Below, in pieces: positions 1 through 64,000 of a stretch of 64,000 nucleotides of DNA. The stretch is from Ignavibacteriales bacterium (GTDB taxonomy: Bacteria; Bacteroidota; Ignavibacteria; UBA10030; UBA6906). Within the stretch, counting starts at the first letter, position 1, and every line of letters starts with the position of its first letter. The translations under genes were made by a program, and so were the position numbers. The stretch is from the NCBI GenBank assembly GCA_037441705.1, contig JBBIRR010000001.1:226447-290446 (forward strand), in the 5' to 3' direction. The notes below the pieces were generated by a model that was given only the letters and a program-made list of their open reading frames with translations, made no database searches and was not told the origin of the DNA.

Positions 1-1853
1 AGCAGCTCAAAGAGATTCACCAGCGCGTCGACCGGATGATGAAGGAGAAGGCCGATCTCTTCTGGAACGACCTCCATCCAAAACTCGCAGCAAGCGGCAT
101 ACACCTTCTCACCATGAAGGAGTGCACGTCCGAGGAACGCGCCCGTCTGACAGAGTTTTTTGCAAAGGAAATCTTTCCCGTCCTCACGCCGCTGGCGTTC
201 GACCCCGGCCATCCGTTCCCGTATATCTCGAACCTGAGTTTGAGTCTCGCCGTTGTGGTGCGCAGCCCGAAGGGTGAGGAACGTTTTGCGCGCGTGAAGG
301 TGCCCGATGTGCTGCCGCGCCTTGTGGCGATTCCGGGCAGCGACGCGGGGACGTTCCGCTTCGTCTGGCTGGAAGAGTTGATTCGTGAGAACCTCGGCAT
401 GCTGTTCCCCGGCATGGCGGTGACGGAATCGTATGCGTTTCAGGTAACGCGCAACGCGGACATCGAGATTCAGGAAGATGAAGCCGAGGACCTCATCCGC
501 TCGATCGAAGAGTCCATCAAGATGCGGCGGTTCGGTTCCGTGGTACGCCTGCTCGTGGAAAATACCATGCCGCAACGGATTATTGACGTCCTCGCGGAGA
601 ATCTCGAGATCACACCGGACGACGTGTACCACTTTCGTCCACCGCTCGGTCTCAGTCATCTCATGCAGCTGCTGAAACTGCCGCGCCCCGACTTGAAGGA
701 CCCACCGTATCACCCTGCAATGCTCTTCAGCGACGACGAGGGCGAGGATATCTTCGGTCTCATCAGGCGAGGCGACATCGTGTTGCATCATCCGTACGAC
801 TCGTTCGCTCCGATCGTCCAATTCATCAAAGCCGCCGCGCACGACCCGAATGTTCTTGCCATCAAACAGACACTCTACCGTATCGGAAAAGAATCGCCTC
901 TGGTTCCGCTTCTGATTCAGGCTGCCGAAAGCGGCAAGCAGGTCGCCGTGTTGGTGGAGTTGAAAGCCCGCTTCGACGAAGAGAACAACATCGGCTGGGC
1001 AAAGAAATTAGAACGCGCCGGCATTCATGTCGTCTACGGATTGGTGGGATTGAAAACGCATGCGAAGGTCGCTCTCGTTGTTCGGAAGGAAGCAGACGGC
1101 CTGCGGCGCTACGTGCATCTCGGCACCGGCAACTACAATCCGGATACCGCACGCATCTATACCGACATCAGCTACCTGACCTGCAAGGAAGATATCGCCG
1201 CCGATGCTTCGGAGGTGTTCAACTTCCTCACGGGGTTCTCCAACAAGCAGGAGTTTCAGAAACTGGTCGTCGCGCCGCTGAACCTGCGCACGCGCCTCAC
1301 GCAGCTCATCGAGCGGGAAATTCAACACGCCCGCAGCGGCAAGCCCGCACACATCATGCTCAAGATGAATGCCCTCACCGACATCAAAATGATCGAGATG
1401 CTCTACGAAGCGTCGAAAGCGAAAGTCAAGATCGACATGATCGTCCGGGGAATCTGCTCTCTGCGGCCCGGCGTCAAGGGCGTGAGCGAGAACATTCGCG
1501 TGATCAGTATTGTGGGGAGATTTCTCGAACACAGCCGCGTGTTCTATTTCTCGAACGATGGCCGGCCGGAACTCTACTGCAGCAGCGCCGACCTGATGGG
1601 TCGCAATCTTGACCGACGCGTGGAACTGATGTTCCCGATTGAAGACCCGGTGTGGGCCGCATTCGTCAAACGCGAGACGCTTGATGCAGCATGGGAAGAC
1701 ACGGTGGGCGCGCGAATGCTTACCGCCAACGGCACATACGCGCGTGTGCAGCCTGCAAACGGCAGAGAGCCATTTGAGATGCAGGCGTTCCTCATGCACA
1801 CGCGCCTGAAACAAGAACCGAAGAAAGCAGTGCCGCGTGAAGTGCCCGGGTAG
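1..1853 (+). CDS. ppk: Polyphosphate kinase 1 (PPK1), 5' end truncated by the window edge
   Basis: The reading frame is open from position 3, so the start lies upstream of the window. The 605 aa fragment shows PPK1 hallmarks, including the PLD-like C1/C2 region (HAKVALVVR...YVHLGTGNYN). Its length is consistent with a ~700 aa PPK1 missing its N-terminus. Confidence 0.85.
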   Translation, partial: QLKEIHQRVDRMMKEKADLFWNDLHPKLAASGIHLLTMKECTSEERARLTEFFAKEIFPVLTPLAFDPGHPFPYISNLSLSLAVVVRSPKGEERFARVKVPDVLPRLVAIPGSDAGTFRFVWLEELIRENLGMLFPGMAVTESYAFQVTRNADIEIQEDEAEDLIRSIEESIKMRRFGSVVRLLVENTMPQRIIDVLAENLEITPDDVYHFRPPLGLSHLMQLLKLPRPDLKDPPYHPAMLFSDDEGEDIFGLIRRGDIVLHHPYDSFAPIVQFIKAAAHDPNVLAIKQTLYRIGKESPLVPLLIQAAESGKQVAVLVELKARFDEENNIGWAKKLERAGIHVVYGLVGLKTHAKVALVVRKEADGLRRYVHLGTGNYNPDTARIYTDISYLTCKEDIAADASEVFNFLTGFSNKQEFQKLVVAPLNLRTRLTQLIEREIQHARSGKPAHIMLKMNALTDIKMIEMLYEASKAKVKIDMIVRGICSLRPGVKGVSENIRVISIVGRFLEHSRVFYFSNDGRPELYCSSADLMGRNLDRRVELMFPIEDPVWAAFVKRETLDAAWEDTVGARMLTANGTYARVQPANGREPFEMQAFLMHTRLKQEPKKAVPREVPG

Positions 1854-2322
1854 GCAGCGTGCTGACGAAGCAGCCGGTGACGGAACGAGAAACCCCATCG
1901 GCGATGCACTCCACCCCTCCACGTCCGTGCTTTGGAGCGAAGCACATCGCTCGCAACCCTTCACCGACTGCCCATGACGTTTGCCAGTTGTGCCGTGAAT
2001 TACGGACCGTCACAGGGCAGTCGGTGCTTTGGGAAACTCACATAGTTCAGGACCTCAATTCAGATGCGGCCGCGTGTGTGTGAACATCCGCCTTCAGCAA
2101 ACTCTGGAGCTTGTGCTCAACCAGGCGGACAAACGGCGTACAGCATCCGGCAATCTCGATCTGCGGCGTCCCGACTCCCAACCCTTGATCCACGATGATT
2201 TCCACCGGCTCATCGTGGTTGGGACAACGAAGTGACGACGACCATTCGACGTGAAGCGAAGAACCGATCATATCTACCCCCTATTTGCGCGTTGAACATG
2301 TCTGTCTGTCCCGGTCGAATCC

Positions 2323-4782
2323 TCAGCGCAGCAGAACCATTTTTCTTGTCTCCGAAAAACTGCCGGACTGAACTCGGTAGAGGTACACACCCGTCGCCAG
2401 CGTACCGCCCATCGCATTCTTTGCGTCAAACACGATTTCGTACTTTCCCGCTGTCTTCCACTCGTCAACAAGCGTCGCCACCTCCTGACCCGTAATGTTG
2501 TACACCTTCAGTGTCACACGACCGTCCGCGGGAATGGCGTAGCGAATCGTCGTGGAAGGGTTGAACGGATTGGGATAGTTCTGCTCGAGCATGTACTTCG
2601 TCGGGATGGTAGCAAGGGGTTGCGGATTGAACCCAACGCCGACCTCCTTGATCCACAGTTGCGTGACGATGGCCGAGCCTTCGCCAAGACTGTTGATCGC
2701 GATGGTCACGTCCCCATTGGCATGTACCTCTTGGGGGAGACGGCGAAAGCCTGTTGCTGCGGGTGTTGGACCAACGGTCATCGGCTCGCCAAGGCGGACA
2801 CCGTTGGCGGTCAATTCTTGAAGCCGCCGCACGCCGTCTCCTGCGGCGAACTCTGCGGCAACTTCGTACTCGCCGGTCGGCTTCAGTCTCGTGAAGCGAT
2901 ACTGCACCGACGATGCGTGCTCGTTCGCTGTCTGCGATGGAGTGTTGCCCCATCGGACAGCGCTTCCCTGAACGAGATGGGCATCGTCCGTCCGGTGCTC
3001 GCTGCCGCAATCTTCGTGGTAATACAACGGCAGCGTGAAGCGGGTGTTGGAAAACAGAGGCTCGCCGCTGTAGGCAGAGGCCGCCCCGAGTTCGTAGCGG
3101 TAGGTGCCGGCGGACACCTGCGTACCGTCGTCGCCCCGTCGATCCCATAGCAGGCGCTTCTCTCCGGCATTCATCCACGACGAGGTCAGGGTGCGGACGA
3201 GCCTATTCTGTTCATCGTAAATCCGGGCTGTTACGCTGGCAACATCGGTCAGCACGAAGCGGCATGCGACCGTGCTGACATCGGCATCGGCCTGGAACTC
3301 GATCGCCTTCATTTTCACGCCGAGCTTTCTTCGCTGCGCCCCGCTCGCGTCGTCCCACCGCTCCACCGCAAACACCTGATCGAACCCGGTCCAGTAGTTT
3401 CCCTCTCCCTCAATCACAACCTTCGCAAACGGAATGTCGATATGACCGAGTCCCGCGTACGTCTCGTCTCCACCTTCGATGTCCAACAGATCGAGCGTCG
3501 GCGTGAACTTCAGAATCTGCGACCTCACACTTTCAACCACATAGACCTGCCCGAAGTGATCCGTCTTGAGTGACGTGAAGTACTGACGGAAATTGCCCCG
3601 GTACTCACGAACAAGCGTGAGGGACGTTCCTTCGTCGGCAAAGACACGGATGCGGTTTGCAAGCTTATCCACGACGTAGAGCAGCGCATTGTTCGCGCCG
3701 TTCCATCGGCCGACCGCGATGGAGCTTGGTGTTGAGAAGCCTTCAAAACTTGCCACAAGGGAATTGCGCAGCGTACCGGCCGTGTATTTGAGAATCTTGT
3801 TCTCCACACCATCAGCCACATAGAGAAGATCATCCTGCGTATCGAAGGGCGTACCGTTATCATTGATAGCGAGGTCGGTCGGGTTCGTCACGGTATAGAT
3901 CTGATGACGATGCTGCAGCTCGATGTTATCGCCCGTGCCGACCAACTTCAGGACGACGATGCGTTTGTTTGCCGGCTGTCCGACGAACACGTTTCCGTCA
4001 GCATCAACCGCGATGCATGAAGGTCCTTGAAGAGGATAGGCTTTGATCCAGCGATCCATGTTTCCGTAGAGGATGCGGTCCCATTCGGGATCGAGAACAA
4101 GTTGAATGTAGGTTGCCGAGATCAGCCTGCGCCCGCTTGCATAGCGAAGGGAGATGAACGAGGCGGTGTGTTCGGGCAAGCCGAACAGGACACGATCGAG
4201 ACGCGAGCGTGCAATGCGCTCCGTCAGCCGTCCGATGCCGTGTTCGCGGCTCACAGCGACCGGAATGAACGTTTCGCCGACGGAGACGCCACCGCCGACA
4301 GTTTGAGGCGAGGGCGCGCCGGTGACGGCAGCCGTGCTCCATTCGGCGGGGAGAGAGCCGCCGGCAATCGTCCAGCGCCCTCCTACCTTTTCGAAGAGGA
4401 GTCGCTCGCCCGAGGCAAACTCAGCCGATGCCGCGCTCCCCTGAACCCTTACGCGGCATCGTTGAAAATCGGCGGCAGGCAATGCCGTTGCCGGTGCGTG
4501 CGCTCCTGTGGACAACGCATCACCTGCCTGCCTGCTCAGCACGGCCTGGACGTGCTGAGGATCTGCAAAGAAGAAGGGCACGTGTTTTCGCTCGACCGCA
4601 CTCGTGCCACCACCATTGGCCCGCAGCTTATCCACGATAAGCTGAATCTCCGCCTCATCGGAAACACGTGCCCAGTGTGCCCCCAACCGCTCCGGCGTGC
4701 TCGGCTCGCCCCCGCGAATTGTGCTGCACACACTCACGCTCATCACCATCACCGCACACAACTGTGTCGTCTTCATACTCAT
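2323..4782 (-). CDS. Secreted NHL-repeat beta-propeller protein with T9SS C-terminal sorting domain
   Basis: N-terminal signal peptide. Repeated NHL-like blades (NVFVGQPANKRIVVL, LLYVADGVENKILKY, LLYVVDKLANRIRVF, QVYVVESVRSQILKF). The C-terminus carries the canonical Por_Secre_tail (LEQNYPNPFNPSTTIRYAIP...GVYLYRVQSGSFSETRKMVLLR). Confidence 0.75.
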   Translation of the reverse strand: MSMKTTQLCAVMVMSVSVCSTIRGGEPSTPERLGAHWARVSDEAEIQLIVDKLRANGGGTSAVERKHVPFFFADPQHVQAVLSRQAGDALSTGAHAPATALPAADFQRCRVRVQGSAASAEFASGERLLFEKVGGRWTIAGGSLPAEWSTAAVTGAPSPQTVGGGVSVGETFIPVAVSREHGIGRLTERIARSRLDRVLFGLPEHTASFISLRYASGRRLISATYIQLVLDPEWDRILYGNMDRWIKAYPLQGPSCIAVDADGNVFVGQPANKRIVVLKLVGTGDNIELQHRHQIYTVTNPTDLAINDNGTPFDTQDDLLYVADGVENKILKYTAGTLRNSLVASFEGFSTPSSIAVGRWNGANNALLYVVDKLANRIRVFADEGTSLTLVREYRGNFRQYFTSLKTDHFGQVYVVESVRSQILKFTPTLDLLDIEGGDETYAGLGHIDIPFAKVVIEGEGNYWTGFDQVFAVERWDDASGAQRRKLGVKMKAIEFQADADVSTVACRFVLTDVASVTARIYDEQNRLVRTLTSSWMNAGEKRLLWDRRGDDGTQVSAGTYRYELGAASAYSGEPLFSNTRFTLPLYYHEDCGSEHRTDDAHLVQGSAVRWGNTPSQTANEHASSVQYRFTRLKPTGEYEVAAEFAAGDGVRRLQELTANGVRLGEPMTVGPTPAATGFRRLPQEVHANGDVTIAINSLGEGSAIVTQLWIKEVGVGFNPQPLATIPTKYMLEQNYPNPFNPSTTIRYAIPADGRVTLKVYNITGQEVATLVDEWKTAGKYEIVFDAKNAMGGTLATGVYLYRVQSGSFSETRKMVLLR

Positions 4783-4790
4783 CTCCCCGA

Positions 4791-5954
4791 TTAGATCGAA
4801 AACTTGATGGATGCCTGTATGATGTTCGCCGAGAAATCCAGATTGTTGAAGTAGCGGAAATACATCACCTCGACCGCTGAACCGTGCAGGAACTCGAAAT
4901 CGGGATTCTCCTTCGCGACGCCGCGCAGCAGGTACGTAAGCGTGAAGCCAAAATTGTTGGATGAGAAAGGCTTCAGCTTATAGTCGGACGTGCGCAAGGC
5001 CGTCGCAAGATCCTGGATGCCCGCATAGCGGTCGCGGTAGAACGATGCCGCCGTTTGTGCATAGTACCGGTAGTCCACCCCGAAAATGAGATCCTGCAGT
5101 ACGTATTTGTTGAACTTGATCTCGCCGGTGTGCGAACGCACATTCCACGAATCAAAGTAATACCGGTAGCTGCCGATGAGCGAAGCTTTGATCGGCACGA
5201 TGAACTGGCTGAGCCTGAGCGCGCCCGCGTGCCGTGTGCGCGACCGGGGATGCTGCTCATCCACCAAGGTGGAAACACCGGCCGCATCGTAGATGCGGAC
5301 CTGACGGTAGGGATCGCTCAGAAAGCCTTTGTGCAGCACGAAATCGTAGCTGAAATCCAGGACGGTATTGGCCGAAAGAATCTGGCTGAGACTCAAGGAG
5401 CCGGTGTAGGTCTTCTTGCGCTGGTTCAGCAGATCGCCGCTCTCCAGAATCTTGCCCACGAAATCGGCGTTGTACTGGCCGCGCAGCGTGAGTGTTGTGT
5501 TCTTCTCATTCAGTTCCTGACTGTACGTGACGACGACTGCGTTCGAGCGATAGTCCACTTCCTGGCTTCTATAGTAATTCACGGCAAAGGTAGCGTTGGC
5601 GCCGATGTCTTGCTGAAGTCCGAGAATAATCTGTCCGCGATTTTTTTCGAACGGCTCGCTTGCGCGACGCTGCGGCCGCGTCGCACCCGTCACGGCAGTC
5701 ACCGGCGGTACCGTCACCTGATCCAGCTCGATATCGAACAACAACAGCGTGCTCTGCAGCAAGCGCTTCGCAAGATTGAAGGACGTCGTAACGACGCTGT
5801 TATCGCCGCTATCGGAGAAGTAATAGGTTGTGAATCCCAGCCCCTCGCCGCCTCCTGCCGCGAACCCGATCGCGGACGGCATGAAGATGGCGAGCAAGAA
5901 CAGGGCAATATGTTTCCGATAGTGTGTCATACACGAGGGCATCGTCGCCATCAT
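4791..5954 (-). CDS. DUF3570-family predicted outer-membrane beta-barrel protein
   Basis: 387 aa with a signal peptide. Amphipathic beta-strand periodicity is rich in Y/F/S/T, and the C-terminal residue is aromatic. It sits immediately downstream of a DUF4266 lipoprotein gene with a 4-bp overlap, which is the conserved DUF4266/DUF3570 pairing. Confidence 0.6.
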   Translation of the reverse strand: MMATMPSCMTHYRKHIALFLLAIFMPSAIGFAAGGGEGLGFTTYYFSDSGDNSVVTTSFNLAKRLLQSTLLLFDIELDQVTVPPVTAVTGATRPQRRASEPFEKNRGQIILGLQQDIGANATFAVNYYRSQEVDYRSNAVVVTYSQELNEKNTTLTLRGQYNADFVGKILESGDLLNQRKKTYTGSLSLSQILSANTVLDFSYDFVLHKGFLSDPYRQVRIYDAAGVSTLVDEQHPRSRTRHAGALRLSQFIVPIKASLIGSYRYYFDSWNVRSHTGEIKFNKYVLQDLIFGVDYRYYAQTAASFYRDRYAGIQDLATALRTSDYKLKPFSSNNFGFTLTYLLRGVAKENPDFEFLHGSAVEVMYFRYFNNLDFSANIIQASIKFSI

Positions 5955-6169
5955 TTTGCACAGCCGCAGCCGCCGCCAATCCCCGCCGCTCCCCCGATGC
6001 TTCCCTCACGCGTGGAGAAGAACTTCTGCTCGAGCGTCTGCTTGGCAAACACATCCGTCCGCTCCATGATCGGGTCACCGAGGTTGGCGCGTTGATACAC
6101 TTTCACGGTTGTACATCCCGCGAGAAAATACAACAGGAGAAGAAGCGCGAAGAGGTGTGTCAGGCGCAT
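5951..6169 (-). CDS. DUF4266-family small lipoprotein
   Basis: 72 aa with lipobox LAGC. A TVKVYQR...DP segment is followed by the characteristic Gly-rich C-terminus ending GGGCGCAK, matching the DUF4266 signature. Confidence 0.7.
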   Translation of the reverse strand: MRLTHLFALLLLLYFLAGCTTVKVYQRANLGDPIMERTDVFAKQTLEQKFFSTREGSIGGAAGIGGGCGCAK

Positions 6170-6178
6170 ACGGTCCTC

Positions 6179-8422
6179 CTATCGGCCGACGGTGTTGGAA
6201 AACTGCGTCCCCATATCCACCCACTCGATGATGGTGAGCAAGTCACGGTTCGCCGGAAGGAACGGATCAATGCGGCCATGTTGATCGCGCGTCCACATCT
6301 GCGTGTGATCGTAGCTCAACGGCCGGTAGTCCCGGTTGCTCGAGTCGTTCAACTGTCGTCCATACAACACCCACAGCAGCGGACTGTGACGCGAGCCGTT
6401 GTGCCCGTGGACGTATTGCATGTCGTTGTTTGTCGCGGTACGATAGCGACCGTTGCGCGTGAGGGTTTCATAGACGGTCGTCGTCATTTCCGTGAACGGA
6501 TTTGGTGGGGGAGTCAAATCCGCCGGTGTGTTTTCCAGACTCAGCCCTCCTGCGGGTGCGGCATTGCTGTGGCAGGTGATGCACCGGCGATCGAACACAT
6601 TCTGCACCGTGTTCGTCCTTCCGGTGCGATAGCGATCGAAGAAGTCCAGCGTATCCGTCCGCGCTGCGGGATGCGCCGTCACCAGTTCCGCGTTGTGAAA
6701 GCCGGATTCGTACGTCGTGCCGCGTGCCCGATTGATCACCTGGTTGTTGGAGGCAATCTGCAGATCGTTAATAATCCGATCGCGATCATGAGAGTCGTGG
6801 CAGCCCGTACAGAGCCGCTTCTCGCCCGGTATCACCTGAATCCACGTGAGCTGGCTGACGAGAAGCATACCGTGCTGGTCGAGCGTCTGCACGTGCAGGG
6901 ATCGGTTCGCAGGCACTTCAATGGAAAAGGAACCGTCCGAACGAATCGCCGCATAGCCGATAATGCGCTGCTTTTCCAGATTGATGTTGCCGATGGCCTG
7001 TCCGCGCTTGGATCCATCGCGAGGCATATCCACCGCTTCCAACACACGCAGGTACTTGGCCTGACCGTTCGAGCCATCGGCGTTCGCGAACGTCGGTGAA
7101 GGACGAATCTGCCCGTCGTTGGGCGCGCGATCGTAGACATTGCCGTCGAAGAACATCCCGGTCGTCGCACCGGAGGAAAGTCCTGCGGCAACATTCGGGT
7201 CCATGGGAATGACCAGCGGGACCCCGCCGGGAATTCTTTCGCGCGGTAGCACGGGCACGGGATCAATCTCGTTATAGTCGGGATCGTTGTAGATGAGCCG
7301 GAGATTGCTGCCGTCTTTCTCCATCACGTAGATGCCGTAGTCGACTTCTTCATTCTGGCCGCCTTGACCGCGAGGAATCGGAGACATCGCCACGAGGATT
7401 TTTTCTTTTCGATCTGCAGATGCATTCCTGTCGATGATCGGATGCGGCGTTTTGTAGAACGCGCTGGTCGCGCGGCCCGTGTTATTAAAGACCACGTCAG
7501 GAGGTGTGATGAACGTGAGGTTGTCATCCGATCGTGAAATGTCAATAATGGCGATGGCACCGCCCTCGAAAGGCGAGTTCCGCTCCATCACCGAACAGAC
7601 CAGCCCGCCATCGGAGAGTTCTCGCGCTTCGACAAATGCCCGGTCGCCGCTTTCGCGCGGCGAGTGATTGCCGTACAGAACGAAGGGCCGCGTACCATCG
7701 GGGTTCATCACAAAGAGAGGAAATTTGTTGGGATTGCCGAGATGTTCCCACCGGCCGTAAATGATCTTGCCGCTGGAGTGAATGATCGGGTTGATATCGT
7801 GACTCTGATTGAATGAAATGCGACGAATGTTGACGAGTCGGCCATCTGCCGCGCGATCGGCTACATGCAGCAGCGGCGACTCGCGTCGCTCATATTCGTC
7901 AACGATTCCGGGCCGGGTTGAGGTAAAAACAATTTGCCCGGTCGGCAGATACGCCGGATCCATATCGTCGCCGGTTGAACCCTCGGTCAGTTGCACAAGA
8001 TTCGTCCCGTCGGCATTCATTTCGTAGATGCGCCAGCGACTGTTGCGGTTCACCTTCATCGAGAAGAGAATTCTTCGGCCGTCGTAGGAAACCTCGGGAT
8101 CAGCGCACGCTCCGTAGTTGCGCGGGTCGCTGACGTTGCGCCTCGTGTATTGTGCGGTCAGGTTCGTCAACTTGCCTTGCGGAGAGATGGGGCTGAGCAA
8201 AAACAGATCGCTGCCCGGATAGTACTCGTCAATATTGCTGCGCATGGGTTCGCTGCGGTTGTCTTCGCGGCTGTTCTCTCGAACAAAGACAATCGCCGCC
8301 TGCCCCGAACGGTCAAGAATGTCATCCGGCGGCGACGAACCGCAGGACGCGAAAATCAGAGCCAGACCTCCGGTGCATAAGGCAGCGTTCATCAGCCGCC
8401 CGAGCCACAGAATTGATCTCAT
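6179..8422 (-). CDS. Lipoprotein with TolB-like PD40 beta-propeller and two CxxCH haem-binding motifs (putative dihaem c-type cytochrome)
   Basis: Lipobox IFASCG. PD40-type repeats (YDGRRILFSMK...RIYEMNADGTNLVQLT; FVMNPDGTRP; YVMEKDGSNLRLIY). Two CxxCH motifs (RLCTGCHDSHD and RRCITCHSNAAPAGGLSLENT); the second matches the PSCyt1-like C-x2-CH...GGL-x-L pattern. Confidence 0.6.
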   Translation of the reverse strand: MRSILWLGRLMNAALCTGGLALIFASCGSSPPDDILDRSGQAAIVFVRENSREDNRSEPMRSNIDEYYPGSDLFLLSPISPQGKLTNLTAQYTRRNVSDPRNYGACADPEVSYDGRRILFSMKVNRNSRWRIYEMNADGTNLVQLTEGSTGDDMDPAYLPTGQIVFTSTRPGIVDEYERRESPLLHVADRAADGRLVNIRRISFNQSHDINPIIHSSGKIIYGRWEHLGNPNKFPLFVMNPDGTRPFVLYGNHSPRESGDRAFVEARELSDGGLVCSVMERNSPFEGGAIAIIDISRSDDNLTFITPPDVVFNNTGRATSAFYKTPHPIIDRNASADRKEKILVAMSPIPRGQGGQNEEVDYGIYVMEKDGSNLRLIYNDPDYNEIDPVPVLPRERIPGGVPLVIPMDPNVAAGLSSGATTGMFFDGNVYDRAPNDGQIRPSPTFANADGSNGQAKYLRVLEAVDMPRDGSKRGQAIGNINLEKQRIIGYAAIRSDGSFSIEVPANRSLHVQTLDQHGMLLVSQLTWIQVIPGEKRLCTGCHDSHDRDRIINDLQIASNNQVINRARGTTYESGFHNAELVTAHPAARTDTLDFFDRYRTGRTNTVQNVFDRRCITCHSNAAPAGGLSLENTPADLTPPPNPFTEMTTTVYETLTRNGRYRTATNNDMQYVHGHNGSRHSPLLWVLYGRQLNDSSNRDYRPLSYDHTQMWTRDQHGRIDPFLPANRDLLTIIEWVDMGTQFSNTVGR

Positions 8423-8457
8423 ACGCTTCTCCCCGATAATGCCGTTCTCGTAGATGA

Positions 8458-9009
8458 TTAGAAATAGAATTGAATGCCGACCGTGAACGCAATGTTGTGT
8501 GAGACAAATGGCTCATCGTTCAGAATCCGCTGTGAGAAGATTTGATCTCGCACATCGTATCGAAAGCCGAACTGATTCCCCCCGAAGGCGCCCTTCAGCG
8601 GAATGCGTTTGCCCAGACCGATCACGCCTGCAAACGTCGACTGCCCTCCCTGGTTGATCCCGGCAACCCCGAGGATCATGAAGGGCACATAGCTGCTGGG
8701 AAACGGATCGAACCCTGCAACAAACTCATACGTGTACAATCGCTCACTCTCAAACAGCTGAGATCGCGTAACGCTCGAGAGAACATTGGAGCGCAAGCTG
8801 CCAAGGCCGAATGTGCCTTCGACAAAAAATTTCCCTCCTGAAACAAAGTAGTTATACCGAGCAGCGTAGTGAGGATTGGTCCCGAAACCGCTTGCCGCGT
8901 ACGCACCCACAGAGAGACTAATGCTGTTGGAATAGGGCATCTGTGCATAGGAAGGAATCGCAGCGACCGTAGTAAGCACAAGCAGCAAGCTCCATGTGTG
9001 TACACGCAT
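8458..9009 (-). CDS. Small outer-membrane beta-barrel protein (OmpW/porin-like)
   Basis: 183 aa with a signal peptide (LLLVLTTVAAIPSYAQ). Alternating hydrophobic beta-strands. C-terminal ...GIQFYF with a terminal Phe. Confidence 0.6.
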   Translation of the reverse strand: MRVHTWSLLLVLTTVAAIPSYAQMPYSNSISLSVGAYAASGFGTNPHYAARYNYFVSGGKFFVEGTFGLGSLRSNVLSSVTRSQLFESERLYTYEFVAGFDPFPSSYVPFMILGVAGINQGGQSTFAGVIGLGKRIPLKGAFGGNQFGFRYDVRDQIFSQRILNDEPFVSHNIAFTVGIQFYF

Positions 9010-9025
9010 GTTACACTCCCGTTGG

Positions 9026-9652
9026 TTACCGAATTATGAACGTTGCACCGAGGCTGATTTCCTGAAACAGGACCAACTCGTCCCGCTCATCGCGCGCATT
9101 GGTAATGTTGGTGATGTACTGTTTTGCTTCGATGCGAATGCCGAGCGTCGGTGTGAAGTAGAACCGCGCGCCTGCGCCGAAATTAAATCCGAGCGTTGAT
9201 ACCGTTTCATTGCCGATTGTCGACGTCGGCACCGTGAGCATCAGGCCGACCCCCGCTGCACCGTACGGAATGAGGCGCGAGCGAGTGGAGAGGTTGAGAA
9301 GAGCATTCACGGAAAGAGGATAGAGATTCGCATACGTGCCGATCACCTGCTCACCTGCCAGCTCAAGGTTGAGAGAGCCATAGTTCATCGAAAGGCGCAG
9401 GCCGAACGTGCCGCTCTTTCCCATGAATCCTGTGTGAGGCGAAATCTCGAACGTGACGCCGTCGTTGAGGTTGATGAAGGACGTCTTGGTTTCCGTGCGC
9501 ACTGAATCGTTCTGTTGCGACGCGGCCCTTTCCGGAGTTGAGGCTACAACGAAAGATAGTAGCAAGAGTGAATAAGTAAATCGGATAAATACGGTATATT
9601 CCTTCTTCAAAGGACGCAATGAGACCGCTCCCGCTTTCCGTCTGAATTTCAT
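9026..9652 (-). CDS. Small outer-membrane beta-barrel protein; start codon uncertain
   Basis: 208 aa with an internal hydrophobic signal segment (YSLLLLSFVVAS) and beta-strand periodicity. The long basic N-terminus suggests the true start may be downstream of the annotated Met. It lies 16 bp upstream of the previous barrel gene. Confidence 0.5.
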   Translation of the reverse strand: MKFRRKAGAVSLRPLKKEYTVFIRFTYSLLLLSFVVASTPERAASQQNDSVRTETKTSFINLNDGVTFEISPHTGFMGKSGTFGLRLSMNYGSLNLELAGEQVIGTYANLYPLSVNALLNLSTRSRLIPYGAAGVGLMLTVPTSTIGNETVSTLGFNFGAGARFYFTPTLGIRIEAKQYITNITNARDERDELVLFQEISLGATFIIR

Positions 9653-10106
9653 TGAAAATCACTCGTTTATGTGCCCAATCCTACAACTCTGTGCTGCACA
9701 ATTTACTCAATTCACTGTACCAATCGTTGAGATACAAATATAAACCAATTTATTCATTTGTCAAGCAAAAATTTTCAGATATGCCTCTTATTACCATTTT
9801 TTAATTGATTGAGTCGCATCACCCGAGACAAGTCAGACGTCATGCATGGCGATCGGAACCATCACCTTCTCGCCCCAGTCCGTTTGCAACGTCGCCATCG
9901 GCAGCATCGTCGGTTGCCATGATGTGGCAAATGGCCAACTCTTGAACCAAAGAGGCATGGTATGCACATGAACACGCCGACTCTGTCGGACAAACAACAC
10001 GCACAGCGAAACACACCTTCAAACAAATCCCCGATCTCAGCCTTGTATCTGTGCAATCTTCTTCATAGGTTAATTCCGAAAGTCTTGTTCTTTTCGGAAC
10101 CCTCGC

Positions 10107-10125
10107 AAGAGAGAAACATCTCTCT
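10107..10125. promoter_or_regulatory. Perfect 7-bp inverted repeat (AGAGAGA-AACA-TCTCTCT) about 100 nt upstream of the gltA start codon
   Basis: Read directly from the sequence, inside a 570-bp AT-rich divergent intergenic region at 9653-10223. Confidence 0.4.
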
Positions 10126-10223
10126 GGACTTTCGACACCCACCTGATGCATGAATCCAGCGAGATCCATCTCTTCTGCAGGAGGGTTTACCTCTACACCA
10201 ACGACACGAAAAGGAGAGAGAAC

Positions 10224-11555
<1,332 letters not shown>

Positions 11556-11611
11556 CACTCTCGCGTGGGCCGTCCCGCTACCCGGCGGAGCGGCCCACAG
11601 GTATCCGCGGC

Positions 11612-13570
11612 ATGAAGCGACGGCACAGCGTGGTCTTGCTTGTTGCAATCTTTTTTGAGGTTGCCTTTGCACAGCATGACCTGCACGAGTTGGCCCGAAC
11701 GGAAGCAGAAGCGTACGCGCGGCGATCACGCGTACGGTTCCACACGCAGGACGAGCGCGGTTTCGACGTCACCTCCTACAAACTCGACCTCAACATCACG
11801 GTTGTCCCCGGCTATCTCCGGGGCGTCGTAACGCTGCACGCTCGCAGCACCACCGCGGGGCTGACGGCGATCTCGCTCGACCTCATGAATTCGATGACGG
11901 TTGATTCCGTGATCTGTGCCGGCGCTGCCGCTCGGTTTATCCAGCACCCCACTACCGTGTTCATTGAACTCAACCGAAGTTACGGTTACGGTGAGATGGT
12001 GGTGCTGGATGTGTATTATCGGGGCGTTCCGACCAGCACGGGCTTCGGAAGTTTTGAATTCGGCTCACACCCGGGAGGTCCGTGGGTTTGGACGCTGAGC
12101 GAGCCGTATGGTGCTCGTGACTGGTGGCCGTGCAATGATCATCCTGCCGATAAGGCTGACTCCGTGGATATGCTGGTTACGTGCAGCAGGGATTTCAAGG
12201 TTGCATCGAACGGACGGCTCATTCGCATCACCAGCAATCCGGACAACACGCATACCTACCATTGGGCCGAACGCTACCCGATAGCAACGTACCTCGTTTT
12301 CCTCTCCTTGACCAACTATGCGGAGTTCACCGACTGGTTTCACTACACTCCGACAGACTCCATGCCCATTGTCAACTACATACTTCCCGAACACCTCGCA
12401 GTTGCGCAAGACAGCTTTCGCGTCGTGAGCGATATGTTGAGGATTTATTCGGAGACGTTCGGGCTGTACCCGTTCATCACGGAAAAATACGGCCACGCGC
12501 AATTCGGCAGAGGCGGAGCGATGGAGCACCAGACGATGACCTCGCTTGTGCGGGCAGCGTTCACCCAATCGGCACTCGCACACGAGCTTGCTCATCAATG
12601 GTTCGGCGATCTGATCACATGCGCAAGCTGGCGTCATCTCTGGCTTAACGAAGGCTTCGCGTCGTACGCTGAGGCGCTCTATTACGAAAAGCAGTATGGA
12701 CGCGAACACTATCGCTCGGCTCTTCGCAGTAGCATGGCCATCGCCAAGGCAGCCCGCGGTTCCGTAATCCGACCGGACACGACCGACATCAGCACTTTGT
12801 TCGATCAGGCGGCAGTCTATGCTAAAGGAGCGGCTGTCCTTCACATGCTGCGCTATGTGCTCGGCGATTCGGCGTTTTTCCGCGCTCTGCAAGCCTACAC
12901 ATCCGATGCACGGTTTCGTTACGGAGTTGCAACGACGGAGGATTTCCAGGGTGTGTGTGAAGCAATTGCGCAGCAGCCGCTTGACTGGTTCTTCCAGCAG
13001 TGGTTGTACGGCGAGAACTACCCGCGGTACACGTACACGTGGAACGCCCTCCCCGACACCGATCGACAATGGCGTGTCGACATCACCATCAAACAAACCA
13101 CCGGCACGTCACGTCCAGCGTTCTTCGTGATGCCGCTCGATGTGAAACTATCAGGTTCGACGCGCGACACGACCGTAACGGTGTTCAACACCTACAACGG
13201 TCAAACCTTCAGCCTTCAACTGGAATTTCCGCCGGAGCGGGTGGAACTTGACCCGGAGGAGCGAATCCTGAGGGATGTACTCCCATCAAACGACGGCGAG
13301 CTTCCAACGTCGTTTCGGCTTCTGCAAAACTATCCGAATCCGTTCAACGAGAGTACGACGATCGCTTACGAGATACCAACGCGAACGCATGTTGTTCTCA
13401 CCGTCTACGACGTTCTCGGGCGCCTTGTGGCAACGCTTGTGAATCGCGTCGAGGAACCGGGACATAAAACCGTTCGCTTCGACGCCGCAGACAACGCAAG
13501 CGGTGTGTACTTGTGCAGGCTGCACGCGGCGGGCTTTGCGGCATCGCGCAAGCTTCTCCTTCTCAAATAG
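11612..13570 (+). CDS. M1-family zinc aminopeptidase with T9SS C-terminal sorting domain
   Basis: GAMEH motif and HELAHQWFG...NEGFASY zinc site. Signal peptide from MKRRHSVVLLVAIFF (ATG 11612). C-terminal LLQNYPNPFNESTTIAYEIP...VYLCRLHAAGFAASRKLLLLK Por_Secre_tail. Confidence 0.85.
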   Translation: MKRRHSVVLLVAIFFEVAFAQHDLHELARTEAEAYARRSRVRFHTQDERGFDVTSYKLDLNITVVPGYLRGVVTLHARSTTAGLTAISLDLMNSMTVDSVICAGAAARFIQHPTTVFIELNRSYGYGEMVVLDVYYRGVPTSTGFGSFEFGSHPGGPWVWTLSEPYGARDWWPCNDHPADKADSVDMLVTCSRDFKVASNGRLIRITSNPDNTHTYHWAERYPIATYLVFLSLTNYAEFTDWFHYTPTDSMPIVNYILPEHLAVAQDSFRVVSDMLRIYSETFGLYPFITEKYGHAQFGRGGAMEHQTMTSLVRAAFTQSALAHELAHQWFGDLITCASWRHLWLNEGFASYAEALYYEKQYGREHYRSALRSSMAIAKAARGSVIRPDTTDISTLFDQAAVYAKGAAVLHMLRYVLGDSAFFRALQAYTSDARFRYGVATTEDFQGVCEAIAQQPLDWFFQQWLYGENYPRYTYTWNALPDTDRQWRVDITIKQTTGTSRPAFFVMPLDVKLSGSTRDTTVTVFNTYNGQTFSLQLEFPPERVELDPEERILRDVLPSNDGELPTSFRLLQNYPNPFNESTTIAYEIPTRTHVVLTVYDVLGRLVATLVNRVEEPGHKTVRFDAADNASGVYLCRLHAAGFAASRKLLLLK

Positions 13571-13578
13571 GTCTCCAC

Positions 13579-13971
13579 ATGAACGCAGCCCGACGACCAA
13601 TCCTTCTGTACATTGCTCGTGCTGTTGCCTTCGTCTGGGCAGCCTTCTGGTTGCTCTTCGGAATAGCGGCCGGCGTGGAAGAGGGGTTGAGGCTCACGGG
13701 ATTGATCATGCACGTCCTGTTCCCCGGCGTTCTGTTTCTCATGATTGCTCTGTTTGCGTGGCGATGGCCCGTGCACGGATCGATCGTTCTCATGCTCTGC
13801 GGCCTCGCTGTGCTCGTCCTCTATCCGCTGGAAATGCGAGGCGCTGCTTCGCTGTCGACCATGATCTTCGTTGTGTTGACGATGGGCGTGCCGCCGCTGC
13901 TTGCGGGGGCGTTGATGTTCATCCACGCGCGCACGCATCCGCCGACATTTCCTTTCAAGACCGACGACTGA
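13579..13971 (+). CDS. Hypothetical small integral membrane protein (about four TM helices)
   Basis: Start set at MNAARRPILLY (ATG 13579). Four hydrophobic helices. No recognisable domain. Confidence 0.45.
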   Translation: MNAARRPILLYIARAVAFVWAAFWLLFGIAAGVEEGLRLTGLIMHVLFPGVLFLMIALFAWRWPVHGSIVLMLCGLAVLVLYPLEMRGAASLSTMIFVVLTMGVPPLLAGALMFIHARTHPPTFPFKTDD

Positions 13972-13986
13972 ACGCCGGGCCTTGAC

Positions 13987-14334
13987 TCATAGGATTTCCC
14001 GAATCTTCTCGGCAGGGCGCGCAAGGATGGCTCGACTCCCCTTTTCGACAATCGGTCGCTGAATGAGATCGGGATACTTTACCATCAGATCAATCAACGC
14101 GTCATCCGATAGGCGTTTCTCCGCGAGGCGCAGTTTCTTATAGATCGGCTCCTTCGTACGCAGCAGCTCTCGCGGCGACATGTTCATCTTCGCCAACAAC
14201 TCCTTCATCTTCTTTTTCGGAATGGGGGTGATGTAGTAGTTCACGGCTTCGACGTCGACTCCTGCTTCTTTGAGAATCGCCATCGTCTTGCGACATGTGG
14301 TGCAGGTTGGTTTTTGGTAGATGGTGAGTTTCAC
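13987..14334 (-). CDS. ArsC/Spx/YffB-family thioredoxin-fold protein
   Basis: 115 aa with an N-terminal IYQKPTCTTCRK motif of the Spx/ArsC type (CxxC) and family-typical length. It is the last gene of the crcB/DUF190 cluster. Confidence 0.7.
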   Translation of the reverse strand: MKLTIYQKPTCTTCRKTMAILKEAGVDVEAVNYYITPIPKKKMKELLAKMNMSPRELLRTKEPIYKKLRLAEKRLSDDALIDLMVKYPDLIQRPIVEKGSRAILARPAEKIREIL

Positions 14335-14361
14335 GGGGATGGTGGATGGTGAATGTCGTAT

Positions 14362-14712
14362 CTAACCTTTGCCGGAGGTGTAGCGGATAATTTCGGCACG
14401 TTCGAGTGTCACCATGCCGCCCGAACCGCTCGACTCGAACAGTGCATCAACCACCGGCATGAACGCTTTGATCTTCTCTTCGGAATCAACAATCTCCACA
14501 ACGATGGGAAGGTCTTCAGAGAGACGCAGAATGCGGGCCGTATGAATGCGACTCGCGGCGCCAAAGCCTTCGACGCCGCGCAGGACGGTCGCGCCTGCCA
14601 ACCCCGCCTCCTTCGCACGAAGCACCAGCGCCTCGTAAAGGGGTTTGCCGTCCGCTTTATCCGACTCGCCCAGGAAAATCCGGAGCAGTTTGCCTTCGCC
14701 TTCAAGTTTCAT
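14362..14712 (-). CDS. DUF190 (PII-like) protein associated with CrcB
   Basis: 116 aa with LLRIFLGESDK and LRG.EGFG segments typical of DUF190. It lies directly downstream of crcB. Confidence 0.7.
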   Translation of the reverse strand: MKLEGEGKLLRIFLGESDKADGKPLYEALVLRAKEAGLAGATVLRGVEGFGAASRIHTARILRLSEDLPIVVEIVDSEEKIKAFMPVVDALFESSGSGGMVTLERAEIIRYTSGKG

Positions 14713-14734
14713 CGTCTCTCAATGCGCAAAGTGT

Positions 14735-15106
14735 TCATACAAGTTTGCCGAGCACCATGCCTATCCACGTTGCTATGAGACATGTCAGAACGCTCGCTAC
14801 GATATTCACGCCTCCCAGCATATAGCTTCCGGTGCGCAGCAGCATAACGGTTTCATAACTGAACGAAGAAAATGTGGTGAAGCCCCCGAGCACGCCGATC
14901 GTCAGAAACACGCGCAGCGATGGCATCACGAGAAAACGTTCCTCGAAGAATGCCGTCAGGAATCCGATCAAGAACGAGCCGAGGATGTTCACCGCGATCG
15001 TCCCGTACGGAAACGTCGCGGGCAGGAACCGATAGACAAGACCCTGAAGTCCGTACCGTGCCGCGGCGCCGATACCGCCGCCCAGGAAAACAAGCGCAAC
15101 ATTCAT
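14735..15106 (-). CDS. crcB: Fluoride ion channel CrcB/Fluc
   Basis: 123 aa with four TM helices. Conserved GGxGAxxRY and GxLGGFTTFSSF motifs. Confidence 0.9.
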   Translation of the reverse strand: MNVALVFLGGGIGAAARYGLQGLVYRFLPATFPYGTIAVNILGSFLIGFLTAFFEERFLVMPSLRVFLTIGVLGGFTTFSSFSYETVMLLRTGSYMLGGVNIVASVLTCLIATWIGMVLGKLV

Positions 15107-15194
15107 AGCTTATCATAGCAAAGTGCACGGCGAAATGCAAGGGTTGTTCCTTGCGCCCGTTTTCTGTACTTTCAGGCACCAACGTCCACCCGGC

Positions 15195-16358
15195 ATGATC
15201 CATCAACCTCTCAACATCCTGCAAACGTGTTTTTCGTATTCGTGGGGCGGCCTCGAGATGCAGGCGTTAGAGATCAGCAAGCAGTTGAAGCACCGCAAGC
15301 ACCGTGTCTGGCTTGCCTGTCTCCGCTCCAGCAGATTAGAACAAGCAGCCCGTGATGCAAACCTCAATGTTCTGTCCGTGAACACTCGCGGGTATGTTCA
15401 TCCATTAGCTGCGGCAAAGATCGCACGTCTGATTCGCGGCGTGGGGATCGATGTTATTCACTGCCAGCACTCCAGGGACCTTGCCACCGTTGTGTTCGCA
15501 CAGAAGCTTTCACGAGAACGCTGCCCGCTTCTGCTGAGCAAACGCGTCGGCTCTTACATAACCAAAAAGGATCTGTTCCACCGTTTTGTGTACGCGCACG
15601 TTGATCGCGTCTTCGCCATCTCCGACGTCATTCACCGGAACGTTCTGGAGACGACACCGGTCACTCCCGACCGCGTGATCACGCTGCACGATGCGGTGGA
15701 TACGGAACTGTTCTCGCTTGCACGCGTCAGCACCACACGTGTGCGGCAGGAGTTTGGCTACGATGACGACACGCTGGTGGTAGGGTTTGTCGGGAGATTC
15801 TCGCCCGGAAAAGGACACGAAGAGTTTCTGACGGCCGCGAGCATCCTCGCCAACAAGTATCGCAACATTCGGTTCTTGATTGTGGGCGAAGCGAGTTACG
15901 GCGAGCAGATGTACGAGCAGCGCATCCGGGCGATGTGTACAGCCCTCCGCCTCGACGGTATCGTCCAGTTCGCGGGGTACCGCACGGATATCCCGGATGT
16001 GATGGCGGCTTTCGACATCTTTGCATTCCCTTCGCATGCCGAGGCGTTCGGCGTTGCACTGATCGAAGCGATGGCCATGGAACGCCCCGTTGTCTCTACC
16101 AACTGCGACGGCGTGCTGGATATTGTCGTTGACGGCGTCACGGGCTTGTATGTCAACCCGCGCGACGCACAGCAACTTGCCGAAGCGATCGAACGGCTCG
16201 GGACCAATCCGGCGCTGCGCCGACAGATGGGAAAAGCAGGGCGTCGCCGCGTGGAGGAGATGTTCGACCAACGGCGTCAGGTCGCACGCATTGAAGAGAT
16301 CTACTACGAGCTGTTGGAGCTGCCTGCTCACACGACAGCAGCCACCGCTCGTCGTTAG
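15195..16358 (+). CDS. Glycosyltransferase family 4 (GT4)
   Basis: Start at MIHQPLNIL (ATG 15195). GT-B N-terminal domain followed by a Glycos_transf_1 C-terminal domain (VGRFSPGKGHEEF, FAFPSHAEAFGVALIEAMAMERPVVSTNCDG). Confidence 0.85.
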   Translation: MIHQPLNILQTCFSYSWGGLEMQALEISKQLKHRKHRVWLACLRSSRLEQAARDANLNVLSVNTRGYVHPLAAAKIARLIRGVGIDVIHCQHSRDLATVVFAQKLSRERCPLLLSKRVGSYITKKDLFHRFVYAHVDRVFAISDVIHRNVLETTPVTPDRVITLHDAVDTELFSLARVSTTRVRQEFGYDDDTLVVGFVGRFSPGKGHEEFLTAASILANKYRNIRFLIVGEASYGEQMYEQRIRAMCTALRLDGIVQFAGYRTDIPDVMAAFDIFAFPSHAEAFGVALIEAMAMERPVVSTNCDGVLDIVVDGVTGLYVNPRDAQQLAEAIERLGTNPALRRQMGKAGRRRVEEMFDQRRQVARIEEIYYELLELPAHTTAATARR

Positions 16359-17059
16359 TACGGACCGGTATACCTCGCCTTCAGCGCCTCGATGAGAGCT
16401 TTCGGTGTTGCAGCGTCCGTGTGAAGTCCCCAGTGCGGCCCGAAGGGTCCTTCTGCAGTTTTCCAGTACTGATCGTACGCTTCTCCCCAGACGAACCTGA
16501 CGGTCGTCGTGCTCAACTGACGAAAGAACGCCGTTTGATTCGTCTCACTCGCGCCGGCATCGCCGGCGGTAGGCCACCAACATTCTTTGACGACGATCGT
16601 TCTGCCGGGTGCCCGCGCTTCATTCCCCAACACGTATCCGTCAATGTGTGTCGTTTCGCGCAGAGCCGCTGCCCATTCTCTGCGCAACTGCACCGTATCA
16701 TACCAGAACAGTCCGCAAACCACACTCGTGAAGCCGACCTCCTTTGCAATACGCGGGATCTTTTCCAGACCTTGCAGTGAATCGAGAGAGTAGGTGACGA
16801 GACCCCGCCACCCTTCGCGTACAAGTTGTTGAAGTGATTCTCTGAGCAGTAACTCAGAAGCAGGAACACCGGACACAGGGTTGAATGGGCGAGGAGGAGC
16901 GAACGCGATCCACGAACGGCACTCGAGCAGCGCGGCGGGAACGGGCTGCCGGGGCACGCAGCGGGCGGCCAATCCGTCCGTCTGCCTCATGCCCTCGTCC
17001 TTGCTGCACGACGGGCAGATCAGAAGATTGCCAAGCAGGACTACGATCATGCGGTGCAT
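16355..17059 (-). CDS. GH17-like glycoside hydrolase lipoprotein (beta-1,3-glucanase family), possibly N-terminally short
   Basis: Lipoprotein signal peptide (LLICPSCS). LGNEA catalytic-acid motif and C-terminal FVWGEAYDQYWK...GPHWGL, resembling the GH17 FEAFDE.WK...HWG motif. At 234 aa it is shorter than a full TIM barrel. Confidence 0.45.
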   Translation of the reverse strand: MHRMIVVLLGNLLICPSCSKDEGMRQTDGLAARCVPRQPVPAALLECRSWIAFAPPRPFNPVSGVPASELLLRESLQQLVREGWRGLVTYSLDSLQGLEKIPRIAKEVGFTSVVCGLFWYDTVQLRREWAAALRETTHIDGYVLGNEARAPGRTIVVKECWWPTAGDAGASETNQTAFFRQLSTTTVRFVWGEAYDQYWKTAEGPFGPHWGLHTDAATPKALIEALKARYTGPY

Positions 17060-17204
17060 AACGTTCTCCTTCCCGTCTGATTCTTCCTATCGGGTTTCCA
17101 TTTCTGCGGGCCACTGCATCAGTTTCCCGACCGGGTATACAATAGAACAAAAAGGGGCACACCGAAGATTCAGCGTGCCCCTGGATTCTGCTGCGGGGTC
17201 GCTC

Positions 17205-18653
17205 TCAGCGTTTCAACAGACTCAGGAGGAAATCGAACGAACCCAGATCAGCCTGCTCGCCTAACGTCACCGTCACCTTTTCGAAGCCCAAGCCTTGCAT
17301 CGCTGGTACCGAAGCGATGTTGATGGGCGGGATGGTTGCCCCGTATTTTGCATTGATGACCTTCAGGAATTCGTTCGCGACGATCGCTGCGCCGCGCGAA
17401 GACGGATGCACTCCATCGTAGCTGAACAGCCCGCCGGAGATGAATGCCGGCGAGAATGTTCCAATGCCGGGAACGTACAACCCGTCGCGTCGAATCGTGT
17501 TGAAGATACCATTGATGTCCACAACGGCGAACCCTTTCGCTTCGGCCCGCGTGCGGATGATGTTATTGAACGCAGCGATTGCTGCTGCGCAGACTGCCTG
17601 CTCATCCGCGTCCAGCGTGAAGCGTCCGGGCCAGGGATTCTGAGGATGGAACCCAAACGGCTTCGTCGTGTCGATGCCCGGCGGCAGAGGCGAGATGTTG
17701 AAGTCACGATAATACTTTCCGCCACCCTGGCCTCCCGCTCGTCCCAAGAACGACGCGTAGGTACTGCCCGTCAGCAACAGCAGGGGCGGCGTGCTCTCGG
17801 TGAATCGTGTGGAGTCGAAGGAAACGCCGGTGTTCGTCCCCTTCTGGTAGCGAAGGTAAATACCGGCCGGTAGCGCCGCGCGCACCGAAGGCCCGACGGT
17901 CGTGAAGAAAGGAATTGCCGTCACGTCGGGAATGTTGGCAACGATAACGTTGGGGGTAATAGCGCGCAAGCTGTCCATCGTTTGCGAGTACAACGCATCA
18001 AATTGTGCGGTTGGCGTAGGAGCGCCGCTGCCGCCGCTGGTGGCGTAGCCCAGCACATCGTTGTTTCCGATCCAGCAGGTCATAAACGTGGGCTGCAGCC
18101 GCTTTGCCTGTTCAACGATACTGCGACCGAACGCCGTGTCGCGCTGGATGAGAGCGAAAAAGGGATTGGCTCGCTGGAAACTCTTGAGCTGAAAACTCGT
18201 CGGCCTATCCACCATGTCGAACACAACGGCTCCCGGAATGCCGAGGTTGTTGTACGGACGCGGGAGAGCGACGTTGAGATTCGAGGCAGGGTCCGCCGGA
18301 TTCACGCCCACTTCATCTATGATGACGGGGCCTGTCAGCGAGATGAGTTTCTTGCGTGCGCCAACTCCCGGCTCGCGCATCAGCGGCTGCTGGAAATCCG
18401 TTGTGCGGATTGCCTGCGCAATGAGATTCGGGAAGCTGTACATCTGGTCTCTCGACGAGAGAGCGTTCGATTGGAATCCCGCCGTGAGACTGTTGCCAAC
18501 AGCAACGTAGCGGGTGAAGTCTGCCGAGCCTGCGCTCCACGGCGTTTCGGGAGTTGTCGGAGCCTTTTCATCCTTCTTGCATCCTACAACAACAACCGCG
18601 CAAACAAGCGCCAGGACATGCACAAGCACCAGCGTTTGCTTCAAGGTTGACAT
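17205..18653 (-). CDS. SGNH/GDSL-family hydrolase lipoprotein
   Basis: Lipobox VVVGCK. Block I GNSLTAG, block III WIGNNDV, block V DGVHPS. Confidence 0.75.
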   Translation of the reverse strand: MSTLKQTLVLVHVLALVCAVVVVGCKKDEKAPTTPETPWSAGSADFTRYVAVGNSLTAGFQSNALSSRDQMYSFPNLIAQAIRTTDFQQPLMREPGVGARKKLISLTGPVIIDEVGVNPADPASNLNVALPRPYNNLGIPGAVVFDMVDRPTSFQLKSFQRANPFFALIQRDTAFGRSIVEQAKRLQPTFMTCWIGNNDVLGYATSGGSGAPTPTAQFDALYSQTMDSLRAITPNVIVANIPDVTAIPFFTTVGPSVRAALPAGIYLRYQKGTNTGVSFDSTRFTESTPPLLLLTGSTYASFLGRAGGQGGGKYYRDFNISPLPPGIDTTKPFGFHPQNPWPGRFTLDADEQAVCAAAIAAFNNIIRTRAEAKGFAVVDINGIFNTIRRDGLYVPGIGTFSPAFISGGLFSYDGVHPSSRGAAIVANEFLKVINAKYGATIPPINIASVPAMQGLGFEKVTVTLGEQADLGSFDFLLSLLKR

Positions 18654-18699
18654 GGTCTAACCCTTTCTTGAAAGTTGAGTGATCAAGTTCGTTCAACGA

Positions 18700-21021
18700 C
18701 TAAAACGTCGCCGTAATCGTTCCGATGACCTGCCTCCCGATGATTGAACCGCCGAAAATCTGATACACGCGGTTGTCGAACATGTTCGTTACCGTCACTG
18801 CCAGCCGGTAGTTGCTTGACAGGCGGTACGCCACCGAACCGTTGACGATCGTGTACGCGCGAATCGGTCCCGAAAAAACGCCTGCTGCCCAGGTAAACGG
18901 CTGGACGTTGCGGGCACTCAGGGAGAGATCAATCCCATCGGGGCGAGTCCACATGAACCCGGCAGCAAACTTGTGCTTGGGTGCATTCGGCAGAAGAATA
19001 TCGCCCGTCTGCTGTTCCTTCACCTTAAAATCATACCAGGTCCAATTGCCGTTGATCGAGACCTCGTCGTTGATGTAATAATTGAAGCCTACTTCCACGC
19101 CCGTCTCATCCACTTTTCCGGCATTGGTGTACGAGATAACTACTGCCGGCTTTCCATCAACAATCGTGAGGCCGGGCAGCGAACGCCGCAGCACCTCCGC
19201 CAATCCTGCAGGCGGGTTATAGGGATACAGCGGATTCACGCCCTGCAGGAGGTCGGTGATGAAATCCTTCGCCTGGTTGAAGTAGCCATCCACCGTCACG
19301 AAGAGTTTCTTGTCAAAGAAGATGCCCTTGTAACCGACCTCGTAGCCGGTGATTTTCTCCACCTTAAGATTCGGATTGCCGCGAGCAAGAATGGGGACGG
19401 GCTGACCCGGATTGCGCGGATCAACGTAGGCGGTGGTAGGAACCGTGCCTGCCCCCACGCGCAGGAAGAATTCGGAGTAATTGGGCACCTGGAATGCCTG
19501 ATTGTATGTTGCGCGCAGCGAGTGATCCGGATGAGGCGTCCACACAATGGCTCCTTTGGGCGACCACTGGCTTTCATGCAGCGTGCTGCGATCCCACCGA
19601 GCTGCCGCAACAAACTTGATCCACTCGATCGGCGAGTATTCCACCTGACCGAAGGCTCCGCTGGTGTTGTCGTCCTGCTTCTCGGCCATCAGCGTCCCGC
19701 GGGTGTTCACGTGGTAGTAGCGATGCGAAACACCGAGAACAACACGCATGGCGTCGTCGAGCAGATTGAAGTTGTATTGGATTTCGCCGTTGACGATTCC
19801 TGAACGCTCGTCAAGCGGTGCTCCTGAAAGAAGGGAATACTGAGGCTCGATGCTCTTTCGTCCTTGAGCCCACACCATCACGTTCAGGTTGGGGTTGCTA
19901 AAGTTCAGACGGCCCCACGGCTTATGGGCTTTCGTTACCTGCACGCGACCGATGCCGGTGAGGAAGACTTCGTTCTGTACTTCGGAAAACCCACCTTCGG
20001 CGGTGATAGTGTTCTCATCAAATTCGTAGTCAACACGACCGTTGAAGTAGGTCGAAACAACGTCGTCGGGATCGAGAGCGCGGGCTTCGCGCGAGAGTCC
20101 CGGATACTCATACGGACCGGCATGCGCACGATTGCGCGTCCAGGTGGAGCTTTGTACGCGGCCTGCGTTGGCTTTGTAGCTGATATGATCGCCGAGGAGA
20201 CCTGCATGCCGAACGTCTGCGCGCTGCAGCGCCAGCTCGCCCGCCGAATAGCTGACCTTGGTTCCCAGCACTTCCTTCGGGGCAGGCGTGGTAATGTTGA
20301 TAACGCCGTTGAACGCATTCGGCCCATAGAGGGCGGAACCGGGTCCACGCACCAACTCCAGCCGGCCGATGTCTTCGAGCGGCACGGGCAATCCGTTCCA
20401 TTCCTGCGCGCCAAGAAAGGCAATGGCCAGGTCCCTGCCATCGAGCAAGACCAACAGACGACGATTGAGCGAGCTGTTGAACCCTCGAGTGTTGATGTTG
20501 AAATCCTGGATGCCGCTCTGGACGATGTCAACGCCGGGCTGCATCTCCAGCAAGCGGGGCAACTGGCCCGTGGCCGAGTAGAGTTGGATTTCCTTCGGCG
20601 CAAGCGTGCTGATCGCGGCCGGAGCCTCGGTAATCCGCTCGGCCCGACGTGATGCACCGTACACCGTCATCTCGGAAATCTGCACAGCAAGCTCCGCCAG
20701 AACAATGTCCCGCGTCGTCGTTGCACCAGCCGTCACGACCACACCCGAGACCTCCTGGACCTCGTGGCCGACCAGCCGCGCGACTAATGTGTACGTGCCG
20801 GGCGCGAGATTACCGATCTGATACATTCCTTCGGCATTCGTCGCTGCCCCCGTGGTCGTTCCTTTCACAACGACATTGACGAACGGGAGTGGATCACCGG
20901 TGCGCTTGTCGGTGACTCTTCCCTGAATCGTCCCGGTCGTCTGCGCCAGTGCAGAGAAGGAACTAAGGAAAAGCAACATCACGACTCCGCCCTTCACAAA
21001 TGGTAGAGTTACGAGCCTCAT
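18700..21021 (-). CDS. TonB-dependent outer-membrane receptor with N-terminal carboxypeptidase-regulatory-like domain
   Basis: CarboxypepD_reg segment (GTIQGRVTDKRTGDPLPFVNVVVKGTTTGAATNAEGMYQI). Plug domain (RLELVRGPGSALYGPNAFNGVINITT). Long beta-barrel ending in an aromatic residue (...ITATF). Confidence 0.85.
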   Translation of the reverse strand: MRLVTLPFVKGGVVMLLFLSSFSALAQTTGTIQGRVTDKRTGDPLPFVNVVVKGTTTGAATNAEGMYQIGNLAPGTYTLVARLVGHEVQEVSGVVVTAGATTTRDIVLAELAVQISEMTVYGASRRAERITEAPAAISTLAPKEIQLYSATGQLPRLLEMQPGVDIVQSGIQDFNINTRGFNSSLNRRLLVLLDGRDLAIAFLGAQEWNGLPVPLEDIGRLELVRGPGSALYGPNAFNGVINITTPAPKEVLGTKVSYSAGELALQRADVRHAGLLGDHISYKANAGRVQSSTWTRNRAHAGPYEYPGLSREARALDPDDVVSTYFNGRVDYEFDENTITAEGGFSEVQNEVFLTGIGRVQVTKAHKPWGRLNFSNPNLNVMVWAQGRKSIEPQYSLLSGAPLDERSGIVNGEIQYNFNLLDDAMRVVLGVSHRYYHVNTRGTLMAEKQDDNTSGAFGQVEYSPIEWIKFVAAARWDRSTLHESQWSPKGAIVWTPHPDHSLRATYNQAFQVPNYSEFFLRVGAGTVPTTAYVDPRNPGQPVPILARGNPNLKVEKITGYEVGYKGIFFDKKLFVTVDGYFNQAKDFITDLLQGVNPLYPYNPPAGLAEVLRRSLPGLTIVDGKPAVVISYTNAGKVDETGVEVGFNYYINDEVSINGNWTWYDFKVKEQQTGDILLPNAPKHKFAAGFMWTRPDGIDLSLSARNVQPFTWAAGVFSGPIRAYTIVNGSVAYRLSSNYRLAVTVTNMFDNRVYQIFGGSIIGRQVIGTITATF

Positions 21022-21157
21022 AATGGTACTCCTGATGTGATTAGGGGATGTGGATTAGGGGCTACGAAGGTGTTTGTAACTTCTCTAGAAAGGAACAAAG
21101 ATACGACCAGATAAAGATACAATGCTTCGCCAAAAGAATCAAACACATACACACAAA

Positions 21158-21176
21158 CTGCTGGTATCGTCAGCAG
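21158..21176 (-). terminator. Candidate rho-independent terminator after the PL10 pectate lyase gene
   Basis: CTGCTG-GTATCGT-CAGCAG hairpin. On the minus strand it is followed by a U-rich tract (plus strand CAAAAGAATCAAACACATACACACAAA). Confidence 0.4.
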
Positions 21177-21270
21177 GCGGGAGTTGCGGATTGGCTGCGG
21201 CGACGTGGCACAGAATCAAACCTTTTCTCTCTGTACCACAAGCGTGTTTGCGCTTGAAGGGCACACATCG

Positions 21271-22467
21271 TCAGTACCCCTTCCCAATTTTCTTCCGCCA
21301 TCGAGGGTAACGTTCGAGGACCTCTTGCGGCGCGTAGGTGTACCAGGCGTAGCCCGTGCGTCGCTCGCGCTCAACGTCGGCAAGAGAGTACACCGGTTTG
21401 CCATTGCGGTTGGAGAAGAGCGGCTTGTGCGTTTGCAACTCCGAAAAGCGCGGCCAAATCGGTGGGGCGGTCGAGTCCACGACGATCACCCGGTCGTCCC
21501 GCGATGTATGATGCGGATATTGTGTCGGCGCGGCTTCTACCGATTCGACGCGGATGCCGCGAAGCGCCGATCGCTCGAACCAACGCACGGCACTTTCCAC
21601 GGAATGGATGATGCGCTCATCCGGCTTCTTGAGCGACATCAGAAAGAGAACAATCTCCGCGCTTTCTTGATTGCCGAGAGATGCCAGCTCGAATGTGCGA
21701 GCCGGTCGGGGCGTGAAGTCCCGATGATCGTGCTGCTGACCCCACACGAGCTTCGCGCCATCCTCCTCGACCTGGCACTTCAGAATGCAGTCAATCCCCT
21801 TCTCGAAAGCCACGCGGACCTTTTCGCGCAAAGCATCATCCACAAAGGCATACTGCGGCTCGTTCTCGACGATTCGGTGCAGCACCTTCATCACTCCAAT
21901 CATCGCTCCGTCATTGAACGTGATGTATTTCCGGTAGCCTCCCGTATCGGGGTAGTACTGAGGCCATCCCCCGTTGTCATACTGCGCGGAGAGGATAAAC
22001 CTCAAGCCGCGCAAGCACGCCTCGCGGTAGCGTTCCAGGCGTGTCAGCGCATACGCACGAGCAAGGAATTCCACCTGCGTGTACGTGGCCCCGTTGTCGA
22101 AGGTGGTATTTGTAGCATTCTTCGCAGCGAGAACCGCAGCCTTCTGTTCCTCGGTCAGGACTGCCCGCATGTCGTAGTTCTTCGGCCATCCTCCGTTAGA
22201 TTTTTGAAAGAGAAGGATGTTCTCGGCAATCTCTCTCACATCGGAGGGCTGGTAGCGCGGCTGATCCGGCAGAGGCTCGACAATCCTGTCGTCGTCTCTG
22301 ATGAAGTACCAATGGCGCGCGCTGTCCTCGAAACCGCTCACGTCAATCGTCTCATGCTGCAACCGAGCAGCACATGCGTGCATCAACGCCAGGACAAGCA
22401 CACCGGCCGCAATCCGAGAACCGAACTCCATCGCCTTGCTATTTCCGCTCGTATTTTTTGATGACAA
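21271..22467 (-). CDS. Pectate lyase, PL10 family (PelA/Pel-15E-like)
   Basis: Signal peptide from the internal Met (MEFGSRIAAGVLVLALMHACAA). Repeated NGGWP motifs (LLFQKSNGGWPKNYDM, YDNGGWPQYYP) characteristic of the PL10 Pec_lyase domain. Confidence 0.7.
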   Translation of the reverse strand: MSSKNTSGNSKAMEFGSRIAAGVLVLALMHACAARLQHETIDVSGFEDSARHWYFIRDDDRIVEPLPDQPRYQPSDVREIAENILLFQKSNGGWPKNYDMRAVLTEEQKAAVLAAKNATNTTFDNGATYTQVEFLARAYALTRLERYREACLRGLRFILSAQYDNGGWPQYYPDTGGYRKYITFNDGAMIGVMKVLHRIVENEPQYAFVDDALREKVRVAFEKGIDCILKCQVEEDGAKLVWGQQHDHRDFTPRPARTFELASLGNQESAEIVLFLMSLKKPDERIIHSVESAVRWFERSALRGIRVESVEAAPTQYPHHTSRDDRVIVVDSTAPPIWPRFSELQTHKPLFSNRNGKPVYSLADVERERRTGYAWYTYAPQEVLERYPRWRKKIGKGY

Positions 22468-22873
22468 GATACTTTAGCTCTGTCTCGCCTATATTGCGAA
22501 TGCCGTGCTGGCTATTCGGCGGGCAGTAGAAACTTGTGTACGGGCCGGCGGTTCGTGTCTTTCCGTCGAGATAAAACTCTGCCGTCCCCTCCAACACAAA
22601 GAACACCTCATCTTCCGGATGCCGATGAGGCGGATGCGTTGCCTTCCGCGGGGCAACCACGCTCAGCTTGAGAGTTCTTCCATCGAGAAAATCCTTCCCG
22701 ACGAACCAATACTGATAGCCCACCTTTGTGGACTCGGCCTTTGCCGGATCGAATGCGTTCACGCAATCGTCAATCGTAAGGGACGTATGCTCCGACGACT
22801 GCGCGAAGCCTTCACGGAACCCGCCGACAAGCAGCAGGAAAACGATCAGCATATTCATCGCATAAACTCTCAT
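22439..22873 (-). CDS. Secreted cupin-domain protein
   Basis: Signal peptide (MNMLIVFLLLVGG). Cupin_2 His-rich motif (HPPHRHPEDEVFFVLEGTAEFYLDG...PPNSQHGIRN). Confidence 0.7.
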   Translation of the reverse strand: MRVYAMNMLIVFLLLVGGFREGFAQSSEHTSLTIDDCVNAFDPAKAESTKVGYQYWFVGKDFLDGRTLKLSVVAPRKATHPPHRHPEDEVFFVLEGTAEFYLDGKTRTAGPYTSFYCPPNSQHGIRNIGETELKYLVIKKYERK

Positions 22874-23098
22874 TGTGGTGCACTCAAATTACGCAAGAGA
22901 CGCGTGGGAGACAAGGTTGCGTTTGCCGCAGATCCAACACGACACCGGGAGTTAAGTAACCGGGGATTGACACGAAAGGAATGAAAGTCACACGCCTGTA
23001 GTGAACTTTCCGCAGGCGCAACTTTCTCGTTTGCGCCCGTATCAACTTCTGGAACGTTGCGCGGCTATTCATTTTTACACAACGAAAGGGACAAGACA

Positions 23099-23644
23099 AT
23101 GAAACTACTCGCTATACCATTTACTCTGCTGATTTGTTCAGCATTTCTCTGGTCCTCCTGCCGCACGGAGAGGGCATTGTGGATTGACGTGAGAGAAAGC
23201 GGAGGACGTACAACCATTGCCGTGACGGAAGGAATTGCCCGACGGCTTCTTGATGCCTCGGAGGGCAAGCTCAGTTTCACAAAGAAGAAGAACGAACTCC
23301 TGACGCGACAAATGCTGCGCGACGTATTGGATGGACGTGAGCGCGCCGTCACCGCGCGGGACGAACGAGGCACAGAAATAACCGTCTCAACGAAGCCGTT
23401 GAGCATCCCCGGACAGGACCGCGGGAAGAACCGACTCGTCCTCGATATTTACAAATCCGGTGAACAGACATTCCATCTAACGCTTCCCGATCTGGCTATC
23501 GAACTCGGCGACGAAGAAAAGAAGATTTCCCTTCACGCAGATGTAGATTGGAAGTCCTGGCTGCCCTTCCTCGCCAAAGCCGGCGGCGCCGTGTACATCA
23601 AGAACTACGACGAGGATGCGGAGTTATGGGTGTATGTGGAGTGA
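23099..23644 (+). CDS. Hypothetical lipoprotein
   Basis: ATG at 23099 gives MKLLAIPFTLLICSAFLWSSC, a lipoprotein signal peptide. No recognisable domain. The sequence is charged and Lys-rich, and GC is lower than in the flanking DNA. Confidence 0.45.
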   Translation: MKLLAIPFTLLICSAFLWSSCRTERALWIDVRESGGRTTIAVTEGIARRLLDASEGKLSFTKKKNELLTRQMLRDVLDGRERAVTARDERGTEITVSTKPLSIPGQDRGKNRLVLDIYKSGEQTFHLTLPDLAIELGDEEKKISLHADVDWKSWLPFLAKAGGAVYIKNYDEDAELWVYVE

Positions 23645-23710
23645 GGGCCGGAGAGCGGAGCACAGCCTCCCATCTTCGACAAATCGTCTTTACGAGACAA
23701 ATCCCTGTGG

Positions 23711-24931
23711 CTATCCTATAAGCGTCCCAACAGGCACGGCCCATAATCTCTTGCCCAGTTGTGCCGTCTGTGTACCGTTATAGGCGAGGATGGCAGCGCG
23801 ACACGAGGGGGTGATTGCAAGAAACGCCTTCAACGGCGCGAGATCGCTTTCTGACCATCGGGTGCCAGCTTTCACTTCGACGGCGATGCAATGTTTCTTG
23901 TACTCGATAACGAAATCCACCTCATGCCTTCCCTGAATGTGCCAGTATGCAATTCGTGCATCCGTGACGTGTGCCTCGAGTATAGCAGCCATGTTTTGCA
24001 ACACATATGTCTCGAACAGAACGCCTGCCATCGGTTCGTCGGCATCGAGGCGTTCAACGCCTGCAAGGTGGCATGCCAATCCTGAATCCGTCATGTAGAG
24101 CTTCGGCGACTTGATGAGCCGGCTGCTGCGGTTGCGAAGGAAGGGTGGAAGCCGTCGAAACAGGAACGATGTTTCGGCAAGCTGCATATAACGGTTGGCC
24201 GTCACCTGGGATAAGCGGGCATCGCGGGCAAGCTGGCTGATGTTGAGGATCTGTCCCGTGCGCAGCGCGGCAAGTTTGATAATGTTGCGAAAGCTGATGG
24301 TATCGTCAACGCGCGCAATTTCGCGAATATCCCTCTCGACGTATGTTTGCTCGAATCCGCGGAACCATACTGCTGCGGCATCCGCCGAAAGGTCTCGCAC
24401 GGCGGGCATGCCGCCTCGAAGAATCTCTTCTCCGCTGATTGGCTTCGCTGTATTACTTGAAGGATCACTATGGCCCGCCAACAACCGTACAAGAAACGGC
24501 TCCTTGCTCAACGCCAGGTGCATTTCACGGCGCGAGAAGGGGTGCATTGCAAAGTAGATTGCCCGTCCAGCCAGACTCTCCGAGATACCCTTGAGCAGCG
24601 CGAAGTTTGCCGAGCCGGAGAGAACAAATCTGCCCGGCGTACGGTCACGGTCCACCGCACGCTTGATCGCAATCAACAAATCCGGCGCTTTCTGCGCCTC
24701 ATCAATGCACAGGTGCCCGCCAGAAGAAAGAAGCGATTCCGGTTCCGACAGCGCGGCCTGCAAGCTTGCAAAGTCATCGAGACTGACGTACCGATAGTTC
24801 TTCAACAACGGGTCGTTCTGCAGGAAAGTCGTCTTACCGGTTTGCCTCATGCCCGTGATAACGACAACAGGCATCGTCTTGAGGGCCGGCGCTACGGCTG
24901 CACGTATTTCGCGGGAAATATAGGGTGTCAT
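23711..24931 (-). CDS. AAA+ ATPase, AAA_14/DUF4143 family
   Basis: Walker A GMRQTGKTT and Walker B HLCIDEAQ. The C-terminal DUF4143-like region is typical of this widespread ATPase family. Confidence 0.75.
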   Translation of the reverse strand: MTPYISREIRAAVAPALKTMPVVVITGMRQTGKTTFLQNDPLLKNYRYVSLDDFASLQAALSEPESLLSSGGHLCIDEAQKAPDLLIAIKRAVDRDRTPGRFVLSGSANFALLKGISESLAGRAIYFAMHPFSRREMHLALSKEPFLVRLLAGHSDPSSNTAKPISGEEILRGGMPAVRDLSADAAAVWFRGFEQTYVERDIREIARVDDTISFRNIIKLAALRTGQILNISQLARDARLSQVTANRYMQLAETSFLFRRLPPFLRNRSSRLIKSPKLYMTDSGLACHLAGVERLDADEPMAGVLFETYVLQNMAAILEAHVTDARIAYWHIQGRHEVDFVIEYKKHCIAVEVKAGTRWSESDLAPLKAFLAITPSCRAAILAYNGTQTAQLGKRLWAVPVGTLIG

Positions 24932-24991
24932 AATTCTATAGGGTGCTATGGCAAAATGCCACGTTAATATAGTGAATTATGACACGGCGAA

Positions 24992-26203
<1,212 letters not shown>

Positions 26204-26286
26204 GAGACGTCATTGACCAAAAGAAGAAGGGGCAAAACAGATTCGCCCCTTCTGAGAATACGCAATGTGTGTCACATTTCCTGGGC

Positions 26287-28071
26287 CTACAGTCTGTATC
26301 CCCCCATCTCCACCACGTTGTCCGAAATCGAACGGCGAAGGACAAACGTGTTGGTCGGCGTGTGTTTGGTGAGACGCCGGAGCGCGGCCAGCTGTGTACG
26401 CAGGGCGTCGCCTTCAGCGATGGCAGCGAGGACATTCGTCGCGTGATTTGCAACCCGACCGATTGCGTCGTTCACAAACACCTTCACGAGGTCAAGATAA
26501 GTTTGACTCGCAGCCTCACCATGTTTCTCAACTCGTTTCAGCACGCGCAACATGACGCTTTCCATCGCGTAGGTCTCCATCATCATGTCGGTGATGGCCG
26601 CAAGCACCTCCTGCTCATCCTGAATGGCCATCATATATTTCTGCGCAGCGGCACCCAGCATGAGCACCGTGATTTTCTTGGCATTGGTAACAAGCTTCTT
26701 CTCGTCGGCCAGCAGTCCGCCTTCGCCGTTGGCATCGAACGACGGGGTCATGAGTTCATCGAAGAGTTGTTTTGCATACCCGAAGAGATTCAACTCGCCC
26801 TTCGTCGCTCGCTTCAGCACCATGCCGGAAGCAAGCAGACGGTTGATTTCGTTCGTCCCCTCAAAAATCCTGTTGATGCGGGCGTCGCGATAGGCCCTCG
26901 CCATCGGGTACTCTTCGCTGTAGCCGTAGCCGCCGAGAATCTGCACGCCCTCATCCACAACGTAGTCGAGAATCTCGCTGCAATACACCTTCAGCATACC
27001 GCATTCGGCAGCATACTCCTCGATGCTCTTGAGGATCATCTTCGATGCATCGGGAGCCGACGTGTCAACACTGCCGACCAGCGCATCGATCATACCCGCT
27101 GTTCGATACACCATGCTCTCGCCCACGAATGTGCGGATGGCCATCTCGGCAATCTTGTGTTTAATGAGAGGAAACTCGTGCAGCTTCTTGCCGAATTGCT
27201 TTCGCTGATCGGCATACTTCACCGCTTCGGTGATCACATGCTTCGACGCGCCGACAGCGAACGCACCTAACTTGAAGCGACCGATGTTGAGAATGTTGAA
27301 TGCCACGAGATGCCCCTTCCCGATTTCACCGACAACATTCTCGACGGGTATTCGAGCATTATCTAACAGCAGTTGCCGCGTGGACGAGCCTTTGATGCCC
27401 ATCTTTTTTTCTTCAGCGGCAGTCGACACTCCGGGATACCCTTTTTCGATGATGAAGGCGGTGAACTTATCACCATCCACCTGAGCAAAGGTGATGTACA
27501 CATCCGCAAAGCCGGCGTTGCTCAACCACATCTTTGTGCCGTTCAGAATGTAGTATTTGCCGTCCTCCGTCAGCCGCGCGGTGGTTTTGGCGGAGAGGGC
27601 GTCGGACCCTGAGCCGGGTTCGGAGAGAGAGTAAGAGGAGATCAGCTCCGCGGTAGCAAACTTCGGCAGGTACTTCGCTTTCTGCTCGGGCGTGCCGAAG
27701 TAGACAATCGGCAGCGTGCCGATACCGGCGTGCGCGCCGTGGCTCACGGCCCACGCACCCGTGGGGCCGATCTTTTCGGCGACGATCATCGAGCTGGTTT
27801 TATCCAGACCGAGACCGCCGTACTCTTCCGGGATGTCAATGGCGTTCAGTCCCAGCTCGCCCGCTTTACGCAAGAGCGCAACATTCAGCTCGTGCTTCAT
27901 TTCATCGATCTCATGCACGTACGGCATCACTTCGCCGTTGACGAAGTCTTCCGTCGTCTTCGCAATCATCTGATGCGTCTCGGTGAAATCTTCCGGTGTG
28001 AAGATTTCGTGCGGCGTGAACTCGCGGAGAAGAAACTCGCCGCCTTTGGTGTAGGTCGTTTCTGTTACCAT
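26287..28071 (-). CDS. Acyl-CoA dehydrogenase, long form with C-terminal extension
   Basis: Start at MVTETTY (ATG 28071); the upstream 62 codons are Arg-rich noise. ACAD N-terminal, middle and C-terminal domains (YGGYGYSEEYPMARAYRDARINRIFEGTNEINRL), followed by a ~150 aa extension seen in FadE-like enzymes. Confidence 0.85.
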   Translation of the reverse strand: MVTETTYTKGGEFLLREFTPHEIFTPEDFTETHQMIAKTTEDFVNGEVMPYVHEIDEMKHELNVALLRKAGELGLNAIDIPEEYGGLGLDKTSSMIVAEKIGPTGAWAVSHGAHAGIGTLPIVYFGTPEQKAKYLPKFATAELISSYSLSEPGSGSDALSAKTTARLTEDGKYYILNGTKMWLSNAGFADVYITFAQVDGDKFTAFIIEKGYPGVSTAAEEKKMGIKGSSTRQLLLDNARIPVENVVGEIGKGHLVAFNILNIGRFKLGAFAVGASKHVITEAVKYADQRKQFGKKLHEFPLIKHKIAEMAIRTFVGESMVYRTAGMIDALVGSVDTSAPDASKMILKSIEEYAAECGMLKVYCSEILDYVVDEGVQILGGYGYSEEYPMARAYRDARINRIFEGTNEINRLLASGMVLKRATKGELNLFGYAKQLFDELMTPSFDANGEGGLLADEKKLVTNAKKITVLMLGAAAQKYMMAIQDEQEVLAAITDMMMETYAMESVMLRVLKRVEKHGEAASQTYLDLVKVFVNDAIGRVANHATNVLAAIAEGDALRTQLAALRRLTKHTPTNTFVLRRSISDNVVEMGGYRL

Positions 28072-28093
28072 AGGGTGACTCCTTTTCGTTTCG

Positions 28094-28555
28094 TCAATCT
28101 GAATGGATGTCCTCCACTGAGGAGTGAGCGCTCTGATGTTCAAATGCCAGAATCTTCTTTCGCAGCGTCTCGGGAACGGGAATCGCCATCTTCTTCTCGT
28201 AGTCGTATGTGACCTGCACCGTCGAGCCTTCGGCAACCAGCTGCCCCGTTCCTGCATTTTCGATTCGATATTCCATGCGAAAACTCCGTGTGCCGAACTC
28301 CGATACCCGCACGAACACTTTCAGTTCCTCAGCGGCATGCACGGGCGCCTTGAACGTGACGGTTGCCTGGGCAAGAATGAACGGAAGCTGACGCGCAGCC
28401 TCCGTCATGTCAATCTTGAAGAGGTTGAGGTAGTACATCATCCTTGCCTCTTCGAAGTACGTGAGGTACGTTGCGTTGTTCACATGCCCCATCGCATCCA
28501 TGTCCGCAAAGCGAACGGGGATGGTGACGGAGAATTTGAAGTCGGAGTTGCGCAA
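28094..28555 (-). CDS. Acyl-CoA thioesterase, 4HBT/hotdog fold (YbgC-like)
   Basis: VRFADMDAMGHVNNATYLTYFEEAR signature. The start codon appears to be non-ATG (TTG). Confidence 0.8.
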   Translation of the reverse strand: MRNSDFKFSVTIPVRFADMDAMGHVNNATYLTYFEEARMMYYLNLFKIDMTEAARQLPFILAQATVTFKAPVHAAEELKVFVRVSEFGTRSFRMEYRIENAGTGQLVAEGSTVQVTYDYEKKMAIPVPETLRKKILAFEHQSAHSSVEDIHSD

Positions 28556-28559
28556 AGGG

Positions 28560-28634
28560 ATTTGAGATTTTGGATTTGGGATTTTGGATTTTGGATTCTG
28601 GATTATGGATGTTGGATTCTTGGCCTTGGGTTCA
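28560..28634. repeat. Imperfect tandem heptamer array, about 10 copies of GATTTTG (minus-strand reading AATCCAA), in the thiolase-thioesterase spacer
   Basis: Direct reading: GGATTTGAGATTTTGGATTTGGGATTTTGGATTTTGGATTCTGGATTATGGATGTTGGATTCTTGG. The array ends at the thiolase stop codon and stops 4 nt before the thioesterase start. Confidence 0.8.
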
Positions 28635-29840
28635 GTTGATGAATTCGAAAATCCCTGCGGCGCCCATGCCGCCGCCTACACACATGGTTACCATGCCGTA
28701 CTTTGCTTTACGGCGGCGCGCTTCGTTGAGAATCTGGACGGTCAACTTCGCGCCGGTGCACCCGAGAGGATGACCAAGCGCAATGGCGCCGCCGTTGACG
28801 TTGACCCGTTCTTCATCCATCTCCATATGTTTGATGACGTAATACGCTTGCGATGCAAATGCTTCGTTCAACTCGATCAGATCAATCCGGTCGAGCGTAA
28901 GTCCGGCATTCTTCAACGCCTTCGGGATTGCTTTCACGGGGCCGATGCCCATCTCGTCGGGATGCACGCCGCCGAGGGCAAAGGTCACAAACCGCGCCAG
29001 AGGCTTGAGGCCGAGCATTTCCATCTTCCGCTTTGACATGACGATGACAGCCGCTGCGCCGTCGCTGGTTTGCGAGGAGTTTCCCGCCGTAACCGTGGCC
29101 GTCGGTTCCACGGAAAAGACCGGTTTGAGTGCGGCGAGTTTCTCCATGGTCGTATCGGGACGAGGGCCTTCGTCTGTATCAAAGATGATTTCTTTCGTCC
29201 GCTTCTTGCCGTTCTCGTCAATTGTCTTCTCAACGACTTTCAGGGGAACGATTTCCTCCTTGAATTTTCCGGCGTTGATTGCGGCCACAGCCCGTTGATG
29301 ACTGCGCAGCGACCATCGATCCTGCATCTCTCTCGTGATGTTGTAGCGCTTCGCCACGTTCTCGGCAGTCAGTCCCATGCTGAGATAGATATCCGGGAGG
29401 TGATCAACCATGTAGGGGTTTGCGGCGACTTTATTGCCTCCCATCGGCACCATGCTCATGCTCTCGGCGCCCCCGGCAATAATAACATCCGCGTTGCCGC
29501 ACATGATGCGCTCGCTGGCAAATGCAATGGACTGTAATCCCGACGAGCAGAAGCGATTGATGGTGGTTGCAGGAACCTCCACGGGCAGCCCCGCACGCAG
29601 AGCAGCAATCCGGGCGAAGTTCATTCCCTGCTCGCCTTCGGGAAAGGCGCAACCGATAATCACATCATCGATTTCTTTCGAGTCGAGCTGCGGGGTTCGT
29701 TTCAACAACTCAGCAATCACGGCCGCAGCCATGTCGTCGGGGCGTGTGTTACGCAGTGTCCCCTTGTTGGCTTTGCCAACCGCGGTGCGGACGGCACAGA
29801 CGATATGGGCTTCTGTCATGTATCTTCCTTTCTCATTCAC
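28632..29840 (-). CDS. Acetyl-CoA C-acyltransferase (3-ketoacyl-CoA thiolase)
   Basis: Thiolase active-site regions ([13 protein letters not shown]; [20 protein letters not shown]; [16 protein letters not shown]). Confidence 0.9.
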
Positions 29841-29846
29841 GCATGA

Positions 29847-30695
29847 CTAAGGACTCTTCTTCGGCTTCATCATCCTGAATACTTCCTTCAACTTCTCTCT
29901 CGGCATCACCTGCGCTAATGTGTTGAACTGTCCCGATTGCAGCCGTTCGCCGCCGTCGATCGTCACGCACTCCCCCGTGATGTAGGAAGAGAGGTCGGAC
30001 ATGAGGAATGCGGCAAGGTTGGCAAGCTCTTCGTGTTGGCCGAACCGGCCAAGCGGGACTTTCTTCTTGTACTGTTCCACAAGTGAAGCATCGCCCGGCA
30101 TCAGTCTCGACCACGCACCTTCGGTGGGAAACAATCCGGGCGCGATGGCGTTGAGACGAATGCCGTACGGACCCCATTCCGTTGCGAGCGACGTCGTCAT
30201 GGCATAGACGCCCGCTTTCGCACACGCCGACGGCAGGACGAATGCCGAGCCGGTCTGTGTGTAGGTCGTGACGATGTTCAGCACGACGCCTGGTCGTTTG
30301 TTCTGGATGAGATACTTGCCGAAATGCTGCGTGCAATTGAACGAACCGATCAGGACAATATCCACGACCGCTTTGAAGGCATTGAAACTCAAGTCTTCGG
30401 AAGCAGAAAGAAAATTCCCCGCCGCGTTGTTGACCAGCCCATCGAGCGAACCGAATTCGCCGACGATCCGGGCAATCATCTCCCCAACTCGGTCATACTC
30501 CCGGACATCGACGACATGCGTGAGGACGGTTTTGCCGTTCGCGCCGATTTCTTTTGCTGCCCTGTTCAACTTCTCCTCCGTCCGTCCGCAAATGGCGATG
30601 CGCGCACCAAGCTCGGCAAAGCGTTTCGCCATCGCGAGTCCCAGACCGCTGCCGCCGCCGGTGATGAGAATGGATTTGTTGGAGAGTGTAAGCAT
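29847..30695 (-). CDS. SDR-family oxidoreductase (2,4-dienoyl-CoA reductase-like)
   Basis: ITGGGSGLGLAMA Rossmann motif and YAMTTSLATEW (catalytic Y-x3-K region), with DECR-like overall similarity. It lies within the beta-oxidation cluster. Confidence 0.75.
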   Translation of the reverse strand: MLTLSNKSILITGGGSGLGLAMAKRFAELGARIAICGRTEEKLNRAAKEIGANGKTVLTHVVDVREYDRVGEMIARIVGEFGSLDGLVNNAAGNFLSASEDLSFNAFKAVVDIVLIGSFNCTQHFGKYLIQNKRPGVVLNIVTTYTQTGSAFVLPSACAKAGVYAMTTSLATEWGPYGIRLNAIAPGLFPTEGAWSRLMPGDASLVEQYKKKVPLGRFGQHEELANLAAFLMSDLSSYITGECVTIDGGERLQSGQFNTLAQVMPREKLKEVFRMMKPKKSP

Positions 30696-30699
30696 TGTA

Positions 30700-31317
30700 G
30701 ATTGGACTCCACCTCACATGTGATTCTCAGGAAGGTGGAGTCCATCTGCCCGGTACTGTGATTGTTGCACAAACTCCTCCATTGATGGAAACATACCGAG
30801 AACATCGCTTGTTCGAACAAACGAGTTCTTTCTCACTCCGATATACTCCCGATAGCTTGAATATTCCCAATCCTCCAATTTCTTCACCAATCCACTCCGA
30901 AGAAAATCTTGACAGATCTACATCACCGCTGTCGCGAGGTAATCCTCGTGTTGCACAATCTTCGCCCCGGTGTGATGTTGGAACAAACTTCCATGCCGAT
31001 TGAATCGAGCGCTGATCGCCCTTGTGTGCCAGCTTAACAGCACACCAATATTCGCATTCACCGTTTCGACATTCTTCGTCATGACTTGAGCAACAAAGTG
31101 AAAATGCGTCGGCATCAGGCAATAGGCGAGCGTGTCAATCAAGCCACTTGCATAGTGAACGTATTTGCTGAGGAAATAGGAGTAGTTGCCGCGCTCTTTG
31201 AACACAATCTCATCGTTGTTTGAACGATTGTAAATATGGTAGTAGCAGTTCTGTTCGAGGTCCATGCGTTCTCTCCTATCAGATGGACTCCACCTCACGG
31301 AAGGTGGATTCCATCTG
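30700..31317 (-). mobile_element. Degenerate IS200/IS605-like (Y1 HuH, RAYT-like) transposase element bounded by palindromic REP-like hairpins
   Basis: Left hairpin at 30700-30750 (GGACTCCACCT...AGGTGGAGTCCATCTG). Right palindrome at 31280-31317 (CAGATGGACTCCACCTCACGGAAGGTGGATTCCATCTG). The two share the GGACTCCACCT core. Internal GC is ~45-50% against ~60% in the flanks. Confidence 0.65.
30714..31265 (-). pseudogene. Y1 (HuH) transposase pseudogene: catalytic-Tyr codon replaced by in-frame TAG
   Basis: The intact portion (ORF 30918-31298, ATG at 31265) reads MDLEQNCYYHIYNRS...AYCLMPTHFHFV...GSLFQHHTGAKIVQHEDYLATAVM*. Continuing in the same frame past the TAG gives ICQDFLRSGLVKKLEDWEYSSYREYIG...ENHM*. 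This aligns to the family C-terminus SRYIHLNPVKAGLV...EDWxYSSYRDY, with * where the catalytic Y should be. Confidence 0.6.
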
Positions 31318-31330
31318 AACTTGTGAGTCG

Positions 31331-31513
31331 TCAGCCTTTTTTCTCACTTGCTGCTTCGGTCGAATACGAAGCACTCAAATCGCGCACTGTTGTCTCAGTC
31401 TTCTTGAGAATGTAATCGATGCGCTCTTCTGGCCGCACTCTTGCCAGCTCGGAGGATACGGTCTCTTTCCAATCCCACACCTCGAGCTGCGCTTTAGATG
31501 TCTTCGGTTCCAT
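31331..31513 (-). CDS. Small hypothetical protein (60 aa) overlapping the 3' end of the PIN gene by 20 nt
   Basis: ORF only, no recognisable domain. Its position suggests a possible partner of the PIN protein. Confidence 0.3.
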   Translation of the reverse strand: MEPKTSKAQLEVWDWKETVSSELARVRPEERIDYILKKTETTVRDLSASYSTEAASEKKG

Positions 31514-32003
31514 AGTCCATTAGTTCCAATGGTGTGATAATTCTAATCGCTGAGGGGTAACCGTTCTTGATATTCACTTCACGAATCCTGCGCTCTTTGT
31601 TTACATTCGCTAAGTGCCTGTAGTTCCAGCTCAGGAGGTACTCGAAGCCGGAAACGACGCTAATCGCCACGTGATACGCATCGACAAGTTTTCTCCGGGG
31701 AATTATTTCCGCGAGCACGTAAGCCTCCGCAAGCCGTACAATCGCAGATGCATCAGTTATCTCCACTATCCGTATCCCGTACTCTTTGATGACGTTGAGC
31801 AGCATTCTTCGCCTCTCGGCGTCGTTGGTTGCTTCTATTTCCGCCAGTACGAACCTTGAGATCCACGCATCGTACTGCCCCGCCTTTACAAAGTCATCAA
31901 AAAAAGCACGAGTCACATCCTGCAGTTCAGGAACATCCTCTGCGTATAGGAAGTTGATCACAGAAGTGTCCAGATAGATTCTCGGCGGCTCGGACACGTT
32001 CAA
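31494..32003 (-). CDS. PIN-domain protein (VapC-like nuclease)
   Basis: N-terminal IYLDTSVI (first catalytic Asp), LAEIE (Glu) and DAYHVA (Asp) fit PIN-domain geometry. Non-ATG start (TTG 32003 or GTG 31997) immediately after the fadB-like stop codon. Confidence 0.6.
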   Translation of the reverse strand: MNVSEPPRIYLDTSVINFLYAEDVPELQDVTRAFFDDFVKAGQYDAWISRFVLAEIEATNDAERRRMLLNVIKEYGIRIVEITDASAIVRLAEAYVLAEIIPRRKLVDAYHVAISVVSGFEYLLSWNYRHLANVNKERRIREVNIKNGYPSAIRIITPLELMDYGTEDI

Positions 32004-34408
32004 TTCCTCAGCGGCTTCCCGTTCTTCAGCATGTACGCAAGCCGTTCCTGCGTCTTGCGTTCGCCAGCCAGGCTCAGGAACGCTTCACGCTCCAGGTCCA
32101 GAATGTACTGCTCGCTGACAAGAGTCTTTGCGGTCATGTCGCCGCCGCAGAGTACGTAGGCAAGTTTCGTCCCAACGTGCATGTCGTACTCGCTGATGCG
32201 GCCTGCGTTTTTCATCAGGTACATGCCTAACTTCAATGTTGCGAGCGCCGGCTCTCCTAATGCAGGAATGTCGGTGCGCGGCACGGGTTGCTTGTAGCCC
32301 TCTTTCACCATCGCCAGAACCGTTGCCTTGGCATCAGCAAGCAGGTAGTCTCTGTTCATCGTGATGCCGTCGGACGCGCGGAGAAAGCCCAGCTCCTTCG
32401 CTTCGACGGCGCTGGTAGAGACTTTCGCCATCCCGATTGTCTCAAACACGCGCTTGACCAGCGGGAAAAAATCCACGTCGGAATCTTTCGGCACGCCCTC
32501 GACCATGCGCACGAGCATCTCCTTGCATCCTCCGCCTGCGGGAATGATGCCGACGCCGACTTCGACGAGTCCCATGTACAGCTCCGCCGCCGCGCGGATA
32601 CGATCGGCGCCAAGGGCAAATTCACATCCGCCGCCCAGCGTCATGCCGAACGGCGCCGCGACCACCGGCCTAGGGGAGTACTTGAGCGATTGCGTTGCCT
32701 TCTGAAAGGCGCGCGCCATCATATCCAACTCATCCCAATCGCCTTCCTGTGCGGCCATCAGCATGATCATGATGTTGGCGCCGACGGAGAAATTCTCTCC
32801 TTCATTACCAACAACCAATCCTTCAAAATTCTTCCCGACCTCCTGCACGGCATAGTGTGTCATGGAAAGGATGTCTTCGCCGATAGCGTTCATCTTCGAA
32901 TGAAACTCCAGACACGCAACACCATCGCCAATGTCAATCAGACTCGCGCCTGCATTCTTTTTTATGACCTTGTTCCTGTCCTTGAACGACGGCAGGAGAA
33001 GCAGTCCGGGCTTTTCTTCGACAGGGACATGCTTTTCTGACTTCACATCAAAAAAGAACGTCGTGCCGTTGCGGCGTTCGTAAAATGTTTTCTTTCCCGA
33101 CCTGAGAAGCTGTTCGACAAGCTGCGGTATGGGCTTGCCATCTGCCTGCATCTTCTTCACGGAATCTTCAACCCCGATGGCGTCCCAGGTTTCGAACGGA
33201 CCGAACTGCCAGTTGAACCCCCAGCGCATGGCCCGGTCCACGTTCACGATGTCGTCGGAGATTTCCGGGATGCGATTGGCCGCGTAGAGAAGAACGTCAC
33301 GCGTTGTCTTCCAGATAAACTGGCCGGCGCGGTCGTTCGCATACGTCAGCATTTTCAGTCGCTCGGCCAGGTTTTCGATGTTCTTGCCGGTCTCGATGGA
33401 AGCGAACTTTGCTTTCTGTCTCGGTCGGTACTGAAGCGTAGCGTAGTCGAGCGTGAGAATCTCGTTTTCACCGGCTCCCTTCGTCTTCTTGTAGAAGCCC
33501 TGCTTCGTCTTATCGCCCAGCATCTTGTTCTCGACCATCTTCTGAATGAAGTCGGGGACGATGAACATCTCACGCATCTCGTCGTCGGGCACGGCATCGT
33601 ACAAATTCTTTGCAACGTGCACAAGGGTATCGATGCCGACCAGGTCGCCGGTGCGGAATGTGGCACTCTTCGGCTTGCCGGTTGCAGGCCCCGTGAGTTG
33701 ATCCACCTCTTCAATCGTGTACCCCCCTTCCAGCATCGTGCGGATAGCAGACATCATCGCAAAGACGCCGATGCGGTTGGCGATGAAGTTCGGGCGATCT
33801 TTGCAGTACACGATGCCCTTGCCCAACACGCGCTCGCCGAACGAGGCCATCGTCGCAACGACCTCGGGGAGTGTTTCGTTCGTCGGGATGATTTCCAGAA
33901 GCCGCATGTAACGCGGCGGATTGAAGAAATGCGTGCCGAGAAAGTGTTTACGAAAATCGTCGGACAGTCCCTGAGCGATTGCCGCAATGGGGATGCCCGA
34001 GGTGTTCGACGACACGATGGTGCCGGGCGTGCGCAGGGCATCAACTTTCTTCAGCAGCGATTGCTTGATGTCGAGTCGTTCAACGACAACTTCGATAATC
34101 CAATCAACTTCCTTGACCCAACCGAGATTGTCCTCGAAGTTCCCCACCGTAATGAGCCTGGCAAAGTCAGGCGAGTAGAACGCCGCTGGCCGCGCCTTTC
34201 GGGCCGAGTCAAGGCCGGCATTCACGATGCGATTTCGCACCGCCGGACTCGCAAGCGTCAACCCCTTCGCGGCCTCTTCCGGGGCGAGGTCGTTCGGAAC
34301 GATGTCGAGGAGATAGGAGGGAATCCCTGCGTTGGCGAGATGGGCGGCAATGGCCGAGCCCATCACGCCCGAGCCGAGGACGGCGACTTTAGTGATTGTT
34401 CCGATCAT
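32000..34408 (-). CDS. Bifunctional 3-hydroxyacyl-CoA dehydrogenase / enoyl-CoA hydratase (FadB/FadJ-like, dehydrogenase domain N-terminal)
   Basis: N-terminal NAD-binding VAVLGSGVMGSAIAAHLA and 3HCDH domains. C-terminal crotonase fold (VVAAPFGMTLGGGCEFALGADR). 802 aa. Confidence 0.85.
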   Translation of the reverse strand: MIGTITKVAVLGSGVMGSAIAAHLANAGIPSYLLDIVPNDLAPEEAAKGLTLASPAVRNRIVNAGLDSARKARPAAFYSPDFARLITVGNFEDNLGWVKEVDWIIEVVVERLDIKQSLLKKVDALRTPGTIVSSNTSGIPIAAIAQGLSDDFRKHFLGTHFFNPPRYMRLLEIIPTNETLPEVVATMASFGERVLGKGIVYCKDRPNFIANRIGVFAMMSAIRTMLEGGYTIEEVDQLTGPATGKPKSATFRTGDLVGIDTLVHVAKNLYDAVPDDEMREMFIVPDFIQKMVENKMLGDKTKQGFYKKTKGAGENEILTLDYATLQYRPRQKAKFASIETGKNIENLAERLKMLTYANDRAGQFIWKTTRDVLLYAANRIPEISDDIVNVDRAMRWGFNWQFGPFETWDAIGVEDSVKKMQADGKPIPQLVEQLLRSGKKTFYERRNGTTFFFDVKSEKHVPVEEKPGLLLLPSFKDRNKVIKKNAGASLIDIGDGVACLEFHSKMNAIGEDILSMTHYAVQEVGKNFEGLVVGNEGENFSVGANIMIMLMAAQEGDWDELDMMARAFQKATQSLKYSPRPVVAAPFGMTLGGGCEFALGADRIRAAAELYMGLVEVGVGIIPAGGGCKEMLVRMVEGVPKDSDVDFFPLVKRVFETIGMAKVSTSAVEAKELGFLRASDGITMNRDYLLADAKATVLAMVKEGYKQPVPRTDIPALGEPALATLKLGMYLMKNAGRISEYDMHVGTKLAYVLCGGDMTAKTLVSEQYILDLEREAFLSLAGERKTQERLAYMLKNGKPLRN

Positions 34409-34464
34409 GTTTTTCCTGTGACATTAGGTACGAAGAACACCTGTGACAGGAGCATCAGCCGCTC

Positions 34465-34788
34465 TCATCGCAGCAAACGATCCTGCAGCAGCAGCTCGAT
34501 ATCCCTTCTTCCGTCCAGCACGCAATGGATGTAAACGTGCTTGCGCCCAATCCGGTAGACGATCCGATATGGTCGCGCATCGATCTCCTGAAACTCTGTT
34601 ACGCCAAACGCCAGGAGCTCCGGCGGGACGCGTCCCCGTTGCGGATCGGTTTCGAGCGTGCCTGCCAGCCGTTCGAGTTTTTCGATCAACGCGCTTGCCC
34701 GCGAGAACGATTCACTCTCCGCGACGTGTTTGAAGATGTCGAATAAATCCGCCTGCGCATCATCCGACATCATGACATGATACTTCAT
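34465..34788 (-). CDS. Type II toxin, ParE/RelE family
   Basis: 107 aa with a ParE-like C-terminal region (YRIVYRIGRKHVYIHCVLDGRRD). It overlaps the upstream Phd/YefM gene by 4 bp. Confidence 0.7.
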   Translation of the reverse strand: MKYHVMMSDDAQADLFDIFKHVAESESFSRASALIEKLERLAGTLETDPQRGRVPPELLAFGVTEFQEIDARPYRIVYRIGRKHVYIHCVLDGRRDIELLLQDRLLR

Positions 34789-35072
34789 AGCGAATGCTCA
34801 AAACGCTGCATGCGCTGTTTGAGATGAGCAAACGCCTGCCTGAGAGTCGTAAATCTCCCCTTACGAAAACTCTGGCTGCTTTGCGCCAGGATCTTCAGCA
34901 TCGCCAGTGTTTGCTGCTGCCGTTCGTACACCTTGACATCCTGCACGACAACCCTCGCTTCGCCGTTGTGCGTTACCACCAGGGTCTTCTGATTCTTGAC
35001 GATGTCACGGATCAGCTCCGATGCATGCGCCTTCAGATAACTGATGGGTTTGATGGAGTCGCTGAGTTTCAT
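34785..35072 (-). CDS. Type II antitoxin, Phd/YefM family
   Basis: 95 aa with a Phd/YefM-like N-terminus (ISYLKAHASELIRDIVKNQKTLVVTHNGEARVVVQDVKVYE). Confidence 0.7.
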   Translation of the reverse strand: MKLSDSIKPISYLKAHASELIRDIVKNQKTLVVTHNGEARVVVQDVKVYERQQQTLAMLKILAQSSQSFRKGRFTTLRQAFAHLKQRMQRFEHSL

Positions 35073-35169
35073 GGATGAACGCGGGTAATTGGTCTGACCT
35101 GAATATGGTCTAAATTCAGGTCAAAGGCAAGGGGCGAATAGGAAAGAACGGGCTGCGCGCTGCGACGGG

Positions 35170-36978
35170 CTATTCGTGCACTTCCACCATTTCGTACTGC
35201 TGGTAGAGTGCTTCGATCTGATCGTGGAACTCCTGTTCGATAATCCGGCGCTTGAGCTTCATGGTGGGAGTCAACTGTCCGTCGGCGATCGTCAGTTCGT
35301 GATCACTGATGATGAACTTGATGATTCGTTCCCACTTGTTCAGGCCGAGATTCACCCTGCCCACTTCTTCCTCAAACAACTGCTGCACCTCGGGGCGCGC
35401 AATCAGCTCGGTTAGGCCGGCGTACTCAATGCGGTTCTGCAGCGCCCAGAGTTTCAGGTTCGGGAATTTGGGAAAGAGGATAGCAATAGCGAACTTCCGT
35501 CCTTCGCCGATGACCGCGGCGTGTTCGATGTAGCGGCTGTTGCGCAGGCTCGCCTCGATCGGTCCGGGCGCGATGAACTTGCCGCTGGATTTCTTGATCA
35601 GATCTCTCTTCCGATCAGTGATGAAAAGGAAGCCGTCCTTGTCCAGATATCCGACATCTCCCGTCTTGAACCAGTCCCCGTCGAACACCTCGGCCGTTTT
35701 TTCCGGTGCGTTGTAGAACCCCTTCATTACGTTCGGACCCCGCACGAGGATTTCGCCATCCTCGGCAATTTTCACCTCGACGTTATCAATCGGTGGGCCG
35801 ACGGAGCCAAGCTTGTTGCGCCCGCTGCGATTGACCGTGACGACGGGAGAGGTTTCCGTAAGTCCGTACCCTTGAATGACGGGAAAGCCGGCAGCAAGAA
35901 GCACGCGTGCGAGTTCGGGATGCAGCGGCGCGCTGCCGGAGAGAATGAGCCGAAACGCTCCGCCGAGCGCGGCACGCCACTTCGAGAACACCAACGCAGA
36001 AGCAACCCGCAGCCTGATGCGATACCACAAAGGCATCGTGCCCCAGGGATCGTACTGCTTCGCCAGCGAGAGGGCCCAGAAGAAAAGCGTTCGCTTCAGG
36101 CCGCGCAGCTCATTACCTTTCACGAGAATGCGATCATACACTTTTTCCAGCATCCGCGGCACGGCCGCCATGATCGTGGGCTTCACTTCTAAGAGATTCT
36201 CCGGAATCTTCTCCATCGACTCCGCAAACCAGACAGGAACGCCGTGATAGAGATACATGTTGATCATCGTCCGCTCGAAGATGTGCGAGAGCGGAAGAAA
36301 GGAGAAGACGACATCCGTTGCCGGAAGCCACTCGAAGTCCGCTCCCGCGTCGATGGCGTTCGAGACAAGATTGCGATGCGTGAGCAGTACGCCCTTCGGT
36401 GCGGCTGTTGTGCCGGAGGTGTACATGAGGGTTGCGATGTCGTCGGGCTTCACGGCCAGGCGCAGCGTGTCATACAATGTCGGCTCGCGTTCGTCCAACG
36501 CCTTGCCCGCGCGTTCCAGCTCATCCAGCGTGACAATCTTCTCGCCTTCGGCAAACGACGAGAAGATGATGACCCGCTTGAGGAATCCGCGCTCGATGAT
36601 CGGCTTGACTTTGTTGTACAGATCGAGACTCGACACGATGAGAACAGTGCAGTTTGCGTCGCGCAGGATGTACTCGATTTGCTCTGCGATTTGCGTGATG
36701 TACAACGGCACGGTTGCCGCTCCGAGGGCCAACACCGCGTAGTCCGACATCACCCACTGCGGAGAGTTTTCAGCAAGCAGGCCGACGTGATCACTCTTGC
36801 GCACGCCGTGGTGGTAGAGGCCGAGCGCGCGCAACCGAACGTGCCGTACAATCTCGTCGGAGGAAAAGCCCACCCAACGTCCGTTCACTTTGTAATTCAA
36901 TTGCTTCGGACGCGAATGTACGGCGTGGTGGTATGCGAGGAGTTCGTTAAGTGTAGTTGGCTGATTCATGGAGTCCAC
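35170..36978 (-). CDS. fadD: Long-chain fatty-acid--CoA ligase (AMP-binding enzyme)
   Basis: AMP-binding motifs YTSGTTAAPKGVLLTH, GYGLTETSP, FKTGDVGYLDKDGFLFITDRKRDLIK. 602 aa. Confidence 0.85.
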   Translation of the reverse strand: MDSMNQPTTLNELLAYHHAVHSRPKQLNYKVNGRWVGFSSDEIVRHVRLRALGLYHHGVRKSDHVGLLAENSPQWVMSDYAVLALGAATVPLYITQIAEQIEYILRDANCTVLIVSSLDLYNKVKPIIERGFLKRVIIFSSFAEGEKIVTLDELERAGKALDEREPTLYDTLRLAVKPDDIATLMYTSGTTAAPKGVLLTHRNLVSNAIDAGADFEWLPATDVVFSFLPLSHIFERTMINMYLYHGVPVWFAESMEKIPENLLEVKPTIMAAVPRMLEKVYDRILVKGNELRGLKRTLFFWALSLAKQYDPWGTMPLWYRIRLRVASALVFSKWRAALGGAFRLILSGSAPLHPELARVLLAAGFPVIQGYGLTETSPVVTVNRSGRNKLGSVGPPIDNVEVKIAEDGEILVRGPNVMKGFYNAPEKTAEVFDGDWFKTGDVGYLDKDGFLFITDRKRDLIKKSSGKFIAPGPIEASLRNSRYIEHAAVIGEGRKFAIAILFPKFPNLKLWALQNRIEYAGLTELIARPEVQQLFEEEVGRVNLGLNKWERIIKFIISDHELTIADGQLTPTMKLKRRIIEQEFHDQIEALYQQYEMVEVHE

Positions 36979-37079
36979 GTCGTTCGTCGAACTTAAGATC
37001 GGGGAGAGATCAAATGCACGCGTGCGGAAAAATGATAGGGAATGCTCAAGGGAAAAGCAAGGAGCCGGCGCAACAACGA

Positions 37080-38552
37080 TCAGGAGGGCGATGCCGGCGT
37101 AGGCTCGCCGAGCACCTGCTTCAATTCCTGCAATGACTGAAAGTCAGGGTCCGCTTGCTTCCACAACTCCAACAGCCTGCCGCCAATCTCCCGGGTCATG
37201 CGTCTATCCCCTTGCGCTTTGTACACCCGCGCCAGGGTAAGTAGCGCCTCCGGGTTGTTCGGATTGTAGCGAAGCGCATCGTCCAGCGCATCCAGCGCCC
37301 TGTCATAGTCACCGTGCTTGAGGTGGATCGCCGCCATCCGGTGGTACACCTCGGCCCTGGTGAGTTCTGTTCCGTATTGCAGGGCGCTGTCGCACACTGC
37401 GAGAGCCTCATCCAACCTCTCCTGCTCTTCCAACAGGCGCCCCTGCAGGAGATGAAATTGCAGCATCACCGCTGATTCCCCCAAGTTCCGACGCAGGATT
37501 TCGTTTCGGATTCCTTCGAGCATGGTTTCCGCCTCTTTCAGTCGTTTCATCCTCAGAAGCGCAAACGCCCGGCCGAAAGCCCATCGGAAGTTGAGGCTGT
37601 CGAGTGCCTTAGCCTTGTCGAACAACTGAAGGGCTTGCTCGTAGTGTCCTCGTCGAAGCTCAAGATTCGCATCGAGGGCGAGGTGGCTGGCTTGCATCTG
37701 TAAGCTCGGCGGGATTTTTGTCATGCCGAGATCGTATTGCTGTTCTGCCTCCTTCAATCGGCCCAACACGGCATAGACGTCACCGATGCGCGTGATGGCG
37801 TACCAATAGTCTGGCTTGAATTCCAGGGAAGCCCTGTACTGCTGGAGCGCTTCCGAGTATCGCCCGGAGCGAAACAGAATATCCGCAAAACTGGCCCGCG
37901 GATCGGCAGCATCGGGGACGAGTTCGATGTAGCGCTGCATCGCCTTGATGGCCTCCGTTTCTTTCCCGCGGGCAGAGTAGGCGTACCCGAGGCTCATTAC
38001 CGCGGGGGCGTATGAGGGATCTGCCTCCACGGCTTTCCTGTACATCTCGAGCGCCGCATCGGCTCGTTTGTTCATCTCCAGTAGGTCGCCGCGGAACACA
38101 AACGCTTCGGCATTGTCGGGAAAGGAGGTGGTGAGAGAATCTGCAACACGCAGGGCTTCGGCATTGCGGAAGTGAAACAGATGATCGAGCATGCGAATAA
38201 ACTGCTGCTCATAAAGGCTTACGGCACCAGACTTGCGAACGGCTTTGCCGATTTCCATCCGGGCACTGTCCTCGCTCCCCGCCCGGTAATACAACAAACC
38301 CAATCTGGAGTAGGCCATCGCAAAGTTCGTGTCGAGCTGCGTGGCCTGCCGAAGCACCTCTTTGGCTTCCGTGAAATAGAATTTCTCGAGGAGGGTCACC
38401 CCTTCATCATAGAGTTTCCGCGCTTCGTCGGAGCTGGTGGTGAGCTTCCGCTTCTCATCGCATCCCCCCAGCAGCAACGCAGCGCACACAAGACTGCCGA
38501 CTAAACCCAACCATGTGCGCTGCGCGTTCATGACCGCTCGCTTGCATACCAT
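37080..38552 (-). CDS. TPR-repeat lipoprotein
   Basis: Signal and lipobox (LLLGGCDE; probable start MNAQRTW). More than eight TPR-like helical repeats. Confidence 0.7.
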   Translation of the reverse strand: MVCKRAVMNAQRTWLGLVGSLVCAALLLGGCDEKRKLTTSSDEARKLYDEGVTLLEKFYFTEAKEVLRQATQLDTNFAMAYSRLGLLYYRAGSEDSARMEIGKAVRKSGAVSLYEQQFIRMLDHLFHFRNAEALRVADSLTTSFPDNAEAFVFRGDLLEMNKRADAALEMYRKAVEADPSYAPAVMSLGYAYSARGKETEAIKAMQRYIELVPDAADPRASFADILFRSGRYSEALQQYRASLEFKPDYWYAITRIGDVYAVLGRLKEAEQQYDLGMTKIPPSLQMQASHLALDANLELRRGHYEQALQLFDKAKALDSLNFRWAFGRAFALLRMKRLKEAETMLEGIRNEILRRNLGESAVMLQFHLLQGRLLEEQERLDEALAVCDSALQYGTELTRAEVYHRMAAIHLKHGDYDRALDALDDALRYNPNNPEALLTLARVYKAQGDRRMTREIGGRLLELWKQADPDFQSLQELKQVLGEPTPASPS

Positions 38553-38589
38553 CCTGCCTCAGTATACGGCCAACACCCGGGGCAGTTGC

Positions 38590-38871
38590 TCATGGAGTTT
38601 CTTGAGAAGGAGATTCGGAGGCTGAACCCGTGGGGTTCTCTCGAAGGGCACGGAGACGTTTCAACCCCGCCTCCACTCGCTCGATGCTCGCGTTGAGCAG
38701 CTCCATATAGTGATCCTGTTTTGCCTGATCGCCTCGGTGGGCTTGCATCATATACACGGCCATGCGCATAACACCCAGGGGATTATTGATTTCGTGGGCG
38801 ACTTCGCGTATGCCCGCCCTCAGGTTGGCAACCTGTGTTTGCAGATCAACTTCTGTGTGTGCCATCGCCAT
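38590..38871 (-). CDS. Stand-alone HisKA-like (dimerisation/phosphoacceptor) domain protein, no ATPase domain
   Basis: 93 aa with an NtrB-type H-box (REVAHEINNPLGVMRMAVYMM) in a predicted helical hairpin. No HATPase_c domain. It lies directly downstream of the HTH-REC regulator gene. Confidence 0.5.
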   Translation of the reverse strand: MAMAHTEVDLQTQVANLRAGIREVAHEINNPLGVMRMAVYMMQAHRGDQAKQDHYMELLNASIERVEAGLKRLRALRENPTGSASESPSQETP

Positions 38872-38886
38872 GGTCTTCTCGATTGG

Positions 38887-39507
38887 TTATCGAACAAGCT
38901 CGTCTTGAAGTACGGGAGTTTCTGATCGAATAAGTGTTGTCACCGTCTTGACAAGAAGACCAACATCCACCTGCTTGTCAAGGACGGCATCGGCTACCGA
39001 GTTCACCAGTTTCTCTTTCGTCTCACCGTTCATGTGGTTAGAGACGACAAGAACCTTCGTTCCATACTGCCCCTTGCGTGTGCGCAGAAGTTCCAGCACC
39101 CGCACGCCGTCAATGTTTGGAATCCGAACGTCAAGAATCAGCAGGTGAGGTTTCCGCTCGCCGATCATCAGCAAGCCCTCATACGGGTCATCCGTCGTCG
39201 CAATATCCACAGTTGGAAGTTCTGCGAAAATGACGCTCTTCACCATCTGCGCATAAGGCTTCTCATCGTCAATAATGAGGATGCGCGTGGCCGTTTCGTC
39301 AACATAATCAAAGGGAATATCCATGCCCGAGGCATCAAGGAATTTCTTGAGATTGACGGGCCAGATTCTGTAGTGGCCACCGTAGGTCGTAAACGCCTTG
39401 AGCGCGCCTTCGTAGATCCAGTTGAGGACGGTCTTCTTACTCACCCGACAGATGCTTGCGACCTGGCCGACGCCAAGCGGCTTCCTATAGGTTGTGGTAG
39501 AAGACAT
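38887..39507 (-). CDS. Response regulator with N-terminal excisionase/MerR-type HTH and C-terminal receiver domain
   Basis: N-terminal HTH_17-like (LGVGQVASICRVSKKTVLNWIYEG). C-terminal REC (ILIIDDE...LLILDVRIPNIDG...KVLVVS), which is the reverse of the usual REC-output domain order. Confidence 0.7.
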   Translation of the reverse strand: MSSTTTYRKPLGVGQVASICRVSKKTVLNWIYEGALKAFTTYGGHYRIWPVNLKKFLDASGMDIPFDYVDETATRILIIDDEKPYAQMVKSVIFAELPTVDIATTDDPYEGLLMIGERKPHLLILDVRIPNIDGVRVLELLRTRKGQYGTKVLVVSNHMNGETKEKLVNSVADAVLDKQVDVGLLVKTVTTLIRSETPVLQDELVR

Positions 39508-39577
39508 GGGGTGTGTTAGAAATGTTTTGCGTGATTTACTCGTTCAAAATATAACCAATCACGCCAGCGATGTCAAG

Positions 39578-39601
39578 AAAGCGGCGAACCCCAGCCGCCT
39601 T
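39578..39601 (-). terminator. Candidate terminator hairpin downstream of the hybrid kinase gene
   Basis: GCGGC-GAACCCCA-GCCGC stem-loop. On the minus strand it is followed by TTTCTTG. Confidence 0.35.
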
Positions 39602-39649
39602 CAGGCGACAGCGGTCACACGCCGAATGAGGGCGAGAGATTCGTGAAGG

Positions 39650-42076
39650 TCAGCGGAGACTTTCGATGTTGCTGATCTCCTTCAACAAATCCTTTTTGGT
39701 AAATGTTGATTTCCTCATCAGTCCCGCGACATAATTGCCGAGCTGCTGTTGCATCTCGTCGTCAATCTCCATCGAGGTAAGAATGATGATGGGAATCGAC
39801 CGCGTCGCGGGATTCTGTTTCAGCTGGTAGGCAACGCTGACGCCGGACATTTCCGGCATGATGAGGTCGAGAACAATAATGTCGGGCTTTTCGCGGAATG
39901 CAAGCTCAAGACCATCCTTCCCAGTATACGCCTTCACCACGTCGTAGCCCTCGTTGCCGAGGATCACCTCGATCAGATCGGTGGCGGCACGATCGTCGTC
40001 AATCACGAGAACCTTCGGGGCTCGCGCATCGGCGAGCGGCTGCAGGCGAATTCGATCCATCGCGGCAAGAAGCTCATCCTTACTTACCGGCTTGACGAAG
40101 TAGTCGACGGCACCGAGGCTGAAGCCGAGATTTTTCTCATCAATGATGGAAACGATGATGATCGGGATGTGCTTGCAGAGCGGATGGCGCTTCAATTCTT
40201 TCATCACCTGCCAGCCATCTTTGACGGGCAGCAGAAGATCGAGTGTAATGACGTTGGGATGGAACTCTTTGGCCTTCTCGATCGCCTCGGCACCGTCGTG
40301 GGCAATCTCGACCCGGTAGCCGGCAGATTCGATATACCGGCGCAAAAGCTCTGCTGCCTGCGGCGAATCCTCGACGATGAGCGCGAGGGGTTGCGTTCCC
40401 ACGCCGTCACGCATGCTCTCGCGTTTCAACGCGTCCAGCAACATCTCCGCCTGCTTCAGTCGCTCCGATGTTGCATCAATAACCAGCGGAATGCGGAAGC
40501 GAACCGTCGTACCTTTTCCGTACTCGCTGTCGATCTCGATGGACCCCCCGTGCAGCTCAACAAGCTTTTTGCTGATGGCCAAACCCAGGCCGATTCCCTG
40601 ATGATTCATGGTGCGCCCGTGCGCGGCCTGCCGGAATGGTTTGAACAGGTGCGGCAGCTCTTCGGGCTTGATGCCAATCCCCTCATCCTGCACTTCGTAC
40701 TGGATATCGTTCCCCACACGCGCTGAGGTCACCACAACCCGTCCGCCCGGCCTGCTGAACTTGATGGCGTTCGAGACAAGGTTGAGGAGGATCTGACGGA
40801 ACCGCGTCTGGTCAACGACGATTTCATCAAACTCCGGTGAGAACCGGATGTCCAGCTCGATCTCCTTTTCTTTCAGTTGCGCTGCAAGTACTCTGCGAAG
40901 ACTCTCCTCGAAGTAGGAGATCGGGTAGCTGGCAATGTGCAGCTCCATCCTACCCGCTTCGATCTTGGACAGGTCGAGAATATCGTTGATGATTTGCTGA
41001 AGATGCTTCCCGCTGGCGTTGATGTTTTTCATGAATTCCTGAATCGCCTCGGGCGCAAGCCCATCGAACTGCGTTGTCAGCAGATCTGAAAACCCGATGA
41101 TGGAATTGAGAGGGGAACGAAGTTCGTGGCTGAACATCGCGAGGAATTTCTTCAGCGTATCGCTCGCCTCCTGTGTCTTCTGCGTTTGCTGCTCCAGTTC
41201 CACGTTCTTCCGCCGCAGCTCGTCAATCAGGCGCTTGCGGCTCATGCCGCTGGCAAGTTCATTCGCAACGACGGAGAGAATCTTCAATTCTTCTTCGACG
41301 AAATCTTTCTCCTTGATCGTCATGACTTCCAACACCCCTTGCACCTCGTCCTGCACGAGCAGCGGAATGACAATGAGGGACTTCAGCCGCATCCTGGTGA
41401 TTTCGTCGGCAAACAACTCCGCCACGGAGCTTTCGAGAACGTCGCTCGTGACGATCGTGCGTTTGGTGAATGCCGCCTGCGCAGGAAGGAAGTACGCGTT
41501 CTCTCGCACAGCCTGGTGAACGATCTCCGGCGAAAACTCCGCGTCGAACAGCGTGGGCGCAACGAGACGCACTTCGTTGCCTTTCGGGTCGTACAAATAC
41601 ACGCAGACGAATTTCGCGGGAATCTCGAACATCCGCGCAATCTTTTCCGCCACCTGCACGCACAACTCGTCGAGATGCACCGACGAGTTGATGGCTTTCG
41701 ACACCTCAACAAGAATTTCCTTCTCTCGTTGGTCTTTTTTCTTCTCGGTCACATCCTGAAAGAACACCGAGAGACCATCAGCCGTCGGATAGATGCGAAT
41801 GTCGTACCACGCTTCGAACCTCTCATCTTTGTATGCCGTCTCGAGATTCTGGAATGTCTTCGTATCCATTGCGAGCTGGTACTTGTCGCCAAGCGGCGTG
41901 CCCTTGGCGTTGGGGAAGACTTCGAAGACACTCTTGCCAAGAACCTCCTGAGCCGAAAGTCCGGTGCCCACCTCCGCCGCGTGATTCCAATACGTTATCC
42001 GATACTGCTCGTCCAGCGCAAAGAATCCCCCACTAATGCTCTCCAGAATGTTTTCGTATTGACTCAGGTCCAGCAT
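39650..42076 (-). CDS. Cytoplasmic hybrid sensor histidine kinase (PAS-GAF-HisKA-HATPase_c-REC-REC)
   Basis: PAS (RITYWNHAAEVGTG). GAF-like region. H-box FSHELRSPLNSIIGFS. N/G boxes (LVSNAIKFS; QDEGIGI; GIGLGLAI). Two receiver domains (LALIVEDS...ITLDLLLP and VLVIDDD...IVLDLIMP). No TM segment. Confidence 0.85.
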   Translation of the reverse strand: MLDLSQYENILESISGGFFALDEQYRITYWNHAAEVGTGLSAQEVLGKSVFEVFPNAKGTPLGDKYQLAMDTKTFQNLETAYKDERFEAWYDIRIYPTADGLSVFFQDVTEKKKDQREKEILVEVSKAINSSVHLDELCVQVAEKIARMFEIPAKFVCVYLYDPKGNEVRLVAPTLFDAEFSPEIVHQAVRENAYFLPAQAAFTKRTIVTSDVLESSVAELFADEITRMRLKSLIVIPLLVQDEVQGVLEVMTIKEKDFVEEELKILSVVANELASGMSRKRLIDELRRKNVELEQQTQKTQEASDTLKKFLAMFSHELRSPLNSIIGFSDLLTTQFDGLAPEAIQEFMKNINASGKHLQQIINDILDLSKIEAGRMELHIASYPISYFEESLRRVLAAQLKEKEIELDIRFSPEFDEIVVDQTRFRQILLNLVSNAIKFSRPGGRVVVTSARVGNDIQYEVQDEGIGIKPEELPHLFKPFRQAAHGRTMNHQGIGLGLAISKKLVELHGGSIEIDSEYGKGTTVRFRIPLVIDATSERLKQAEMLLDALKRESMRDGVGTQPLALIVEDSPQAAELLRRYIESAGYRVEIAHDGAEAIEKAKEFHPNVITLDLLLPVKDGWQVMKELKRHPLCKHIPIIIVSIIDEKNLGFSLGAVDYFVKPVSKDELLAAMDRIRLQPLADARAPKVLVIDDDRAATDLIEVILGNEGYDVVKAYTGKDGLELAFREKPDIIVLDLIMPEMSGVSVAYQLKQNPATRSIPIIILTSMEIDDEMQQQLGNYVAGLMRKSTFTKKDLLKEISNIESLR

Positions 42077-42245
42077 GAATTCCTCGAATTCAAATGGAGG
42101 GTCAAAAAATCTTCCCCAATAAATTGAGGAAAACCGAGAAATGCAAGTGATTTGTTAGATGGTGTGATGTAAGTCTATATTTTACAACAGATTCGCAAAC
42201 CCCCAGAACCGGAGAGTCAAGCTTGGAACTGGGGCGTCTTGGTTG

Positions 42246-45200
42246 TTAAAATTTGCATCCGGTGGGAAGGAACGGACAAACCGAGCACGGCCTGCCGTTC
42301 CTTTTGAACTCGCCCGCTCGTATGCGCGCGATGATCGAGCGAACTTGCTGCTCGTGCGCTTCAAGGTCGCTCGAAGTGAACTCAAAGCGAGCGGGCTTCT
42401 CAACCAGCTCGCTGAACAGGATGCACGCGCGAACGCGGGAGCAGGAGAAAAACTTGCGGATGAGAAGCGCGTAGAATTTTATCTGCGGCTCGTACTGCTC
42501 GATCTTCTCCTGCCGCGTTTCGTCTGTCACCGAATCAGTTTTGAAATCGAGCACGGTCCACACACCGTCGCTGTCTCGATACACTCTGTCCAACGTTCCC
42601 AGCAGGATATCCTGATCAAGCCGGGCAGCGATGGTGAACTCCGTGCGGCTCTCGCTTCCGCGCTGAAGCTCCTTCCAGAATTCCGAGTGCATCACTTCCA
42701 GCACGGTGTCGGTAAGCGCGTCGAGTTCGATTGACGGTTCGGCGAGAATCGAGTACGAGTCTCGTGCAATGAACTGTTTCAGCTCTTGCCGAATCTTGCT
42801 GCGATCATCGCCGATCGTTTCGATGTGCTGCATGACGTGATGGAATGCGCGGCCGCGCAAGTCCCGCGGGATATCCACATCCGCTTCGTCTTCCTCGTGC
42901 CGATCGTTGAAGAGCCGCACTGTAGAGCCTGGCAATCCGGCAACATAACGGAGATAATACTTTGAAGGGCATTCGACGTACGTCCGGATTTTGCTTGCCG
43001 AGAACACTTCGTTCCCCTCTCCCGCGAGAATCGGCTCGAGATGGACGCGCACCGGAGGCTCAGGCTGACGCTCCTCGCTCACTTCGACCGTTGGAGTCCA
43101 CGCCAGATCCCTCGGCCGTACCACATACACGGGCAGTTGATGGGCGACGGATTCTGCCTCATACTGACCACTGCACACGCGCAAGCACGCGGTACGAACG
43201 TCGAAGGATATCTGCGACACATCGGCGTCGGGATCGAACTCCAGCGCCGTCACGAGCCAGGAGAGGCAATTTGATGAAGGCTTGACCCACGCCGACGCAG
43301 ACAGCACAAGCAGGTCGCGCGCGCGCGTGCATGCGACGTAGAACACCCGCTTCTCTTCAGCGACAGTCTTGGCCCGAGCTTTCTTCTTGACAAACTCCAC
43401 GATGGGAATGGATTGCTTGTCTTTTTCCGCAGGCGAGACTGCCAGGCCGAGCTGCTCGTCGACGAACGGCTCTTTATCGAGCAAAAACGTCCTCTCCAGC
43501 GAAGGCAGAACAACAACCGGAAACTCAAGTCCTTTCGCCGAGTGAATGGTCATGATTCTCACGGCATCGGCATCAACATCCACCAGAGCCTGGCCTTCCT
43601 CTTCCTGTTCGTCAATAAGGCGCTGCAACCGTGCCGTGAAGTCATAGAGCGTTGTGAAACCTCGGTCGGCGTACTCGCGGGCAACGCGCTTGAGCTTCTC
43701 GATATTTGCGAGCATCTGCCCGGCGCGGGGCATTCCCGCTGCAAAGCCGACGTATGCGGTTTGTTCCATAATACGATCGATCAACTCCGGAACGGTGAGC
43801 CGCGCGGCGACCTCAAGGTCCTCGCGCAGGAACGCGGCCGCGCGTACAAGGGCCGGAAAGCGATCGAGCGACGACCCGGAGGACGTCATCGCGTCCCACC
43901 ACGAGCCGTGGTTCTTCTTCAATCGAAACTCTAACAGCTCCGCATCCGAGACGTTGAAAAACGGTGAGCGTAAAATTCCCACCAGCGCGACATCATCCTC
44001 CGCGTTGAGCAAGAAGCGGCAGTAGTGAAAGAAGTCGTACACCGCCTGCGTCTGAAAATAACCAACCCCTCCACTTACCATGTACGGAACGCGATTGCGC
44101 AACAATGCCTGCTCCAGCCTGTCGAGGCCTGTTCGACTCCGCAGAAGGATGGCAATATCCTTGAAGCGAATCGGATGGGGAGTTTCTTCCTTGCCAAAAA
44201 TCGTATACCGATCGTTCCGCAGTTGAAGAATACGCCGGCCAATCATTTCTTCTTGCGACATCGCATCGGTTGCCGTCGGGTCGGGAGATGGCGGCACGAG
44301 AAGCTCGACGCGACCCGGCGCGTCGTTCTGCCGGCCGCAGATGAGCGGCTCGTAGGAGACTTCGTCCTCATCCTTCATGACGGAAGAGAAGAGCAGATTG
44401 ATGAACGCTGCCACATCGCGCAGCGGCCTGAAACTCTCGCCCAGCGTCACCGCACTCTCAGGTCCCGACGCCTGCAGGATGTCCCGCTTGGTACGGTTGA
44501 AGACCGTGACGTCCGCATCCCGAAAGCCGTAGATGGATTGCTTCGGGTCGCCGACGATGCAGAGATTGCCTTTGCTCAGATCGGACAGAAGCGGAAGCAG
44601 GATCTCGTATTGCAGGAGATTTGTGTCTTGATACTCATCCACCATGATGTACTTGAAGCGCTGGGAGAGTTTCTGTCGGACCTTTTCGTTTGTGAGAAGC
44701 ATCTTTGTCCGCAGTTGCAAATCGTCGAAGTCCAGAAACGCATGCTCAGCCTTCGCTTGGGAGTATCGCTCTATAACATCGCGATACACGTCGAGCAGCA
44801 GCCGAGTTTGGCGCAGAAGGTCGCGATGGTGCGCGTCGTCCTCGTCCGAAAGAGGCTGGATGCGATGCCGCCGGTCCTGCACACAGGTGGCTGCCTCTTC
44901 GAGGGACAGGCTCGACCCGGAGAAGACTTTCTTCCTTAACTCTCCCTTTTTCGTGAGCATCGCGTCGATGAGTCGATCCAGGGCCGAGAGGCGTTCGTAC
45001 AACGCGGTGCTTTGGAAAAAAGCGGCCAACGCCGCGCTAACGGCTCTCCTCTCCGTTCCTTTCACCGCTTCCGCGAGAAGGTGAAGGTTGTGTGCCAGCG
45101 ACGGATCCTCCAGTTCGCGGCGGGCTGCGTCGGTCAGCGTTGAGCGCCAGAACGTCAAGACCTCCTCATCGCTGCGCGCAAAAAGGCCGCCGGCACACAG

Positions 45201-45758
45201 CCAACGGTCAACCACCTCACGCTTGTTCACGAGAGCATAGACGGCATCCAGCACTTTCTTTTTTCCTAACGAACGCAGAAGATCAAGCAGCGCTTCCCGA
45301 TCAATGCCTCGGTGCTTGTTGGAGAGAATGGTTTCAAATGTTTCTTTCACCGCGGCTTCGAGGAAAACCCGCCTGTCGATTTCCTCAAGAACGGAAAAGG
45401 CTGCGTCGACGTCGGCTTCGACGGGATACTCACGGAGAATGCGTGAGCAGAAGGAATGAATCGTGTCGATCAGAGCGCCGGAGAGTTCTTCGCGCAGTTC
45501 TTCAAGCCTGACGCGGGCTTGAGGGTCTCGCTCAACGGCAACCCGCTCGGCAACCTTCGTTGCTATCTTGCTTTTCAGCTCGCTCGCGGCTTTTTCCGTG
45601 AAGGTAATTGCAACGACTTCGCTGACGTGGGCCTTGCCGCTGACGATGAGCGACACGTAGCGCTCCACGAGCACCAGCGTTTTGCCGGAGCCTGCATTGG
45701 CGGTCACCGAGAGATGATGCGTCGTTTCGAGCGCGTGTTGTTGTGAGCGGGTAAGCAT
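42246..45758 (-). CDS. AddA-like UvrD-family helicase fused to a C-terminal Fe-S PD-(D/E)xK (Cas4/AddB-like) nuclease
   Basis: Walker A ANAGSGKTLVL, UvrD motifs (YIMVDEYQDTN, TIHSAKGLEFPVVVL). C-terminal YVECP...VLDFKTD...CSVCPFLPTGCKF (D-x-K plus a Cys cluster). 1170 aa. Confidence 0.75.
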   Translation of the reverse strand: MLTRSQQHALETTHHLSVTANAGSGKTLVLVERYVSLIVSGKAHVSEVVAITFTEKAASELKSKIATKVAERVAVERDPQARVRLEELREELSGALIDTIHSFCSRILREYPVEADVDAAFSVLEEIDRRVFLEAAVKETFETILSNKHRGIDREALLDLLRSLGKKKVLDAVYALVNKREVVDRWLCAGGLFARSDEEVLTFWRSTLTDAARRELEDPSLAHNLHLLAEAVKGTERRAVSAALAAFFQSTALYERLSALDRLIDAMLTKKGELRKKVFSGSSLSLEEAATCVQDRRHRIQPLSDEDDAHHRDLLRQTRLLLDVYRDVIERYSQAKAEHAFLDFDDLQLRTKMLLTNEKVRQKLSQRFKYIMVDEYQDTNLLQYEILLPLLSDLSKGNLCIVGDPKQSIYGFRDADVTVFNRTKRDILQASGPESAVTLGESFRPLRDVAAFINLLFSSVMKDEDEVSYEPLICGRQNDAPGRVELLVPPSPDPTATDAMSQEEMIGRRILQLRNDRYTIFGKEETPHPIRFKDIAILLRSRTGLDRLEQALLRNRVPYMVSGGVGYFQTQAVYDFFHYCRFLLNAEDDVALVGILRSPFFNVSDAELLEFRLKKNHGSWWDAMTSSGSSLDRFPALVRAAAFLREDLEVAARLTVPELIDRIMEQTAYVGFAAGMPRAGQMLANIEKLKRVAREYADRGFTTLYDFTARLQRLIDEQEEEGQALVDVDADAVRIMTIHSAKGLEFPVVVLPSLERTFLLDKEPFVDEQLGLAVSPAEKDKQSIPIVEFVKKKARAKTVAEEKRVFYVACTRARDLLVLSASAWVKPSSNCLSWLVTALEFDPDADVSQISFDVRTACLRVCSGQYEAESVAHQLPVYVVRPRDLAWTPTVEVSEERQPEPPVRVHLEPILAGEGNEVFSASKIRTYVECPSKYYLRYVAGLPGSTVRLFNDRHEEDEADVDIPRDLRGRAFHHVMQHIETIGDDRSKIRQELKQFIARDSYSILAEPSIELDALTDTVLEVMHSEFWKELQRGSESRTEFTIAARLDQDILLGTLDRVYRDSDGVWTVLDFKTDSVTDETRQEKIEQYEPQIKFYALLIRKFFSCSRVRACILFSELVEKPARFEFTSSDLEAHEQQVRSIIARIRAGEFKRNGRPCSVCPFLPTGCKF

Positions 45759-45806
45759 AACCTAAGATAGCGGAAGCGGGAGTGACGTTCAACGCGTCGG
45801 GTCGCC

Positions 45807-46817
45807 TCACCCCCGTTTCAACAAATAGACGAACAACGGAGCCCCGATGGCTGCCGTCACTGCGCCGACGGGAATTTCGGCTGGAGCCAGCAGCGTTCGC
45901 GCAAGCACATCGGCAAGGATCATGAAGCTTGCCCCGGCAAGCATGGAGGCGGGCAGCAGCGCTCGATGGTCCGGCCCGAACAGCATCCGGCATACATGCG
46001 GGATAATCAATCCGACAAACCCGATCACGCCGCTGACCGAGACCGCCAGCCCCGTGATGAAGGAGGCGAGCAGGTACGACACGCGCTTGACGCGGCGGAC
46101 TTCTACCCCGAGCTGCAGCGCGGTCTCATCTCCTGTGGCGATCAGATTGTAGTTTTTCGCCTGAAGAATCAACGCAGCCGATGTGAGAAAGACCGGTGGG
46201 CCAACGACCGATAACGCGCTGAGCGTAGCGCCGCCGAGGTTTCCCATCAACCAAAAAAACGCGTTGCGTAGCTCTTGATGGACAACCGCGACGATCAGCA
46301 GCACCGCCGCGTTAAAGAAAGCCCCCACCATCACGCCCGAGAGAAGAAGCGTATGGGTATCCAGATGGCCGTGACGCTGGGCGAGCGCATAGACCAACAC
46401 GGTAACGAGCAGCGAACCGATGAACGACGCGAGCGGCGTCGTGATCGTACTCAATCCCACCCCCAGGCTGATGGCGAGGATCGCCCCAACCGTCCCGCCG
46501 CTGGAGATGCCGAGAATGTACGGCTCCGCCAGCGGGTTGCGCAACAAGGCTTGAAACACCGCTCCGGCTATCGAAAGTCCTGCCCCAACAACAACGGCCA
46601 GCAGCACACGCGGTAATCTGATCTCGAGAATGATCGTGCGTGTCGCGGTGTCCACGCTCGACGCGGAAACGAACGTACCGACGACATCGGCAAAAGGAAC
46701 AGCAATGCTGCCGACGGAGAGGCCGACGAGAAGTGCGCCGACCAGAAGCAGCAACAACCCGGCAAGGAGGGCAGCCGTTGCTCGAAGGGTAAGAGGAACC
46801 ACGCGGACAGGGGGCAT
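45807..46817 (-). CDS. FecCD/BtuC-family ABC transporter permease (iron-siderophore/B12 type)
   Basis: 10-TM permease with FecCD conserved regions (ILGISSGG, LLLSGVMVGAFF, GLIIPH). No adjacent ATPase or substrate-binding gene. Confidence 0.75.
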   Translation of the reverse strand: MPPVRVVPLTLRATAALLAGLLLLLVGALLVGLSVGSIAVPFADVVGTFVSASSVDTATRTIILEIRLPRVLLAVVVGAGLSIAGAVFQALLRNPLAEPYILGISSGGTVGAILAISLGVGLSTITTPLASFIGSLLVTVLVYALAQRHGHLDTHTLLLSGVMVGAFFNAAVLLIVAVVHQELRNAFFWLMGNLGGATLSALSVVGPPVFLTSAALILQAKNYNLIATGDETALQLGVEVRRVKRVSYLLASFITGLAVSVSGVIGFVGLIIPHVCRMLFGPDHRALLPASMLAGASFMILADVLARTLLAPAEIPVGAVTAAIGAPLFVYLLKRG

Positions 46818-46820
46818 CGC

Positions 46821-49402
<2,582 letters not shown>

Positions 49403-49495
49403 GATGTGAGCTGCGGTGATGTGAGTTGTTTGTTGGCTGTCGCAAGATACGAAACTTTCGGGACGGGGGAAACCTTGCGCCTCACAATTCTTGTC

Positions 49496-50965
49496 TCATT
49501 TCTCCTCATAGCGGACCACGGATACGCCGTGATCCTCTAAGCAGTAGCCTACCGCATGTTCGATAAACGGCTTTGCCCGACCGAGACAGAAAACCTTGTA
49601 TCCACGGCGCTGCATTGTGCGGAGTTCTTCGGCGAAAAGATAGGGCAGAAACACGACTGACGGGTCGCGCCGCTGCGCAGCCAGACGGTGGAGCGCACTC
49701 GAGGTAAGGCTCTGAAGCCCCTGAAACTCGCCGTCCGGCTCGATCAGCACAAGGCGATCGTTCTCGAACCAGAACGCCGATCCCCCTCCGGTCATGACGA
49801 TGCTTCGCGACGGATACGGATAGGAAGAGAAGTACTCCCGCTCGCGCAGCAGGCGGGGGCGATTCTGAAATTCCTCGAGCACCATCCCCGCATGAACCGT
49901 CAAGCCGAACTCTTTCCGTTCATCCGTCCGTCTCACGACATCGATACTGAGAAGTCCGTGCAGGACGAGCACCAGCGTAAATGCCGCGAGCGCGGCCTTC
50001 GACAGAAACGCATCTGCTAACAACAGTACAAAGGGAAGCATCGGAAGAAGATATGCGCGCTCAAGAGGGATCCAGAGAAAAAGCAGCAAGAAGGTGATGA
50101 TCGCTGTCAGAGATGGTATCGTGCGGGCATCGAGCGAGCGAATCTCATGAACGATTCTCTTCCTCTCCCGGAGCAGTCCTATGAGCAGCAGGCCGCCGGC
50201 GAGCGGCCCGAAGAAGTACGTCGAACGATAGAGGAATGCTTCGATGCGCTGTCTCGCCGTGAAGCTGATGTCGCTCATTTCCCACCGTGTGTGTTCTATC
50301 CATTCGATCACACCGCCGTACCGCATGATCACGGGAAGGAATGTGAGAGCTACGACGGCGCCGGCAACGGCACAGCACAGCAGAATCTTTTTCCCTTCCA
50401 CCTTCTCAACAGCCGCGTACGCGACCAGAGGAAGCATGATGAGAAGGTTGGGAAGACGAAAGCCCGCGGCCAGACCGATCATCAGGCCCGCCCAATCAAC
50501 ACGCCGTTCGAGTGTTAGGAGAAGGGCAAGAAGGATGAACAGAAGAGACCAGACGTAATCGAGGGTGACGGCGGAGTGCTGCCAGAACACGGGCGCGCCG
50601 GCAAACGCAACCAGAAGCACGACGGGAGAGTTCGCTCGAGTGCGAACGATGTTCCACCAGACTACAACGCAACACAGCGCGGCGACAAGCGTCGCGGCGT
50701 TCGAGAGTATCGAACCGCCCCAACCGACTGCCGGAGCCATGAGCATCTCATGCAGAGGATACCCGGGAAGCCGCGACTCTACATACGTTCCTGAATGCCA
50801 GAGTGTAGACGCGGCACTCCCCACCAGCCACGCATCAGGATCGGAACCATATCCGGCGAAGAGAAACGGAATGCGGGTGAGAACGACGGCAGCGAGCGTC
50901 AGCTCGAGGAGATGGCGCTGAAGAAAACTCTCACCGGACCTGCCGCTGCGAATAGGAGTAGCCAT
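49496..50965 (-). CDS. Putative GT-C-fold membrane glycosyltransferase (ArnT/PMT-like)
   Basis: About 11 TM helices in the N-terminal 330 aa, with a DxD-like DPDAW loop and aromatic/Gly periplasmic loops resembling GT39/GT83. A soluble C-terminal domain follows. Confidence 0.45.
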   Translation of the reverse strand: MATPIRSGRSGESFLQRHLLELTLAAVVLTRIPFLFAGYGSDPDAWLVGSAASTLWHSGTYVESRLPGYPLHEMLMAPAVGWGGSILSNAATLVAALCCVVVWWNIVRTRANSPVVLLVAFAGAPVFWQHSAVTLDYVWSLLFILLALLLTLERRVDWAGLMIGLAAGFRLPNLLIMLPLVAYAAVEKVEGKKILLCCAVAGAVVALTFLPVIMRYGGVIEWIEHTRWEMSDISFTARQRIEAFLYRSTYFFGPLAGGLLLIGLLRERKRIVHEIRSLDARTIPSLTAIITFLLLFLWIPLERAYLLPMLPFVLLLADAFLSKAALAAFTLVLVLHGLLSIDVVRRTDERKEFGLTVHAGMVLEEFQNRPRLLREREYFSSYPYPSRSIVMTGGGSAFWFENDRLVLIEPDGEFQGLQSLTSSALHRLAAQRRDPSVVFLPYLFAEELRTMQRRGYKVFCLGRAKPFIEHAVGYCLEDHGVSVVRYEEK

Positions 50966-51039
50966 GCCCTACATGTTTTGATCGGCAGCCCGGCAGCGCT
51001 CACCGCCGATCGTGGACGAACAGAGACGTGCGGCAACGC

Positions 51040-51837
51040 TCAGCCGACTCCGCCTGCGGCACTACTTTTTTCCTCGATCATTTTCGCGCGCAGGTACTCC
51101 CGGTTCAGGCGGGCGATATGCGCGACGGAGATTTGCTTCGGGCACTCGGCCTCGCACGCGTACGTGTTCGAACAGCTGCCGAATCCCTCCTCGTCCATTT
51201 GCGCAACCATGGCTTCGACGCGCGCTTTGCGCTCGGCGTGTCCTTGCGGCAGCAGCGCAAGATGAGAAACCTTCGCCGCGACGAACAACATCGCCGAGCC
51301 GTTCTTGCACGCCGCGACGCACGCGCCGCAGCCAATGCATGCCGCGGCATCGAACGCCTCATCGGCAATGGGTTTGGGAATGGGGATCGTGTTGGCATCG
51401 GGCGCGCCGCCGGTGCGTACCGAGATGAAGCCGCCCGCCGCCATGATCCGATCGAAGGCGGAACGGTCAACAACGAGATCCTTGATGACGGGAAACGGTT
51501 TGGCGCGCCATGGCTCGACGACAATCGTCTCGCCGTCCTTGAACGATCGCATGTGCAGCTGGCACGCCGTTACGCCGCGCAGCGGGCCGTGTGCCCGTCC
51601 GTTGATGTACAAACTGCATGTGCCGCAGATGCCCTCGCGACAATCGTGGTCGAACGCGATGGCCTCCTCCCCTTTGTGGACAAGCTCAAGGTTCAGGAGA
51701 TCGAGCATCTCCAGAAACGACATGTCGGGCGAAACGTTGGGCATTGTGTAGGTGACAAACTTCCCGGGGGAAGTTCGATCTTTCTGTCTCCAGATTTTCA
51801 GCGTGATCGTCATTGAATGTTCGGCCATGAGATGCAA
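51040..51837 (-). CDS. sdhB: Succinate dehydrogenase/fumarate reductase iron-sulfur subunit
   Basis: 2Fe-2S ([10 protein letters not shown]), 4Fe-4S ([11 protein letters not shown]) and 3Fe-4S ([12 protein letters not shown]) cysteine clusters. Confidence 0.9.
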
Positions 51838-51856
51838 CTCCTTGGGTTCTATGGTG

Positions 51857-53785
51857 TCACTTGTAACTGCGCTGCGTCGGCTTCACGTATTCAAACACCA
51901 GCGGTTCCTTGTGCAGCTTCTCCGGGGTACCGACGCCTTTGAATTCCCATGCAGCGACGTAGGAGAATTTCGCGTCGTTGCGCTTCGCCTCGCCTTCCTC
52001 TGTCTGATATTCTTCGCGGAAGTGGCCGCCGCAGGACTCCTCACGATGCAGCGCGTCCACGCACATCAGTTCGGCAAGCTCCAGAAAGTCCGCAACGCGA
52101 TGGGCCTTCTCCAGTTCCTGGTTGAAGGAATCGGCACTGCCGGGAATGAGAACGTTGCGCCAGAACTCTTCGCGCAGCCGGGGAATTTCCTCCAGAGCCT
52201 CCTTCAAGCCTGCTGCGTTGCGCGCCATGCCGCACTTGTTCCACATGATCTTTCCGAGCTGCTTGTGGATTTCGTCAACCGGTTTTTTCCCACGTACATT
52301 CATCAGCTTCTCGGTCATCGCCGTCAGTTCGCGTTCGGCATCGCGGAACGCCGCGTGGTTCGCGTCCACTTTCGGGAACGTGTTCGACGCAAGATAATCG
52401 CCGATGGTGTACGGAATGATGAAGTAGCCGTCGGCGAGTCCCTGCATCAGTGCGCTGGCGCCGAGCCTGTTGGCACCGTGGTCGGAGAAGTTCGCCTCCC
52501 CGAGAACGAACAATCCGGGGATCGTACTCATCAGATTGTAATCAACCCATAGGCCACCCATCGTGTAATGCACCGCCGGGTAAATGCGCATGGGCTGCTC
52601 GTAGGCATTCTCGCCCGTGATTTGCTGGTACATATCGAACAGATTGCCGTATTTTTCCACCACCCACTGCTTGCCCAGCCGTTTGATCGTATCGGCAAAA
52701 TCCAGATACACGGCCAGACCCGTGGGTCCGACGCCGTGCCCTTTGTCGCACATTTCTTTTGCGCGACGCGACGCGACGTCACGCGGAACAAGATTGCCGA
52801 ACGACGGATACAGCCGCTCGAGGTAGTAATCCCGTTCATTTTCAGGAATATCGTTCGGATGGCGCTTATCGCCCGGCTTCTTCGGCACCCAGATACGGCC
52901 GTCGTTGCGCAGACTTTCACTCATGAGCGTGAGCTTCGACTGATGCTCGCTCGACACCGGAATGCACGTCGGATGAATTTGTGTGAAGCAGGGGTTGCCG
53001 AAGAACGCGCCCCGCTTGTGTGCGCGCCAGGTCGCCGTCGCGTTGCACATCATGGCGTTCGTCGAGAGGAAAAACACATTGCCGTACCCGCCCGTCGCAA
53101 GAATCACCGCGTCGCCGACAAACGATTCGAACTTTCCGTTGATCATATTGCGGGCGATGATGCCGCGCGCCTTCCCATCAATCACCACCAGATCGAGCAT
53201 CTCGCGACGCTCGTAGAACTTCACGTTGCCAAGCCCGATCTGGCGGCACAGGGCGGAGTAGGCTCCGAGCAGCAACTGCTGGCCCGTTTGGCCGCGGGCG
53301 TAAAACGTTCGCGAGACCTGCGCGCCGCCGAACGAGCGGTTGTCCAACAGCCCGCCGTACTCCCGCGCAAACGGCACGCCCTGCGCTACACACTGGTCAA
53401 TAATGTTGTTGCTGACCTGTGCAAGGCGATAGACGTTGGCTTCCCGCGCTCGGTAATCTCCCCCTTTCACCGTGTCGTAGAAGAGCCGCCAGATGCTGTC
53501 GCCATCGTTGGGATAATTTTTCGGAGCGTTGATGCCTCCTTGCGCAGCAATGCTGTGCGCACGCCGCGGGGACTCGTGATAGCAGAGCGCGGTGACGTTG
53601 TAGCCCAACTCGGCAAGCGACGCGGCGGCGGACGATCCGGCCAGCCCCGTCCCCACCACGATGATGTGATACTTCCGCTTGTTCGCCGGATTCACCAGCT
53701 TCAGATTGAACCGATGATTGTCCCACTTCTGCTGGATGGGACCTTCAGGGATTTTCGAATTCAGTGTCATAGCAACTCGTTCCAT
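51857..53785 (-). CDS. sdhA: Succinate dehydrogenase/fumarate reductase flavoprotein subunit
   Basis: FAD-binding [13 protein letters not shown]. Covalent-FAD His region (SIAAQGG) and the catalytic domain. 642 aa, Bacteroides/Bacillus type. Confidence 0.9.
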
Positions 53786-54442
53786 TTAGAATGCAAAAAG
53801 AAAGTAGAGAGGAATGATGGCGAATGCGACGGGAATGATGAGCCAGAACACGACGCCGATGGCATGAATGAGCTTCTGAAATTTCCCGACACGAAGTCCC
53901 AGCGTTTGAAACGCCGACTGGAATCCGTGTTTCAAGTGAAGGGCAAGAAACACCAACGACACCATGTAGAACGCCACGTAGCCCGGCCGAGCAAACGCTT
54001 CCTTGATCAGTTCAATCATGGGGCGATGGTCGAAGAAGCGCGATTGGACAAAGAAGGTATTGACATGGACGACGAGGAAAACGCCGACAAGGATGCCCGT
54101 GAACCAGACAAAACGCGACGTCCACGTGCTATTCTCCCGCGCGCGATTCACTTCGTAGCCAATCGGACGCCTGCGGCGGTTCAGCAGTTCCAAATACAAT
54201 CCCAACACGGCGTGCACCAGGAAGCCGGCAAACAACAGCCACTCCAACGGCCGAATGAGCGGATGGGTTGCCATGAAGTGTGCGTAGGTGTCGAACTCCG
54301 CACCTCCGTCGCTTTTGACCTGCAGCGCAAACAAATTGATTGTAAGATGAAGAACAAGAAAACTACACAGGAACAGCCCCGACAGCGACATCACCACTTT
54401 CCTGCCGACCGATGATTGAAGAAACTTCGCGGTTTTACCCAT
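53786..54442 (-). CDS. sdhC: Succinate dehydrogenase/fumarate reductase cytochrome b subunit
   Basis: Five-TM dihaem b-type anchor of the Bacteroides frdC type, with His ligands in TM helices. Contiguous with sdhA. Confidence 0.75.
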   Translation of the reverse strand: MGKTAKFLQSSVGRKVVMSLSGLFLCSFLVLHLTINLFALQVKSDGGAEFDTYAHFMATHPLIRPLEWLLFAGFLVHAVLGLYLELLNRRRRPIGYEVNRARENSTWTSRFVWFTGILVGVFLVVHVNTFFVQSRFFDHRPMIELIKEAFARPGYVAFYMVSLVFLALHLKHGFQSAFQTLGLRVGKFQKLIHAIGVVFWLIIPVAFAIIPLYFLFAF

Positions 54443-54738
54443 TGAGTATTCTTCCTACAATAATGGAATTTCTTCTGGATTCGTTGTGGATTAGATCTGC
54501 CGGTCCGCGGTGTGCGCGAACAGTATGTGCAGATGACATGGTAAGAACTGGTGAGCTAAGAAACTACAACAAGATAAGAAGGAACCGGAAATATTGCAAG
54601 GTCACGATTGAATCAGACAGGAAGCGGTGCCGCGGTCAGCCGGAGCAAGGCAACCCTTTGCATGTCAGCGACGCCGCGCGGAGTTTTTGTCTCTTGCCTA
54701 TGACCCGTGATCTGTTCGGCGGAACGATGAGCGAAGTG

Positions 54739-55344
54739 TCAGGCTCCGGTCGTGAGTAGTTCGGCGATTGCCTTAACCGTATTCCAGTTGCGCGTCGTAA
54801 CCGGCACCCCGAAGAGGCGGTCGATCATTCCTAAATAGCCGATCGTTTTCATGTGACGCCGATACATGCCGAAGATGAACCGATCCTTTCTGGCGACGAT
54901 CGTTACCAGCCACCGGCCGTTGGACGGAAACGTGATGGGCATCGCGGGCTTCAGGCGGGGACGCTGCACGAGGACACTCACAAAGTGAACAGTTCCCCGC
55001 CCAGCTCTCAGATCGCCAAAAGGATTTTGCGTCATCAGCCTGAGAATCTCCCTGCCCTGGCAGATGACAATGCACGCATCAAAGGGCAGTCTGCGTGTAA
55101 CCTCGGCACGGAGTCGTGCTCTGCTCACGGACTTGCGAACGACGAATGTACCCGCCGCGCGCATGTTGACGGCGTCGAATTGTTTGAGCTGTTCCGCGAG
55201 AAGCGTAGGTCGGAAGGTCTTGTGACCGCCCACGTTAACGCCTCGAATGAAAACCACAAGTGCCAAGGGTGTCCTTCTGTTGATGCATTGAGCATTCTCC
55301 CAACAGTCCCTCACAGATGCAGCACCGCAAGGGCAGCATAACAC
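54739..55344 (-). CDS. DUF1697-family protein
   Basis: LALVVFIRGVNVGGHKTFRPTLLAEQLKQF...VRK matches the DUF1697 N-terminal signature (IRGINVGG...K). Start codon uncertain. Confidence 0.55.
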   Translation of the reverse strand: MLCCPCGAASVRDCWENAQCINRRTPLALVVFIRGVNVGGHKTFRPTLLAEQLKQFDAVNMRAAGTFVVRKSVSRARLRAEVTRRLPFDACIVICQGREILRLMTQNPFGDLRAGRGTVHFVSVLVQRPRLKPAMPITFPSNGRWLVTIVARKDRFIFGMYRRHMKTIGYLGMIDRLFGVPVTTRNWNTVKAIAELLTTGA

Positions 55345-55415
55345 TGCGAGAAGCTACTACCTTCAATTCACAAACGCAAGGACCGTAGATGAGGCACGGA
55401 GGACGGGAAACGACG

Positions 55416-55447
55416 AAGCCCCGACGACCTCAGAGGTGTCGGGGCTT
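55416..55447 (-). terminator. Candidate terminator hairpin downstream of the Trp-rich lipoprotein gene
   Basis: 10-bp stem AAGCCCCGAC/GTCGGGGCTT with a 12-nt loop. The downstream tract on the minus strand is only weakly T-rich. Confidence 0.3.
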
Positions 55448-55533
55448 GGTGGAAAGGATTCGAGCTCTCCGCAGCATTACGAGCAGCGATGAGAGCGCGT
55501 CTGCGTTCATCCTTTCAACGTCGTGAAGAAAAA

Positions 55534-56070
55534 CTAAAAGCCTCCGTATCCCGGTGCGCGCGCATGAACGTCCCAGAAGTGTTCATTGCCAACCGTGCCC
55601 TGAGAGAAGATCACTTCGAACTGTCCCCAGATGGGGTAGCCGCCCTCTCTCCAGCACGGACTTTGTTCCAGTTCCGGCCCAACCCACACAATTTTATAGT
55701 GCCACACTTCACCGCTACCACCCGGAACTTGACCGTTCCAGTGGTTGTCGGTCCATGCATCACACGTCCACGGCTGCCCGTTGAATCGTGCTTCGTCCCA
55801 TGCGTTTGACCACTTCATGACAAGGTGGTCATTCGCATACGTCGGATCTCCCCAGACCGCGTTGTCCAGGTTGCGGTCAACACCATCGGCTCTGCCGACG
55901 AATATCTTCGCTGCATAGTTGTATCCGAATTCATCGAAGCCGTTCTTTGCCAGAGCCAAAGCATCATTTCGTTGAGTCGCTTCTGGCGTGGTTGCCATCT
56001 GATCATGGCACCCCACAATAGAAAGCAGAATGACAAGCAACAGAGAAAGTACAGCCAAAGTTTTTTGCAT
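55534..56070 (-). CDS. Hypothetical Trp-rich lipoprotein
   Basis: Lipobox SIVGCHD. 178 aa, Trp/Gly-rich, no recognisable domain. Confidence 0.45.
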   Translation of the reverse strand: MQKTLAVLSLLLVILLSIVGCHDQMATTPEATQRNDALALAKNGFDEFGYNYAAKIFVGRADGVDRNLDNAVWGDPTYANDHLVMKWSNAWDEARFNGQPWTCDAWTDNHWNGQVPGGSGEVWHYKIVWVGPELEQSPCWREGGYPIWGQFEVIFSQGTVGNEHFWDVHARAPGYGGF

Positions 56071-56614
56071 GATACCTCCTGTTGTATGGTGGTTGTTTGA
56101 TTGCGCCCCGTAAACAGGGCGTGGAATGTATAAATCTCTGATACGCGAAAGTAAAACCTCCGATTCGCAAAGCGTCCCAAGCGCTGTTTGCCGATCAGCG
56201 TTGGGAGAAGCGAATCATACAAGCATTGTTTAAGTCTATGAGAGGCCCCGCTTGACCTTCAAGGCGTCAGTGGCGGTTGAGAAGAAATGATTATGCAGAA
56301 GAACAGTTCGAGAGGGTTGAGGTTTCCCCTGACCCGGCATCACGTACCACATATATAGCAGCATTTGGGCCTTGCTGCAGAAAAACACCGCAAAGCGGGT
56401 CGCTTGGCGAAAAGCGCTATCAGATCATCTTGGGAGAAATATACAACAAAGCACGCAGCAGCGTCAACTGTGTGTGCCACTTTCCGCTATTCGTAGGAAT
56501 TCATCACGCGGACCTGACGAACGCCAAGCCTAAGGAAGCAGCTGAGCGTACACATGTTGAGATCGAGCACATGCACTCCGGGCACGCGTACTTTACGGAG
56601 TGCAGCAACGACGC

Positions 56615-58672
56615 TTAACCACGTTGTGACCTCCAGAAATCATACACAGCGTACTGAGAACGTAGAGGAGGCTGACGATCCACTGTCCTGATTCGATTCT
56701 CCAACTTCTTGGTGATGACTCGAGCCTTTACGGTATCGCTCCACTGAAGTTCAAGAATCCTGAGAATCTTCTCGCGGAGTGTGGGATCGTAGATGGGGAA
56801 GGCGGTTTCTATTCTTCGATCGAGATTCCTCCGCATCCAATCGGCGGACGAGAGATACACCAGCGGCTCGCCGCCGTTGCAAAAGACAAACGCCCGTGCA
56901 TGTTCGAGAAACCGATCCACGATGCTGACAACTTCGATGTTCTCACTCATGCGTTTGAGACCGGGGATGAGACAGCAGATGCCGCGAACAATCAGTCGAA
57001 TCTGTACCCCGTCGCAGCTTGCCGCATACAGTTTCTGGATGATGCCGGGGTCCTCGAGAGCATTCATCTTCGCGAGGATATAGGCTTCACGTCCTTTGCG
57101 TGCTTGCTTCGCTTCTCGCTCAATCAATAATTCCAGTCGCTCGCGCATGGTAAAAGGCGCCACGAGTAAATGGTCGAAGTGCCCCTTCTTCCGATTCCGA
57201 CACAGAATGCCGAAGACTGCTCGGACTTCGGTGGTAAGCCGCTCATCGGCGGTAAAGAAGCCGAAATCCGTGTAAAGCGCCGCAGCGTTCTCGTTGAAAT
57301 TGCCGGTGGCGAGATACGCATAGAATCTCGGCGCGTCTTTCTCCACGCGTTCAACGAGACAGAGTTTGGTATGAACTTTCATGTTGGGCAGACTGTAGTG
57401 CACGCGTGCACCGGCCTTCTCCAGCTCTTCCGCCCAGAAAATGTTCGACTCCTCGTCGAACCGGGCTTTCACTTCAACGAATGCGGTCACCTCTTTCCCC
57501 TGCCGCGCCGCGCGCAGAAGCTGTTCCACAACGTTCGAATTCCGCGCAACACGATATAACGTGATGTTGATCGAACGAACCGCAGGATCGTCCGCCGCCT
57601 CGCGCAGAAAGCGCAGCACGCCATCGTATGCGTGATACGGATAGTGGGCCAGGACGTCCCGTGCACGAATGTCCTCGAACACACTCCCATCGCCTGTGTA
57701 CACCGGCAGCGGTACCATCGGCTCATAGATGAGCGCGGGCGCTTTGGGGTTGGGAAGCGTGAAGAGATCGTTGAAGTTATGGTAGCGGCTGCCCGGCACC
57801 AGATCATCCTCAGCAAGCTGAAAATGCTTCTGCAGAAATTGCAGCATTCTCTTCGGCATGTCCGTATCGTAGAGGAACCGCGACGGGGGACCTTCGCTTC
57901 GTTTCTTCAGGGCCTTCTTCACCTTCTGGAGCAGGTCGCCGCTGAACTCGTCGCCAAGCTCCAGCTCCGCGTCTCGCGTCAGCTTCACGGCGTACGCGCC
58001 GAGCACGTCGTGTTGCGGGAATACATCGTGCAAGCAAAGGCGAATAACATCATCCAGAAACACAACATAATGCCGGCCGTCCTCAGAAGGCAGAAGATGG
58101 AATCGCGGCGTCAGCGTGGAGGGAATCTCTACCAACACATACTGCTCGCCTTCCTTTTTCGTTTCGGCGGATGGGCGGCGAAGATGGACAACAAGATATA
58201 AAGCGCGATTGTGAAGGAACGGCGGCTGCTTGTCATCGCTGAGAAAGACGGGGGAGAGAAGGGAAAGAATGTGCTCACGGAAGTAGTTGCGCAGATATGC
58301 TTTCTGGTGCTCGGTCAGCTCATGCTCGCGCACAAGAAAGATACCTTGCCGGGCGAGATCTTTCTTTACCCTGTTGCGAAAAATATCGCCGAACTCCTCT
58401 TGCTGCAGCCATACGGCTTTCAGCAACCGCTTCAGCAGCTTGTCGGGTGCGATGTCCAGTTGCTTCTGGGTCTTCTTCTTCAGGCGGTTGAGGGCACGCA
58501 GCGATGCAACACGCACGCGAAAGAACTCGTCGAGATTGGACGACCAGATGGCGAGAAACTTGATCCTCTCGTACAGGGGCACAGTCGGGTCCGCCGCCTC
58601 CTGTAACACGCGATGATTGAAGGCAAGCCAGGAGAGATCTCGGTTCTTGAGGCGAACGTTATCCGCATTCAT
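56615..58672 (-). CDS. ppk: Polyphosphate kinase 1 (full length, second copy)
   Basis: 685 aa with all four PPK1 domains (N-terminal NRDLSWLAFNHRVLQEA, PLD-like HTKLCLVER and ...ATGNFN). Clearly divergent from the copy at 1-1853. Confidence 0.9.
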   Translation of the reverse strand: MNADNVRLKNRDLSWLAFNHRVLQEAADPTVPLYERIKFLAIWSSNLDEFFRVRVASLRALNRLKKKTQKQLDIAPDKLLKRLLKAVWLQQEEFGDIFRNRVKKDLARQGIFLVREHELTEHQKAYLRNYFREHILSLLSPVFLSDDKQPPFLHNRALYLVVHLRRPSAETKKEGEQYVLVEIPSTLTPRFHLLPSEDGRHYVVFLDDVIRLCLHDVFPQHDVLGAYAVKLTRDAELELGDEFSGDLLQKVKKALKKRSEGPPSRFLYDTDMPKRMLQFLQKHFQLAEDDLVPGSRYHNFNDLFTLPNPKAPALIYEPMVPLPVYTGDGSVFEDIRARDVLAHYPYHAYDGVLRFLREAADDPAVRSINITLYRVARNSNVVEQLLRAARQGKEVTAFVEVKARFDEESNIFWAEELEKAGARVHYSLPNMKVHTKLCLVERVEKDAPRFYAYLATGNFNENAAALYTDFGFFTADERLTTEVRAVFGILCRNRKKGHFDHLLVAPFTMRERLELLIEREAKQARKGREAYILAKMNALEDPGIIQKLYAASCDGVQIRLIVRGICCLIPGLKRMSENIEVVSIVDRFLEHARAFVFCNGGEPLVYLSSADWMRRNLDRRIETAFPIYDPTLREKILRILELQWSDTVKARVITKKLENRIRTVDRQPPLRSQYAVYDFWRSQRG

Positions 58673-58692
58673 CGCTCGTTGCTCCTTTCGGT

Positions 58693-59370
58693 TCAGCGAT
58701 CAAGGAGAAGGTGCTCGTGTTCTCCATGCAGCTTCCGCAGCGCGAGACCCGGATGCGCGAAGTAGCGTTGAAAATTCTTTTTGCGTTCCGGCCACTCGGT
58801 ATCGATCATGGCAAACCATGCCGTGTCACGGTTCTCTCCTTTCACCACCATGTGCTGCCGGAAAAGGCCTTCGCAGGAAAAGCCTAAGCGCAGCGCTGCG
58901 TACTTGCTCGGCTCATTGCGGTTATCACACTTCCATTCCACTCTGCGGTATTGAAGGGCATCGAAAAGATACGAAAGAAAGAGGTATGTCGCCTCCGTGT
59001 TCACGATCGTTTTTTGCACAAGCGGGCTGTACCAGATGTTGCCTAATTCGGCGCGTCCGTGCCGTGTGCTCACATTCATGATGGCGTACATCCCCACGCA
59101 TCGCCTGTGATCTTTGCTGACGATGGTAAAGAACAACGGATCGCGACTGACGACGCAGGAGCACAGCCACGTGTGCATTTCCTCTTTGCTGGCGAATGGC
59201 CCGTAGGACATGAATCGCCACAATTCTCTGTACTGCTCGGTTGCGTGGGAGAGTTCGTACAGATCATCAACGTCTGCGTCGGGATTCAATCGTCGTGCGA
59301 GCACGTGCTTGCCCTCGAGGCGTTCGACGTCGGGTGCCGGCCATTCCGTCCGCGAGATGATCGTGCCCAT
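58693..59370 (-). CDS. GNAT-family N-acetyltransferase (RimL/Acetyltransf_3-like)
   Basis: Acetyltransf_3-like layout with an acetyl-CoA-binding region (RVEWKCDNRNEPSKYAALRLGFSCEG). Confidence 0.65.
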   Translation of the reverse strand: MGTIISRTEWPAPDVERLEGKHVLARRLNPDADVDDLYELSHATEQYRELWRFMSYGPFASKEEMHTWLCSCVVSRDPLFFTIVSKDHRRCVGMYAIMNVSTRHGRAELGNIWYSPLVQKTIVNTEATYLFLSYLFDALQYRRVEWKCDNRNEPSKYAALRLGFSCEGLFRQHMVVKGENRDTAWFAMIDTEWPERKKNFQRYFAHPGLALRKLHGEHEHLLLDR

Positions 59371-59376
59371 CGTGCC

Positions 59377-60516
59377 TCACTCCACACAAAAACCTATTGC
59401 ACGAAACATCTGCGCCGCGGTTGCCTCCAATCCGTTTCCATCAACAACGTAGTGATGAAACTCCCAGCGTACCGGGTAGCCCGAGCGCAGGCGGCGAAAG
59501 TAATCCGCTCGCTGCTCCGCGGGAAGCGTGATACTCTTTCGCAGTGCCTCGTCGTCCCTGAGGATATTATAGCAAGCATGCACAGCGCTGCGGAGCAGTT
59601 TTTCCGGATCGCGCTCGCCGGCAGGCAAGACAATCGGAAGTTTCGATGGCCTCCTTTCCGATGCAGGAAGATCAGGGCGGACACCGCAGAACATCCCCAG
59701 TGCCTCCTGCAGCATGCGCGTTGCATTGAGTTTGCCATCGTGCGAGTATCCCGCGATATGCGGCGTGGCGATGGCCGCCTGCTCGAGCAACTCGATGTCA
59801 ATTGCCGGCTCGTTCTCCCACACATCGAGCACACATGCATCCAGACGGCGCGACCGGAGGGCGTGTTTGAGGGCGAGCGTATCAACAACCGCCCCGCGCG
59901 ATGTATTGATAAGAATCGCTCCACGTTTCATTGCCGCGAGCCGACGTTCGTCGAAAAGATGAAACGTTGCGTCCTGCCCCACGTGCGTGAGCGGCACATG
60001 CAGCGACACGATGTCCGCCTCCATCAACGCGTCCAGCGGCAGATAGCGAGGATCGCCCGTTTGTCGCGCTAACGGCGGATCATTGAGCAGAACGCGCATG
60101 CCGACCGCTTCCGCTTTCCGCGCCGTACGACTCCCCGTGTTGCCGTGTCCGACGATGCCGAGCGTCTTCCCGCGAAGAGCAAAGCCTCGCACCGCAGCAA
60201 GCTCCAGCAATGCAGCAAGGACATATTCTGCGACGGAGTTGGCATTACTCCCCGGACAGCTCGCAAAGGCGATGCCCTGCCGCTTCAAGTAAGCGAGATC
60301 AACATGATCGGTGCCGATGGTGGCTGTGCCGACGAAACGGACGCGCGTTCCATCGAGCAGAGCCGCGTCCACCTTCGTCTCGGAGCGGATCAGGATTGCA
60401 TCGGCGTCTTTGATCCGCTCTCGCGTTAGCTGCATCGTGGGGACAACCTGAACATCGCCGAAGCAATGAAACGCCTCTATGGCATGAGGAATCTTACTAT
60501 CAGCAACAATGTGCAT
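59377..60516 (-). CDS. pdxB: Erythronate-4-phosphate dehydrogenase (PdxB-type D-2-hydroxyacid dehydrogenase with C-terminal dimerisation domain)
   Basis: NAD-binding GIVGHGNTGSRTA. Catalytic R/E/H (TSRGAVVD...HIAGYS). PdxB-specific C-terminal extension. Confidence 0.75.
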   Translation of the reverse strand: MHIVADSKIPHAIEAFHCFGDVQVVPTMQLTRERIKDADAILIRSETKVDAALLDGTRVRFVGTATIGTDHVDLAYLKRQGIAFASCPGSNANSVAEYVLAALLELAAVRGFALRGKTLGIVGHGNTGSRTARKAEAVGMRVLLNDPPLARQTGDPRYLPLDALMEADIVSLHVPLTHVGQDATFHLFDERRLAAMKRGAILINTSRGAVVDTLALKHALRSRRLDACVLDVWENEPAIDIELLEQAAIATPHIAGYSHDGKLNATRMLQEALGMFCGVRPDLPASERRPSKLPIVLPAGERDPEKLLRSAVHACYNILRDDEALRKSITLPAEQRADYFRRLRSGYPVRWEFHHYVVDGNGLEATAAQMFRAIGFCVE

Positions 60517-60640
60517 GGAAGAGGAAGATGCGTGGTTTCCCTCAATGATACAGGATTCCTAAACTTCCCGCAAGAAAGGATGGTGAACCGAAGAGGAAAC
60601 AGGAAGGCCCGGCAAGTAATCCGAGCCTTCCTTCGGTAGG

Positions 60641-60790
60641 TTACTTACAGCAAGATGGATACTGAGGACAAAGTGGCGTTCCGATCAACGGACACGCCTC
60701 CGCGCTCGATCGTATGCTTGCACCGGGGAATGTCATCGCACTCAGTGTGAGAATGACTGCTCCGAATAACACGGCAGCTCCGCGCTTCAT
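60641..60790 (-). CDS. Small Cys-rich secreted peptide (49 aa), unlisted ORF
   Basis: My own translation of the minus strand gives MKRGAAVLFGAVILTLSAMTFPGASIRSSAEACPLIGTPLCPQYPSCCK*, a signal peptide followed by a four-Cys mature region. The ATG overlaps the TGA of the upstream ORF (ATGA). An AAAGGAGGTG sequence lies 7 nt upstream. Confidence 0.3.
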   Translation of the reverse strand: MKRGAAVLFGAVILTLSAMTFPGASIRSSAEACPLIGTPLCPQYPSCCK

Positions 60791-61314
60791 TCGTATTCAC
60801 CTCCTTTCTCTTCACGTTGGTTGACTGCATTCAGCGAATTACGTAACCATGCAAGCTCATCAATCAGCTCTTTCAAACCCAAGGTGGAGAATTCATGTCG
60901 GAGGAACTGTAAGCGTTCCGCATCATCGCAGTCGCCCGGACAAACGGCCAGCCGCTCTGCCAGTCCCAGACAAACGCCGACGATCAACATGATGAACCAC
61001 CACGTTTGCCAGAAGGGCGGGTTGATCGTGAACGACAGCGAAGCGGGCTGCGGACTGTGAATCCCGGCCGCATTGAGAGAGACTACCTCGAACGTATACG
61101 AAACCGAGTGCAGCGCGGGAAAAGCTACAACGCGGTTACTAGCAGCACGTGGACAATCAATATGAGCGCTCGGTATTGCACGCGACAAGCCTTCTGAAGG
61201 AACGGGCTGAACTAACGATAGAAAATGCAAGGTGCATGGGCAAGCTGGACCGGCGCGGTACCGTTCCTGCTGTTTTATTAGGAATTTTCTTATACTGCGT
61301 CCAGACGTGATCAT
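60787..61314 (-). pseudogene. Fragment resembling the Y_Y_Y domain-TM-linker region of a hybrid two-component sensor (gene remnant or truncated stand-alone protein)
   Basis: HSVSYTFEVVSLNAAGIHSPQPASLSFTINPPFWQTWWFIMLIVGV matches the Y_Y_Y C-terminal strand plus PPWWQTWWF-type TM helix of HTCS sensors. There are no periplasmic propeller, kinase or REC domains. The N-terminal 70 aa look non-protein-like. The rhodanese gene on the opposite strand leaves no room for a full-length sensor. Confidence 0.4.
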
Positions 61315-61330
61315 TACTTTGTCAAACCCA

Positions 61331-61672
61331 ATGGGACACTCGATGCCTCACCCTGTCAAAACCGTCACCGTTGAAGAGCTGAAGAGGATGATGGATGAGA
61401 AGAAAGATTTTCAGCTGATTGACGTGCGCGAGAAAGACGAAAAGGACTTCTCGGATATCGGCGGTGAGTTGATTCCGATGGGCACCATTCTCGATCACGT
61501 CGCCGCGATTCGCAGAGACGTCCCGGTTGTGGTGTATTGTCGCAGCGGCAACCGCAGCGGAAGGGTAGTTTCGTTCCTTCAGGAGCAGTACGGGTATACC
61601 AACCTGTACAATCTCGCCGGGGGTATCTTAGCGTGGGCAGACCGAATTGACCCACGCGTCAGGAAGTATTGA
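61331..61672 (+). CDS. Rhodanese-domain sulfurtransferase (single domain)
   Basis: Start at MGHSMPH (ATG 61331). The active-site loop CRSGNRS and flanking rhodanese fold (FQLIDVREKDE...VVVYCRSGNRSGRVVSFL). Confidence 0.8.
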   Translation: MGHSMPHPVKTVTVEELKRMMDEKKDFQLIDVREKDEKDFSDIGGELIPMGTILDHVAAIRRDVPVVVYCRSGNRSGRVVSFLQEQYGYTNLYNLAGGILAWADRIDPRVRKY

Positions 61673-61918
61673 GGAGCGAAGTCCGCAGTAAGCCTTCCAC
61701 CGCTCCACGTAGAAACGCCGCCCCGTTTTTCTTCCGCCGACACACTCGCGCATGCGGAACGCATGAAGCATGTGCCGTCCGCGCTACGCGAATTCCTTCC
61801 ACAATGTGTCACACACACAGAATCTGTCGGGTGGCATAGGTGTTGCCGTTCCCCTTTTTCCCGCGATGCATCAGCGCGCGGGCAATCCACATCTTACAAC
61901 CAATCAACGGGAGGGTGT

Positions 61919-63835
61919 ATGAAGCGTTTGGTCAGGAACCTGTGGTGTGTGTTTGTGGTCGCAGCAGGGGCGTTGCACGCCGTACGTGCCGATGACGACC
62001 CGAGTATCGTCATCACCTCACAGCCGGTCACGGTCGCTCGCGTTGGGCAGCCGTACGAGTACGACGTCGACGCCGTGGTGATTCGAGGCAGCGGCCTCAT
62101 CCTTTTCGAGCTGCGTGATGCGCCGGCGGGCATGACGATTGACCCGCTCAGCGGATTGATTCAATGGATGCCGACGCAAACGGGCGCATTTCGTGTGAAG
62201 GTGCGGGCGGAAATTGAAGATGACTCGCCCACCGATGGCGGGCATGCCGACCAGGAGTACACGCTGTTTGTGCTGAACGGCGCGCCGGCTGCGCTGCGCG
62301 GGACTGTTCGCTCGCTGTCAGGGGTTCCCGTCCCCAACGTCCGCCTTCGTCTGTTCGAAATCACGTCGGCTCATTTCGTATTTGGCACGTTCAGCGACGC
62401 GCAGGGACGCTACAGCTTTCCCTCGGTCAACCCCGGTACGTACGTCATGCGCGTGCAGCCGCGCGATAATCTCTTCGCCGATCAGTGGTACGATCGTGCA
62501 CAGCGTATCGAAGATGCGACGCCGATCCCTATCCCCGAAACGACTACCGTTACCATCAATGTAACGCTGTTGCCGCGGGATACGGTGCGTGATCGGTTCA
62601 CACTCTCAGGTACGGTGCGCGATAGCGCTGCCGCTCCGATTCATCGAGCGGCGGTGTTCATCTTTCGCGCACGTCAGCATGACGATCGGGACGCGTCGGG
62701 ATTCAACTTCGAAGGATTGGATGACCGCGATCGCGATCAGCGGCTCGAGGCAGTCGTCCTCACGGACTCTCTCGGCCGGTATCAGGCACTGCTTCGCTCG
62801 CGACGGTACATCCTAATGGCGTTCAAAGACGGATTCGACCGCCAGTTCTGGGATCACAAATCCACCATCCTCGAAGCCGATCGGCTTCGTCTCATCAGCG
62901 ACACGACAGGGATTGACTTTGATCTGCAGCGAACCGCATCGGCAAACGGGTCCATCTCCGGCACCATCACCGCTGCAGGCACAACCCAGCCTGTGTCGTC
63001 GCACGTGGTCGGGTTTCATCGTGCCACGCCGGACGGACGATTCTCGGGCTTCGTGCGTCACGCTGTAACGGACTCGGCCGGACGGTACACGCTTGCACGG
63101 CTACGGTCGGGTTTCTATATCGTGCTGGCACTGCCGCACGGAGATTTCCTCCCAACATTTTACGATACATCCGGCGGCACACTCCAGCTTGCACATGCCT
63201 TTCCCGTGCCTGTCTCGCAAGCGCCCGTCAGCGGCATCGATATCGGCGTCTTTCCGGATACGATCACCGGGATGAATCGCGTGCGTGGTATTGTTGTGCA
63301 GAACGGCCGTCCGCTGCAAGGCTCGATCATCTATGCCATCGCGCAACACAACGGCAATCCACTCGGTGCTGCAGTTTCGGAAAGCGACGGGCGCTTTGCG
63401 ATTGTGGGCCTGACGCCGGGCGCGTATCGCCTGCAAGCCATGAAACCCGGCTTCGCACAAACGATCACCACGCCGTTCACGCTCGTGCAGCAATCGGGCT
63501 TGCCTGCGACTGCAACGTCGAACATTACGCTCATCGAAAGCCCGACGGATGCGCGGCCCGGACAGGAACCCTTCGCGTTTCAGCTCATGCAGAATTACCC
63601 GAATCCTTTCAACCCATCAACCCGCATCACGTTCTCGCTTCATGTCGCTGGACTTGCGTCGCTGCAGGTATTCGACCTTCTGGGTCGGGAAGTTGCGGTG
63701 TTGGTGAATGAGGTCCTTCAACCGGACACGTACACGGTGGAATTCTCAGGATCGAATCTGGCCAGCGGCGTGTACTACTATCGTCTCAAGGCAGGCGGCT
63801 TCGTCGAGACGAGGAAGATGCTTCTGATTCGTTGA
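61919..63835 (+). CDS. Secreted multi-domain protein with carboxypeptidase-regulatory-like/Cna-B-like beta-sandwich repeats and T9SS C-terminal sorting domain
   Basis: ATG 61919 preceded by GGGAGG. Signal peptide MKRLVRNLWCVFVVAAGALHA. Repeated GxVxxxxGxPVPNVRL / ...DSAGRYTLARLRSGFY beta-sandwich units. C-terminal FQLMQNYPNPFNPSTRITFSL...GVYYYRLKAGGFVETRKMLLIR. Confidence 0.75.
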   Translation: MKRLVRNLWCVFVVAAGALHAVRADDDPSIVITSQPVTVARVGQPYEYDVDAVVIRGSGLILFELRDAPAGMTIDPLSGLIQWMPTQTGAFRVKVRAEIEDDSPTDGGHADQEYTLFVLNGAPAALRGTVRSLSGVPVPNVRLRLFEITSAHFVFGTFSDAQGRYSFPSVNPGTYVMRVQPRDNLFADQWYDRAQRIEDATPIPIPETTTVTINVTLLPRDTVRDRFTLSGTVRDSAAAPIHRAAVFIFRARQHDDRDASGFNFEGLDDRDRDQRLEAVVLTDSLGRYQALLRSRRYILMAFKDGFDRQFWDHKSTILEADRLRLISDTTGIDFDLQRTASANGSISGTITAAGTTQPVSSHVVGFHRATPDGRFSGFVRHAVTDSAGRYTLARLRSGFYIVLALPHGDFLPTFYDTSGGTLQLAHAFPVPVSQAPVSGIDIGVFPDTITGMNRVRGIVVQNGRPLQGSIIYAIAQHNGNPLGAAVSESDGRFAIVGLTPGAYRLQAMKPGFAQTITTPFTLVQQSGLPATATSNITLIESPTDARPGQEPFAFQLMQNYPNPFNPSTRITFSLHVAGLASLQVFDLLGREVAVLVNEVLQPDTYTVEFSGSNLASGVYYYRLKAGGFVETRKMLLIR

Positions 63836-63878
63836 GCAAGAGGTTTCCTTCGCAACATTCTCCGGAGGCTGACCAAAA

Positions 63879-63983
63879 AGTAGTACCACGTCATTCTGAG
63901 CCTCGTTTCTCAGAGGCGAAGAATCCAGAACCGAGCCATTTACTGGATTCGTCACTCCGCTTCGCTCCGTTCAGAATGACAAT
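63879..63983. repeat. Long imperfect inverted repeat made of two copies of a GTCATTCTGA...GCGAAG...GAATCC element, followed by a T-rich tract (REP-like; probable bidirectional terminator)
   Basis: Arm A is CGTCATTCTGAGCCTCGTTTCTCAGAGGCGAAGAATCC. Arm B (63944-63983) is GGATTCGTCACTCCGCTTCGCTCCGTTCAGAATGAC. The arms are reverse complements at their ends (GTCATTCTGA/TCAGAATGAC; GAATCC/GGATTC). TTTCTTTTTG follows. The repeat lies 44 bp after the T9SS gene stop. Confidence 0.55.
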
Positions 63984-64000
63984 GGTTTCTTTTTGTACAG

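Follow-up and report, generated by a model that had tools for sequence, protein, structure and literature searches.

Flavinylation of DUF3570 by ApbE at the motif [ST]GA[ST] has been experimentally demonstrated for Chlorobium luteolum, and the DUF4266/DUF3570 pair has been described within a thioredoxin-like/DsbD-linked extracytosolic electron-transfer system (PMC8238504). Hydrazine synthase (HZS)-like proteins, for their part, have been proposed to constitute a broad family whose members use alternative substrates (PMC10732223). We analyzed a stretch of 64,000 nucleotides (hereafter, the window) that contains six minus-strand genes, g1 to g6, in which a DUF4266/DUF3570 pair follows a gene for an HZS-alpha-like protein. 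The initial annotation had treated the function of this pair as unknown, a view that needs correction in part, given the published flavinylation of DUF3570 and the association of the pair with electron transfer (PMC8238504). The six genes are best read as one variant of a widespread envelope redox module, and the operon probably moves electrons outside the cytoplasm.

RESULTS

Organization of the operon

The ORF coordinates (Table 1) agreed exactly with the six genes, overlaps and gaps initially reported at positions 2323–9652. Four of the five junctions are gaps (16, 35, 9 and 8 bp); at the remaining one, an overlap of 4 bp (ATGA) joins the stop codon of g4 to the start codon of g5, by which these two genes are predicted to be translationally coupled. 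Shine-Dalgarno-like sequences (GGAG/AGGAGG) precede g2, g3, g4 and g6. Upstream of g1 lies approximately 570 bp of non-coding DNA with a GC content of 45–49%, compared with approximately 57% in the genes, at the far end of which is a divergent citrate synthase gene; the 3' neighbor of the operon is a convergent ppk1. A consensus scan of this region predicted a strong promoter approximately 85 nt ahead of the start codon of g1, with an A/T-rich stretch on its 5' side, and the element TTGCTTGACAAA...TTATATTTG is kept 5' of the orthologous operon in five related loci (L006, L007, L008, L009 and L012). The low GC content, the 11/12 consensus matches and the conservation in relatives support the AT-rich promoter region of 570 bp that had been proposed. 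Taken together, the tight junctions, the sites resembling ribosome-binding sites and the single predicted promoter conserved in relatives indicate a compact operon-like unit.

The prediction that all six products are extracytoplasmic was also supported: reading the sequences directly, we found lipoboxes in g3 (IFASC) and g4 (LAGC) and N-terminal signal peptides in g1, g2, g5 and g6. The family calls (DUF4266, DUF3570, outer-membrane barrel, and NHL propeller with T9SS tail) were likewise confirmed, and the two CXXCH motifs of g3 are visible in the sequence itself.

Table 1. Positions in the window of the six genes and of predicted features within and upstream of them
Feature	Positions	Strand	Remarks
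Predicted promoter, TTGACA-N16-TATATT(TG)	9764-9737	minus	consensus scan, 11/12 matches
g1	9652-9026	minus	208 aa ORF
g2	9009-8458	minus	183 aa ORF
g3	8422-6179	minus	747 aa ORF
g3 Cys27, lipobox cysteine (IFAS-C)	8342-8344	minus	invariant in 67 aligned homologues
g3 haem-binding motif 1, CTGCH, residues 538-542	6797-6811	minus	C538, T539, C541, H542 invariant
g3 haem-binding motif 2, CITCH, residues 614-618	6569-6583	minus	C614, C617, H618 invariant
g4	6169-5951	minus	72 aa ORF
g4 C-terminal C68-G69-C70	5960-5968	minus	end of glycine-rich tail
g5	5954-4791	minus	387 aa ORF
g5 T89-G90-A91-T92, putative ApbE flavinylation site	5679-5690	minus	fits [ST]GA[ST]
g6	4782-2323	minus	819 aa ORF
g6 variable N-terminal region, then six-blade NHL propeller (about residues 250-480)		minus	
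g6 FlgD_ig domain, residues 503-568, then further conserved region		minus	
g6 C-terminal sorting domain, residues 736-816	2335-2577	minus	

A predicted dihaem cytochrome related to HZS-alpha

In Pfam, g3 matched HZS_alpha (3e-20) and PD40 (3.7e-6), with PSCyt1 falling under the cutoff (0.0049), and it scored 126 bits against the NCBIfam model hydrazine_alpha, for which the cutoff is 800. A phmmer search of the PDB matched chain 5c2v_A (1.1e-15) in three segments that together extend along the whole of g3. The same chain was the best PDB match found by Foldseek (E 6.5e-36, TM 0.67/0.65) for the AF2 model of g3 (pLDDT 88.7, pTM 0.86), and the runners-up were TolB structures matching the propeller only. 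Judged from sequence and model, g3 is homologous from end to end to the alpha subunit of hydrazine synthase (HZS-alpha): a TolB-like beta-propeller at the N-terminus is followed by the HZS_alpha domain in the middle and a haem domain at the C-terminus. HMMER aligned the CTGCH motif with CSGCH of 5c2v_A, the equivalent of the haem alpha-I site of HZS-alpha, and the CITCH motif with CAMCH, the equivalent of the haem alpha-II site; we accordingly predict, from these motifs, a dihaem c-type cytochrome lipoprotein. The original description as a PD40 dihaem lipoprotein is sound as to the PD40 match, the two CXXCH motifs and the lipobox, and it missed the full-length HZS-alpha identity, which is the most telling one.

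The DUF4266 lipoprotein and the DUF3570 barrel

The small lipoprotein g4 belongs to DUF4266 (Pfam, 1.2e-13) and has a glycine-rich tail; across about 80 orthologues, neither the lipobox nor the C-terminal sequence, GGGCGC[AST]K or GGGCGCN, varies. Its neighbor g5 matched DUF3570 (Pfam, 1.6e-38) and is predicted by its model to be an outer-membrane beta-barrel of roughly 16 strands. Strands 3 and 4 of g5 are connected by a conserved loop, PPVTAVTGATRPQRR, which contains the putative flavin motif; across 65 homologues, T89, G90, A91, R93, P94 and R96 do not vary. Such a motif is present in nearly all orthologues from the FCB group. In many gammaproteobacterial DUF3570 proteins the glycine is replaced by S or A, and flavinylation may therefore not be universal in this family. 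Strand parity and loop lengths in the model would place the FMN loop on the extracellular or lumenal side of the barrel, with residues 86–92, the motif loop itself, being modeled at low confidence. This placement is at odds with a periplasmic location of ApbE, TlpA and probably g3.

The small barrels and the T9SS cargo

The first two genes appear to encode small outer-membrane beta-barrel proteins with signal peptides. For g1 this is indicated by Pfam OMP_b-brl (PF13505, 5.6e-10, 40.1 bits, over the cutoff). The second, g2, has the C-terminus ...QFYF and matched the NCBIfam outer-membrane beta-barrel domain TIGR04565 under the cutoff (5.7e-10), which its gammaproteobacterial counterpart clears with 133 bits. 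Among the 72 loci with enough upstream flank, 60 have a g1 orthologue immediately before the HZS-alpha-like gene, and g2 is kept in 61. Comparison of g1 with g2 ruled out that they are close paralogues.

The last gene, g6, is predicted from its domains to encode a T9SS type-A cargo (FlgD_ig, 9.6e-18; Por_Secre_tail, 1.3e-6; TIGR04183, 3.8e-10), and its NHL propeller matched Pizza/PknD structures (2.8e-10). Among g6 homologues, a single His is conserved and no Cys is. Orthologues of g6 were limited to a group of Ignavibacteria, Bacteroidota-labelled and Calditrichia genomes, and one lies directly 3' of DUF3570 in 26 of 53 related loci.

Conservation of the gene cluster

These 53 loci are those in which the sequence continues for 5 kb or more past a g3 homologue; they come from Ignavibacteria, Calditrichia, Fibrobacteria, Bacteroidota and Gammaproteobacteria, and in every one of them DUF4266 and DUF3570 follow the HZS-alpha-like gene. 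A separate search on long contigs placed four further DUF3570 homologues, all four of them, within HZS_alpha-OMP-OMP-TlpA-DUF4266-DUF3570 clusters. The gene order is common to dozens of genomes in several phyla, with the same parts in a slightly different order in Gammaproteobacteria, so that the arrangement represents more than chance. The neighborhood comparison, which had been proposed as a way to refute the grouping as a chance juxtaposition, thus showed synteny kept across phyla; conversely, the cytochrome, which had been regarded as an unusual neighbor of DUF4266/DUF3570, proved to be their regular partner (53/53 and 4/4). The HZS-alpha-like cytochrome and the two small barrels are constant partners in the DUF3570 clade of g5 and in a large gammaproteobacterial clade.

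What is unusual in the window operon is the absence of a TlpA-like thioredoxin, the gene for which is found in 39/53 loci and encodes a protein of the ResA/TlpA/DsbE type. Thioredoxins of this type act as periplasmic reductants, and members of the family take part in the maturation of cytochrome c and CuA. Of 85 loci, 10 have ApbE (PF02424, 1e-78 to 1e-85) within or close to them. In eight gammaproteobacterial loci it adjoins the HZS-alpha-like gene in the same direction, and in two FCB-group loci it lies within a few kb; in locus L087 it directly follows DUF3570. Neither a thioredoxin-like nor an ApbE gene was found in the window operon or among the window ORFs searched; two links of the chain proposed below are therefore missing locally, and both must be encoded elsewhere in the genome.

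DISCUSSION

A cell-envelope redox complex is still the best reading of the six genes; that the products form a complex, where they are located, what the substrate is and by which route and in which direction electrons pass are what we infer. As predicted from sequence, the core of the module comprises the g3 cytochrome, the g1 and g2 barrels, the g4 CGC lipoprotein and the g5 barrel with its FMN motif. Its accessories appear to be a TlpA/ResA-type thioredoxin in most relatives, ApbE in some, and the g6 NHL propeller in lineages of the Ignavibacteria/Calditrichia group. We assign a probability of roughly one half to the reading that these parts form a thiol-to-flavin-to-haem extracytosolic electron-transfer module, with haem and flavin loading as predicted. 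Reducing equivalents would pass from a periplasmic thiol system (a TlpA-type thioredoxin, ultimately CcdA/DsbD) to the CGC dithiol of DUF4266 and from there to FMN on the DUF3570 barrel; there, the flavin would break the two-electron chemistry of the thiols down into single-electron steps. Next in the chain would be the two haems of g3, whose propeller and haem-I pocket may form a site for the reduction of a small substrate or metal, or for oxidation if the flow is reversed. This model leaves the roles of g1, g2 and g6 unexplained. A point against the chain is that the TlpA-like protein could be a mere maturation factor for the CXXCH sites of the cytochrome.

Taken further, that point leads to the improbable reading that thioredoxin, DUF4266 and DUF3570 all help to assemble or repair the cytochrome or envelope proteins rather than forming an electron chain to a substrate; examples of such roles are keeping CXXCH cysteines reduced and repairing oxidative damage. 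The ResA/DsbE/TlpA-like nature of the cluster thioredoxin agrees with this reading, and the cluster of the window clade, which works without a thioredoxin gene, is compatible with an accessory role. However, a dedicated outer-membrane barrel with an invariant flavinylation motif, together with an equally dedicated CXC lipoprotein, is difficult to rationalize as maturation machinery for a single cytochrome, and the co-localisation of ApbE points to a working flavin cofactor. It is similarly unlikely, if slightly less so, that the module serves metal uptake or homeostasis by reducing Fe(III), or some other metal, at the envelope. A part in iron assimilation was suggested by Meheust et al., who counted 25 DUF3570 clusters that include a VIT1 iron transporter (PMC8238504); moreover, PepSY_TM, a TonB-dependent receptor and TonB-ExbBD adjoin the cluster in one Fibrobacteria-type genome, and genes for TPR proteins and ExbB/ExbD follow the gammaproteobacterial clusters. 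Nevertheless, the PepSY/TonB-dependent-receptor adjacency occurred in only 1 of 85 loci, the ExbBD genes are >7 kb away on the downstream side and are perhaps part of another operon, and the window contains no adjacent iron-uptake gene, the nearest TonB-dependent receptor being 9 kb off, past unrelated genes.

The homology between g3 and HZS-alpha, which extends over the full length and includes the haem alpha-I middle domain, together with the proposed breadth of the HZS-like family (PMC10732223), raises the question of whether g3 keeps hydrazine-synthase-like chemistry, acting on NO, NH2OH or NH3 at haem I with the flavin/thiol module as electron supply only. We regard this as very improbable. 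The hydrazine_alpha score is far under the equivalog cutoff, neither the window nor the cluster yielded a beta-gamma (CCP/MauG-like) partner, and there were no N-cycle genes among the window ORFs searched. In addition, the catalytic Tyr591 of HZS, a haem ligand, is replaced by Asp546 at the aligned position of g3, a position that is variable in the g3 family. This loss matches what is seen in other non-anammox HZS-alpha homologues, which were judged to have a canonical haem pocket without the functional residues (PMC12758564).

A stronger and more specific form of the redox-module reading is that the DUF3570 barrel, with its FMN loop lumenal or at the surface and the CGC tail of DUF4266 as a plug, wires electrons across the outer membrane to g3 and g6 at the surface. 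We consider this doubtful. Against it, the core is present without g6 in Gammaproteobacteria, where lipoproteins normally face the periplasm, and in Fibrobacteria; inspection of the homologue alignment revealed no recognisable lipoprotein export signal after Cys27 of g3; the position of the FMN loop is given by topology rules only; and one flavin would be a thin wire across a barrel. In its favor, the FMN motif is in a long loop on the same side of the barrel as the other long loops, which is extracellular by the canonical rule for outer-membrane proteins, the sorting domain of g6 indicates a surface-bound product, and g4 is coupled to g5. Furthermore, lipoproteins are often surface-exposed in Bacteroidota-type bacteria. 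Such a conduit would be the flavin-based counterpart of porin-cytochrome systems, of which MtrCAB is an example.

Organization of the operon and its flanking regions

We examined the open reading frames (ORFs) of the window and found the six minus-strand genes of the initial annotation at exactly the coordinates that had been assigned to them. Successive genes are separated by gaps of 16, 35, 9 and 8 bp, except that g4 and g5 overlap by 4 bp (ATGA), and GGAG-type ribosome-binding sequences lie 5΄ of g2, g3, g4 and g6. Between g1 and the divergently oriented citrate synthase gene upstream lies a spacer of ~570 bp, with a GC content of 45–49% compared with ~57% in the genes, and a polyphosphate kinase 1 gene (ppk1) is convergent downstream of the operon. 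The spacer contains a sigma-70-type promoter that is also compatible with a Bacteroidota-type TAnnTTTG –7 element; its sequence is almost identical in front of the orthologous operons at loci L006–L009 and L012, whose proteins are 70–92% identical to those of the window. Scans of the window returned neither tRNAs nor members of any Rfam family, and no riboswitch or sRNA was detected in the region upstream of g1. The layout of the genes and the promoter suggests that g1–g6 are co-transcribed.

Coordinates of the operon genes and the promoter in the window
Feature	Position	Strand	Remark
Promoter TTGACA-N16-TATATT	9764–9737	minus	11/12 match, sigma-70-type
g1, outer-membrane barrel	9652–9026	minus	
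g2, outer-membrane barrel	9009–8458	minus	
g3, HZS-alpha-like	8422–6179	minus	
g4, DUF4266	6169–5951	minus	
g5, DUF3570	5954–4791	minus	
g6, T9SS/NHL	4782–2323	minus	

A GAGTAAA element recurs downstream of the promoter in the g1 leader (9653–9736) and in its equivalents at L006–L009 and L012; the copy in the window is not an alternative start, since in-frame stops follow it. The citrate synthase gene is located on the plus strand and likely starts near 10224, after AGGAGAGAGAAC, and a 629-aa GTG ORF at 9840–11729 (minus) is a shadow ORF antisense to it. Two ppk1 genes are present in the window, one at 36–1853 (plus), which lacks PP_kinase_N and is probably truncated at the edge of the window, and a complete one at 56615–58672 (minus). 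The segments 26287–36978 and 51040–54442 (both minus) hold a fatty-acid beta-oxidation block (acyl-CoA dehydrogenase, thiolase, SDR, 3-hydroxyacyl-CoA dehydrogenase/enoyl-CoA hydratase and acyl-CoA ligase) and a succinate dehydrogenase/fumarate reductase block, which represent housekeeping context.

Profile searches of g1–g6 confirmed all of the family names proposed in the initial annotation, and the signal peptides of the operon proteins were read directly from their sequences. The g1 product matched OMP_b-brl (5.6e-10) and the g2 product matched the outer-membrane barrel domain TIGR04565 (5.7e-10, below the cutoff of that profile); comparison of the two ruled out that they are recent duplicates. 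The g6 product had been described as cargo of the type IX secretion system (T9SS) with an NHL propeller, and both features were recovered. The profile search identified an FlgD_ig domain and a T9SS type-A sorting domain at residues 736–816 of 819, which passed the cutoffs of TIGR04183 (39.6 versus 23 bits) and PF18962 (29 versus 27 bits), and the propeller matched NHL structures (2.8e-10). In the alignment of its homologues, g6 is conserved from approximately residue 170 onward and contains no conserved Cys and only one conserved His; thus, it is not an obvious redox protein. The window encodes two further T9SS type-A cargo proteins with Por_Secre_tail, namely an M1 peptidase (11450–13570, plus) and a CarboxypepD_reg/He_PIG protein (61763–63835, plus), which indicates that the organism uses type IX secretion.

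The dihaem lipoprotein g3 is a homologue of the hydrazine synthase alpha subunit

The description of g3 as a PD40 dihaem protein was correct as far as it went but incomplete, in that g3 is a homologue of the alpha subunit of hydrazine synthase (HZS-alpha, HzsA) of anammox bacteria. The Pfam profile of the HZS_alpha middle domain (PF18582) matched residues 453–543 over its full length (positions 1–98 of 98), with 73 bits against a gathering threshold of 26.6 (E 3e-20), and the NCBIfam equivalog NF052339 matched in three stretches with 126.3 bits, which does not reach its curated cutoff of 800. In a sequence search of the PDB, the HzsA chain 5c2v_A was the only match (1.1e-15), again in three stretches, corresponding to the propeller, the haem-I motif and the C-terminal haem-II domain. 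The AlphaFold2 model of g3 (pLDDT 88.7, pTM 0.86) was compared with the PDB using Foldseek, and 5c2v_A was by far the best match over the full chain (E 6.5e-36, TM 0.67/0.65); the next matches were TolB proteins and covered the propeller only. All three domains, that is, the propeller, the haem alpha-I middle domain and the haem alpha-II C-terminal domain, were found in the model, and both CXXCH motifs align.

The lipobox of g3 reads IFAS-C, and Cys27, C538-T-G-C-H542 and C614-x-x-C-H618 are invariant in 67 homologues. In HzsA, Tyr591 is the proximal ligand of haem alpha-I and the CXXCH His is diverted to a Zn site. This Tyr is absent in g3; the corresponding position (+4 from the motif His in the HMMER alignment) is Asp546, which is not conserved in the family, and the family pattern at the haem-I site is CTGCH[DG]x[HR]x. 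H715, which aligns with the likely distal His772 of HZS-alpha, is not conserved, and H706 is invariant. A beta/gamma (CCP/MauG-like) partner was found neither in the operon or the other scanned ORFs of the window nor in related clusters, and no anammox genes were detected among the window ORFs searched. On the basis of the score (126 versus 800 bits), the missing Tyr591 and the missing beta–gamma partner in the window and related loci, we rejected the possibility that g3 is a true hydrazine synthase and regard it as an HZS-alpha homologue.

The DUF4266 lipoprotein and the predicted DUF3570 barrel carry conserved putative redox motifs

The g4 product matched Pfam DUF4266 (PF14086) with 52.2 bits against a threshold of 27 (E 1.2e-13). 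Its lipobox reads LAG-C, and the mature part of ~50 residues ends in a glycine-rich tail, GGGCGC[AST]K, with the cysteines at C68-G-C70; GGGCGC is invariant in ~80 orthologues. The tight translational coupling of g4 and g5 suggests a stoichiometric lipoprotein–barrel pair.

The g5 product matched Pfam DUF3570 (PF12094) with 133.1 bits against a threshold of 25 (E 1.6e-38) and is predicted from its model to be an outer-membrane barrel. The DUF3570 protein of Chlorobium luteolum was experimentally shown to be flavinylated by the flavin transferase ApbE at two [S/T]GA[S/T] motifs (Meheust, Light et al., eLife 2021, PMC8238504). In g5, we found one such motif only, T89-G90-A91-T92, inside the loop PPVTAVTGATRPQRR, and no second conserved [ST]GA[ST] motif was seen in the homologues. 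The loop is invariant in 65 homologues and has low confidence in the predicted structure, and both properties fit a flexible modification site. Strand parity and loop lengths in the model suggest that the putative FMN loop lies on the same side of the barrel as the other long loops, which on the usual rule for outer-membrane proteins would be the extracellular or lumenal one.

The gene cluster is conserved in the FCB group and Gammaproteobacteria

A word-indexed search for relatives of g3 gave 710 matches; of 1.84 billion cluster representatives at 50% identity, 347 matched at E ≤ 1e-30. A scan of one genome per species yielded 295 loci with a g3 relative, of which the best 80 were analyzed together with the metagenomic loci L001–L005, and the six-frame ORFs of these 85 loci were searched with the window proteins. 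Where 5 kb or more of sequence followed the g3 homologue (53 loci), DUF4266 and DUF3570 were encoded without exception. Among these 53 loci, a TlpA/ResA-type thioredoxin gene lay between the g3 homologue and DUF4266 in 39, and a g6 homologue followed DUF3570 in 26. Upstream of g3, homologues of g1 and g2 were found in 60 and 61, respectively, of the 72 loci with enough flank. By their taxon labels, the carriers are Ignavibacteria, ‘Chlorobi’, Bacteroidota, Calditrichia, Fibrobacteria and Reichenbachiella. The thioredoxin gene is missing from the window operon and from those most closely related to it (L006–L009, L012 and others), and just 9 bp lie between g3 and g4 in the window; when ~45 window ORFs were searched against Pfam, and the six-frame ORFs with phmmer for ApbE and thioredoxin, neither ApbE nor thioredoxin nor DsbD was detected. 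The conserved synteny excludes a chance juxtaposition of the genes.

The only exception to this synteny was a contig from a Fibrobacteria metagenome-assembled genome (L045, 12197–14802, no Ns), in which g1–g2–g3 are followed by a 427-aa lipoprotein-like ORF in place of thioredoxin, DUF4266 and DUF3570. In 25 FCB-group loci (for example, L010, L013, L017–L019, L024, L026 and L038), g1 is immediately preceded by a third small barrel-like gene (~190–240 aa, no Pfam match); there are just two in the window and in the loci closest to it.

The same parts were found at 31–37% identity, in a slightly altered order (HZS-alpha-like, small protein, two outer-membrane barrels, TlpA, DUF4266, DUF3570), in Thioalkalivibrio, Ectothiorhodospiraceae and Halothiobacillaceae. 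The gammaproteobacterial HZS-alpha-like protein is an N-terminal lipoprotein of ~1000 aa with three CXXCH motifs. A separate search from a gammaproteobacterial DUF3570 gave 3535 matches, and the four that we took from long contigs were all in HZS_alpha-OMP-OMP-TlpA-DUF4266-DUF3570 clusters (4/4). Clustering of the remaining neighbours of the related loci identified ApbE (PF02424, 1e-78 to 1e-85) in or near 10 of the 85 loci and in L087. In eight gammaproteobacterial loci, the ApbE gene immediately precedes the HZS-alpha-like gene and has the same orientation; in L087 it comes directly after DUF3570, and in two FCB-group loci it is found at a distance of a few kb. This co-location and the shared synteny indicate that the cytochrome cluster and the flavinylation machinery are one system. 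No DsbD (PF02683) was found among the Pfam-annotated neighbours of the relatives.

Several other features of the gammaproteobacterial loci were noted. A JDVT-CTERM sorting signal, which Haft had noted in the vicinity of TlpA/DUF4266/DUF3570, was considered for the g3 homologue and rejected on account of the absence of an NCBIfam match, a negative pattern scan and a C-terminus without a transmembrane segment or Arg cluster. Directly after the HZS-alpha-like gene lies a gene for a conserved protein of ~173 aa (L066, 12898–13419; L080, 12543–13331) without a Pfam or NCBIfam match; its L080 copy contains CSASGCH, a CX4CH-like motif, and the protein may be an extra small cytochrome. A conserved block 3΄ of the clusters (L087, 11525–19155; L066, 16612–21771; L078, 17159–19111) encodes a protein of ~171–232 aa and two or three large TPR proteins, with ExbB and two ExbD in L087.

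The initial annotation had suggested a cell-surface redox or substrate-processing complex in which a putative cytochrome was an unusual neighbour of a DUF4266/DUF3570 pair of unknown function. A redox complex of the cell envelope remains the most likely reading, but the cytochrome is a constant partner of the pair (53/53 loci), and the function of the pair is not wholly unknown, given the demonstrated flavinylation of DUF3570 by ApbE (PMC8238504).

A possible electron-transfer chain and alternative explanations

From the chemistry of the conserved parts, we infer an electron-transfer chain from thiol through FMN to haem, to which we assign a probability of about 0.5. The chain would start in the periplasm with a TlpA-type reductant that donates to the CGC dithiol of the flexible DUF4266 tail. 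Covalent FMN attached to the DUF3570 barrel would receive the electrons next and hand them to the haem pair of the HZS-alpha-like lipoprotein, and a substrate at the propeller/haem-I pocket would take them last. Flavins are the usual converters of two-electron to one-electron steps between dithiols and haems, and a flavin would thus have a clear role between the CXC motif and the cytochrome. It is rather unlikely that, as a stronger version of this chain would have it, the barrel serves as a route for electrons through the outer membrane toward g3 at the cell surface and a T9SS-displayed g6; the apparent position of the FMN loop in the model fits such conduction, although the presence of the core without g6 in Gammaproteobacteria and Fibrobacteria weakens it. 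Similarly doubtful is the proposal that DUF3570 is an outer-membrane flavoprotein that forms, with DUF4266, a novel thiol/covalent-FMN/haem trans-envelope conduit feeding an HZS-alpha-like enzyme at the surface or in the periplasm.

Three other explanations rank below both the electron-transfer chain and conduction across the outer membrane. Reduction of iron or another metal, to which the ExbBD genes downstream of gammaproteobacterial clusters and the VIT1 link of Meheust et al. (PMC8238504) would point, is improbable, since iron-uptake genes adjoin the cluster at only one of the 85 loci. At this locus (L002, 14149–19682, Fibrobacteria-type), genes for PepSY_TM, a TonB-dependent receptor and TonB-ExbBD lie next to the cluster on the other strand, an arrangement seen at no other locus. 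A role of the thiol and flavin parts in maturation or repair appears slightly less probable still, and hydrazine-synthase-like nitrogen chemistry is the least probable of all, the residues and partners that define HZS being absent.

The linkage joins two orphan families, the hundreds of HZS-alpha homologues outside anammox bacteria and the flavinylated DUF3570/DUF4266 system, at every locus with enough flank across the FCB group and Gammaproteobacteria. Together with the predicted outer-membrane location of DUF3570, it offers a thiol/flavin/haem redox module at the outer membrane as a testable context for both. In the annotation of metagenomes, HZS_alpha matches in Ignavibacteria, Calditrichia, Fibrobacteria and sulfur-oxidizing Gammaproteobacteria should not be taken as a sign of anammox potential. 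Thioalkalivibrio is a cultured carrier and offers a route to test the module.

Comparison with known systems

The clusters described in PMC8238504 comprise ApbE, DUF3570, a PF13899 thioredoxin-like protein and DUF4266, with or without DsbD, and were termed a hybrid thioredoxin-like/flavinylation electron-transfer system of uncertain function; the main text is silent on an HZS_alpha cytochrome and on a location in the outer membrane. Haft remarked in passing on TlpA/DUF4266/DUF3570 neighbourhoods in Thioalkalivibrio. In the literature, as far as its text was accessible, no link between DUF3570/DUF4266 (PF12094/PF14086) and an HZS-like protein was found. The window operon shares with these clusters the DUF4266–DUF3570 pair in the same order, the exclusively extracytosolic products, the [ST]GA[ST] motif in DUF3570 and the C-terminal CXC in DUF4266, and its relatives share the thioredoxin-fold protein and, in some cases, ApbE. 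In contrast, one flavinylation motif is conserved here instead of the two of C. luteolum, the thioredoxin of the relatives is of the Redoxin/AhpC-TSA (TlpA/ResA) type and not PF13899, and the window contains no ApbE, thioredoxin or DsbD. As judged from sequence, the module is a DUF3570/DUF4266 flavinylation-associated one whose constant partners, unlike those in PMC8238504, are the HZS-alpha-like dihaem lipoprotein and two small outer-membrane barrels, and which in the lineage of the window also has the T9SS propeller protein and has lost the in-cluster thioredoxin.

With HzsA (kuste2861; 5C2V chain A), g3 shares the propeller and the two haem domains, each with its CXXCH (TM 0.67 over the whole chain, 19% identity), but g3 is a lipoprotein without a beta/gamma gene and belongs to an Ignavibacteria-like organism of the FCB group. 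HZS-like proteins outside anammox bacteria were reported in PMC10732223 and PMC12758564, neither of which assigns a function; their clades are from Planctomycetota and Desulfobacterota and adjoin beta–gamma homologues. Like clades I–IV of Hagglund et al. (2025, PMC12758564), g3 is a distant HZS-alpha homologue (TM to 5C2V 0.66–0.67) with a canonical haem pocket, and the Tyr ligand is likewise missing in those non-anammox homologues. Clades I–IV are defined by co-located fused beta–gamma homologues, FG-GAP proteins and ABC-transporter substrate-binding proteins, whereas the g3 clade is co-located with TlpA, DUF4266, DUF3570 and outer-membrane barrels and lacks a beta–gamma homologue.

The operon also resembles MtrCAB and PioAB/MtoAB in that the gene of an outer-membrane beta-barrel accompanies those of a c-type cytochrome and a lipoprotein, and in its proposed role of electron transfer through the envelope. 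It does not contain the combination of an MtrB/PioB-family barrel and a periplasmic cytochrome with ~10 haems that marks porin–cytochrome (MtrAB-like) systems, and there is no sequence relationship; the likeness would be a functional one only. The barrel has a predicted ~16 strands compared with their 26, a dihaem cytochrome with a propeller takes the place of their decahaem cytochromes, and a putative in-barrel covalent FMN and a dithiol that of their haem wire. If the conduit reading is true, the orphan non-anammox HZS_alpha family would represent terminal oxidoreductases of a flavin-based system, and the module would be a cytochrome-poor alternative to porin–cytochrome systems.

Follow-up and report, generated by a model that had tools for sequence, protein, structure and literature searches.

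A dihaem lipoprotein homologous to the hydrazine synthase alpha subunit, encoded with DUF3570 and DUF4266 proteins in an Ignavibacteriales genome

The gene at 6179..8422 of our window (the whole 64,000-nucleotide, or 64-kb, stretch of Ignavibacteriales DNA analysed here) encodes a 747-aa dihaem c-type lipoprotein that is distantly homologous, over its full length and in all three domains, to the alpha subunit of hydrazine synthase (HZS-alpha). We give roughly even weight to the reading that this cytochrome is anchored in the outer membrane and contributes the haem part of a conserved flavin/thiol redox module located there. The module would comprise two small barrels, the cytochrome, a Cys-x-Cys lipoprotein (DUF4266) and a barrel predicted to carry flavin (DUF3570), with a type 9 secretion (T9SS) surface protein in this lineage; the loci of most relatives have a further gene, for a periplasmic thioredoxin resembling ResA/TlpA.

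An ORF search of the window returned a single intact frame with exactly the coordinates given in a first-pass annotation, so the gene is genuine; its minus-strand orientation was absent from that annotation. All features below lie on the minus strand unless marked otherwise. The N-terminus, MRSILWLGRLMNAALCTGGLALIFASC, reads as a signal peptide and lipobox (aa 1-27, 8342..8422) that ends in a lipobox-like A-S-C27, the family consensus being L-x-S-C-G. Conservation was assessed in an alignment of 112 full-length homologues of 48-89% identity, where Cys27 is kept in 111 and falls in a gap in the remaining sequence, which upholds the earlier claim of a lipoprotein. A 629-aa ORF elsewhere in the window (9840-11729) is probably spurious because a citrate synthase gene lies on the opposite strand, at 10146-11555(+).

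Homology to HZS-alpha covers the whole protein, a relationship missing from the first-pass annotation. The Pfam HZS_alpha profile (PF18582) matches the middle domain (aa 453-543, 6794..7066) at 73 bits against a cutoff of 26.6 (E 3e-20), with full coverage (profile positions 1-98 of 98), and the domain closes on the haem I motif as PGEKRLCTGCH, an ending of the form PGExRxCxGCH that it has in common with superfamily representatives. A family profile matched PDB 5c2v chain A over all three domains (E 1.1e-30), and 5c2v was also the best PDB match of the AF2 model (pLDDT 89.2) in Foldseek (E 7.7e-34, TM 0.66/0.64); identity to HZS-alpha is about 18%. The layout is that of the Kuenenia stuttgartiensis protein (kuste2861; PDB 5c2v/5c2w chain A), namely a propeller, a middle domain with the haem I CxxCH and a haem II domain, here a C-terminal cytochrome c-like domain (about aa 596-747, 6182..6637) aligned to 5c2v_A residues 647-769. 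What had been described as an unusual architecture is therefore the known HZS-alpha layout, not a new fusion. This layout is common to a very large uncharacterised superfamily, with 1020 cluster representatives found by our family profile at E<=1e-30 and more than 600 structural hits published (PMC12758564). The fold has one characterised member, the anammox enzyme, and a 2025 study counted zero HZS-alpha homologues with confirmed function.

The propeller, of PD40 type, spans about aa 43-400 (7223..8296) as delimited by the AF2 strand pattern, PD40 and TolB propeller matches and conservation; its blade number, six in HZS-alpha, is read roughly from the strand pattern. The PD40 assignment made earlier is borne out by Pfam (27.2 bits, cutoff 20.9) and by Foldseek matches to TolB propellers at E 1e-10 to 1e-11 that are confined to the propeller region. 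The domain carries a conserved polar cluster (D175-E176-Y177, N205-Q206-S207, H227 and H253). H227 and H510 are invariant in the alignment, and the majority of the divergent superfamily members sampled retain H227, H253 and H706.

Two CxxCH motifs are present as first described, against 0.002 expected from the composition of the protein: that of haem I, C538-T-G-C541-H542 (6797..6811), which is followed by D-S-H545-D-R-D548, and that of haem II, C614-I-T-C617-H618 (6569-6583). Conservation among orthologues had been proposed as a check, and both motifs passed it in 112/112 homologues; they also persist in relatives far below 48% identity. Their separation is 76 residues rather than the 95 first reported, and the assignment of the second motif to PSCyt1 does not hold, the PF07635 match reaching 17.9 bits against a gathering cutoff of 22 over 23 residues around CITCH. 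In the C-terminal domain Cytochrome_CBB3 and PSCyt1 both match below threshold only. His706 (6305-6307) is, by its invariance, a candidate distal ligand of haem II.

At the residues that define the anammox enzyme the two proteins part. In HZS-alpha, Tyr591 is the proximal ligand of haem alpha-I, the CxxCH His587 being diverted to a zinc shared with Cys303, and His772 is the distal ligand of the bis-His haem alpha-II. The HZS-alpha stretch C-S-G-C-H587-Y-G-S-Y591 aligns with C538-T-G-C-H542-D-S-H545-D546, which sets Tyr591 opposite Asp546 in the pairwise alignment and leaves no Tyr available in the cytochrome; in published alignments the non-anammox homologues are two residues short at Ser590/Tyr591 (PMC12758564). 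Cys303 (in YGNC) faces His253 (in YGNH), and His772 faces Ile718, with the invariant His706 12 residues upstream. The cytochrome thus has neither the Tyr591 ligand nor the Cys303-shared zinc site, as reported for other non-anammox homologues (PMC12758564). Because it has no Tyr591 equivalent, its haem I is probably ligated by His in the canonical way.

The closest published counterparts are the non-anammox HZS-alpha homologues of clades I-IV (Hagglund et al. 2025, PMC12758564) and the 'hzs-like' genes (PMC10732223), likewise uncharacterised cytochromes with an HZS_alpha domain. Both groups lack Tyr591, Cys303 and His772, have a predicted canonical haem pocket, and resemble HZS-alpha at TM of about 0.66-0.67, similar to our value. 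Clades I-IV were picked for co-location with fused beta-gamma homologues and FG-GAP/CRTAC1 genes, and their hosts are Planctomycetota, Desulfobacterota and others, whereas the members of our family are lipoproteins that retain the two haem sites, lack a beta-gamma partner and are linked to the DUF3570 module. The words 'Calditrich' and 'DUF3570' are absent from the text of PMC12758564.

The cytochrome is encoded third in a compact operon of six genes with intergenic gaps of 16, 35, 9, -4 and 8 bp. Upstream of the first gene is a sigma-70-like promoter match (9737..9764, TTGACA-16-TATATT, 11/12), a consensus match only, from a scan whose consensus leaves out Bacteroidota-type promoters. The first gene (9026..9652, start possibly 9619) encodes a small outer-membrane beta-barrel of 208 aa (Pfam OMP_b-brl, E 5.6e-10), and the second (8458..9009) another of 183 aa that ends in GIQFYF and has a sub-threshold match to TIGR04565 OMP_myx_plus (E 5.7e-10); the phmmer match of the latter in one related locus, L072, is OMP_b-brl by Pfam. 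Behind the cytochrome follows a 72-aa lipoprotein identified from the gene call and Pfam as DUF4266 (5951..6169), with a LAGC lipobox and the C-terminus GGCGCAK. Its tail is strongly constrained, GGCGC being followed by one or two residues in 54/54 complete sequences, (A/S/T)K in loci of the FCB group and N in three gammaproteobacterial loci. The DUF3570 protein (4791..5954, 387 aa, Pfam E 1.6e-38) is a predicted outer-membrane beta-barrel, with about 18 long strands in its AF2 model (pLDDT 87.9) and outer-membrane barrels (OprD/Occ, TonB-dependent receptors, OmpG) as all 50 of the 50 Foldseek matches listed. It is also predicted to be flavinylated, by an ApbE-type motif, T89-G-A-T92 (5679-5690), of a type kept in 51 of the 55 DUF3570 proteins of the cluster. 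The last gene (2323..4782) encodes an 819-aa T9SS-sorted surface protein with NHL-type repeats, FlgD_ig and a Por_Secre_tail.

An electron-transfer role at the outer membrane or in the periplasm, as first suggested, fits this operon because every neighbour is predicted to be an outer-membrane or surface protein, among them DUF3570, a family flavinylated by ApbE. The porin-cytochrome conduits MtrCAB and PioAB offer a functional analogy, since there, too, genes for a lipoprotein cytochrome of c type and for a surface protein accompany that for an outer-membrane barrel. Sequence and fold kinship with them is lacking, our cytochrome would have two haems only, and the DUF3570 barrel bears a putative flavin site and encloses no multihaem wire.

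Another precedent is the extracytosolic electron-transfer system in which the gene for DUF3570 is found together with those for DUF4266, DsbD and thioredoxin-like proteins (Meheust et al. 2021, PMC8238504); flavinylation by ApbE was shown experimentally there for the Chlorobium luteolum protein only. As in that cluster, our operon pairs a DUF3570 bearing [S/T]GA[S/T] with an adjacent DUF4266 bearing a C-terminal CXC. It differs in that the published DUF3570 has two conserved motifs and ours one, and in that the published cluster includes ApbE, a thioredoxin-like protein and often DsbD, none of which was found among the ORFs scanned in the window; relatives of the operon add thioredoxin, and one adds ApbE. 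The text of PMC8238504 describes neither an HZS-alpha-like cytochrome nor the two small barrels, and 'hydrazine' occurs in it 0 times.

Linkage of the module to the cytochrome was seen in about 50 loci titled Calditrichota, Ignavibacteria/Bacteroidota and Fibrobacterota. Counting the related loci with enough flank for each gene, we found the 183-aa type of barrel in 58/58 and the 208-aa type in 55/55, DUF4266 adjoining the cytochrome in 52/53, DUF3570 in 48/49, and a thioredoxin gene in 32/49, the thioredoxin being ResA/DsbE/TlpA-like. In the clade of the 6179-8422 gene the operon's thioredoxin has been lost. A relative of the T9SS protein lies downstream of DUF3570 in 29/42 loci and was not found in those titled Fibrobacterota or Gammaproteobacteria. 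The same module stands beside gammaproteobacterial homologues of 28-32% identity and also adjoins superfamily members of 844 and 973 aa, with ApbE immediately upstream of the 973-aa member (P0136); another sampled member, P0141, has no such module. Such tight linkage across phyla suggests that the HZS-alpha-like cytochrome and DUF3570/DUF4266 cooperate at the outer membrane, merging two unknowns into one testable problem. The literature searched held no report of this linkage.

That the genes are linked shows that they share a function; it does not show which way electrons flow or what the substrate is. A mechanism can nevertheless be sketched in which reducing equivalents would be exchanged between a thiol/flavin relay and the cytochrome, the relay running from thioredoxin to the Cys-x-Cys of DUF4266 and on to FMN on DUF3570. 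Haem II, ligated by His618 and His706, would serve electron transfer. Haem I, with canonical ligation by His542, would sit against a polar pocket of the propeller (D175, E176, Y177, N205, Q206, H227 and H253, with H545) that may bind a small substrate or a metal ion and reduce or oxidise it; iron, or a small N- or O-species, would be our leading guesses. In HZS-alpha, haem alpha-II reportedly lies too far from the other haems for efficient electron transfer (PMC12607021), so a simple path from haem II to haem I may not exist in the cytochrome either. Counting against the module are the window without ApbE, DsbD or thioredoxin, P0141 without the module and the literature DUF3570 clusters without such a cytochrome.

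More broadly, and tentatively, HZS-alpha-like cytochromes could be a hitherto overlooked haem-bearing partner, and perhaps the terminal oxidoreductase, of the widespread ApbE/DUF3570/DUF4266/thioredoxin system, forming with flavinylated DUF3570 and the two small barrels an outer-membrane flavin-haem machine. A module of this type would then be the stock from which anammox HZS-alpha was recruited. The linkage provides a concrete non-anammox context for the origin of hydrazine synthase.

The most durable of the other readings, to which we still assign a low probability, narrows the module to an outer-membrane device for ferric reduction or iron acquisition, in which the cytochrome would reduce or handle surface iron with electrons received through FMN-DUF3570. 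VIT1 iron transporters occur in 25 DUF3570 clusters (PMC8238504), the operon of loci L003/L004 borders genes for PepSY_TM, a TonB-dependent receptor and TonB-ExbBD, the partners are without exception outer-membrane proteins, and the propeller has a conserved His/Asp/Glu cluster. This adjacency to iron genes was seen in one lineage only, however, and is absent at the window's operon. The iron device is a special case of the flavin/thiol module rather than a true alternative to it.

Less probable still is a stand-alone periplasmic enzyme that reduces or detoxifies NO or hydroxylamine at a haem I that is five-coordinate with a His ligand; this activity would be ancestral to the HZS-alpha fold, and the neighbours would be chemically unrelated to the enzyme. 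The sole characterised relative does bind both hydroxylamine and ammonium at the corresponding haem (PMC12607021; bioRxiv 10.64898/2026.02.25.707902), and the haem I motif and polar pocket are conserved in the cytochrome. Nitrogen-cycle genes were not found nearby, however, whether in the window or among the loci sampled, and the near-universal linkage to DUF4266 and DUF3570 across phyla argues against a cytochrome that is independent of its neighbours.

We think it equally improbable that thioredoxin and DUF4266 serve only the maturation of the cytochrome, keeping its CxxCH cysteines reduced in the manner of ResA or CcmG and supplying no electrons, while its real redox partners are encoded elsewhere. 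The relatives' thioredoxin does belong to the ResA/DsbE/TlpA class, which includes apocytochrome reductases. Yet the clade of the 6179-8422 gene retains DUF4266 and DUF3570 after losing the thioredoxin, and no part in cytochrome maturation is known for a flavinylated barrel of the outer membrane. Clusters of DUF3570, DUF4266, thioredoxin and ApbE are, moreover, widespread with this cytochrome unmentioned (PMC8238504).

A true HZS-alpha, that is an N-N bond-forming enzyme with anammox-like chemistry outside Brocadiia, is highly implausible in spite of the full-length homology, the HZS_alpha domain and the fold match to 5c2v chain A. The hydrazine_alpha equivalog model (NCBIfam NF052339) scores 126.3 bits against a curated cutoff of 800, and in the pairwise alignment Tyr591, Cys303 and His772 face Asp546, His253 and Ile718. 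Where HZS-alpha works with a beta subunit (a propeller) and a gamma subunit (dihaem, CCP/MauG-like), the cytochrome, which unlike HZS-alpha has a lipoprotein signal, is encoded with DUF4266, DUF3570 and small outer-membrane barrels. Genes for beta or gamma partners were not found in the window, nor was any other CxxCH ORF of at least 70 aa among its non-overlapping ORFs; a further CxxCH ORF is present in just 7 of 69 related loci, and none recurs. HZS-alpha belongs to anammox Planctomycetota, whereas the hosts here, by the titles of the related loci, are FCB-group bacteria. To judge by sequence, then, the cytochrome very probably does not make hydrazine, N2H4, from NH2OH and NH4+ as the HZS complex does, and in practice this family of HZS-alpha-like lipoproteins should not be scored as an anammox marker in metagenome surveys.

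The notion of a TolB-like scaffold or peptidase accessory propeller with incidental CxxCH motifs accounts for the PD40 match and the TolB-type fold and is otherwise scarcely credible, given motifs that do not vary among homologues as low as 48% in identity and are still present in much remoter relatives, the absence of tol-pal genes among the neighbours and of a peptidase domain, and a TolB model (TIGR02800) that scores 43.9 bits against a cutoff of 343, on the propeller region alone. The earlier label 'TolB-like' is apt for the propeller fold but not for the TolB family. As evidence of contact, the covariation His253/His545 (101 sequences) versus Asp253/Arg545 (11 sequences) was downgraded because it reflects a single clade event and wider relatives pair His253 with Arg545. 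What stands is that two gammaproteobacterial homologues have lost all three of His227, His253 and the basic residue of position 545.

The ORF at 6179-8422 (-), the coordinates given by the first-pass annotation, is single and intact from ATG to stop, encodes 747 aa, and is called as an identical protein in an independent public assembly. Most of the annotation stands, its reading as a lipoprotein included: the first residues, MRSILWLGRLMNAALCTGGLALIFASC27GSS, form a signal peptide with a lipobox-like A-S-C at its end, and Cys27 is kept in 111 of 112 full-length homologues (48-89% identity), the remaining one having a gap. Only eight cysteines occur in the protein, and four of them make up the two claimed CxxCH motifs, CTGCH (aa 538-542, haem I) and CITCH (aa 614-618, haem II), where composition would give about 0.002; the spacing is 76 residues rather than 95. 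Conservation had been set beforehand as a check, and both motifs are invariant in the 112 homologues, as are His227, His510 and His706. Given this invariance and the scarcity expected from composition, both motifs are real and under selection.

The PF18582 profile (hydrazine synthase alpha subunit middle domain) matches at 73 bits (cutoff 26.6) over its entire length, and the match ends at the first CxxCH. One PD40 repeat is above threshold in Pfam, in agreement with the proposed propeller; PSCyt1, the type proposed for the second haem site, is sub-threshold only and is not retained, and matches to Cytochrome_CBB3 and other haem families are likewise sub-threshold. The sole solved structure related by sequence is the hydrazine synthase alpha subunit (HZS-alpha) of Kuenenia stuttgartiensis (PDB 5c2v chain A), matched at E 1e-15 by the single sequence and at E 1.1e-30 by a 72-sequence family profile, through propeller, middle domain and C-terminal cytochrome domain. 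A confident AlphaFold2 model made from the family alignment (pLDDT 89.2, pTM 0.87) has HZS-alpha as its top PDB-chain match over the full length (Foldseek E 7.7e-34, TM 0.66/0.64); TolB and peptidase propellers rank after it (E ~1e-10) and match the propeller alone, to which the earlier TolB-like label must be confined. Several independent searches thus concur that the cytochrome belongs to the known, uncharacterised HZS_alpha superfamily. HZS-alpha itself is described as combining a propeller with a haem alpha-I middle domain and a class-I-like cytochrome c domain whose haem alpha-II is bis-His (PMC12607021, PMC12758564), so that what had been taken for an unusual fusion is, by the agreement of Pfam, profile and Foldseek matches, the known HZS-alpha architecture. 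Among 50%-identity cluster representatives the family profile has 29,691 hits with E<=1e-3, of which 1,020 reach E<=1e-30; the best 150 listed are mostly 800-1000 aa with propeller and middle domain in common, and nearly all full-length proteins among them share PGExRxCxGCH, and the third residue past the haem His is usually Arg or His.

The cytochrome is a member of this superfamily, not a hydrazine synthase. Defining features of HZS-alpha are Tyr591 as the proximal haem alpha-I ligand, a CxxCH histidine (His587) turned to a zinc ion with Cys303 as co-ligand, His772 as distal ligand of haem alpha-II, and obligatory beta and gamma subunits (PMC12607021, PMC12758564). In the alignment, C-S-G-C-H587-Y-G-S-Y591 faces C538-T-G-C-H542-D-S-H545-D546, Cys303 ('IYGNC') faces His253 ('LYGNH') and His772 faces Ile718. 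Of the non-overlapping ORFs in the 64-kb window, no second one has a CxxCH motif, and there is no recurring CxxCH partner in the flanks of 69 related loci (another CxxCH ORF occurs in 7/69, each non-recurrent). Hydrazine synthase identity was therefore rejected on the differing ligand residues, on the lack of beta and gamma genes nearby, and on a score of 126 bits with the NCBIfam hydrazine_alpha model against its equivalog cutoff of 800. Other non-anammox HZS-alpha homologues are reported to show the same residue losses, and none of >600 structural relatives of HZS-alpha has a confirmed function (Hagglund et al. 2025, PMC12758564).

The gene lies third in a compact minus-strand operon, following two small outer-membrane barrels (9652-9026 and 9009-8458, the latter with C-terminus ...FYF) and preceding a DUF4266 lipoprotein ending in GGCGCAK (6169-5951), a DUF3570 protein (5954-4791) and a NHL/FlgD_ig protein with a type IX secretion (T9SS) tail (4782-2323); the cytochrome itself runs 8422-6179, and the gaps are 16, 35, 9, -4 and 8 bp. 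The operon is preceded by a sigma-70-like match, from a consensus scan without Bacteroidota-type promoters. Flavinylation of DUF3570 by ApbE at [S/T]GA[S/T] motifs has been demonstrated experimentally; genes for DUF4266, a thioredoxin-like protein and ApbE, and often DsbD too, cluster with it, a set interpreted as serving extracytosolic electron transfer, its function otherwise unassigned (PMC8238504). In the window, DUF3570 retains a single motif of this kind, T89-G-A-T92, which an AF2 model (pLDDT 87.9) with ~18 long antiparallel strands places in a long, low-confidence loop joining strands three and four; all 50 Foldseek matches listed are outer-membrane barrels. No ApbE, DsbD or thioredoxin gene was found in the scanned ORFs of the window. 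T9SS C-terminal sorting domains on three window proteins, the NHL/FlgD_ig protein (2323-4782, -), an M1 peptidase (11450-13570, +) and a CarboxypepD_reg protein (61763-63835, +), place the organism in the FCB group. An Arg/Val-rich 629-aa ORF at 9840-11729 (-) is almost certainly no gene; it is antisense to citrate synthase at 10146-11555 (+; Citrate_synt E 1.6e-139).

Relatives came from metagenomes and from a collection in which each species has one genome; all are MAGs, titled as Calditrichota, Ignavibacteria/'Chlorobi'/Bacteroidota and Fibrobacterota. Counting loci with enough flank, the 183-aa and 208-aa types of small barrel accompany the cytochrome in 58/58 and 55/55 loci, DUF4266 in 52/53, DUF3570 in 48/49, a T9SS protein in 29/42, and a ResA/TlpA-like thioredoxin, missing from the window's own clade, in 32/49. 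The flavinylation motif is present in 51 of 55 DUF3570s of related loci, and GGCGC plus one or two residues closes every one of the 54 complete DUF4266 sequences. A lipoprotein-type HZS-alpha homologue with haem motifs is shown to be co-inherited with two small barrels, with a CXC lipoprotein and with an outer-membrane barrel bearing the flavinylation motif. The linkage reaches far outside the family, to gammaproteobacterial homologues (28-32% identity, 895-984 aa), to an 844-aa superfamily member and to a 973-aa member with three CxxCH and ApbE directly upstream; a 638-aa member has thioredoxin and DUF4266 only, and at the locus of one sampled member the module was not found. Proteobacterial-type modules (related loci L071, L072, L078, L079 and L083) have conserved large TPR proteins downstream of DUF3570 (626-629 aa in the last four) and an N-terminal SH3 domain on one small barrel. 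Haft's JDVT-CTERM preprint notes DUF4266/DUF3570/TlpA neighbourhoods. The association with an HZS-alpha-like cytochrome is unmentioned in PMC8238504 and PMC12758564, and full-text searches gave no further literature on it; the novelty appears to lie in this conserved pairing with the flavinylated DUF3570/DUF4266 outer-membrane module.

Cytochrome, DUF3570, DUF4266 and the two small barrels would form one outer-membrane redox module, with electrons exchanged between thiol/flavin carriers and the cytochrome in one direction or the other, at the periplasmic face or the cell surface. Haem II may act as a relay, with the caution that haem alpha-II of HZS-alpha is reported to be too distant from the other haems for efficient transfer (PMC12607021). 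We propose His618/His706 ligation for it because His706 is the sole invariant His/Met of the C-terminal domain after CITCH in the 112-homologue alignment and persists in several far more distant relatives. Haem I, beside the propeller pocket, would be the place of substrate or metal chemistry; since no Tyr is available, His542 would be its simplest ligand. The propeller has a conserved polar cluster outside the PD40 repeat signature (D175-E176-Y177, N205-Q206-S207, W225-x-H227, Y250-G-N-H253 and others), His253 sits at the HZS zinc-ligand position, and in two gammaproteobacterial homologues His227, His253 and basic residue 545 are all replaced jointly, which suggests, beside haem I, a single putative functional site that would hold a metal or serve as a substrate pocket. 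Iron handling as the module's task is hinted at by VIT1 in some DUF3570 clusters (PMC8238504) and by a PepSY_TM/TonB-dependent receptor/TonB-ExbBD block adjoining the operon in one lineage; a small N- or O-species as substrate is suggested by the HZS analogy only.

Other CxxCH-bearing ORFs lie near two related operons. On the Calditrichales chromosome OZ254086.1 (L002, 1435-3243), ~7 kb upstream, a 602-aa protein with five CxxCH, weak Cytochrome_C554/C7 matches and a T9SS sorting tail would be a type IX-exported multihaem cytochrome; in a Bacteroidota MAG (L065, 7031-9094), an ORF ~6 kb downstream, open at the contig end, has 26 CxxCH in 687 aa. Elsewhere in the window, polyphosphate kinase 1 is encoded twice, at 56615-58672 (-) and at 36-1853 (+), the latter listed without PP_kinase_N and perhaps starting before the window. 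A succinate dehydrogenase/fumarate reductase set at 51040-54442 (-) has its flavoprotein and cytochrome b subunit confirmed by Pfam and a 265-aa ORF as presumed iron-sulfur subunit. A ParE toxin/Phd-YefM antitoxin pair (34465-35072, -) lies inside a fatty-acid beta-oxidation gene run, between acyl-CoA ligase on one side and 3-hydroxyacyl-CoA dehydrogenase/enoyl-CoA hydratase, then thiolase and acyl-CoA dehydrogenase genes, on the other.

Follow-up and report, generated by a model that had tools for sequence, protein, structure and literature searches.

A probable RAYT-like pseudogene with flanking REP-type hairpins in a beta-oxidation operon of an Ignavibacteriales bacterium

The window, as we call the whole stretch of 64,000 nucleotides analysed here from an Ignavibacteriales genome (GCA_037441705.1), contains a beta-oxidation operon on the minus strand, and between two of its genes lies a short element that consists of an interrupted reading frame with a palindrome at each end. 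Judged from the sequence itself, the taxonomic placement is based on T9SS sorting domains and on fadB neighbours that are assigned to Ignavibacteria at 70% identity. In minus-strand order, the features of this region are the following:

32000 to 34408, minus strand: fadB-like 3-hydroxyacyl-CoA dehydrogenase/enoyl-CoA hydratase gene, 802 aa, upstream of the element (precomputed Pfam matches 3HCDH_N, 3HCDH and ECH_1)
31331 to 32003, minus strand: PIN-domain ORF overlapped by a 60-aa ORF; the two lie between fadB and the 5′ hairpin and are not part of the element
31279 to 31318, minus strand: 5′ (upstream) REP-type hairpin, TCAGATGGAaTCCACCT / TCCGTG / AGGTGGAGTCCATCTGA, 17-bp stem with one mismatch, 6-nt loop
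31265 to 30921, minus strand: N-terminal part of the RAYT-like ORF (MDLEQ...ATAVM), ATG at 31265, 115 codons from the HUH core to the middle of helix alpha-D
31098 to 31106, minus strand: HUH motif, codons 54 to 56, CAT TTT CAC (H-F-H), unbroken in the window copy
30918 to 30920, minus strand (plus-strand 'cta'): TAG stop at the catalytic tyrosine position, as placed by alignment to homologs and to Y115 of 4ER8
30917 to 30714, minus strand: in-frame remainder ICQDFLRSGLVKKLEDWEYSSYREYIG...ENHM, 67 codons plus TGA (30716 to 30714)
30699 to 30748, minus strand: 3′ REP-type hairpin, TGGACTCCACCT / 18-nt loop / AGGTGGAGTCCA, with a perfect core stem of 12 bp
29847 to 30695, minus strand: short-chain dehydrogenase (SDR) gene, 282 aa, downstream of the element and followed by thiolase, thioesterase and acyl-CoA dehydrogenase genes

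The initial annotation had read the interrupted frame as an inactivated IS200-like Y1 transposase that ends exactly where the catalytic tyrosine belongs. The position of the stop is borne out by an alignment of 21 full-length homologs (176 to 209 aa), in which the TAG column is a near-invariant Y, and the column remains so with a larger set, in which at least 90% of 118 homologs have Y. The surrounding motif, which had been given as S-R-Y-I-H-L-N-P, is YIHQNP in the family. Upstream of it, H54-F55-H56 of the window copy falls on invariant or near-invariant columns, and the frame does continue past the TAG, as had been proposed, through 67 open codons that include the conserved segment EDWEYSSYREY. 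As TAG replaces the tyrosine codon while the C-terminal segment keeps its frame and neither hairpin has been lost, the description as an inactivated HUH/Y1 transposase gene stands. The 115-aa product is found exactly in public assemblies (P0004). Pfam Y1_Tnp (PF01797) scores only 14.2 bits (E = 0.05) with the N-terminal part, under its cut-off of 23, and the joined two-part sequence has no Pfam match, while several full-length homologs carry precomputed PF01797 matches. No further RAYT-like or Y1 gene was found in the 64-kb window, so there is no trans-acting candidate there. The element is also poorer in GC than its surroundings, by less than the approximately 45% against 60% first suggested: it has 47.0%, and its 5-kb flanks have 55.8% and 56.6%.

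The classical IS200 part of that description, by contrast, did not survive. The NCBIfam profile REP_Tyr_transpos (NF047646) gave a match with E = 2.2e-9 and 37.4 bits against an equivalog cut-off of 80; judged by its sequence, the gene is a relative, and not an equivalog, of the E. coli-type RAYT. A PDB search with the joined window protein returned no match. With the family profile, the sole PDB sequence match was 4ER8 (E = 8e-5), and in this alignment the TAG column corresponds to Y115 of TnpA_REP and the motif Asn to N119, two residues whose roles have been described, Y115 being the catalytic one (PMC3479197). An AF2 model of the intact homolog P0002, which is 70% identical, has a pLDDT of 92.5 and contains the four-stranded sheet with helices, alpha-D lying over the sheet. 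The best Foldseek match of this model was again 4er8_A (E = 1e-8), followed by 2vjv, 2a6m, 2xo6 and 2f4f, which are IS608, ISDra2 and IS200 transposases with E of about 1e-4 to 1e-5. Given the Y---NP motif and the fact that 4ER8 is both the only PDB sequence match and the best fold match, sequence and model place the family in the class-2 RAYT/TnpA_REP branch and not with classical multi-copy IS200. The Y---NP signature itself is present in the family consensus but has been lost from the window copy.

Only one base separates TAG from TAC, which is the codon found at this position in the syntenic orthologs L004, L008 and L119. Nothing else was found in favour of a sequencing or assembly error in an intact transposase gene. 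The identical TAG is read in L002, a MAG from another sample (GCA_037444205.1), and in an independent Logan re-assembly. Furthermore, the family-invariant neighbours of the tyrosine are also changed (H118C and N120D), as is the near-invariant P121F, and a third ortholog has lost the entire motif by deletion. Thus, the independent assemblies and the further lesions in and around the motif exclude an error for practical purposes. It is also very hard to believe that translation continues past the TAG, through a suppressor tRNA or codon reassignment, and still yields a full-length active enzyme. It is true that the 67 codons past the TAG are open in frame both in the window copy and in L002, but such a run is unsurprising at roughly 6% divergence; in addition, the pN/pS of the post-TAG part is about 1.0 between these two copies, the metal-binding Asn and the adjacent His and Pro of the motif have been replaced, and the region is deleted in L003. 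Reassignment of TAG was rejected because this codon closes 10 of the 37 long ORFs of the window, those of both neighbouring genes included. A scan of the 64-kb window found no tRNA genes and hence no suppressor candidate there.

The stop is accompanied by other damage, and it arose before at least two of the sampled genomes diverged. The motif reads *ICQDF in the window copy and *ICQNF in L002, so that H118C and P121F are common to both, while N120D and, at another position, S78W occur in the window copy only. L002 has a GTG start and an altered HUH motif (H54Q, giving Q-F-H), and L003 bears two deletions, of 7 bp and of 45 bp, the second of which takes out the motif; in L003, moreover, the N-terminus is frameshifted and lacks strand beta-1, and the 5′ hairpin is gone. 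In L008, the HUH motif has lost its second His (H-F-P). The pN/pS of the remnant is 0.46 to 0.59, against 0.054 to 0.065 in 6.2 kb of flanking genes, with a pN about nine times higher; a binomial test does not put a ratio near 0.5 significantly under 1 (p = 0.06 to 0.2), and the ratio is not 1 either. In nucleotide divergence, the remnant (0.048 to 0.062) lies somewhat under the four-fold sites of the flanking genes (0.06 to 0.10). The N-terminal part alone gives a pN/pS of 0.35 to 0.47, so the 115-aa fragment may still be under weak constraint. This HUH fragment might be kept for a job that does not depend on the tyrosine, such as binding to the REP hairpins, be it in DNA or in mRNA. The HUH motif is unbroken in the window copy, as is the beta-sheet core, the stop has lasted across at least one speciation-level split, and the pN/pS of the N-terminal part is below that of the post-stop part in both comparisons that involve the window (1.0 against L002, and 0.8). 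Nevertheless, we consider such a role quite improbable: the N-terminal ratio is not significantly below 1 (p = 0.05 to 0.11) and is about eight times that of the neighbouring genes, the first HUH His and the ATG are gone in L002, the frameshifted L003 lacks strand beta-1, and the putative target hairpins are themselves decaying or deleted.

Both hairpin ends have been retained, as first reported, and each is stable when folded as DNA, the 5′ hairpin at -16.7 kcal/mol (z = -6.1) and the 3′ hairpin at -12.7 kcal/mol (z = -3.3). The 3′ hairpin, whose perfect stem pairs 30703 to 30714 with 30733 to 30744 and can be extended to 30699 to 30748, covers the final codons of the remnant together with its stop, and the end of the hairpin lies a few bases before the SDR ATG (30695). 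A sequence shared by the two palindromes had also been noticed, and both do contain GGACTCCACCT, which occurs four times in the 64-kb window with at most one mismatch, always in a hairpin arm, against 0.72 occurrences expected by chance. The hairpins of the window copy are decaying. In L002, the 5′ hairpin is the same apart from a different single mismatch, and every surviving 5′ hairpin has an uncompensated mismatch of its own. Rfam yielded no credible RNA family, either for the element at E up to 5 or for the whole window at the gathering threshold, and a promoter and terminator scan from 30400 to 32200 gave no signal, so the hairpins are not intrinsic terminators. REPs of E. coli stabilise upstream mRNA, and selection could in principle keep these hairpins rather than the gene, either as mRNA stabilisers of this type or as a translation-initiation context for SDR. 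In favour of this, both are stable, the 3′ hairpin lies 0 to 5 nt ahead of the SDR start codon in all filled loci, and its arm AGGTGGAG is purine-rich, like a ribosome-binding site. We nevertheless find it unlikely, given that neither terminator-like nor promoter-like signals are seen, that mismatches accumulate without compensation, that one hairpin has been deleted in L003 and that relatives with an empty site manage with a plain spacer of 17 to 37 bp.

This spacer also confirms that the element interrupts the operon, as the gap between fadB and SDR is merely 17 to 37 bp in L112, L117 and L118. The PIN-domain and 60-aa ORFs are, to judge from the compared sequences, a later insertion in the window genome only. 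The order fadB, RAYT-like gene, SDR is found in L004 to L006, L008 and L119, which represent three more distant lineages; L004 and L119 have the gene intact at this site, and in L008 its HUH motif is damaged. All six filled loci, which fall in two host clades, agree in site and orientation. In the tree of RAYT-like proteins, the window copy and L002 stand together as sister to P0005, P0003, P0123 and P0001, which mirrors the fadB tree. Thus, with orthologs at the same site in three distant lineages and a gene tree that follows the host tree, the gene is most likely an old, vertically inherited resident and not a recent insertion.

A non-vertical history should also be considered, in which an active element with a target-site preference entered the same fadB-SDR spacer independently in the window clade and in the clade of L004, L008 and L119. 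Y1 transposons such as IS608 and ISDra2 are target-specific, and the gene is not at the site in four related lineages (L112, L117 and L118 are empty, and L113 to L116 have other genes there). These include the closest outgroups of the window clade (L112 and L117) and a close relative of L004 and L008 (L113 to L116); by simple parsimony, two gains need only two events, against three for one gain and two losses. The junctions also differ between the two host clades, with the fadB stop TAG at or in the hairpin foot in L004 and L008 and a 10-nt spacer before the hairpin in the window clade. Against this, the six filled loci have the same site and orientation, the RAYT-like sequences group as a single clade that divides as the hosts do, no duplicate copy of the element is found in the window or in any retrieved locus, and loss is cheap for such elements, since Y1 excision is precise. 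We therefore regard two independent entries as possible but rather unlikely, and we retain old vertical residence as the more likely reading of this site.

The hairpin is by no means restricted to this site. It flanks every RAYT-like gene for which DNA was retrieved (L004 to L008, L019, L033, L065 and L119), and hairpins on both sides of the gene are also seen in L002 and in the window copy. Its family form is AGATGGACTCCACCT-loop-AGGTGGAGTCCATCT, with a stem that is a perfect 15-bp palindrome and a base-paired foot, AGA / TCT, instead of the GT[AG]G tetranucleotide of canonical REPs. In genomes other than the window genome, exact copies were found in 103 stretches; several genomes carry 4 to 13 of them, with the gene at only 4 of the loci, and open frames of 600 nt or more contain 19% of the copies but 71% of random sites. 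In those genomes, the hairpin is a dispersed, mostly extragenic repeat, and within the 64-kb window there are no copies beyond the element's own. Of the hairpin loci in GTDB representatives, none matched the window in blastn or tblastn comparisons. String searches for it in the literature and in supplements found only unrelated PCR primers. The proteins that share the hairpin are only 42 to 57% identical, and nearly all of them come from MAGs, assigned to Ignavibacteria, Kapabacteria, Bacteroidota and a few further phyla. REPs of Proteobacteria are species-specific, and a 15-bp REP stem that stays unchanged among highly diverged enzymes and hosts goes against the usual picture of fast REP-RAYT co-evolution. 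One could go further and propose that the AGATGGACTCCACCT hairpin and the enzyme of about 182 aa make up an undescribed RAYT subclass with a near-invariant REP, long resident in the beta-oxidation operon, in which the dead copy, or the 115-aa HUH fragment with its hairpins, is kept for an operon-level role. As a whole, we think this proposal improbable.

Taken together, the region from 30699 to 31318 on the minus strand is very probably a pseudogenised RAYT (class-2 TnpA_Y1) gene with two flanking REP-type hairpins. By analogy with the family, the HUH enzyme of intact members, of about 182 aa, would bind AGATGGACTCCACCT-loop-AGGTGGAGTCCATCT in single-stranded DNA and would cut and rejoin it through a 5′-phosphotyrosine on the Tyr of YIHQNP in helix alpha-D, while the HUH histidines and the Asn of YIHQNP would hold the metal. 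A change from TAC to TAG, in a common ancestor of the window genome and one or more other sampled genomes, removed the tyrosine and everything downstream, and gene and hairpins have drifted almost neutrally since. The window copy can yield at most a 115-residue fragment without the nucleophile, and it can neither move itself nor mobilise the hairpins. Its persistence may most likely be explained by harmless read-through inside a co-directional operon and by the death of the enzyme that could have excised the element precisely, at a site where the gene lineage is presumably old.

The window copy is a real but ordinary pseudogene; the intact relatives and the very uniform hairpin are more interesting. 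The main use of the finding is in annotation, where a disrupted RAYT-like gene is the proper label for the 115-aa ORF. Beyond this, the RAYT-like lineage is site-stable within a metabolic operon, and close relatives show it in intact, HUH-damaged, Tyr-less and empty states. This makes a small natural series for asking how long transposases of the domesticated type, and their hairpins, last after the loss of catalysis.

Among known systems, the TnpA proteins of IS200/IS605 (IS608, ISDra2 and IS200; class 1) share with this family the fold, the HUH and Y1 chemistry and a hairpin on either side of the gene, both oriented alike on the gene strand. However, class 1 proteins carry Y---Q and are about 150 aa long, and their elements occur in multiple near-identical copies, whereas the family described here has Y---NP and a longer C-terminal extension. 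Within class 2, subclass 2.6, which corresponds to Bertels RAYT group 5 and is found mostly in Bacteroidetes (PMC6006769, Table 1), is characterised by YIH[QN]NP, a median length of about 179 aa, an SS motif after the Tyr, the HuH context N-H-[LIV]-H and W-Q in beta-4 (PMC6006769). The family agrees with it in YIHQNP, in its length of about 182 aa, in the SS of ...DWEYSSY..., in its FCB-group hosts and low copy number, and in having non-canonical flanking structures with copies elsewhere in the genome. It differs in the HuH context (P-T-H-F-H-F), in beta-4 (S-L-F-Q, with F-Q instead of W-Q) and in its REPs, as those in the supplement of PMC6006769 are different and GGACTCC/GGAGTCC is absent there. 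Compared by published motifs, the family is a candidate member of subclass 2.6, or it may be a sister group known only from MAGs. TnpA_REP/RAYT of E. coli K-12 (4ER8) belongs to class 2, subclass 2.2 (Quentin et al. 2018). In contrast to it, the family here shares only about 15% identity, has a perfect 15-bp stem without the GT[AG]G foot and a low hairpin copy number, each genome having between a few and roughly a dozen exact copies, and its window copy is dead. Like E. coli TnpA_REP, in turn, it combines the HUH motif with a Tyr and then NP on helix alpha-D, followed by a D-W-x-[FY]-S segment, and its gene appears single-copy and site-stable, flanked by palindromic hairpins that are also dispersed and extragenic in genomes.

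The element on the minus strand consists of an interrupted RAYT-like gene between two hairpins, and a further pair of ORFs lies just upstream of it:

31331-32003, minus strand: PIN-domain ORF of 169 aa with an overlapping 60-aa ORF of no assigned family, GC 49.6%
31279-31318, minus strand: 5′ hairpin upstream of the ATG, 17-bp stem with one mismatch, 6-nt loop
31265 (ATG) to 30920-30918 (TAG), minus strand: RAYT-like ORF of 115 codons (MDLEQNCYYHIYNRSNN...HEDYLATAVM)
From the TAG to 30716-30714 (TGA), minus strand: in-frame remainder, ICQDFLRSGLVKKLEDWEYSSYREYIGVRKNSF...ENHM
30703-30714 / 30733-30744, extendable to 30699-30748, minus strand: 3′ hairpin, 12-bp perfect stem, 18-nt loop

These features bear out the initial annotation, which had described an ORF stopped by TAG, a frame resuming downstream and palindromes at both ends. 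The 3′ hairpin overlaps the last codons of the remnant and stops just short of the following gene's start codon, and both hairpins are stable as single-stranded DNA (−16.7 kcal/mol and z = −6.1 for the 5′ hairpin, −12.7 kcal/mol and z = −3.3 for the 3′ hairpin). Their arms are shared: the 64-kb window has four matches to the 11-mer GGACTCCACCT at up to one mismatch, against a chance expectation of 0.72, every one of them a hairpin arm, and a search for further hairpin copies across the window found none. The element was also said to be poorer in GC than its flanks, which holds, although the contrast (47.0% vs 55.8% and 56.6% in the 5-kb flanks) is smaller than the 45 vs 60% first given. As intact relatives likewise fall 8 to 10 points below their own genomes, low GC is a trait of the family and not a sign of recent arrival.

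The joined translation retrieved 193 relatives, mostly of 176 to 209 aa, from a collection of 5.8 billion proteins, and in alignments with 21 and later 118 sequences the stop column is the near-invariant Y of YIHQNP. A PDB search with the family profile gave one sequence match, E. coli TnpA_REP (4ER8, E = 8e-5), whose HUH histidines, Y---NP tyrosine and asparagine, and D-W-x-F-S segment align with those of the family; in 4ER8, the catalytic residue is Y115, the HUH motif is H59-M60-H61 and N119 is a metal ligand (PMC3479197). The proposal that the TAG occupies the position of the catalytic tyrosine is thus upheld by both alignments and by the match to Y115. In an AlphaFold model of P0002, an intact homolog 70% identical to the window copy (pLDDT 92.5), Y116 sits in helix 108-123, and a Foldseek search with this model placed 4er8_A first (E = 1e-8), followed by the IS608, ISDra2 and IS200 transposases. 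The window copy itself scores weakly against Pfam Y1_Tnp (14.2 bits vs a cut-off of 23) and NCBIfam REP_Tyr_transpos (37.4 bits vs 80). By fold and motifs, the lineage belongs to the TnpA_REP-type family.

The stop is genuine and old. A 115-aa product identical to that of the window is annotated in an NCBI assembly (372-kb contig) and, independently, in the Logan assembly of SRR11582170, whose locus (L001) holds window positions 30600-31400 without difference. In a different MAG (GCA_037444205.1, locus L002), the orthologous gene occupies the same position and has the TAG too, and the two 115-aa products differ at 13 positions. Syntenic orthologs that retain the tyrosine have TAC there, so a single C-to-G change created the stop. 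Reassignment of the TAG codon was considered and rejected, given that 10 of the window's 37 long ORFs end in TAG, among them the acyl-CoA dehydrogenase and short-chain dehydrogenase (SDR) genes of the operon, and that a search for tRNA genes across the window found none.

Beside the stop, IHQNP has eroded to ICQDF. H118C (CAT to TGT) and P121F (CCT to TTT) are common to the window copy and L002, whereas N120D is found in the window copy and not in L002; H118 and N120 are invariant across the 118-sequence alignment. L002 starts with GTG, not ATG, and has Q for the first HUH histidine. In a third ortholog (L003, from SRR12999147), a 7-bp deletion has frameshifted the N-terminus, a 45-bp deletion has removed the stop and the motif together, and the 5′ hairpin is missing. 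The 5′ hairpins of the window copy and L002 each carry one uncompensated mismatch, not the same one, and the 3′ hairpins of L002 and L003 also carry one. Nucleotide divergence is 0.048-0.062 in the remnant and 0.06-0.10 at four-fold sites of the flanking genes, while pN/pS is 0.46-0.59 vs 0.054-0.065 in 6.2 kb of flanking genes, with pN some nine times higher in the remnant. The remnant value does not differ significantly from 1 (p = 0.06-0.2); over the first 115 codons it is 0.35-0.47, and downstream of the stop it is about 1.0 between the window and L002. Selection is relaxed, and the overall picture is near-neutral drift since inactivation, possibly with some weak constraint left on codons 1-115. 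Thus, with the TAG on the tyrosine column, an eroded motif and relaxed pN/pS, the gene is the inactivated HUH/Y1 transposase gene first suggested. The syntenic ortholog P0005 (L008, 6001-6561) retains the tyrosine within an open frame of 186 codons, yet its HUH motif reads H-F-P instead of H-F-H; inactivation may have begun here independently and be at an earlier stage.

In this family, gene and hairpins are associated, and by analogy with characterized members (PMC3479197, PMC6006769) the intact enzyme would bind the hairpin in single-stranded DNA and cleave and join through a 5′-phosphotyrosine. The window copy has lost the nucleophile and its metal-binding Asn is eroded; without Tyr116 and helix alpha-D, its product would be expected neither to cleave nor to join, which should leave the copy immobile. 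The element runs in the direction of the operon and no terminator-like signal was found in it, so it should be transcribed through; any effect of the hairpins on mRNA stability or SDR translation is speculative.

The co-directional beta-oxidation cluster reads, in order, AMP-binding ligase, Phd/ParE, the fadB-like gene (802 aa), remnant, SDR, thiolase, thioesterase and acyl-CoA dehydrogenase; the nearest named relatives of the window fadB are from Ignavibacteria MAGs (70% identity). The PIN-domain ORF (Pfam PIN, 23.0 bits, slightly below the 23.6 cut-off) and its 60-aa partner separate the fadB stop from the 5′ hairpin in the window genome alone, being absent from this place in L002 and L003, and look like a recent toxin-antitoxin-like insertion, later than the remnant. 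Spacers of this operon gather small modules that vary among relatives (window 34465-35072; L004, L008, L112-L118), such as Phd/ParE, UPF0175/DUF3368, Uma2, a UPF0150 (HicB-like) gene, DUF6036, DUF433/DUF5615 and an HNH gene. In several relatives, a second, unrelated Y1 transposase gene (Pfam Y1_Tnp), absent from the window, lies directly upstream of fadB (L004 2897-3394; L113 3340-3783; L115 and L116 2596-3039); its motif YI[NR]NQ[DE]EHH resembles subclass 1.2 of Quentin et al. Elsewhere in the window are two genes for polyphosphate kinase and a number of Por_Secre_tail (type IX secretion sorting domain) proteins (36-1853, 56615-58672, 2323-4782, 11450-13570 and 61763-63835, jointly), which assign the organism to the FCB group.

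The site between fadB and SDR is filled by intact genes in L004-L006 (product P0123, 69-70% identical to the window copy) and L119 (P0003), and by the open H-F-P frame of P0005 in L008. In L112, L117 and L118 it is empty, with a gap of just 17-37 bp and no hairpin trace, which confirms that the element interrupts the operon, and in L113-L116 an unrelated UPF0175/DUF3368 pair occupies the spacer. For fadB, the tree reads (((window, L002, L003), (L112, L117)), (L113, (L004, L008))), with L118 outside, and in the RAYT-like tree the window clade is sister to {P0005, P0003, P0123, P0001}, the two together standing apart from the rest of the family (at most about 57% identical). We consider one old acquisition at this site followed by losses the probable history, and such losses would be cheap because the element excises precisely. 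A history of two separate site-specific gains takes fewer events, and the junctions are not alike in the two clades; for these reasons we favor the single acquisition with reservation.

A scan of one genome per GTDB species with the exact pattern TGGACTCCACC-N(3-30)-GGTGGAGTCCA matched 103 stretches, none from the window's own genome, and the commonest form was AGATGGACTCCACCT-N3-AGGTGGAGTCCATCT. Several MAGs hold multiple copies: at least 8 in Ignavibacteria CoA_1_bin.73, at least 13 in a MAG labelled Hyphomicrobiales, at least 6 in a Chitinophagaceae MAG and at least 7, with AT-rich loops of 17-18 nt, in the 4.5-Mb Kapaibacterium NRBC_bin_5. Just four of the scanned loci contain a RAYT-like gene, flanked there by hairpins. 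Because the copies are dispersed, mostly extragenic (19% inside open frames of at least 600 nt vs 71% of random sites), gene-flanking in these loci and varied in ways that preserve pairing (G2A in 8 copies, also C8G, A3G, C13T and C14T), the family behaves as a REP/RAYT system. One and the same 15-bp stem, AGATGGACTCCACCT, recurs in MAGs that bear the labels Ignavibacteria, Kapaibacterium, Chitinophagaceae, Cytophagia, Saprospiraceae, 'Hyphomicrobiales', Anaerolineales, Thermoflexales and Desulfobulbaceae (L009-L111), some of which labels may reflect mis-binning, and the enzymes that it flanks share only 42-57% identity. Such uniformity is unusual for REPs, and the hairpin sequence was not found in the searchable literature. 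A metagenome contig (L007 3070-7400, JGI 3300045276) has at least seven family hairpins, including variants with a compensatory C8G/G8C pair, within 4.5 kb around an intact gene that lies between genes for a DNA methyltransferase and a ResIII-helicase-domain protein. Hairpins also occur in frame inside RAYT-like genes (L065 2501-2527; P0054, residues 'VDGLHLQGGVHLP'), with the HUH motif on one side and the next helix on the other, recalling the REP insertions within genes described for subclass 2.4.

The finding is, on good support, an ordinary pseudogene of an already known kind of gene; two secondary points worth noting are that it has probably long resided within a metabolic operon and that its family has an unusually uniform REP hairpin. 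According to Bertels et al. 2017 (PMC5581495), most RAYTs are present in one copy and passed on vertically, and the conserved position of the lineage agrees with that picture. The closest solved relative of the family is E. coli TnpA_REP, and the Y---NP signature corresponds to class 2 in the scheme of Quentin et al. 2018 (PMC6006769, Table 1). Within this class, the family resembles subclass 2.6 (Bertels group 5) in YIHQNP, a length of about 182 aa, the SS motif, host range and non-canonical hairpins, but it differs in its T-H-F-H HuH context and F-Q motif, and the REP sequences given for that subclass differ from its hairpin. Judging from these sequence features, we classify the lineage as a RAYT-like family of class 2, close to subclass 2.6, with the window copy as its pseudogene.
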